Below are positions 1 to 32,000 of a stretch of DNA of 32,000 nt, piece after piece. Origin of the DNA: Candidatus Jordarchaeales archaeon (GTDB lineage: Archaea > Asgardarchaeota > Jordiarchaeia > Jordiarchaeales > Freyrarchaeaceae); NCBI GenBank assembly GCA_038889235.1, contig JAWAHN010000001.1, positions 554,499-586,498 of the forward strand. The letters are read 5' to 3'. Below the pieces are notes generated by a model that saw nothing but the letters and a program-made list of their open reading frames with translations, was not told the origin of the DNA and searched no databases. Every line of letters starts with the position of its first letter. Position 1 is the stretch's first letter. Made by a program: the position numbers and the translations under genes.

Positions 1-1
1 G

Positions 2-541
2 GACCCTATCGGCAATATTCCCATATTTCTGAGTCTCACTGAGGGGATGAGCCCGAAGGAGAGGAGGAACACGTTTCACCTAGCGCTTGTCACAGGGTTC
101 ACTCTTCTGCTGTGCTTTGCTGTTCTAGGAAACTACATTCTCTTCCTTTTCGGGATAACTATAGAGAGCTTCATGATAGCAGGCGGAATACTTCTGCTAG
201 TTATCGCTATGAGGCTGCTGATCTTAGGATGGAGGAGAGAGGAGCACTTGTCGTCTGAAGGTATAGGGGTGGTGCCAATCGGCGTACCCTTACTGGTCGG
301 CCCAGGAGCCATAACTACTACCATAATGTACCTTCAGACTTCGGGTGTCTTCGTCACCCTAATAGCCGTGATTTTGTCCTTTGCGGTCACTTGGATCATA
401 CTTAAATTCATAGACCCGATTAGCCGCTTCCTCGGGAGAACTGGGAGCCTTGTAATAGGAAGAGTGATGGCACTACTTATAGCAGCAATAGCCATGGAGT
501 TCGTGATAAAAGGGGTTATGGGCATATTCAAAGCGTTATGA
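2..541 (+). CDS. marC: MarC family integral membrane protein (5' end lies outside the window)
   Basis: The frame is open from base 2 and reads DPIGNIPIFLSLTEGM..., the MarC N-terminal motif. It also has PIGVPLLVGPGAITT, GRVMALLIAAIAMEFVIKG and several hydrophobic helices. Confidence 0.9.
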   Translation, partial: DPIGNIPIFLSLTEGMSPKERRNTFHLALVTGFTLLLCFAVLGNYILFLFGITIESFMIAGGILLLVIAMRLLILGWRREEHLSSEGIGVVPIGVPLLVGPGAITTTIMYLQTSGVFVTLIAVILSFAVTWIILKFIDPISRFLGRTGSLVIGRVMALLIAAIAMEFVIKGVMGIFKAL

Positions 542-745
542 GAGCGAGCGGCTAAGCAGGTTTAAGAGACACGGATGGATTTACGTCTGACGCCAAGAGC
601 CCAATACTTCAAGAGCTTGAAGAACTACTGCGAGACTGAAAAGAGGCTTGCGTGGATGGGTGGCAAGGAGGGAAGAAGAGCTTCTGATGAACTTCTTATA
701 GGGAGAGCAGGGGGTAAGTAACGCAAAAATAGGGAAATTGGAATT

Positions 746-2026
746 TTATCCTTCGACGGCCTTTCTGGCAGTTTTACCGCGGCCGAGACGTTCGTGTGCC
801 TTGGCAAGGTGTCCTGCGGCTAAGGCGCCAATAAGTGAGACCTCGCCAGCTAGAGCTGCACTGCAGGCTATTTCTGCGAACTTTATGGCGAGCTGACCGG
901 GCTGCTTCAACTTCTTCAGGGTATCCATTCCGCAACCCATGATGGAAAGTGTTTCCTGGTATTGTGGGAGCCACATGCCCCCGCCTACCGCACCGCACAC
1001 CATTGATGGAAGCGTCAGTGAAACGTATAGGTCTCCGTTTTCCAAGAGCTCTGCGGTTACTATCCCCATGCTGCTTTCACCAATGTGTGCGGCGTCCTGT
1101 CCTGTGGCAAGCCACATTGCCGCAATAATGTTGGCGGTATGAGCGGTAAATCCTCCAAGTGTTGCGGCTTGCTCCGATCCTATGTAAAGTTTCCTGTATA
1201 CTACTTCAATGAAGTCTTCTGGCGTCGTCTTTAGTACTTCCTTAACATGCTCTCTCTTCAACACAGCCTCCGCTTGGACGGTCTTCCCCCGTCCGAGGAT
1301 GAAGTTGATGGCGGCTGGCTTCTTGTCTACGCACATGTTGCCCGAAAGGGCCACTGTCTTAGCCCACGGGAGCTGTTGCTCTATATAGTTGCATACTTTG
1401 TCGCAGGCGCTGGTGAGGGTGTTCATACCCATAGCGTCAAAGGTGTTTGCTACAAAGCGCAGGAACACGTTGCGCCCTACAATCCACGGTTGGATGTCAA
1501 CTAGCTTTATGAATGGGTCGTCTGTTTCAATGACCTTTTTTATCTCCTGGTAGTTTTGCTTCACCCATTCAACTAGTTTGACCGCATGCTCTAAATCTGG
1601 GACTTTTATGCAAGGGGCTCTTGTGATACCCGTTTTCAAAACTCTTGCCCTTGCCCCTCCGCTAACTGTTATTACACGGCAACCCCTATTCACGCTAGCC
1701 ACCAGAGCCCCTTCCGTCGTTGCAAGAGGAATGTAGTATTCTCCGTCTGCAACTTCGCCTTTAACCTTCAGTGGTCCCGCTATCCCCAACGGTACTTGTA
1801 TCACGCCTATCGGGTTTTCTATGTTCCTCGCAGCGGTTTCGTCGAGGTCTATGGAGTAACTTCCGACATGCTTCAAAGGTTTCCCTATAATCTTCTCCAA
1901 AGCCTTCCTTCTCACCCTGGCGGCGTCATCCACACTTCCCGTGTATTTTTCTACTTCGTGAAGTTTTATCTCGCCTCTGATCAGTTTTTCAACAAGTTCT
2001 TCTTCAGACAACTGCGAGGTGGTCAA
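746..2026 (-). CDS. hmgA: 3-hydroxy-3-methylglutaryl-CoA reductase, class I
   Basis: ENPIG, ATTEGALVAS (catalytic Glu), DAMGMN, GNMCVDKK (Lys), GQDAAH (Asp) and HLAKAHE (His) are all present. TTG start preceded by GGGTGA. Confidence 0.95.
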   Translation of the reverse strand: MTTSQLSEEELVEKLIRGEIKLHEVEKYTGSVDDAARVRRKALEKIIGKPLKHVGSYSIDLDETAARNIENPIGVIQVPLGIAGPLKVKGEVADGEYYIPLATTEGALVASVNRGCRVITVSGGARARVLKTGITRAPCIKVPDLEHAVKLVEWVKQNYQEIKKVIETDDPFIKLVDIQPWIVGRNVFLRFVANTFDAMGMNTLTSACDKVCNYIEQQLPWAKTVALSGNMCVDKKPAAINFILGRGKTVQAEAVLKREHVKEVLKTTPEDFIEVVYRKLYIGSEQAATLGGFTAHTANIIAAMWLATGQDAAHIGESSMGIVTAELLENGDLYVSLTLPSMVCGAVGGGMWLPQYQETLSIMGCGMDTLKKLKQPGQLAIKFAEIACSAALAGEVSLIGALAAGHLAKAHERLGRGKTARKAVEG

Positions 2027-2046
2027 CTATTTCACCCTCCTAAACC

Positions 2047-2469
2047 CTATTTTTTCCTTCTTTCAACTTCTACCACTCCTTTATGGGAGTCCACTCTAAC
2101 CCAGTCCCCAGTCCTAATACACTCTATCGGGTCTGGTGTCACACGATGAACAAGAGGAATACCCGCCACGACCGCTCCGACCAGTGTCACAGTGTCTGCC
2201 TTTCTTTGGACTATAGCCTTGGGAGCTAAGCCTTTCTCTGCAAGGTTTATGATGACATATGTCCCAACGGTTGAGCCAACACCCGTGGGGAAGACCAGCA
2301 CACGTCCAGTTACGCTTTCACCTTCAAGCGGATGGTTTTTGATGATACCTGTTTCTGGGTCAACATTTCCCAGGAAGGATATCGGGGACTGGGAGACGAG
2401 AGCCTCTCCCTCAGCTACAGGGGACTTTACTGCTTTTAGTCCAAAGCCTTTCAGGATTATTTTTTCCAT
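2047..2469 (-). CDS. Aconitase X swivel subunit = phosphomevalonate dehydratase small subunit (DUF126)
   Basis: ISFLGNVDPETG, GVGSTVGTY (catalytic Ser motif) and GIPLV. Likely start is MEKIIL at 2469, overlapping the large-subunit stop; context is a mevalonate operon. Confidence 0.9.
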   Translation of the reverse strand: MEKIILKGFGLKAVKSPVAEGEALVSQSPISFLGNVDPETGIIKNHPLEGESVTGRVLVFPTGVGSTVGTYVIINLAEKGLAPKAIVQRKADTVTLVGAVVAGIPLVHRVTPDPIECIRTGDWVRVDSHKGVVEVERRKK

Positions 2470-3638
2470 TTTGAACCCTCTAAAGCCACCTTCACGCACT
2501 CCTCAGTTGGCATGAGGAGTGCTTCCATGTTATTCATTGAGGGAGCGTAGTGTGCGGCTTTAGCTGAATCGGTTAGAAAACATTTAAAGCCCTTGAAGGG
2601 GGCAACTATGGGGCAGGTATCGCAAAAAACTTTGCCCCCGGCTTGTTCTATCTTCTGAACTAAGCCGAAGCGTTCCCCCAGAAGTTTAACTTGCCGGGAT
2701 GTGAAAACCCACAGTGGGATTTTAAGCTTTCTCCCCCCGACGAGCTCGGCCACTTTTTTCAACTCATAAATGGAGTAGTGAGGGCAGCCGACCATGACCA
2801 CTTCGGGCTCGCTTGTAGAGCCAAACGACTCAAAGACCTCGTCTAACGTTTTTCGATCTACCTCCACTTTTTCCAGCTTGTCACCCCCTTCTGCCTTCCC
2901 CCAATAGTAGAGTGCGACCGCCCCTGAAGCCGCTGCAGCGGAGGAAAGGTGCTTTGCTTCCACTAGAGGTATAGAGTGTTCGCTCTGGATTAACGGAATG
3001 GCGTCGCCAAAGTTTTTCCCGATGAAGTACCCTAGAGCGCCGTAGTGTGTTGGAGATTCTAGAGGTGCCGTGACCCTTACTTCTATTGTGGGTTTCCTGT
3101 TCTCGTCTAGGTGAAGGCCGTAGCGGGGGGTTTTCCCTGTTATAGCTGAGGCGAGTGCTGAGAGACTGCTTTCTCTGTTAGTGCGGGCGCCTAGGTACGA
3201 GTTTACGAAGGCTACGGCGGACGACTCGGCAAAAGCCACGTGTGAGCCCCTCGCTGGAAGGTTACCCAACTCGTAGGGAGTGCAGCTGCACGTCGCGAAG
3301 ATACCCATTCCGGCGTAAAGGTTGATTATTTCCCTTTGTTTCTCAAAGAAGGCTTTTTCGACACCCATTTCTCCCCATTTTTCGAGATCGACGCCCCCGG
3401 GGTTCAATGTAGTGAAGGACTGCACTTTGGCCCCTAGATAGGAGAACTTTTTAAGTGTCGTCAGGAGGGCGTCTCCTCCGGTCTTGTATGATACTCCCGA
3501 GACATGTGCACTATGAATTGGTATGAGGCGGTCTGCTTCGAAGAAGTCTCCTAAAGCGCAGAGTATCCTCATAGCTAAGCTTATAGCTTCGCCGTATTCT
3601 CCGTCGAACGCCTTTTCCTCTTCCTTAGTTAGATACAT
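2457..3638 (-). CDS. Aconitase X catalytic subunit = phosphomevalonate dehydratase large subunit (DUF521)
   Basis: MYLTKEEE start after GAGG. AHVSGVSYKTGG, TCSCTPY, AESSAVAFVNSYLGARTNRES, VGCPH and DTCPIV provide three Cys cluster ligands. Confidence 0.92.
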   Translation of the reverse strand: MYLTKEEEKAFDGEYGEAISLAMRILCALGDFFEADRLIPIHSAHVSGVSYKTGGDALLTTLKKFSYLGAKVQSFTTLNPGGVDLEKWGEMGVEKAFFEKQREIINLYAGMGIFATCSCTPYELGNLPARGSHVAFAESSAVAFVNSYLGARTNRESSLSALASAITGKTPRYGLHLDENRKPTIEVRVTAPLESPTHYGALGYFIGKNFGDAIPLIQSEHSIPLVEAKHLSSAAAASGAVALYYWGKAEGGDKLEKVEVDRKTLDEVFESFGSTSEPEVVMVGCPHYSIYELKKVAELVGGRKLKIPLWVFTSRQVKLLGERFGLVQKIEQAGGKVFCDTCPIVAPFKGFKCFLTDSAKAAHYAPSMNNMEALLMPTEECVKVALEGSKWKK

Positions 3639-4926
3639 AGTCCTCAACCTTTATCGACTCGTATCCGGGAATTCTTGCTGGTAGAAACTTCTCTCGAGGC
3701 TTGTCGAATGGTATTGTAGCGTCAACGCCAACTTTAGTGGTTTCGCGCGTTCTTTGGTCGGCTGAAGGGTCTAGGGAGGAGCCCTTACCTCGCATTATCA
3801 CAAGGTTCTTGGATGCTTGGAAGCGTGTGGCTATTGCGTACTCAACGGAGTAGGGGTCGTGAATGTCTATGTCTTCATCAACAACCACCACGTGCTTCAG
3901 AGATTTATGGGCTCTGAAAGCGGCCTCTATAGCCTTCACGCCGTCGTCTGGGTTCCTTTTTCTAATTTTAACAATGCAGTGGAGCCATGAGCAGCCTCCT
4001 GGACTCAGGAGCACGTCGAGACATTCACAGTGTTTGCTTACCTCCCTGTATATTGCTGGTTCCCTCGGAAGTCCCATGAGTAACTTGTGCTCCATACCTC
4101 CTGGAAGTATTGCTTGGTATACGGCGTCTTTCGCGTGAGTGAAGTGGCGTACTTCGACTACGGGTTGCTCTCTCACTATGTCATATGTCCCGGTTATGTC
4201 TGGGAAGGGGCCCTCTTCAACGAGCTCTTTTGTTATTCTTGCTTCCAAGAGGATCTCCGCGTCGGCTGGGACTTCTAGGTCGACCTTTTTGCATTTAACC
4301 AACTTCAGCGGGCTTAGGCTGTTAGCTATGGTGTACTCGTCTACGTCAGGGGAGAGAGATGTGGCTGCAGCCACGAGGACGGATGGAGGATTCCCTATCG
4401 TTATGGCTGCGTCAAGTTCTCCGCCAGCTCTTTTGAGATACAAGTCTAGGTCTCTTTCCTCGACGACCCTTATGGCGAAATGCCTTTCGTCAAGAAGCAT
4501 GAGTCTGTGAAAGCTTATGTTGCGCCCGTACTCCGGGTCGCGCACCGTGACCACGCCAGCAGTCACGTAGGGGCCACCATCCTTTTCTGCATGTGTGAGT
4601 ATAGGGAGGCGGGTTAAATCTACTGGTTCAACGACTTCCAGGCAGCGTCCACTATTTGTAACTTCTGGCTCGGTTGGATTATCCATGGCTTCTATGAGGC
4701 GTCGTATAAGTTTTTCAGGTGCAACCCCTAGGCTTCTAGCTATCAACTCTCTGCTCGAGAAAAGGTTTCCTGCCACCCTAAAGCTGCTTCCAGCCACGTT
4801 CTCGAAAAGGACGGGTTTACCATCGAGTTTCCTCAGTACCGCAGGAATTTCATGCTTGGTTGACACCTGCCTCTTAACCTTGACTAAGAGGCCGTTAGCG
4901 TCCAGCCACGACAGGAAGTCCCTCAT
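3625..4926 (-). CDS. UbiD-family (prenyl-FMN) decarboxylase, probably trans-anhydromevalonate 5-phosphate decarboxylase
   Basis: GGPYVTAG, NISFHRL, EEGPFPDITGTYD, GGCSWLH, KHVVVVDEDID and LDPS motifs. It lies immediately upstream of the aconitase X genes. An alternative GTG start is at 4950. Confidence 0.88.
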   Translation of the reverse strand: MRDFLSWLDANGLLVKVKRQVSTKHEIPAVLRKLDGKPVLFENVAGSSFRVAGNLFSSRELIARSLGVAPEKLIRRLIEAMDNPTEPEVTNSGRCLEVVEPVDLTRLPILTHAEKDGGPYVTAGVVTVRDPEYGRNISFHRLMLLDERHFAIRVVEERDLDLYLKRAGGELDAAITIGNPPSVLVAAATSLSPDVDEYTIANSLSPLKLVKCKKVDLEVPADAEILLEARITKELVEEGPFPDITGTYDIVREQPVVEVRHFTHAKDAVYQAILPGGMEHKLLMGLPREPAIYREVSKHCECLDVLLSPGGCSWLHCIVKIRKRNPDDGVKAIEAAFRAHKSLKHVVVVDEDIDIHDPYSVEYAIATRFQASKNLVIMRGKGSSLDPSADQRTRETTKVGVDATIPFDKPREKFLPARIPGYESIKVEDYVSN

Positions 4927-4943
4927 ACTTTTACCTTGAAGCT

Positions 4944-5366
4944 CTAACACTTCATTTTTGAAGCACCATTATTGTTTAGAACCGGCCTGAATTTGTAACC
5001 GTAGAATATGAGCCCGTCACGTCCGTCCTCTCTGATCTTCCTGATCACTGCTTCTACGTCCATGCCTAGGCTGAGGCCGTCTGGTTCCGCGTCAGTTATT
5101 TGCGCTGTTATGTGTGTCCCATCCTCAAGTTTTACAAGACCTACAATGTACGGGGCGTAAAACTCGAAGCCTTTCGGTGGAGTGCGTATGACTGTGTAGG
5201 TCACCAGCTTCCCCTTCGTTGGGAGCTTCTTCTTCTCCAGCTCCTTCGAGCCACATGACGTGCAAAGCTCTCTGGGGGGGAAGTATGTTATTAAGCACTT
5301 AGGACAGTAAGTGGCTTCGAGACGATACCTTTGAGGAATTTCCCTCCACAAATTTGACGGAAACAT
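4944..5366 (-). CDS. DUF35 Zn-ribbon/OB-fold scaffold protein of the thiolase/HMG-CoA synthase complex
   Basis: CPKC...FPPRELCTSC Zn ribbon plus OB fold (TYTVIR, APYIVGLVKL, YGYKFRP). GAGGTGA SD. Adjacent to thiolase and HMGS. Confidence 0.92.
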   Translation of the reverse strand: MFPSNLWREIPQRYRLEATYCPKCLITYFPPRELCTSCGSKELEKKKLPTKGKLVTYTVIRTPPKGFEFYAPYIVGLVKLEDGTHITAQITDAEPDGLSLGMDVEAVIRKIREDGRDGLIFYGYKFRPVLNNNGASKMKC

Positions 5367-5370
5367 ATCA

Positions 5371-6525
5371 TCACCTCGCTTTGAAAACGTGAACTACAGC
5401 AGATGTTCCAAAACCACTTGTGTTGTGTGTTACTCCTATGCGGGCATCTGGCACCTGCCTTTTTCCAGCTTCACCCCGCAATTGAAGAACTATTTCAGCA
5501 GCTTGATATATTCCGGTTGCCCCAACAGGGTGCCCGCGCGCCTTCAGCCCCCCGGAGGGGTTTATGGGTATTTCACCATCCAGGCTTATCAGTCCCTCCT
5601 CCACAATCTTCCAACCTTCACCTTTGCGCGCAAACCCAAGGTCCTCTATAGCTAAAATTCCAGCTATCGAGAAAGAGTCATGAACCTCTGCTACGTCCAC
5701 GTCTTCAGGAGTGATCTTAGCCATTTCGTAAGCCATCTTTGAAGCTTCGACAGTAGCCTTCAACGAGAGGAAGTCTTTGCGCGTATGGAAGAGGAAGGTG
5801 TCGTTAGCTTTCCACGCGCCGACTACGTCGACCGGGTCTGACGTGTACTCCTTCGCCCTGTCAGCAGAGCAGATGACAAGAGCGGCTGCGCCATCGCCTA
5901 CCGGGGCACAATCCATTAAGTGCAACGGCTCCGCAACGGGGATCGAGTTAAGAGCTTTTTCGACCGTGATCTTGAACGGAAGCTGAGCATACGGATTCTT
6001 TGAAGCGTTATCGTGCATTTGCACAACAAACTTAGCGAAGCTCTCCCTCGTAGCCCCAAATTTGTTCATATAGAGGCGCATGACCATGGCGTTTATTCCT
6101 GCAAGTGAGAGCCCTGTGAAGGCCTCGTACTCTTGGTCTGTGACCGTCGACAGTATAAAAGTCACATCGCTCGACGAGGCATCTACCATTTTCTCGACGC
6201 CGCCCACGAGGACGAAGTCGTATATTCCAGAAGCGACTGCTTCGAGCGCCATGAAGAGAGCTGCACCTCCGGAACTGCATCCTTCCTCCACCCTAAGCGA
6301 CGGCTTCGACTCTAGCCCTACAGCGTCAGCAAGCATAGGCGCGATGTTCTCCTGTTTGTTAAACTGGCCGGCGGACATGTTGCCGATGTAAAGCGCTTCC
6401 ACCTCAGGGTTCCCTGCATCCTCTAGAGCGCTTATAGCAGCTTTGGTGAACAGTGAGCGTAAGGACTCCTTCCAGTGGTGGTCAACTTTAACCATACCAA
6501 CTCCTATTACGGAAACTTTGCGCAT
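5371..6525 (-). CDS. Acetyl-CoA acetyltransferase (archaeal acetoacetyl-CoA thiolase)
   Basis: VEEGCSSGGAA (nucleophile Cys), AEVHDSF, NPSGGLKARGHPVGATG and GVTHN. GAGGGGTG SD. Confidence 0.93.
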   Translation of the reverse strand: MRKVSVIGVGMVKVDHHWKESLRSLFTKAAISALEDAGNPEVEALYIGNMSAGQFNKQENIAPMLADAVGLESKPSLRVEEGCSSGGAALFMALEAVASGIYDFVLVGGVEKMVDASSSDVTFILSTVTDQEYEAFTGLSLAGINAMVMRLYMNKFGATRESFAKFVVQMHDNASKNPYAQLPFKITVEKALNSIPVAEPLHLMDCAPVGDGAAALVICSADRAKEYTSDPVDVVGAWKANDTFLFHTRKDFLSLKATVEASKMAYEMAKITPEDVDVAEVHDSFSIAGILAIEDLGFARKGEGWKIVEEGLISLDGEIPINPSGGLKARGHPVGATGIYQAAEIVLQLRGEAGKRQVPDARIGVTHNTSGFGTSAVVHVFKAR

Positions 6526-6538
6526 ATGGACACCCCTC

Positions 6539-7615
6539 CTATTTGGCTTCCAAACCTATAATCATTCTGCGCCACTTGACGTAACAGGCATAGTCGATGT
6601 AGCGCTTCCTGTTAATATAGTCCCATACCTTGGGGGCTGCCTCCTTCTTCTCCTCAATGCCATCCTGGACAACTATGTACATAGCATCACTACCAGCACC
6701 AGAACCATACGAAACCAGTAGGATTTGTTGTCCAGGCTTTGCTTCATCCAACACTGCAGCTAATCCTAGGAGAGAGGAGGCAGAGTACGTGTTCCCGATG
6801 TAAGGAACTAGAAGGCCCTTCGTGACTTGCTCCTTGGTGAAGCCTAGCTGGCTTGCCGCCCTCAAGGGAAACTTACCGTTAGGCTGGTGGAATATAACAT
6901 AATCAAAGTCACTTGGTTTAAGTCCAAGCTCGCTCATGAGATGCTCAGCAGCTGAAGTTATGTGGTGGAAGTAAGATAATCCGGTGAAGGGACCACCGTG
7001 CTTGGGGTAAGGCTGCTCAGCTCTTCTCCAAAAGTCCGGAGTATCTGTAACATACGACACTGTAGCCTCTATGGACGCAGCCGAGGAAGAGCTCAATGGC
7101 CCTATTACTAGAGCTGCCGCCCCGGCAGCAGCAGCGTACTCTAGGTCGTCTCCGGGTGCGCTCTGTGCTACATCAGCTCCTATGGCTAAGCCGTACTTTA
7201 TCATCCCCGAAGCAACCAGCGCTATGCACATCTGGACGGCTTCAGTGCCAGCTTTACACGCGAACTCCAGATCTGCTGCGAGAGTGAAAGGAGTCGCACC
7301 TATCACCTCGGCGACTGTGCATCCTGTAGGCTTCACCGCGTAGGGGTGCGATTCTGAGCCGCAGAGCACGGCTCCTATATCCGACGGGTTTATGTTCGCC
7401 CTCTTAACGGCGTTTGTTGCTGCCTCGATGGAAAGTGTTATGGTGTCCTCGTCAGGGCCTGCGACTGCCTTTTCCCATACCATTAAGTCTTCTTTGAAGC
7501 GGTCGGCTGGGGCACCCCAAACTACCGCTATATCCTCTGTCTTGATCCTGTACTGGGGGATGTAGCACCCCCACCCTTCTATTCCGACACGCGATTTAGG
7601 AATCATCATTTGCAC
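6539..7615 (-). CDS. mvaS: Hydroxymethylglutaryl-CoA synthase (archaeal type)
   Basis: [21 protein letters not shown] (catalytic Cys), [21 protein letters not shown] and [18 protein letters not shown]; start is 7615 (GTG) or 7609. Confidence 0.95.
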
Positions 7616-7912
7616 TTAACCCCTCCGTGGCTTACGGGGAGCTCTGGTGCCTCAAAAGGAGAACTGGGTACTCGGAGGACTAAGGCATCTTTTAGGAGAG
7701 TTGCAGACCGGAAATGTATATTTAAGCGTTACGCACCAATGTACTACAACTTCGACAAATTTAAGGATTTTTCCGCATAAATGTAAAAATGCAGATGTTT
7801 TCGTTCTTCTCTCGCCTGAAACAAGACGAGCATGCTACGAATAACGTTATTGCACAAACGTCCATTTTTCACTTCTTAGTTCTAAAAGTGACGAAGCAGC
7901 AATTTTACTGGA

Positions 7913-7928
7913 AGAAATTATTTAAAAA
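7913..7928 (+). promoter_or_regulatory. Candidate BRE/TATA promoter for the prenyl synthase gene
   Basis: The sequence gaagaaaTTATTTAAAA is a purine run followed by a TATA-like box, about 55 nt before the TTG start. Confidence 0.4.
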
Positions 7929-7977
7929 GGAGTGTTGGATTTCGGAGCCTAACGAATGCGATGTGCGAGGGGAAAAA

Positions 7978-9042
7978 TTGAGCTTCGAGGAGATCGTTTC
8001 AAGGCATCTTGAAAGAATTAATGCTGCAATTGACAGCTTTCTCGACACGAAGATAAGCCATGCTTTTACTCCATACCACGCCGAGTACTACTCGAACATA
8101 AAGGAGTTCATCATGAGGGGAGGTAAAAGGCTTAGACCAGTGTCCCTGGTTAACGCATATTTTGGGGTCGGCGGAAAAAACAGAGGAGACATATATAAGG
8201 CTTCGATTGCTGTGGAATTGCTGCACAATGCAACCCTTATACACGACGACTTAATAGATCACGACGAAACGCGTAGAGGGAAAGAGACATTTCACGTCAA
8301 GTACAGGAACTGGTACAATGAGCACTTTAAAGGGGAACGGGGTGAAGACTTTGGAATGACGATGGCCATTCTTGGAGGTAACACTGTTTACAACTTAGGT
8401 GTGGAAGCTTTGCTTGAATCCGGGTTTTCTGCGGAGCTTGTCTGCAGGGCAGTGGATAGGTATCAGAGAGTTTTCGAGGAAATAATAGAGGGTGTAATGT
8501 ATGAGATGATTCTTTCGTTTAAAGACCATGTGAAGCTTGACGAGTACATGAAGATGATAAAGATGAAGACCGCTGCCTTACTTGAAGCGTCCGTTGAAAT
8601 AGGGGCCATACTAGGCGGGGGAAGTGAGGAACAGATAAAGTCATTGAAAGAATACTCCGTGCTTGTTGGGCAAGCTTTCCAGATACAGGACGACATACTG
8701 GGGACATTTGGTAAGGAGGAAGAGACTGGGAAGCCTACAGACGGGGACATAAAAGAGGGTAAGAAAACTGCTTTAGTGGTCTATGCGTTGGAATCCGCTG
8801 GGCCCATGGAGCTGAACATGCTTAGAAGCGTGCTCGGAAAAAGGAATGCCACTCCAAAAGAGGTGGAGAGCGTTAGGAGGATATTCTTAGAAACAGGGGC
8901 ACTTGAAAAAGCGCGTGAAAAAGCAATCAAACTTAAGGAAGAAGCAAAGGAGAAGATTAAAAGTATGAAGCCCCCCCTCACCAGGGAGGCTGAAGAGTAC
9001 TTCCTCAAACTAGCCGACTTCGTAGTTGAAAGAATATACTAG
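7978..9042 (+). CDS. idsA: trans-Isoprenyl diphosphate synthase (GGPP/GFPP/polyprenyl synthase family)
   Basis: GGKRLRP, FARM LIHDDLIDHDETRRG, KTAAL, SARM FQIQDDILG and GDIKEGKKT. Likely start is TTG 7978 behind GAGGGG. Confidence 0.92.
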   Translation: MSFEEIVSRHLERINAAIDSFLDTKISHAFTPYHAEYYSNIKEFIMRGGKRLRPVSLVNAYFGVGGKNRGDIYKASIAVELLHNATLIHDDLIDHDETRRGKETFHVKYRNWYNEHFKGERGEDFGMTMAILGGNTVYNLGVEALLESGFSAELVCRAVDRYQRVFEEIIEGVMYEMILSFKDHVKLDEYMKMIKMKTAALLEASVEIGAILGGGSEEQIKSLKEYSVLVGQAFQIQDDILGTFGKEEETGKPTDGDIKEGKKTALVVYALESAGPMELNMLRSVLGKRNATPKEVESVRRIFLETGALEKAREKAIKLKEEAKEKIKSMKPPLTREAEEYFLKLADFVVERIY

Positions 9043-9092
9043 TAGACCAACCTGGCTTGAAGACATGTGAGTCAAATCGCTGAGCCGGGAGA

Positions 9093-9101
9093 TTTTTATA
9101 A
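9093..9101 (+). promoter_or_regulatory. Candidate TATA box for moaA
   Basis: TTTTTATAA lies about 45 nt upstream of the ATG, preceded by gggaga. Confidence 0.4.
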
Positions 9102-9141
9102 TTCCCTGCTTCCTCTTGTCCCCTAAGTTGAGGGGACTAAA

Positions 9142-10068
9142 ATGCTCGTAGACCGCTTTGGGCGACAGGTCAGCAACCTTAGGATTTCTCTTACCCAGAA
9201 ATGCAATCTGGCATGTTTTTACTGTCACCATGAGGGAGAGGGGTGTAGTGGTGGACTGCGCGAACAAGACAGCATGACGCCAGACGAGGTGGCGTTCATA
9301 GTTGGAGCTGCAGCGGAGCTGGGTGTGCGGAGCGTTAAATTGACGGGGGGAGAGCCTCTTCTGTACGATGGGGTTGAGGAAGTTGTCAGGAAGATATCAT
9401 CAGTTAAGGGTGTAGTTGACGTATCAATGACTACCAACGGCGTGCTTTTATCTGAGTGGGCTGAGAGGTTAGCTAGAGCTGGGCTGAGTAGGGTTAATGT
9501 GAGCTTAGACACTCTTTCAAGGGAAAAATACAAGATGATAACGGGGAGAGACGACTTCGAGAAGGTTATAGAAGGAATAGATGCGGCCCTCGATGTAGGT
9601 TTAACTCCAGTTAAGCTGAATATGGTTCTACTGAAGGGGGTCAACGTGTCAGAGTTGGAGTCGATGATCGAGTTTGTGAGGGGGAGAGAAGGGTGTGTGC
9701 TGCAGGTTATAGAGCTTGTCCCTAGAATCCCGGCGCTCGAAAAATACCACATTAGCCCATTATTTGTTGAAGAGATGCTTGAACGGAGGGCGGTTAGAGT
9801 CGTCGTAAGGGGGATGCATAGAAGGAAAAAATTCTTCTTAGAAGGAGGGGGGGAGGTTGAAGTAGTCAGGCCCGTTCACAACAGCGAGTTTTGCGCTAAC
9901 TGCAATAGGTTGAGAGTTACAAGCGACGGGAAGCTGAAGCCTTGCCTGATGCGCAACGATAACTTGGTCGACGTTCTCACCCCTATAAGAAGGGGAGCTT
10001 CGAAGGAGGAAGTTAAACGGCTCTTGCTTGAAGCCGTGAGCAGGCGCACCCCCTACTACCGTTGCTAG
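9142..10068 (+). CDS. moaA: GTP 3',8-cyclase (molybdenum/tungsten cofactor biosynthesis radical SAM enzyme)
   Basis: LRISLTQKCNLACFYCHHEG (CxxxCxxC), LTGGEPL, NVSLDTL and C-terminal CANCNRLRVTSDGKLKPC (second cluster). GAGGGG SD. Confidence 0.95.
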   Translation: MLVDRFGRQVSNLRISLTQKCNLACFYCHHEGEGCSGGLREQDSMTPDEVAFIVGAAAELGVRSVKLTGGEPLLYDGVEEVVRKISSVKGVVDVSMTTNGVLLSEWAERLARAGLSRVNVSLDTLSREKYKMITGRDDFEKVIEGIDAALDVGLTPVKLNMVLLKGVNVSELESMIEFVRGREGCVLQVIELVPRIPALEKYHISPLFVEEMLERRAVRVVVRGMHRRKKFFLEGGGEVEVVRPVHNSEFCANCNRLRVTSDGKLKPCLMRNDNLVDVLTPIRRGASKEEVKRLLLEAVSRRTPYYRC

Positions 10069-11174
10069 AAGAGTTCGATTATGTCTGCAACCTTTATATC
10101 CGCCTTCTTTCTTCTAGCACTACCCTCTAGCATTAGCTCACACATCGGACAAGAGGTTATAACTAGACTTGCACCGGTGGTTAAGGCTTCTTCCAGCCTC
10201 CTATCAGCGATCTTGGCGGCAAGTCCAGGGTGCGATAGCGGTACCCCACCTCCACCGCCGCAGCAAAGGGTTTTCAGCTTATTGTGTTTCATTTCAACTA
10301 GGATCGCGCCCGCGGCGTTCCCAATTATTGAGCGTGGCTCGTCGACTATCCTCGAATACCTGGCGAGGTGGCATGGATCATGAAATGTCACATATGCACT
10401 TAGCCTGCGTGGGGACAACTTTCCAGTTTCAACGCTTCTCGCAAGAACCTGTGTTATGTGTTCTACCTCAAAGTCAAAATCGAAAAACTTCGGGTACTCT
10501 TTCGAGAGGGTTTCGTGGCATCCTGGGCAAGGTGTTATAATGCGCTTTACCCCAGCTTCCCTAAGTCTCTTAATGACTAACTTACCGTAATCAATGAACT
10601 TTTCCACTTGCCCCGAAACGAGGAGTATGTTCCCACAGCAGGGTTCATCTGGCCCAAGCCACCCTACGTTTCCAAGCCTCGAAACTACTTCCCCCATTTT
10701 GGCCACTCTTTCTGGGAAGTACTGGGCGTAACTACAGCCAACAAAGAGTATAGTTTCACCGCCTTTCGGGAGTGCAACAGACTTGCGGAGGAGCTTTGAG
10801 TAAGGGTTGCCGAAGCTAAGCACCATGTCCGCCGCTTTCTTGTGTTCTGGGTCTAAGTAGCCTAGGCGCACCAGTTCCGACCTGAGAGCAATGATGACGT
10901 CGACGGTTTGTAGGGCACATCTATACATGCAGTAACCGCACGTAGTGCAAGCTGTAGCGGACTTCAGAAGGCTTTCACTAGGCCTGATGACACCTTCGAT
11001 GAGCCCCCTAGCAGCTAGCATCTTCCCCCTACTAGAATAGGGCTCTAACCTTAGCTCTTTAAAGAAGGGGCACTCTTCAACGCAGTGGCCGCCACTTTGG
11101 GTTTAGAAGTGGCTGTAGCCGCACCTCGTCCTGTTACAAGTGTAAATGTCTGGGATGTATTTCTCAAGGTGCAA
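10065..11174 (-). CDS. Fe-S oxidoreductase subunit (GlcF/HdrD-like: 2x[4Fe-4S] plus two CCG domains); two-exon model 11174-11115 + 11084-10065, 359 aa
   Basis: TTG at 11174 sits 7 nt after GAGGTG. Exon 1 reads MHLEKYIPDIYTCNRTRCGY and exon 2 continues CVEECPFFKELRLEPYSSRGKMLAARG. The second motif is CTTCGYCMYRC; CCG domains are EPCCGN..PCPGC and HDPCH..LCCGGGGG..SCPMC. The ORF-track start at 11021 lacks the first cluster motif. Confidence 0.85.
11085..11114 (-). other. Putative 30-nt bulge-helix-bulge (tRNA-endonuclease-type) intron in a protein-coding gene
   Basis: Minus strand reads GGUGC-GGCU-AC^A-GCCACUU-cuaaaccca-AAGUGGC-GGCC-AC^U-GCGUU: outer helix, 4-bp central helix, two 3-nt bulges and a 7-bp inner hairpin. 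An in-frame UAA lies in the loop. Excision at the canonical positions restores the Cys motif. Confidence 0.8.
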
Positions 11175-11178
11175 TCGC

Positions 11179-12645
11179 TCACACCTCGGGTGTTTCTCTT
11201 ATCCACTTTGAAACGAACTTTTTCCCGGGGTTGAGGATGTTCTTCGGGTCAAACACACGCTTCAGCTCCAACATATACTCGAAAGATTTCCCATGCTCAT
11301 ACTTGTTAAAGCCGCCAAGCCGCTCCCCGTCCCCTATGTACGTGCTCATGGTTCCTTCAAGGTCTACAGCCATCTTGCTCATTTCAGCAACATACTTGTA
11401 GAAGCGACGTACTTCGTCGGGGTTTCCATCGTCCACGAATACCGCGAAGCTTATGCTTGGACTAGCCCTGTTAGGCCTCTGATGGTAGATGCACATCCCC
11501 AGAACCTCTAGGCCATTTTTAGCTGCGATCTCGAGGTACTTTCTGTACGCCTCCTCTATTCGTCCTAGCGGTATTCCCAGGTCTGCGGCGCCGAACTTTT
11601 TCACTCTTTGACTGTCAGGCCACTTCTGCTTGAATGGTTCAAACTCGAGAAGGTGCTTGCTTGTCCACCAGCTTTCGACGAGCTCCCTCTCCTTAACAAT
11701 AACACCGCCCGCGCTTTCAACAATCTTCAAAGCATAGTTCCTTGAGAACTCGGCGACCTCCTTATCTCCACTGAAGGAGAAGAATAATATTGCTTCAGCC
11801 CATTCCGGTATTTCGGGCGTCTTACCATACTTCTGCCGGTATGCATGAGTATAAAATTGAAGTCTCTTCTTGCAGTTGATGTGCGCGCTCTCCACGCTCA
11901 ACCCCGCCTGGACCATCCTCTCAAGAGCTAAGACGGCAGAGGACAACGACCTAAAAACCGCCGCCTCGACCACTCTGGTTTCGGGCTTCGCGAAAACTCT
12001 AAGGGTGGCTTCCGTTATTATTCCGAGTGTTCCCTCCGCTCCAACCATAAGCCAATGCAACTTGTAACCGGTGGAGGAACAAGCAGCCTTTCGGTGGCCA
12101 AGTCTTACTACTTCCCCTTTACCGTCGACTATGACGACGTTGAGCAGGTAGTCGGCGGGTTTACCATACCTTATTCCAAAGGTGCCATCATTATCGCACG
12201 CTATAGCAGCCCCAACAGTTGAAACAGGCTTGCTTTCTGGGTCGTGCGGCCACCAGAGATTATATTTCGCCAGCTCATCGTTCAATGCAGCAATTGTAAT
12301 TCCAGCTTGAACGGTCACCGTCATGTTCTCCTTGTCTATCTCTAGGATTTTGTTAAGCCCGCGTGTATCTATAAGAATGCAATCTTCGACGGGAACCGCG
12401 CCGCCTCCCATGCCTGTTCCACCGCCGAAGGGGACCACTGGAATGCCGTGCTCATAAGCTACGCGTACAGTCTCAGCCACTTCCTCAGTGCTCGTTGGCC
12501 TCACGACTATAGCGGGGAGAGAGTAATCGCTGGCTGGGCGAGGCGACCAATCCCTACTATATGTAAACATTACAAAGTCCTCTGTGAAGACTTTGTCTTT
12601 CCCTAGTCTTTCTTTCAGTTCTTCTACTATTGAGTTGTTCATCAT
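11179..12645 (-). CDS. FAD-linked oxidoreductase (GlcD/D-2-hydroxyacid dehydrogenase superfamily), substrate unknown
   Basis: PAIVVRP, VVPFGGGTGMGGG, TVQAGI, WPHDPES..STVGAAIA, GAEGTLGIITEATLR and VFDPKNILNPGK. Start is ATG 12645 or 12642. The stop is 4 nt from the Fe-S gene start. Confidence 0.88.
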   Translation of the reverse strand: MMNNSIVEELKERLGKDKVFTEDFVMFTYSRDWSPRPASDYSLPAIVVRPTSTEEVAETVRVAYEHGIPVVPFGGGTGMGGGAVPVEDCILIDTRGLNKILEIDKENMTVTVQAGITIAALNDELAKYNLWWPHDPESKPVSTVGAAIACDNDGTFGIRYGKPADYLLNVVIVDGKGEVVRLGHRKAACSSTGYKLHWLMVGAEGTLGIITEATLRVFAKPETRVVEAAVFRSLSSAVLALERMVQAGLSVESAHINCKKRLQFYTHAYRQKYGKTPEIPEWAEAILFFSFSGDKEVAEFSRNYALKIVESAGGVIVKERELVESWWTSKHLLEFEPFKQKWPDSQRVKKFGAADLGIPLGRIEEAYRKYLEIAAKNGLEVLGMCIYHQRPNRASPSISFAVFVDDGNPDEVRRFYKYVAEMSKMAVDLEGTMSTYIGDGERLGGFNKYEHGKSFEYMLELKRVFDPKNILNPGKKFVSKWIRETPEV

Positions 12646-12794
12646 TCCACCACGTCGATGCAGCTTCACAGGCCGCCCGTTTAATTACTCTTACATGTAG
12701 AAATTTTTATTACTTTAGCGTCTGAAATAGTGCTTCAGAAAGACGTTTTGGTGACGGAGCTAGGCGGCCCATTTTTGTTTGAAAGGGGTGTTCT

Positions 12795-13310
12795 GTGATG
12801 GTAAAAAGAGATTATCCCGAAAAGGAGCTGTCCATACTGCTTTCTGGTTTTGAGGAGGCTTTGGGAAAGTGCCGGATGGCTGCTTCCAATTTTTCTAGCA
12901 GAGTTTTGTCTATAAGTGGTGATGACGTCAGTAATAGGAGTGATGTTGTTAAAGGAGTTGAGGAGGCACTGGACGCGTTATTCGACGTTTACGAGCAGCT
13001 TTCCAGGCTTGAGGATGTTGCTGAAAGCACTGTTGGATTCACCATGAATGAAGACGAGGACAAAAAAATTTGGAATTTTATAAAGACTGTTAGAAGCGTG
13101 AGAGAGAAAGTGGAGATGCTTCAAAAGAACCTAAAGAACTATGTTAAAACCGTTGAGTCACCTGACTTAGCCCCTCTAGCCAAAAAGGAGCTTGAAAAAG
13201 AGGTTAGAACGTTTAACGACACGGTAAAAATGTTGGACACGCGGGGGAACGAATTCTTGGTCATACTCCGCTCAATGTACGAGAGGGCGAGGATGGGACG
13301 ACTACCCTAA
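12795..13310 (+). CDS. Hypothetical all-helical/coiled-coil protein
   Basis: 171-aa ORF with a GGGGTG SD, charged amphipathic heptad pattern and no recognised motif. It fills the gap between divergent and convergent neighbours. Confidence 0.75.
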   Translation: MMVKRDYPEKELSILLSGFEEALGKCRMAASNFSSRVLSISGDDVSNRSDVVKGVEEALDALFDVYEQLSRLEDVAESTVGFTMNEDEDKKIWNFIKTVRSVREKVEMLQKNLKNYVKTVESPDLAPLAKKELEKEVRTFNDTVKMLDTRGNEFLVILRSMYERARMGRLP

Positions 13311-13315
13311 ATGAG

Positions 13316-14617
13316 CTACCGCTCTCCGCCGGTTTCCTCTCGCTCTCTTTTTTTACCGCTCCTGGCGGCTAATTTTATGAGTGTTGAAGCCATGGAGAAG
13401 CTCAATGCTATAGGGAGCAAGGTGATTAGCACTATTTCCGGCTGTGAAGTTTCTATGCTCTCAAGTACTATGAGCGGGGCGCCTGCCTGATACAAAACGA
13501 AAGTGGAGGTTAAGCAAACAAAGGACAATACTGCGACTGCGCACACTCTTAGTGCGACATTTTTCAGCGAGGACTTGAGAAGGGATGTGGCTTTTATGGT
13601 TACGCTTCCGGCGCTCAGCGTTAAACGCGCTTCGGGAATCTTGAGGAAAACTTCTTCCATGTAGGTTTTCAGTCTGCGAGCATCATGAAGTACTTCTAAC
13701 TTTGCGGCTTCGGGACTACTGAAAATTTTCATTTTCATTAGTTTCTCGAGAAATTCCAAAGCTTCCTTGCTGAGCTGAACTCCTCCCCCCATTTCCATGG
13801 CGTTGGATGCTGACGCCAGCTCGTCTACTGCTCTTAGTTGTTTTGCGACAGTTTCACTTCTCTCATAGAGCGGAGAGGTTAACTCCGAAACGTATACGAA
13901 GAAGAGCCCTATCTCAACATAAAGGTAGCATATGAGAGATATAAGGAATATTGGAGATGTGAGGAAGCTTTCGAGCACGCCCAGCATTCCTCCGAAGACA
14001 AGGTACTGGAATATGGCGTTTGATGCTAAGGAAAAGCCGGCAGGAGCACCTATGTTGGCATGCCCTGTCAGAGCGGCTAGCCCAAAGGAGGAAACGACTA
14101 GAATAAACGATGAGAAAAGATATTTTACTCTAACCTTTAACGCGAAAAGGGCCCCTGCCACTATGGAGCCCAAAGCCAGGACTTGGAATAGAAGGAAATA
14201 TATTGACCAAACGCAAGAGAGGCACGCGTATCCGAGGAGTGCCCACCTAACGGACGGCCAAATGAGTAGCAGTTGTTCAGGGGAGAGAGACGCGATGAGG
14301 TAAGCTATTGGCAAGGGAGAAAAGTAAATTGCAGCTATGAATGCTTCAACGATAGCTTCTACCATGGCGTACATGAAGAAGAGTTTGGGTTCAAACAGTA
14401 CGAAAAGAACGGGTAAAGAGGACTCCACTACGAGTGACGTGGATGCATTTACTAGCATCGTTACAACGAAGACAATGAAGAACCTTGCTCTCCACGCCAC
14501 AATACCCAGTAGGCCGGGATCCCAAATGTAGACCCAAATGTTTTCGTATTTCATGTAAGGCTGAATGTTTGAGTATACGGCGCTAAACATGGCGACAAAT
14601 AGGACTGCTGAGATCAC
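13316..14617 (-). CDS. Hypothetical polytopic membrane protein (last gene of the MoxR operon)
   Basis: About 8 hydrophobic segments in the N-terminal 250 aa, a charged soluble segment, then 2 further TM segments. Co-oriented 54 nt after DUF58; the start is uncertain. Confidence 0.75.
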   Translation of the reverse strand: MISAVLFVAMFSAVYSNIQPYMKYENIWVYIWDPGLLGIVAWRARFFIVFVVTMLVNASTSLVVESSLPVLFVLFEPKLFFMYAMVEAIVEAFIAAIYFSPLPIAYLIASLSPEQLLLIWPSVRWALLGYACLSCVWSIYFLLFQVLALGSIVAGALFALKVRVKYLFSSFILVVSSFGLAALTGHANIGAPAGFSLASNAIFQYLVFGGMLGVLESFLTSPIFLISLICYLYVEIGLFFVYVSELTSPLYERSETVAKQLRAVDELASASNAMEMGGGVQLSKEALEFLEKLMKMKIFSSPEAAKLEVLHDARRLKTYMEEVFLKIPEARLTLSAGSVTIKATSLLKSSLKNVALRVCAVAVLSFVCLTSTFVLYQAGAPLIVLESIETSQPEIVLITLLPIALSFSMASTLIKLAARSGKKREREETGGER

Positions 14618-14670
14618 GCTGATTCCTAGCCTACTCCTACTAAGTTTTAATTTGAGTGAGAAGCTTTCGC

Positions 14671-15993
14671 TCAGCGTAACGCTATCCCCCTCTTCTTGGC
14701 GCTCAGATATTGGTTTATTATCGCCGGCAGGAAGTCATCTGGCCCGACATTTACAACTTTCACATCCATCCTAGCTAGCTCGTCGCTCACTTTCTTCCTG
14801 AATTCTAGAAGTTCTTCGGACACTGCTTCGGCAAGAGCTCTATCGACAGGTGAGAGAGCGTCTGGGTGCACTTCAAACCATGGTCCGAAGGGTGATATGA
14901 CTAACATGTGGTTTCTGTGCGCCCTTATCAGCTTGACTGCTTCAACTATGTCGTTCATTTCTCCTTCGAGGTCGCTAATCAGAATGTAGAGCATTCTTTT
15001 AGGAGCTCTCTTTATAACCCATTCAACGCATTCTTTCATACGTGTTCCGCCGGTAGGTTCCACGAATGCCAGGGCTTCAAGTATTTTGTAAAAGTAGTTT
15101 TTTCCAGGCTTTGGGGGGACATACTGGTACACTTTGTCGGAGAATGCTGCAAGTCCTACTTCGTCTCTTCGCTCCAGCGCAACCTTGGCCAATAAGACTG
15201 CCGCCCTTACGGCGAAGTCTAGCTTTGTGTTATCGGGTAGCCCACCACCCATACTGCTACTGCAGTCGAGAAGCAGCATTACTTTGATGTTGCGCTCGCT
15301 TTCAAACTCTCTAACAACTAGGTCCCCAGTCCTGGCAGTTGCCTTCCAGTCGATGCGTCTAAAGTCGTCCATGGGAAGGTAATCGCGTAGACCGAAAAAC
15401 TCGGCACCGATTCCCTTCTGTCTAGTCCTATGGACTCCGAAAAGTCGGCCTAAAACTCTTTTTGCGCCTAGAGCTTCAAGCCTTCTTACATCCTTGTAAG
15501 ACGGGTAAACGAGTATATCCGTGTAAACAGGGACTTCTTTTTCTTCGAAAAGCAAGCCCATCCTGTCCCTCATGACAAGCTTTACAGGCCCCAGTTTGTG
15601 CAAGCCTCTCTTCCTGCACTGAAGTATATAGGAAAACTTTACTTCTTCCCCTGGGTTTAACTTCGTTAGTATCTTGTTTTCACCTACGACGAGTGTGAAG
15701 ACTTCGGGGTAGCCGTCTTCCACTTGTAAATAATCTATTCTCATCTTACCCTTGTTTGAAATGGATACCGTTACGTGGATAAATTCCTCAGCAAAAACTT
15801 TCTCTTTATCAAGCGTCCTTGTGACCTCAATGCCCTCAAAGCTGGACGAGGCGGCAAAAAAGGGCATGCTGACGACGGAGGCTATGATGAGCATTGCCCC
15901 TAATAGGACGAGGAAGTAGTTCACTGTGGAAAAACCGAATACGAGAGTGAATATACCGGTGACTATTGTTAGACCGCCCCTTGCCGTCAGCAT
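14671..15993 (-). CDS. DUF58 / von Willebrand A domain protein with N-terminal membrane anchor
   Basis: Two N-terminal TM helices, GAEFFGLRDYLPMDDFRRIDWKATAR (DUF58 signature) and LLDCSSSMG (MIDAS DxSxS). Confidence 0.9.
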   Translation of the reverse strand: MLTARGGLTIVTGIFTLVFGFSTVNYFLVLLGAMLIIASVVSMPFFAASSSFEGIEVTRTLDKEKVFAEEFIHVTVSISNKGKMRIDYLQVEDGYPEVFTLVVGENKILTKLNPGEEVKFSYILQCRKRGLHKLGPVKLVMRDRMGLLFEEKEVPVYTDILVYPSYKDVRRLEALGAKRVLGRLFGVHRTRQKGIGAEFFGLRDYLPMDDFRRIDWKATARTGDLVVREFESERNIKVMLLLDCSSSMGGGLPDNTKLDFAVRAAVLLAKVALERRDEVGLAAFSDKVYQYVPPKPGKNYFYKILEALAFVEPTGGTRMKECVEWVIKRAPKRMLYILISDLEGEMNDIVEAVKLIRAHRNHMLVISPFGPWFEVHPDALSPVDRALAEAVSEELLEFRKKVSDELARMDVKVVNVGPDDFLPAIINQYLSAKKRGIALR

Positions 15994-16004
15994 GCGCTCC
16001 CCTT

Positions 16005-16964
16005 CTAGAGAGGCACAGGTGTCTCCTCTAGCAGGCGCTCCACGATCTTCTCCACTGTTATGCCTTCCAGCTCGGCTTCCGGCCTCAGTATCAGCCTATG
16101 AACGAATGTCTGCTTTGCTATCGCTTTAACGTCGTCGGGTATAACGTAGTCTCTTCCATTCAGCGCAGCTCTCGCCATAGAACCCTCCATTAGGACTATC
16201 GAGGCTCTCGGGCTTCCCCCCAGCAGGATCTGAGGGTGTCTTCTAGTTCTGACAACGAGTTCCCTTATGTAGTCCATTATTTCGGGTGCAACGTAGACCT
16301 TCTTGACCAACTGCTGCATCTTAATTATGAGACTCGGAGAAGCAACCGGGTTCACGTCGTTGATGCTCACATTAATCCTTCTCCTAAGTATTTCGACTTC
16401 CTCGTCTTCGGAGGGGTATCCAACTGTTAGTTTGAAGAGAAACCTGTCAAGCTGAGCTTCCGGGAGAGGGTAAACTCCCTCGGACGTTTCTACGGGGTTT
16501 TGGGTGGCGATGACTATGAATGGTGTGGGTAACGGGTGCGTCACACCTTCAACGGTCACCTGTCTTTCCTGCATTGCCTCGAGAAGCGCTGACTGCGTTT
16601 TTGGAGGAGCCCTATTTATTTCGTCCGCTAGGACGACGTTCGCGAATATTGGTCCAGGTCGGAACTCGAATTCACCGCTTTTTTGGTTAAATACATACGT
16701 CCCTATGATGTCTGATGGAAGCAAATCTGGGGTGAACTGTATTCTCTTGAATGAAATTCCGAGAGTTTTCGCGAAGGTTTTAGCTATGAAGGTCTTAGCG
16801 ACGCCTGGAACTCCTTCGAGGAGGACGTGGCCGTTGCACAGGAGGGCTATTAAGAGGTTTTCAAATATGTCGAGTTTTCCCACTATGACTTTCTTAAACT
16901 CTTCCAGTATGATTTTTGCGAATGACTGCATGCTTTTAACGTCAAGTTCAAGCTCGCTTTCCAA
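16005..16964 (-). CDS. moxR: MoxR-family AAA+ ATPase
   Basis: HVLLEGVPGVAKT (Walker A), RIQFTPDLLPSDIIG, LADEINRAPPKTQSALLE (Walker B), ATQNPVE, YPLPEAQLDRF and GSPRAS. Confidence 0.95.
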   Translation of the reverse strand: MESELELDVKSMQSFAKIILEEFKKVIVGKLDIFENLLIALLCNGHVLLEGVPGVAKTFIAKTFAKTLGISFKRIQFTPDLLPSDIIGTYVFNQKSGEFEFRPGPIFANVVLADEINRAPPKTQSALLEAMQERQVTVEGVTHPLPTPFIVIATQNPVETSEGVYPLPEAQLDRFLFKLTVGYPSEDEEVEILRRRINVSINDVNPVASPSLIIKMQQLVKKVYVAPEIMDYIRELVVRTRRHPQILLGGSPRASIVLMEGSMARAALNGRDYVIPDDVKAIAKQTFVHRLILRPEAELEGITVEKIVERLLEETPVPL

Positions 16965-18312
16965 CAGAAATAGCCTCCATAATTTTTTTCATGACGAAAA
17001 AGTGGTTTAAAAATGTGTCAGAGTTCATGCGGGGGATTTTCATTCCCCTGTCTATCGCTTCCCACTCTTCTAGGAAGCGTTTGAGCTGCTTGCGTCTCAT
17101 TTCAGGGATAATTTCGACGAGTAAATCTATTACCTTGTTAACGTCGTACTCTTTGAGCTTAAACCTCTTCACCACGTGTCTCTTCATTCTTCTGTAGAGC
17201 AGTTTTAGTGCGTAGCTGTACTGCTTGCCCTCTTTATACAATCTGAGTTTCTCGGCGAGTAAGGTTTTCCCCCTTTTGAGGTAAACTGCTGTTGGACCCA
17301 TCTCTTTCGGTTTACCTCTCGGTAGCCACTTCCAGACGGAGAAAACTATGATGATGGGGTATATTGGAGCCAGAAGCCAGTTGGCGCTAGCCCAGTTGAT
17401 GTAGCCGATGATGCTGCCAAAAAGTTTGTCGTAGGAGTACGCTGTGGTTAAGTGTGCTTCGTCAAAAATGACCAGATTGCCCCCACTGCCCGTATCTTTC
17501 TTCGAAAGCCAGTTGATGACGTTAATTATGAAACGGGCATTATCGCCTCTCACTATCATGTCGTTGGTAAAAATGCTGGGGTCGCTTATTAGGACTATCC
17601 TACCTTTGCCAACTGCCTGTCCTCCGATGATAATTTTTTCGAGGTCGTAGGCGGCAACTACCACGGCGGGTTCTATTAAGAGGTCAGGATTTAGCGGTTC
17701 GATCTGCATGTTCTTATTGAGGTCGAGGAGGCCGATTGGTAGTGCCGCAACTTGGTTTTCAGGTGGTATGTTCCAGAGGGCCGTTGGGAAATTAAGTAGC
17801 AGGTTGTTCACACCTCTAAAAATCGGGTGCGAGGTGTTGAACACGTTAACGGTTGGGGCTGGAGTCCAAGTGGTTAATCCCCCTGTAGCGCTTCCGTAAA
17901 GAGGGGTATTGCAAAATAGTGGCGGAGGGAGACCTAATAGCGTGAAAAGTAGTACAGTGAAGAAGTTTCCAGTCCCGAAGTCGTCTGCGATGAGCAACCC
18001 ACCGCCCTTGCGGACAAAGTCCGCGAGCTCTAAAACCTCTATGGGGTGGGCGAGCGAGGAAGGAGCCAATATTACCATCGTGGATCCTTCGGTTCTACTC
18101 AGGACGCTGAGCGAGGAAAGGAGGGGGCGTACGTCATACCCGTTCCTGCTAAGCTCTACTCTAAACAAGAGGCAACCATTCCACGTCGGATTGTAAAGAG
18201 AGAAGTCTTGTAACTTCACATTCTGGGCGTGTCCAGGTATAACTGACAACACGAGTGGCGCCCACACCACTATGAACACGCATATGTAGACAATTGTTCT
18301 CAATTTAGCCAA
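16948..18312 (-). CDS. DUF4350-domain secreted/membrane-anchored protein
   Basis: N-terminal signal/TM, NPTWNGC, GGGLLIADDFG, GRIVLISDPSIFTNDMI, VIFDEAH, a second TM, then a basic helical tail. Overlaps both neighbours. Confidence 0.8.
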   Translation of the reverse strand: MAKLRTIVYICVFIVVWAPLVLSVIPGHAQNVKLQDFSLYNPTWNGCLLFRVELSRNGYDVRPLLSSLSVLSRTEGSTMVILAPSSLAHPIEVLELADFVRKGGGLLIADDFGTGNFFTVLLFTLLGLPPPLFCNTPLYGSATGGLTTWTPAPTVNVFNTSHPIFRGVNNLLLNFPTALWNIPPENQVAALPIGLLDLNKNMQIEPLNPDLLIEPAVVVAAYDLEKIIIGGQAVGKGRIVLISDPSIFTNDMIVRGDNARFIINVINWLSKKDTGSGGNLVIFDEAHLTTAYSYDKLFGSIIGYINWASANWLLAPIYPIIIVFSVWKWLPRGKPKEMGPTAVYLKRGKTLLAEKLRLYKEGKQYSYALKLLYRRMKRHVVKRFKLKEYDVNKVIDLLVEIIPEMRRKQLKRFLEEWEAIDRGMKIPRMNSDTFLNHFFVMKKIMEAISVGKRA

Positions 18313-21300
18313 TCAACACACTCCCCGTGACTTCCTTGTATATTTCGTTAAGTGTTTTCAAGGCTTCTTTGTAGTCGGAGTCTGTGACTGCGTGTCTGCT
18401 AAAGCGAGCCTTCTCGAATAGCTGCGTAATCGTGTTGGCTAGCTTGGGTGGTAGGCCGCTCTTCACCGCTTTCTTAGCCACATCGCGCGCCGTCTCATTG
18501 GGGAGCCGCTCTACTTTTAAGTAGACATTAAGGAGTTCCATGTACATCTTGTAAATCCGCATCACGGCTTCCCTGTAGTTACCTGCTTTAGCCAACTCGT
18601 CGAGTGCTTCAAGATTCCACGAGAGAACAGGCTTTTTAGCGCTGGCCGCCTTACCCTGTGAAACATACACGTAAAGTAGGATGATGAGTAGGAGGGACAA
18701 CACTCCCAGGATTACAAGCGGCAGTATTAGGGATGAAGAGTCAACTTGGAGAGCATTAAGTAGAACCAAAATATAACCTCCTGTTAATTCTTCTCTTAAG
18801 AGCAGAATTTCAATATATGCCTGGTTTCCAGTGTCGGCTGTAACATACAATTTAATGTATCCCTCAGAGGCGGTGTCAGGCACTTTAAACGTGAAGACAC
18901 CATTACCACTCTCGTCCGTTCTAAACGATCCTATGAGTGACATGTTCCAGTAGACGGTGAAATTGCGTCCAACTAACGGGTTGCCGTTAGGGTCACGTGC
19001 ATTAACGCTAATCGTTAAAGGCTTTCCGATAAAAGCTCGCGTAGGAACACGCGCTTCTATTGTTGCGTTATTAAAAACGTGGACTTTGACTTCGAACCGA
19101 GCTGGGCCAAACGTCTCGTTTCCAGGATATTCCACTACTAACATTGAAACTTGGTTCAATGGAAGAGAGGAGAGGTCCTCTGGTTCCAGTATGATGTTGA
19201 GATAACCGTTGTTATCCGTGGTGTTGCTTGAAAGAGCTAAGCCGTTATAGTACGCTGTGAAGTTTAATCCTCCGAGCGGTTCCCGTGATGCAGAGTCGAC
19301 GACACGGGCGATTATGAACGCACGTTCCCCCGGCATAAAGGAGCCTATTAAGTTAGAAGTCTGCTTGCTAATGGTTAGAGTTGAAACACTTGAATAGAAG
19401 AATGACAAAATTGTCACAGATGGTTTGACCTTCACTTGAACACTTACAATGTTGCTAACTCCACTAAACGTATCGTTGAGACTGACGGCGTGCACATCAT
19501 AGACTCCTGGGGCGATGTCTCTGGGGGTGGGTACGCTGCAGTTGAAGAAGCCGTTGTCATCAGTCCCCTTGCTTGCATTGTAGGAGTACGTGTAGCTAGC
19601 GTTAGAAAGCTTAAACTGAAGCGTTATATTTGCCGCGGGATTGCCGTATTCATCTGTGACGAATCCGCTGAACCACGCGGCTTCCCCTCTATAGACCTCC
19701 GCTGAGTAACTATTTATGAATATCAGTCCCCTGTTGTAGACCAGTATTCTTACGGTTACAGACTGTGACGGTAATATTCTTCCACCGGAATCTATTGTTC
19801 CTCCGAAATACGCGTAGGCATCATAGTATCCTGCTGACGGCACATTTACAGTAACGTTACAGATGTAGTTGCCATCTCCCGCGTACGTCGTAGCATACTC
19901 GTTTCCATTCCAGTTCACGTAAACATTTGCCATGTCTTCTATAGGTGACCCGCTTTCACTGTCTAACGATAGGTGTACCGTGAAGGAGAGCGATGTTCCA
20001 TTCTTAACGGCATTAGGCGGATTGAGCGCTAAGGTTATGTAGGATTGAGCGTAGACTTTGATTGACGCGGTGGGGGATTGGGCGGTTCCGAAGATTCCTT
20101 GGTACACTACTTGGAAGGTGTAGTCGGCTAGCGCTAATTCCGCGCTATTTGGGTAGGAATATTCGAAGTGGCCGGCATAATCAGTTGTATTAGTTGAAAC
20201 GGTTGAACCATTCATAAGTATCTGGATCTGCGTGAAGGGTATGCCTTTCACGGTTCCATTATAGTTTGGGTCGTACAACGTGCCGTTCACTTTGACTGTT
20301 CCCTTGCCTCGTATGAGAGTAGTGTAGTCTGTGTCTAGTGCCGGCTTTGTCGACTTCACCGTGGCATTTATGGATACAGTGTCGTTTAACACTATTTTTG
20401 CGGTGTAGTTGTAAGCTACTAACAGGCTTGAGCCTTCTGAGGAGTGTACTTTCGCGATAACCGTTAAGTTCCCCACCTTTACTTCTCTGCCAACCACTAT
20501 CTGAATAGTTACGCTGCCACTGCTTGTCGTCCCGCTCCCTTTATAATACTGTTGTTTCTCCCACGGATCGTAAACGTATATGCCCACTAAGAGGCCGTTT
20601 TGAGGGGTCATGTCTTTAGTCACCGCGACAGTCACATCGAACGGGTTTTCTCTCATCACAACGGGTGGAGCATATATTGAGACGTTAAAATTAGTGTGCT
20701 GAACGTTCGGGTCACTTCTTGGAAGCCGCTCCCACCACAGCAACCCCTCACTGAGCGCTATGACTGGTGGTAGTGGTTCAGGTGTTGGGTCAAAGGAAAC
20801 CCAGTATCCTTCATCGTCACTTGTCGGTATCCAGACTTCAGCCCAGGCGTGCACCAAAAAGCTATTTGCGATGTGGACCACATTGCCGTTAACCGTGCTA
20901 TTCACCGTAAGGTATCCTACGACCAGCCTTGCAGGTATGCCGAGGCTGCGCAGAGCCATTACGAAGGTTGATGCAAAGAGAACTGGCGTACCCGTCTTGT
21001 TTGTCAGAAGCCATAGTACTGGGTCACCATTAACTTGTCCTCCGTTCAAGAGAAGCGAGAAGTCGTAGATGTACTCACCAGAGGTAAGCCTATTAAGCAC
21101 GTTCAGCGCGGTTTCATATGCATTGGTTCCGTTCTCCACGGATCTCACAAAGCTTGTGAAGACTTCATTTGACTGGAGATCAGAGGGGATCTGCAGGTAC
21201 AAGTCAACTATTTCTTGCGGTATCCTAACTTCGGATGGCGATTTAGCGATGCTTCTTATAGTCGTTATGTTCAAGTTGTACGTCGCTACAGTGTAGCGGA

Positions 21301-22999
21301 TCGTTGAAGTCCCGCTCCTGGTGAATACTGCGTTTAGGTAGAGATTTCCGAGAGAATCTCTGAAGAGAGAAGCGCTAGCCATGTCTCCTTGAACAGAGGA
21401 GACCGTGTATCCTTCACCACTAAGAACATATGGTCCAGGGAATGGGAAGGGAAGGGCAGCAGTTAAGTTAACTTGGTGCTCTAGGTCTAGGAGGACCATG
21501 TAGTACCACGCCGCCCCATAAAGGTTCTCTAACTCCGTTTTGCTCCACGTTTGCAGCTCGTACATTGTCCTGTTGCTACATTTCCAGTCACCATCATAGT
21601 GGTCAAATGCCTTGAGCCGCCAGTAAACTAGCGGGGTTGAGGGGACTTCGGGTGTAGCGTTGAAAACTTGTCGATAAGCTCTGAGACCATAGGAGAACAG
21701 GGTTATCGGACCTAGAGTTCCTATAAGGTCTGGTGGTATATTGAATTGTTGATCGAACCACTCTGTTCCTGAGGGGGCCGTTATCGTTGGGGGTGGGGTT
21801 GGGTCAAAGGGGACCCAGACCCCTGAGCCGGACGTTGATGTTGGAACCCAGACTTCCGCCCACGCGTGAATGTTGTAGGCTCTTATAATGTACTTCAGTT
21901 TTCCACCTGAGTAATCTGCCTCAGCATACCCGTCATAGTACCCTATTACGAGACGTGCCGATACACCTAGGTGGCGGAGGGTCGTAACGAAGGTCGAAGC
22001 GAAATCTATGCATGTGCCCTCCTTGGCCTTAAGAAAGGCGACAACTGGATCCTCGTTTGGTAGAGGTCTTCCATTCAACAGAAGGGTTATGTTGTTCACG
22101 TATTTGCCCGATAAAAGCTCGGCTTGGACCGCTTGAGCCAACTCATAAGCATTCCGTCCCACCCCTCTGAAGTTTTGGGCGAAGCTTGTGAAGGTCGGGT
22201 TTGTAACGAGCTGGGAGGGAAGCTGGGTATATATGCTGCTTATTGCTGGTGGAGTGTACTGTGCGGGTAGCGCGTTGCCGGCAATCCACGCTAGGTTAGG
22301 TGGGATCCCGGCGACTTCGTAGACTATCTCGGAAGTCCTGCTCGAGGTAAAAATGAGAGTTACACGAGAATTGTTGTAATCATCCCGTTCTATTGTGAAG
22401 TTAATTAGGTCTCCTGAGAGCGACAATAAGCTCATGAAGTAGGGGTCAGGGTATAGCGTGGGAAGAACAGTCGACGTGAAGACATCGTGGCTCAGGTTCA
22501 TTCTAACTGTGAAAAATTGAGCAGTTGGTGGAAGAGAGGAGGGGGAGGACAAGTTTATTGGGTAGGTTACAAGCTGCGTCTTAAACCAGTCTCCCTCACC
22601 GTAGTAATCGAAAGTAGATACCTTCCAGTACTGATGGGGGTAGTTTGGATCACGCGGTTCCACCATCATTATCTCCATGTCGGGGGATGCAAGGCCAGAC
22701 GCGAAGCCATGGAATGGGGGCACATAGTCTATTGGAATATTTCGCAATTCCTCCGGCACCTTAAAAGGTGGAGGATTTCTATACGGCAATAGTTGGTTTA
22801 AGTCGGCTCTGAGAAATATTTGGGAGGAAAGAAGATAAGGCACGTGGTGGAAGTACTCTGGGAGAAATAGTTCCAGCATTTCAGAAAGGAAGCTTTTTTG
22901 ACTGTTTAAATTAGTGAACATAGAGTAAGCTGCAACTGCGCTTACAAGTAAAGAAACAATTATTATTACAGTTAGCGCCTTTTTCATGCTAGAAGTCAT
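18305..22999 (-). CDS. Large membrane-anchored surface protein with two tandem transglutaminase-like modules, Ig-like repeats, a C-terminal TM and a DUF4129-like tail
   Basis: N-terminal signal anchor. Module 1: YWKVSTFDYY...GTCIDFA..HAWAEVW..WVPFDPTP. Module 2: YWRLKAFDHY...GTPVLFA..HAWAEVW..WVSFDPTP. About 650 aa of beta-rich repeats, then TM LILPLVILGVLSLLLIILLYVYV and a NETARD..FEKARFS tail. Start is ATG 22999 after GGGAG (ORF track 23017). Confidence 0.9.
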   Translation of the reverse strand: MTSSMKKALTVIIIVSLLVSAVAAYSMFTNLNSQKSFLSEMLELFLPEYFHHVPYLLSSQIFLRADLNQLLPYRNPPPFKVPEELRNIPIDYVPPFHGFASGLASPDMEIMMVEPRDPNYPHQYWKVSTFDYYGEGDWFKTQLVTYPINLSSPSSLPPTAQFFTVRMNLSHDVFTSTVLPTLYPDPYFMSLLSLSGDLINFTIERDDYNNSRVTLIFTSSRTSEIVYEVAGIPPNLAWIAGNALPAQYTPPAISSIYTQLPSQLVTNPTFTSFAQNFRGVGRNAYELAQAVQAELLSGKYVNNITLLLNGRPLPNEDPVVAFLKAKEGTCIDFASTFVTTLRHLGVSARLVIGYYDGYAEADYSGGKLKYIIRAYNIHAWAEVWVPTSTSGSGVWVPFDPTPPPTITAPSGTEWFDQQFNIPPDLIGTLGPITLFSYGLRAYRQVFNATPEVPSTPLVYWRLKAFDHYDGDWKCSNRTMYELQTWSKTELENLYGAAWYYMVLLDLEHQVNLTAALPFPFPGPYVLSGEGYTVSSVQGDMASASLFRDSLGNLYLNAVFTRSGTSTIRYTVATYNLNITTIRSIAKSPSEVRIPQEIVDLYLQIPSDLQSNEVFTSFVRSVENGTNAYETALNVLNRLTSGEYIYDFSLLLNGGQVNGDPVLWLLTNKTGTPVLFASTFVMALRSLGIPARLVVGYLTVNSTVNGNVVHIANSFLVHAWAEVWIPTSDDEGYWVSFDPTPEPLPPVIALSEGLLWWERLPRSDPNVQHTNFNVSIYAPPVVMRENPFDVTVAVTKDMTPQNGLLVGIYVYDPWEKQQYYKGSGTTSSGSVTIQIVVGREVKVGNLTVIAKVHSSEGSSLLVAYNYTAKIVLNDTVSINATVKSTKPALDTDYTTLIRGKGTVKVNGTLYDPNYNGTVKGIPFTQIQILMNGSTVSTNTTDYAGHFEYSYPNSAELALADYTFQVVYQGIFGTAQSPTASIKVYAQSYITLALNPPNAVKNGTSLSFTVHLSLDSESGSPIEDMANVYVNWNGNEYATTYAGDGNYICNVTVNVPSAGYYDAYAYFGGTIDSGGRILPSQSVTVRILVYNRGLIFINSYSAEVYRGEAAWFSGFVTDEYGNPAANITLQFKLSNASYTYSYNASKGTDDNGFFNCSVPTPRDIAPGVYDVHAVSLNDTFSGVSNIVSVQVKVKPSVTILSFFYSSVSTLTISKQTSNLIGSFMPGERAFIIARVVDSASREPLGGLNFTAYYNGLALSSNTTDNNGYLNIILEPEDLSSLPLNQVSMLVVEYPGNETFGPARFEVKVHVFNNATIEARVPTRAFIGKPLTISVNARDPNGNPLVGRNFTVYWNMSLIGSFRTDESGNGVFTFKVPDTASEGYIKLYVTADTGNQAYIEILLLREELTGGYILVLLNALQVDSSSLILPLVILGVLSLLLIILLYVYVSQGKAASAKKPVLSWNLEALDELAKAGNYREAVMRIYKMYMELLNVYLKVERLPNETARDVAKKAVKSGLPPKLANTITQLFEKARFSRHAVTDSDYKEALKTLNEIYKEVTGSVLIG

Positions 23000-23251
23000 C
23001 GAAAACTCCCGCCACAAGGAAAGTTCAAGAGAAGAGCTTTAACTCTCTTTAAATAAGATTTATGGAAAAACCATTCATCATAGAAGATGATTAAAGTTAA
23101 GAGTAGATCATCGATTCCTTTTTCATGATAGAAAAGATGATTTTGGAAACGCTTCGTGTGAGAGTGAGTTTAGACAAAATTGGCTAACGAGTTAATTTTT
23201 TATGATAAGAATTTTTGCTAGAAGATTGGGGAGCGAGTACCTAGTTAGAGG

Positions 23252-23440
23252 AAAGGGACTGTCGGTGCGGTTGCAGGTGCCCTTTGCTAGTTATGTGTTT
23301 GGACTCTAAGGGGGTCTTCTGGCGAAGGCGGCGTTAAAGCTGCACTTGCAACTGCCAAGACAGCGAAATGGTTGCTATATGTGGCACTTTTAACGCCGTT
23401 AGCTATACTCGTTAGGCTTTCAATGGTTGTTTAAACCGTT
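23252..23440 (+). other. Structured GC-richer leader/ncRNA candidate upstream of the RNA methyltransferase gene
   Basis: Perfect 10-bp inverted repeat CGGCGTTAAA (23329-38) / TTTAACGCCG (23389-98), plus stems AAAGGG/CCCTTT (23252-57/23280-85) and AATGGTT/AACCGTT (23422-40). No convincing ORF. Confidence 0.35.
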
Positions 23441-23459
23441 AGGAAGGGAGGTGTAGCGT

Positions 23460-24797
23460 TTGACTGTCAGCCGAGAAGTGGCTGCAGAGGTTCTTCGTAG
23501 ATTTGAGGAGGGGAAGATGAAGCAGTCGCTTAGGTCTCTTCTTTACACTACCATAGAAGAGTTCGGTGTAAGTGATGTTAAGGTTAGGACTAGTATTTTT
23601 GGGCTAGTTATGGAAACCGTTAAGAGACTAAACACCTTGGACTTTATCCTTCAGAAAGTTGTTGGAGGAAAAGAGAAGTTTAAGCTGCTTGACCCCTTTA
23701 TTAAAAATTTGCTTAGGATAGCCACGTTGGAGATAAAGTTCAGCCATAGCCCGGTTGATGTTGAGAGGAAAGTGTATGGAATACTGTTGAGGAGAACTGA
23801 GAGGGAGAAAGCGGCTGAAGCGCGGAGAATAATAAAGAAAGTTAAGACGTTTTCTCTAGAAGAGGAATTGAGGGGAAAAAGTGAGCTTGAGAAAGCCAGC
23901 ATCCTTTACTCTCACCCGTCTTTCTTCGTCAAGAAGGTTATGGGTCTCCTTGGGGATGAGGCGTTTGAGCTTATGAAGGCGAACCTTTCAAGCAAGGTTA
24001 TATGGTTTAGAGTTAACAGGTTAAAGATGAATGTTGACGACGCGATTGCCATTTTTGAAAGGGACAGAGTTAAAGTGGAGAAAGATGAGGACTTTCCAGC
24101 TTTATTCCGGCTTGTCGACGCTGAAATTCCAATCCCCCTGACACCATACTTTGACGACAGGAGAATAATAGTCCAAGATAAGGCGAGCGTTGCAGCTGTT
24201 TACGCCCTTGATCCGCGTCCTGGTGAAAGAGTGCTTGATGCTTGCGCCGCTCCGGGCATGAAGACTGCGCTCATAGCTGAGCTTATGGAAGGAAAGGGAG
24301 AGCTTGTCGCAGTAGATATTTCGGCGGAGAGGGTGCGCCGCATGGAGCGCATACTAAACCTCTCAGGAGTCACTAATGTTAAAATAATGGTCGCAGATTC
24401 GAGGACTTTGACTGGAGAGTACGACAAAGTGCTTGTGGATGCTCCATGCACTTCGAGCGGAACTTTTGCTTCGACTCCAGAGGCAAAATGGAAGCTTGAC
24501 GAAAAAGACATAGAAAAGTACTCTTCGATCCAGAAGGAGCTGCTCAGCAACGCGCTGAGACTCGTGAGGGAGGGGGGCGTTGTGGTTTACTCTGTTTGCT
24601 CGATATTCCCGGAGGAGGGGGAAGAAGTTGTTGACAGTGTACTGGATAGAGCTGAGCTTGTTGACCTTAAAATTCCGGGAGTGAAAGGCTATGATGGCTA
24701 CGAGTGCTCGTCAAAAGTCAAGCGCTTCTTCCCGCATAAACACCGAACTAACGGGTTCTTTGTAGCGAAACTTGTAAGTATTGGAGGAAAAGTATAA
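23460..24797 (+). CDS. RsmB/NOP2/Sun-family RNA m5C methyltransferase
   Basis: NusB-like N-terminus, VQDKAS, LDACAAPGMKT (motif I), VDAPCTSSG (motif IV Cys), YSVCSI (motif VI Cys) and NGFFVAKL. GGGAGGTG SD. Confidence 0.93.
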   Translation: MTVSREVAAEVLRRFEEGKMKQSLRSLLYTTIEEFGVSDVKVRTSIFGLVMETVKRLNTLDFILQKVVGGKEKFKLLDPFIKNLLRIATLEIKFSHSPVDVERKVYGILLRRTEREKAAEARRIIKKVKTFSLEEELRGKSELEKASILYSHPSFFVKKVMGLLGDEAFELMKANLSSKVIWFRVNRLKMNVDDAIAIFERDRVKVEKDEDFPALFRLVDAEIPIPLTPYFDDRRIIVQDKASVAAVYALDPRPGERVLDACAAPGMKTALIAELMEGKGELVAVDISAERVRRMERILNLSGVTNVKIMVADSRTLTGEYDKVLVDAPCTSSGTFASTPEAKWKLDEKDIEKYSSIQKELLSNALRLVREGGVVVYSVCSIFPEEGEEVVDSVLDRAELVDLKIPGVKGYDGYECSSKVKRFFPHKHRTNGFFVAKLVSIGGKV

Positions 24798-24847
24798 GCG
24801 AAAAAGATAGTAATTTCCGACTGTGTGCTCTCGGAGAAGTGTTATTT

Positions 24848-25768
24848 ATGGAGTTTAAGGTAACTGTTGTAGTCCCGACTTATAACAGGGTCCGCCACGT
24901 TATCGAGTGCCTAAATAGTGTTTTCAGTCAGAAACCCGAATGGTGTGACGTTTTGGTCATAGATAACCTTTCGGATGATGGGACTAGCGAAGTCTTGGAG
25001 AAAATGTACGGCTGGCGTAGTGATTTCAGGCTTGTTTCTCCTCCGAGGAGGATAAGCATAGCTGAGGCGAGAAACTACGGATTAAGGGCGGCCAAGGGAG
25101 ATATAGTGGCTTTCATAGACGATGACTGCATAGCTTGTGAAGGGTGGCTTGAAAGGCTTATTTCCCCCCTTTTCTCAAACGACAAGGTGGGTTGTGTAGG
25201 GGGAAAGATTAGACCTGTTTTCCTTGAAACCCCTCCAAAGTGGATTAGGAGAGACATTTACGGGTTGTTAGGTCTGGCAGAGTGGGGGAATTCTGTTAAG
25301 GAGATCTATTTCCCAGTTGGAGGCAACATGGCTCTCAAGCGCAGGGTTGCGCTGGAGGTTGGAGGGTTCCAGGAGAAATTGGGCCCTGAAGGTATCAAGC
25401 TTTTCGGAGAGGAGATTAGTATTAGTGAAAGGCTGAGGAGGGCGGGTTACAAAGTGATTTACGAGCCAAGAGCCGTGGTTTTACACAAATTATGGGGAAA
25501 AAGACTTAATGTTGCGAGTGTCGCTGAGAGGGCTTACATGATAAGTATGGGAGACTACTTCCTCTTCGGGCGGAAACTAAGCAGAGTTGCAGTTAATATG
25601 GGCATACTTTTCGGCGCTTCGTTAGGGTACGTTTTCTATCATCAGAAGAACTTAGTCTGCCACATATTTTACGCGCTGGGATACCTTGTTCCGGCGCTCA
25701 CAAAACGTAAGCCTATTCTAACTTTAAGGAAACTTCTGTCGATTTTAAATAGACTGGTGGGGGGCTAA
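24848..25768 (+). CDS. Glycosyltransferase family 2 (non-processive, RfbF/WcaA-like)
   Basis: VVVPTYNR, IDNLSDDGT, ARNYGL, FIDDD (DxD), GGNMA, GEEISI and YEPRAVVLH. Confidence 0.9.
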   Translation: MEFKVTVVVPTYNRVRHVIECLNSVFSQKPEWCDVLVIDNLSDDGTSEVLEKMYGWRSDFRLVSPPRRISIAEARNYGLRAAKGDIVAFIDDDCIACEGWLERLISPLFSNDKVGCVGGKIRPVFLETPPKWIRRDIYGLLGLAEWGNSVKEIYFPVGGNMALKRRVALEVGGFQEKLGPEGIKLFGEEISISERLRRAGYKVIYEPRAVVLHKLWGKRLNVASVAERAYMISMGDYFLFGRKLSRVAVNMGILFGASLGYVFYHQKNLVCHIFYALGYLVPALTKRKPILTLRKLLSILNRLVGG

Positions 25769-25769
25769 C

Positions 25770-26927
25770 TTGGACCCAGTAACAGCATTCTACGTGGTAT
25801 TTGGCCTCCTTTACCTGCTCATACCTTCAGCGTATCTAGCCACTGCAGTATCGTCTTTGGTGAAATGTGAAAGATGCGAAGAGAAAGAAGGGGAGCTGCC
25901 GTCTGTGACCGTGCTTGTTCCCACTTTTAACGACGGAGAAAATGTCAAGAGAATCATTAGCAGTCTAGAGACAGCTGACTACCCTGATGACAAACTTGAG
26001 ATAATATTCATAGACGATTCTAGTGACTCCACGCCAAGGATACTAGAGGAGTTTGCTTCCCGGAAGAAGAACGTGCGTGTTTTGAAGAGAGGGAAGCGTC
26101 TTGGAAAGCCTTCAGCACTTAATGACGGTCTAAGAATTTCAAGAGGGGAGGTCGTGGTAGTATATGACGCCGACTCCGCACCCCACCCTTCCGCCATAAG
26201 GAAGCTGGTAACGGCACTGAATGGCGAGGTGGTGGCTGCCCAAGGCGGTTATGAAGTCGATGCTAGAAATACACTTAACAAGATAATTGACCTTGAATAC
26301 GTTCTATGGCAGGGAAGCCAACTCGTCGCAGTTCCTGTAATAGTAGGCTACAACTACGCGGTGAAAAGAAGCTACCTAGAGGAGATCGGGGGCTGGGACT
26401 CTAATGCGCTCGCAGAAGACCACGTCTTATGGTTAAAGATATACTCTGATGGCAAAAAAATTAGGTACGTAGAAGACGCAAAGGTCAGGGTTTTAGAGCC
26501 GATGACGCTTAAAGAGTTTAAGAAGCAGCGGCTTAGGTGGAGCAAAGGCGCTATTCAGGCGGCAGAAAAGGTCGTTAAGGCCGGGAAGAAACGCATAATC
26601 CCCAAGCCATACATACCTAACATTCTAGTTTATACATCCCGTTACTCTGCCCCCCCACAAGCAGCGATTTCCCTAGTAGTGTTAGCGTTAACACTAATGG
26701 TCTACCTAGTCTTTCCACAGTTCAGACCCCTGCTCTCTCCGCTTGTGACTATACTACTTTCGGCGATAGCTCTAACCTCTCTCGCAAGCTTGTTACTTTG
26801 CCTGAGGATGAAAAAGCTGTCACGATGGATTTACTTCTTTCCACTTTCGTTCTTAGTTTTATATCAGAGCGTTCTCTCTACCTTAGTTTTAAGGAGAGAT
26901 GTCTCCTGGGAAAAAGTTCAAAAATAG
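25770..26927 (+). CDS. Processive GT2 membrane glycosyltransferase (cellulose synthase/PgaC-like)
   Basis: N-terminal TM, VLVPTFND, DDSSD, GKPSALN, YDAD, LAED and QRLRW (D,D,D,QxxRW), followed by three C-terminal TMs ending SWEKVQK. Confidence 0.9.
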   Translation: MDPVTAFYVVFGLLYLLIPSAYLATAVSSLVKCERCEEKEGELPSVTVLVPTFNDGENVKRIISSLETADYPDDKLEIIFIDDSSDSTPRILEEFASRKKNVRVLKRGKRLGKPSALNDGLRISRGEVVVVYDADSAPHPSAIRKLVTALNGEVVAAQGGYEVDARNTLNKIIDLEYVLWQGSQLVAVPVIVGYNYAVKRSYLEEIGGWDSNALAEDHVLWLKIYSDGKKIRYVEDAKVRVLEPMTLKEFKKQRLRWSKGAIQAAEKVVKAGKKRIIPKPYIPNILVYTSRYSAPPQAAISLVVLALTLMVYLVFPQFRPLLSPLVTILLSAIALTSLASLLLCLRMKKLSRWIYFFPLSFLVLYQSVLSTLVLRRDVSWEKVQK

Positions 26928-27008
26928 CCAGTCTACTATTTATCTTCGCTATTTCCGCTTTGTTTTTAGGAGTTTGGTGGTTCCAAATAATTTTGACCTC
27001 ATGGGAGG

Positions 27009-28928
27009 GTGCCTTTGCATAAAGTTGGTGTCTTCAGGGTTGAGAAAGGTAATGTCGAGGAAGCCGTGAGGAGGGCTGTGGATTCTGTTGGAGGAGTTGA
27101 CGTCGATAGAGGGGAAGAAGTTGTTGTCAAACCAAACATAGCTTTTCATAGTGATCCCTATGGGGCAATAAACACTGATCCAAGAGTGCTAGACGCCGTA
27201 CTAAAACTTCTCCGCGAGTATACGAGTAGGATCATCGTTGTAGAGAGCGACAGTACGTCAAACTATGCTGAAATAAGGGCAGAGCAGAGCGGACTTATGG
27301 AAATTATTCGGAAAAACGAGGCGAAGTTCGTGAACCTTAGCAAGGACGAAATAGTCCAAGTAAAGGTTGCAGGGCGCGTTATACGCCTCCCGAAAACTGT
27401 GGTGGAAGCACCTTACTTCGTGAACGTGCCAAAACTCAAAACGCACGAGGATACCGTCATAACCGTCGCGCTTAAGAACATGTTCGGCGTCTTACCAGAG
27501 AAAAACAAAGCCATTTTCTACCATCCAATTTTGGATGAAATAATACCTTTAGTTAACGCAGCTTGCCGACAAAACCTTATAGTTGTCGACGGAATAATAG
27601 CGATGGAGGGCAGGGGGCCCATAGCAGGCACACCCGTTATGATGAACATAGTTATGAGTGGACGTGAGCCAGCAACTGTTGACGCGGTGGCAGCCCACAT
27701 TATGGGGTTTGACCCTAGGAAGATTAGGACGATAGTAAAGGCGCATAGTTTAGGGCTGGGTGAAATAGACCTTGAAAAAATAGAGATCATCGGTGAACCT
27801 TTAGAGAGGGTGGCTAGGAAGTTCAGGGAACCAAGGTCACTAGCGGGAGTAATATCTGATGGTTCCATGGCCCTCAGGTTATTGTTCTTCAATACAACGA
27901 CAGCTAGTCGGCCAGTAGAGAGAAAGGTAAGGGTTGGAGTCATAGGATGCGGGAAAATAGCGGAGTATTTGCACCTTCCCGGCTACGCGAGCTTGAATAA
28001 CGTTGAAATTGTCGCGGTAGCAGACTTAAACGAAGAAAGGCTCGAATACGTAAGACAAAAGTTTGGAGTAGTTGACACGCACACCGACTACCTGCAACTT
28101 CTAGAGGACCCCCGCATTGAAGCAGTTTCCATCTGTACCCCCCCACACTTGCACAAGAAAATGACTGTAGAAGCCGTCGAGCATGGGAAACATGTTCTCT
28201 GCGAAAAGCCGTTGGCCACTAACGTGAAAGAGGCGTACGAGCTCCTTGAAGAGGTGAAAGACAGCAAGTTCTTCGTCATGCCAGCATTCAACTACCGATT
28301 TACACCAAACGTCAAAATAGCTAACGAAGTAATCTCGCGTGGGAAAATAGGTGAAATAAAGAGAGCGAACGTGATTTTCAAGAGCGACCAAAGAATCTGG
28401 GGGGCCGTAACGCCATTTAGGTTCGCTGAGAAAACCGGAGTGCTCTCAGACCTTGGGCCCCATGCCGTTGACTTAGTGCACTACCTTCTAGGAGACGTTG
28501 AAGAGGTTAGTAGGGTTGAAGCGAGGGCGGAGAGGTACAACGTGTATGATAGAGTTAGCGTTGAGTTAGCGATGCAAAGTGGGGCAAAAGTCGAGGTCGG
28601 ATTACAATGGTTCTCAGATAGCATGATACCTTCATTCTCCTGGACGATAGAGGGAACGAAAGGGACTATGAAGTTTGATGTTTTGAGGTCGCCCTACGCT
28701 GTGAGCATCAGTTGGAATGGCAAAAAGTGGCAGCGATACGCCGTAGAACCAGTGCTCAAAGATCTAGCAGATAGGGCGGTCATGGCAATTAAAAGAACCC
28801 ATTACTCATACCTGGCGGAAATAAGCTACTTTGTTCAGTGTGTGGCTAACAAAACGCCGCCCTCACCAACTATCTTAGACGGAGTTCGCTGCACAGAAAC
28901 CATGGAACTCATAAACAAAAGATTATAG
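27009..28928 (+). CDS. Fusion of a DUF362 domain and a Gfo/Idh/MocA NAD(P)-dependent oxidoreductase
   Basis: N-terminal half: VVKPNI, VVESDS, NVPKLKTH, ALKNMFG, VDGIIAMEGRGP. C-terminal half: VGVIGCGKIA, ICTPPHLH, HVLCEKPLA, FNYRF, DLGPHAVD. One continuous frame; start is GTG 27009 or TTG 27015. Confidence 0.88.
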   Translation: MPLHKVGVFRVEKGNVEEAVRRAVDSVGGVDVDRGEEVVVKPNIAFHSDPYGAINTDPRVLDAVLKLLREYTSRIIVVESDSTSNYAEIRAEQSGLMEIIRKNEAKFVNLSKDEIVQVKVAGRVIRLPKTVVEAPYFVNVPKLKTHEDTVITVALKNMFGVLPEKNKAIFYHPILDEIIPLVNAACRQNLIVVDGIIAMEGRGPIAGTPVMMNIVMSGREPATVDAVAAHIMGFDPRKIRTIVKAHSLGLGEIDLEKIEIIGEPLERVARKFREPRSLAGVISDGSMALRLLFFNTTTASRPVERKVRVGVIGCGKIAEYLHLPGYASLNNVEIVAVADLNEERLEYVRQKFGVVDTHTDYLQLLEDPRIEAVSICTPPHLHKKMTVEAVEHGKHVLCEKPLATNVKEAYELLEEVKDSKFFVMPAFNYRFTPNVKIANEVISRGKIGEIKRANVIFKSDQRIWGAVTPFRFAEKTGVLSDLGPHAVDLVHYLLGDVEEVSRVEARAERYNVYDRVSVELAMQSGAKVEVGLQWFSDSMIPSFSWTIEGTKGTMKFDVLRSPYAVSISWNGKKWQRYAVEPVLKDLADRAVMAIKRTHYSYLAEISYFVQCVANKTPPSPTILDGVRCTETMELINKRL

Positions 28929-28959
28929 ATTTTCGTATCAACATATAAAAAGCCTCTTT

Positions 28960-29232
28960 CTATAATTCCAAGAGGCGCATAATAATTTCCTTGATGGCTG
29001 AAGCCGGCTTAAAACCTATTATAACTTCTTTCTCTCCTATTACGAGGGCGGGCACAGCTTTAATAGCATACCTATCTGCCACGGCTTTTGCTCTTCGGTC
29101 GTAGATGTTATGTACCCGCCACTCAACTATGTCACCGAGCTCACGCATGAGGGGTGTGACAACCAACTTCATGAAACTCTTGCACTCTTCGCTCATAGGG
29201 TTGAAAAAGTAGTCAACTGTTATTTTCTTCAA
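28960..29232 (-). CDS. Small thioredoxin-fold protein with SxxC in place of CxxC
   Basis: VDYFFNPMSEECK at the active-site position, YAIKAVPALVI (cis-Pro loop) and IGFKP. Confidence 0.8.
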   Translation of the reverse strand: MKKITVDYFFNPMSEECKSFMKLVVTPLMRELGDIVEWRVHNIYDRRAKAVADRYAIKAVPALVIGEKEVIIGFKPASAIKEIIMRLLEL

Positions 29233-29881
29233 GGTTTAAGCTCAACCTCCAAGGGACGTTTTTAACTTTAACGTAGTAAGAAGACTTGGATCTTTCAACC
29301 TCGATCAGGCCGGCTTCCTCTAGTTCTTTGACATATCTTTTCAGTTTTGTTCTGGAAATACCCAGCTTTTCAGCTAGTTCAGCGTAACTTCCGCCTCCAA
29401 CCTCGCTAAGAGCCGCCAACACCCTATACTTTTCGTCCCTGGACAGGAGGTTTTTCAAGTAGGTTTCATGCTCTTTTACAGCCTTTTTTAGCGACTCCAT
29501 AATTCCCTCTAGCTTCTTCGTCCTTTGTAACAACGAGTAATACTCTGCTTGGTCCTTTACAGCTCTGAAAAGCTCTTCGGCAGCATAGTCTAACTTTCTA
29601 ACGTTCTTCACTTCGCCAAGTAAAAGCTGCATATGCTTTAATGCAGTTATTATAGTTTTGTCAGCCATATTGCTAACAAGCTCATCAACGAGACTTTCAA
29701 GTCTTAACAAAACCTTACTAATGTCTGTTTTTCCGAAAGTCTCAGTCCCGCTGTCGAGCACTCCCCTTGAAAATCTGTCGAAAAAACCTCTCAAGTTCTT
29801 CCTTAATTTGTCCTTGAAATCGTTCATTTCGGCGACAAACTTCAACGCAGTACTATGGAGCAAGCTGTCATAGTCACTCAT
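29213..29881 (-). CDS. Coiled-coil protein with C-terminal winged helix-turn-helix (putative transcription regulator)
   Basis: Helical N-terminal 145 aa followed by KYRVLAALSEVGGGSYAELAEKLGISRTKLKRYVKELEEAGLIEV, a wHTH pattern. Confidence 0.8.
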   Translation of the reverse strand: MSDYDSLLHSTALKFVAEMNDFKDKLRKNLRGFFDRFSRGVLDSGTETFGKTDISKVLLRLESLVDELVSNMADKTIITALKHMQLLLGEVKNVRKLDYAAEELFRAVKDQAEYYSLLQRTKKLEGIMESLKKAVKEHETYLKNLLSRDEKYRVLAALSEVGGGSYAELAEKLGISRTKLKRYVKELEEAGLIEVERSKSSYYVKVKNVPWRLSLNLEENNS

Positions 29882-29963
29882 CTACAAACCCACCGCTTTT
29901 AGGATCGTTAAACCAAGAACATTTAATTAACTTTTAAAAATTAATGTTTCCAAGTTTGGGGGA

Positions 29964-30497
29964 ATGAGCTGCTTGAAGAAAATCCTCGTCACAGGCCCTC
30001 CTGGATGTGGAAAGAGTACGCTTGCATCCAAAGTCATTGAAAAAGCAAGAGAGAAGGGGCTGCGGGTTGGGGGAATAATCACTCCAGAGATAAGAGAAGG
30101 GGGGACAAGAAAGGGGTTCTTGATTGTGGACTTGCTCACAGGGGAGAAGGAACTGATGGCCAGTGTTGGCGAGGGAGCTCCGAAAGTTGGAAAATACGTT
30201 GTACACACCAGCGCCATTGCAAGTTTAGGATTCAGGGCGCTGATAAGAGCTGCTGAAGAAGCCGACATCATAGTGGTGGACGAGATAGGAAAAATGGAGC
30301 TAATGGTGGATGAGTTCTCGCAAGCTGTTCGAAGGGTCATTGACTGCAAGAAGCCGTTCCTTGGAACAATAGGGTTAAACCTAAAACACCCGCTAGCTCT
30401 CGAACTCAAGAGAAGAAACGACATCGAGCTTATATTCCTTTCACGTGAAAATTGGCGGGAAAATTACGAGCTTGTTTTAAGGGAACTCGGAATATAA
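29964..30497 (+). CDS. Nucleoside-triphosphatase, THEP1 family
   Basis: ILVTGPPGCGKST (Walker A), GGIITPEIREGGTRKGF, VGKYVV and VVDEIGKME (Walker B). Confidence 0.93.
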   Translation: MSCLKKILVTGPPGCGKSTLASKVIEKAREKGLRVGGIITPEIREGGTRKGFLIVDLLTGEKELMASVGEGAPKVGKYVVHTSAIASLGFRALIRAAEEADIIVVDEIGKMELMVDEFSQAVRRVIDCKKPFLGTIGLNLKHPLALELKRRNDIELIFLSRENWRENYELVLRELGI

Positions 30498-30543
30498 GGC
30501 GCCCCCGGTAATCAACGGCTAATCAATTAGACAATCTACTCTT

Positions 30544-31215
30544 TTACATTATCTTAAGGTAGTTTGAGGCTACTGCTTCGAAACAACACATCAAGTCAAT
30601 GTTTGCGTCCAGCTCTAAGAGGAAACTGTTAAGCTTGAAAACGGGGACCACTGGAATTTTTCTGTAAAATCCTTCCTGCAGCAGGGTCACGACCAAAGGA
30701 AGCACCTTAATTTTCCCCCAGCCTGACACACCTAACTCTAAGCTTAAACCTGGAATGGAATCTGCCAGCGCCTTCGTCCTTTCAGCGTGCCTTTCCAAAA
30801 TTCGCCTATCCGGGGCAACAGTTCTCGGCCTCTTATAGTGCTTACATTCGACACATATTACGAGTGGCTTTTTCAAAGCTAAGATGTCCACTTCAAACCT
30901 GCGCCCGCTGCGAGAAAACCTAAAGTTTCTTATCAGAGAGTAGCCATGTCTATCGAATACACCCCCTAAGAACTCCTCGAAAGCCTTCCAGGTTAAAAGG
31001 CGCGCCAGGTACTCTGCTGTGAAACCGTAGGAGAGAAGGGCCTCCACGAGAGATACTCTGTCGGGGGCTATGAGCTTATCTCCCTCCTTGAGTAGGACCC
31101 CTCTTTCGAGTAGGGAGTTCACGACAATCCTAGCTTCCCACGAGTCTGAAAGTTCGTCCTCAGTGAGGAACTCGCTAAGAAGCTTTCTGACGACCGTTTC
31201 CAAGCAGTACACCAA
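30544..31215 (-). CDS. PD-(D/E)xK nuclease-fold protein (Mrr-like restriction endonuclease family, archaeal type)
   Basis: WKAFEEFLGGVFDRHGY...FEVDILA...VECKHY. The start is uncertain. Confidence 0.75.
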   Translation of the reverse strand: MVYCLETVVRKLLSEFLTEDELSDSWEARIVVNSLLERGVLLKEGDKLIAPDRVSLVEALLSYGFTAEYLARLLTWKAFEEFLGGVFDRHGYSLIRNFRFSRSGRRFEVDILALKKPLVICVECKHYKRPRTVAPDRRILERHAERTKALADSIPGLSLELGVSGWGKIKVLPLVVTLLQEGFYRKIPVVPVFKLNSFLLELDANIDLMCCFEAVASNYLKIM

Positions 31216-31277
31216 GAAGCATTAAAAACACAGGTAATTAATTCCTTTTTCGACAATTTTCCTGGAGGAACGCGGAA

Positions 31278-32000
31278 ATGATACCGATCAACAAACCCAT
31301 CTTGGGCAAAGAGGAAGAGGATAATGTTGTCAGAGTTCTGCGCTCAGGGATACTTACAGGGAGAGGCGTTGATGGAGGGATGGTTTCCGAGTTCGAAAAG
31401 CTTTTCGCACAGTTCCTCGGGGTCAAGCATGCTGTGGCCGTTAGTTCCGGCACTGCGGCTCTCCATGCTTCCCTAATATCACTGGGAGTTGGCCCGGGAG
31501 ATGAAGTCATAGTTCCCTCCTTCACTTTTTCGGCTACAGCTAATGTTGTACTCCACGTAGGTGCAAAACCAGTTTTCGTCGACATAGACCTCGACACTTA
31601 CACTATGGACCCCAATGAGGTTAGGAGGGCGCTAACCCCTAAAACTAAGGCAATAATACCAGTGCATCTCTACGGCCACCCGGCCGACATGAAGCCCATA
31701 ATGGAGCTTGCCGAGGACAACAATGTTTACGTGATTGAGGACTGTGCCCAAGCTCACGGAGCTGAATATGAGGGTGTTAAAGTTGGGGGGATAGGGCACT
31801 TAGGCTGTTTCAGCTTCTACCCCACGAAGATAATTACTACCGGTGAGGGGGGAATGGTGACCACGAACAGCGAGGAGCTTGCAGAAAAAATCAGGATGAT
31901 AAGAAATCAAGGGGAGAGAGGAGATTATTCAACGATGATTTTGGGTCACAATTGGAGGCTCACTGAGATTAACGCTGCGATAGGAGTTGCCCAGATGAAG
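31278..32000 (+). CDS. DegT/DnrJ/EryC1/StrS PLP-dependent sugar aminotransferase (3' end lies outside the window; absent from the ORF track)
   Basis: ATG 31278 after GGAGG reads MIPINKP..AVSSGTAALH..GPGDEVIVPSFTFSATAN..PVHLYG..IEDCAQAHG..SFYPTKIITTGEGG (PLP Lys). The frame is open to the window end. Confidence 0.95.
   Translation, partial: MIPINKPILGKEEEDNVVRVLRSGILTGRGVDGGMVSEFEKLFAQFLGVKHAVAVSSGTAALHASLISLGVGPGDEVIVPSFTFSATANVVLHVGAKPVFVDIDLDTYTMDPNEVRRALTPKTKAIIPVHLYGHPADMKPIMELAEDNNVYVIEDCAQAHGAEYEGVKVGGIGHLGCFSFYPTKIITTGEGGMVTTNSEELAEKIRMIRNQGERGDYSTMILGHNWRLTEINAAIGVAQMK

Follow-up and report, generated by a model that had tools for sequence, protein, structure and literature searches.

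At the beginning of a gene for an iron–sulphur (Fe-S) protein in an Asgard archaeon, a short insert carrying a stop codon breaks the reading frame, and this locus raises the question of whether the insert is an intron that is removed from the mRNA by the enzymes of tRNA splicing. The host belongs to the class Jordarchaeia, close relatives of which are named Freyarchaeota in NCBI records, and its genome comprises 2.14 Mb at 95% completeness. The stretch of DNA analysed (in the following, the window) is 32,000 nt long. An earlier note, prepared from the letters of the window, had proposed a motif of the bulge-helix-bulge (BHB) type at the insert, excision by the archaeal splicing endonuclease EndA, and restoration of a cluster-binding motif. 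Judging from comparisons with related genomes, we regard the insert as a real feature and, very probably, as an EndA/RtcB-spliced mRNA intron of the class known from cbf5.

The Interrupted Gene and Its Genomic Context

The Fe-S gene is the second cistron of a two-gene GlcD/GlcF-like operon. It is preceded by a gene for an FAD-linked oxidase, whose match to the NCBIfam glcD model is below the curated cut-off and whose TGA stop (11181-11179) is separated by 4 nt from the downstream TTG of the Fe-S gene. The relevant features of the window are the following:

11179..12669, minus strand: FAD-linked oxidase, GlcD-like, 496 aa, with the Pfam domains FAD_binding_4 and FAD-oxidase_C
11182..11187, minus strand: Shine-Dalgarno-like GAGGTG, 7 nt upstream of the TTG, with a presumed role in ribosome binding
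11115..11174, minus strand: exon 1, consisting of the TTG start (11174-11172) and 19 codons, ending ...CNRTRCGY
11079..11125, minus strand: hBHBh' motif, obtained as the centroid fold of this 47-mer
11085..11114, minus strand: predicted intron, 30 nt, phase 0, between a Tyr and a Cys codon
11103..11105, minus strand: in-frame TAA in the intron loop, limiting the unspliced ORF to 23 aa
10065..11084, minus strand: exon 2, 339 codons plus stop, encoding CVEECP, the second Cys motif (CTTCGYCMYRC) and two CCG domains
9142-10068: MoaA-like radical-SAM gene, convergent on the Fe-S gene

Read from the TTG, the frame yields MHLEKYIPDIYTCNRTRCGY, then ten odd codons including the TAA, and then CVEECPFFKELRLEPYSSRGK-M and the 318-aa ORF. 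Gene callers set the start of the gene at ATG 11021, giving 318 aa, and the 21 codons 5' of this ATG (region A of the selection analysis) are conserved as protein. The TTG start is invariant in the six sequences of alignment A1, and genus g2 has a GTG in its place. Both the TTG and the Shine-Dalgarno-like GAGGTG at 11187-11182 are present as the earlier note had read them, and so is the in-frame TAA (11105-11103) that ends the unspliced ORF after 23 aa.

The predicted spliced product is a CCG-domain Fe-S protein of 359 aa, in which the first cluster motif reads CNRTRCGYCVEECP; the predicted tryptic peptide across the splice junction is CGYCVEECPFFK. In the read-through product, the Pfam domain CCG matches in two stretches (E=4e-29), and Fer4_8 and Fer4_17 score slightly over their cut-offs, with an N-terminal 4Fe-4S dicluster domain. 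An equivalog-level match to GlcF, TfrB, GlpC or LdhH was not found, all NCBIfam scores being below the curated cut-offs, with TfrB scoring best (165 vs 385 bits). By these sequence matches, the protein is to be seen as only a distant relative of TfrB, GlcF, GlpC and HdrD.

On the contigs of relatives, the order of FAD oxidase, Fe-S gene, convergent MoaA-like radical-SAM gene and polyprenyl synthase is maintained. On one of these contigs (L009), the FAD-oxidase gene is seemingly split, which is due to a run of N in the scaffold and not to an intron. The polyprenyl synthase belongs to an isoprenoid gene cluster that spans positions 746-9042 of the window and the gene set of which we take to be similar to that of the archaeal-type mevalonate pathway:

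746-2026: HMG-CoA reductase
2047-3647: aconitase-X, small and large subunits
3625-4950: UbiD-like decarboxylase
7789-9042: polyprenyl synthase

The window further contains an ORF of 1570 aa at 18305-23017 (minus strand).

The Bulge-Helix-Bulge Motif

The archaeal splicing endonuclease EndA cuts after the second base of each bulge of its BHB substrate. On each strand of this substrate, the order from 5' to 3' of helix, central helix, bulge and helix is canonical for the introns of pre-tRNAs (37/38 intron). The minus strand from 11125 to 11079 reads GGUGC GGCU ACA GCCACUU cuaaaccca AAGUGGC GGCC ACU GCGUU. In this arrangement, an outer helix of 5 bp (two Watson-Crick and three G-U pairs) is followed by a 4-bp central helix (GGCU/GGCC) with one 3-nt bulge per strand (ACA and ACU), and by an inner stem of 7 bp closed by a loop of 9 nt. 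This is the hBHBh' geometry that had been proposed for the locus, and the centroid fold of the 47-mer agrees with it exactly. Upon folding within a context of 151 nt, the inner stem is retained together with the 5' bulge and the central helix, while in the minimum-free-energy structure the weak outer helix with its three G-U pairs is swapped for another pairing. Application of the cleavage rule to the motif excises 11114-11085 and joins 11115 to 11084, thus reproducing the splice sites and the 30-nt length given in the earlier note.

Taken alone, neither the motif nor its folding energy is rarer than expected by chance. The folding z-score of the 47-mer is -0.56, and when the genome was scanned loosely for BHB motifs, 2716 canonical hits stood against 2744 decoys of mirror geometry; among forms equally good as the one described here (inner stem >=7 bp, outer helix >=5 bp, length <=45 nt), there were 10 hits vs 5 decoys. 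The case for an intron rests on comparison. What exceeds chance is the combination of a gapless junction that restores a conserved protein motif, the sharing of the insert position by nine distinct sequences, and covariation within the structure.

Distribution of the Insert among Relatives

The insert was surveyed across the whole class, comprising 11 genomes, of which five make up family f1 (genera g1 and g2) and six make up its sister family f2. It is present at the identical codon boundary in all five f1 genomes as well as in further metagenome contigs, and absent from all six genomes of f2, one of which (G005) is complete. Besides the window, eight further distinct syntenic sequences carry the insert at the same spot. 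Altogether, eight distinct insert variants of 27, 28 or 30 nt occur, with those of 28 nt (L009/L014 and L015) being frame-shifting, so that only excision restores the frame in these lineages. The sequences stem from independent assemblies (Logan, JGI, ENA, NCBI, and four GTDB genomes besides the window's own).

The f2 gene is flanked by the same neighbours as the f1 gene and is, thus, its positional orthologue. Insert-free homologues, which comprise those of the f2 family as well as proteins bearing the labels Jordarchaeaceae, Baldrarchaeia, Helarchaeota and Thermoproteota, read ...DIYTCNR[TS]RCG[YF]C-xxx-CP... and align with the spliced product without a gap. The motif CNRTRCGYC...CP, which the earlier note had expected to be restored by splicing, is thereby matched, and its expectation that orthologues would read CNRTRCG[YF]C without an insert is borne out in f2 and in the distant homologues with the slightly wider pattern CNR[TS]RCG[YF]C. 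Since both the syntenic gene of the sister family and the more distant homologues are without the intron, these sequences point to a single gain in the ancestor of family f1 as the most likely origin. A repeated mobile element as the source of the intron was considered and rejected, because the intron is present in a single copy; a blastn-short search of the genome for a second copy found only the intron itself.

Conservation of Structure and the Stop Codon in the Loop

For the nine distinct BHB regions, aligned with MAFFT (alignment A2), the RNAalifold consensus is identical to the proposed hBHBh' structure. Standard pairs are formed in 97.2% of the cells of this structure, vs 37-61% after displacement of the 3' partners by 1-3 columns, and none of 500 shuffles equalled the observed pairing or covariation score. 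The central helix is paired to 100%. The same applies to the outer helix, even though it lies within codons; it has changed on one side only, as in AGG->AGA and TGC->TGT. The inner stem is paired to 93.7%, with three pairs changed on both sides and one position taking A-U, G-C, C-G and U-A. All of these figures overstate independence, since the nine sequences are kin. In one sequence (L008), the inner stem requires a one-base bulge, as judged from the sequence.

A stop codon is kept in all nine sequences, either TAA or TGA, at columns 21-23 of alignment A2 and in the frame of exon 1; the neighbouring loop bases vary around it. The conserved stop could serve as a fail-safe for unspliced mRNA or be part of a loop motif. 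In this genome's cbf5 intron, which is described below, no internal stop is present; hence, a loop stop is no general rule.

Selection, Gene Annotation and Competing Explanations

In all nine sequences, the spliced coding sequence is open, is 359 aa long and contains no other lesions. Both exons are under purifying selection. The whole-CDS dN/dS is about 0.01-0.13 where computable, and differences in exon 1 between relatives are mostly synonymous. Across the junction and upstream of the annotated ATG (codons 2-41), pS is 0.5-1.0 and thus near saturation, at a pN of 0.01-0.09, which indicates that purifying selection is strong.

Public gene calls for the Fe-S gene in this family, in all cases examined, are wrong. 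The closest database proteins all have 318 aa, with the exception of one of 379 aa labelled Freyarchaeota, and close homologues bear the labels Freyarchaeota and Jordarchaeaceae; on relatives' contigs, a gap of ~155 nt precedes the called start of the Fe-S gene. Like the calls of 318 aa, those of 327 aa in genus g2 and of 287 aa for the window's own gene are truncated. The 379-aa “(Fe-S)-binding protein” (L009:2501-3640, GCA_018383835.1, P0004) is a chimera, the first ~40 residues of which come from the end of the upstream gene, exon 1 and the 28-nt intron, all read out of frame, followed by exon 2. This annotation is explained by the frame shift that the 28-nt insert causes.

These gene calls bear on an alternative to splicing, according to which the insert is never removed and the functional product is the 318-aa protein from ATG 11021, devoid of the first Cys motif. 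Exon 1 would then give rise to a 23-aa leader peptide or to nothing, and the hairpin between the cistrons could be an element that affects translation or stability. Such an arrangement would be in line with the 318-aa calls of close relatives, with the purine-rich AGGGGGAAG ahead of ATG 11021, and with the outcome of database searches, in which the spliced form was not seen in DNA or protein. In JGI metagenome contigs, the DNA pattern of the spliced junction gave one match (L031) and no spliced form; the match was discarded as uninformative, being an unrelated small ferredoxin with a chance CGYCVEECP. Among short proteins (<202 aa) covering residues 1-70, which would include cDNA-derived fragments, nothing scored, and a full-length protein search returned no spliced form of 359 aa; both are weak negatives. 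The purine-rich stretch, however, encodes the conserved residues SRGK and is, thus, explained by protein constraint. The strong purifying selection just described acts on the 41 codons upstream of ATG 11021 in a frame that requires excision, no in-frame start is found between the stop and CVEECP, and insert-free orthologues encode the same residues contiguously. The evidence from selection and start codons argues strongly against the 318-aa protein as the main product, and we deem a permanently retained insert improbable.

Translation might also cross the insert without any splicing of RNA, by read-through, selenocysteine incorporation or bypassing, for which it could be said that six of the eight distinct variants have an insert length divisible by three, with a single in-frame stop located in the hairpin loop. 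Yet two lineages have the frame-shifting 28-nt inserts, and with lengths of 27, 28 or 30 nt read-through cannot explain the inserts. Both TAA and TGA occur as the stop, which means that neither Sec nor Pyl can account for all sequences; at the amino-acid level, the ten inserted codons show no conservation, and they would disrupt the CG[YF]C spacing of every homologue; and the Tyr codon that bypassing would require is missing at the landing site. Recoding is, hence, barely conceivable. An equally slight probability is given to a decaying pseudogene or a sequencing or assembly artefact. The in-frame stop 23 codons into the gene is what one would expect of a pseudogene, but the interruption recurs at one site in nine distinct sequences that were assembled independently, and elevated dN/dS or further lesions, which the earlier note had named as signs of decay, are not observed in any of the nine 359-aa coding sequences. 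The pseudogene or artefact reading is effectively refuted.

Splicing Enzymes and Further Inserts in the Genome

The genome encodes the RNA ligase RtcB (599.9 bits) and two EndA paralogues:

L001:1192-1782, plus strand: EndA paralogue 1, 196 aa, above the Pfam cut-off
L002:1474-2061, minus strand: EndA paralogue 2, 195 aa, above the Pfam cut-off

The two paralogues are 33% identical, and where the first has the His of its DHAP motif, the alignment shows EVAK in the second. The second EndA being devoid of the aligned catalytic His suggests an (alpha-beta)2 heterotetramer as in Crenarchaeota. With ARAGORN, only 14 tRNA genes were detected, ten of them with an intron, and most tRNA genes are probably too interrupted for detection. 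The low count fits the heavily interrupted tRNA genes described for the lineage (PMC11291895).

Two further protein-coding genes of this genome are interrupted by short inserts. The cbf5 gene (G000:C1:835691-836673; L023:1440-1560) is split into two frames by a BHB-like insert of 29 nt at the catalytic TLDP motif, and when the cleavage rule is applied to it, GTLDP is recovered around the catalytic Asp. This insert is a relaxed form of the motif, since its outer helix is weak. About 150 nt downstream of cbf5, the rpl44e gene (eL42; G000:C1:836828-837084; L032:1585-1675) is likewise split by a BHB insert of 29 nt, comprising a central helix of 4 bp (GCCU/GGGU), the bulges AAU and AAA and a 5-bp stem, the excision of which gives GSQPKPVQ. 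Elsewhere in the genome (G000:C2:123999-124160), an Alba-domain match was noted that covers only model positions 12-65 within an open frame of 84 aa.

For a genome-wide view, a scan for strict BHB motifs was combined with a filter for the joining of ORFs and with a coding score based on hexamers, decoys of mirror geometry serving as the control. At threshold 4, the scan returned 26 hits vs 20 decoys, which is no usable enrichment, and a relaxed scan at its strictest threshold returned 222 vs 194 and was dominated by fusions across normal gene boundaries. Neither the cbf5 nor the rpl44e insert is among the hits of these scans. Well-formed strict motifs (inner stem >=6 bp, outer helix >=5 bp, length <=45 nt) number 28, of which 25 were inspected, three further copies of one tandem repeat being omitted; among these 25, only the motif of the Fe-S gene joins two coding stretches. 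Since introns are inseparable from gene-boundary fusions without homology data, these scans yield no intron count. The wider mRNA-splicing system envisaged in the earlier note is supported in part, by the short BHB inserts in cbf5 and rpl44e.

Proposed Mechanism

Taken together, the preferred reading implicates the following course of events. The pre-mRNA would fold into the strict hBHBh' structure 60 nt after the start codon, whereupon, as we infer, EndA, probably as an (alpha-beta)2 enzyme, would cut after the second base of both 3-nt bulges, and RtcB would ligate the exons and probably circularise the 30-nt intron. The mature mRNA would encode the 359-aa protein with its complete first cluster motif, while ribosomes on unspliced mRNA would halt at the TAA of the loop after 23 codons.

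A more far-reaching proposal is that splicing acts as a control point and that this Asgard family depends on tRNA-splicing enzymes for many protein genes. In such a scheme, the BHB would lie in the second cistron of a translationally coupled operon; an arriving ribosome would unwind it and stop at the TAA/TGA kept in the nine variants, so that the competition between EndA/RtcB splicing and translation would set the amount of Fe-S subunit made per FAD subunit. We consider this proposal speculative and rather unlikely; if true, it would mean protein-only mRNA splicing in the lineage closest to eukaryotes.

Relation to Known Systems

The closest counterpart is the BHB intron in the cbf5 pre-mRNA of Crenarchaeota, known from Desulfurococcales and Sulfolobales (Watanabe et al. 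2002; Yokobori et al. 2009, PMC2738675). Like the insert in the Fe-S gene, it is short, located inside coding sequence and flanked by a BHB, and its excision restores a conserved protein; its hosts possess a two-subunit splicing endonuclease, as is suggested for the present one, and its presence or absence follows lineages. In contrast, cbf5 encodes an RNA-modification enzyme in Crenarchaeota, whereas the gene concerned here encodes a metabolic Fe-S oxidoreductase subunit in an Asgard archaeon. Moreover, cbf5 introns frequently have a relaxed cleavage motif (PMC2738675), while that of the Fe-S gene is a strict hBHBh'. Splicing of cbf5 has been shown experimentally; that of the Fe-S gene is predicted from sequences.

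Apart from tRNA and rRNA, the archaeal splicing endonuclease also acts on a further mRNA, as is proposed for the Fe-S gene, namely the HVO_1309 mRNA of Haloferax volcanii, which contains a BHB intron in its 5' UTR (Schwarz et al. 2020, PMC7714728). This intron, shown in vivo and in vitro, resides in an untranslated leader and, unlike that of the Fe-S gene, interrupts no codons. According to that study, cbf5 was the sole other mRNA case known (PMC7714728). For the lineage itself, two reports describe abundant, often multiple and non-canonical tRNA introns in Freyarchaeia and Atabeyarchaeia (Valentin-Alvarado et al. 2024, PMC11291895; bioRxiv 10.64898/2026.10.13.758758), which share the lineage, the BHB/EndA chemistry and similar lengths with the intron proposed for the Fe-S gene. 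In the passages retrieved by term, both sources deal with tRNA introns only and describe no intron of a protein-coding gene, and the words “mRNA” and “cbf5” are absent from the 2026 preprint. Within the literature searched, BHB introns were not reported for any protein-coding gene of Asgard archaea, coding-sequence BHB introns have been described for cbf5 only, and the Fe-S gene would add a new gene and a new phylum.

In eukaryotes, HAC1/XBP1 splicing proceeds by IRE1 cleavage and joining by tRNA ligase or RtcB (PMC4090602). It resembles the process proposed here in being protein-only and spliceosome-independent, in excising a short intron at stem-loops of an mRNA that encodes protein, in its ligation by a tRNA ligase, and in altering the protein that is made. 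However, its nuclease is IRE1 and not EndA/TSEN, and it is regulated by stress; the relation is one of functional analogy and not of membership.

Significance

A family-wide strict BHB intron in an ordinary metabolic gene would mean that the tRNA-splicing machinery is used for mRNA beyond Crenarchaeota. Taken with the two inserts that this genome has in cbf5 and rpl44e, it suggests that mRNA BHB introns are routine in this lineage. Genes of this kind would be overlooked or misinterpreted in metabolic reconstructions from metagenome-assembled Asgard genomes. If mRNA is spliced by proteins alone in the closest prokaryotic kin of eukaryotes, this would, furthermore, be relevant to how HAC1/XBP1-type splicing, and interrupted genes generally, arose.
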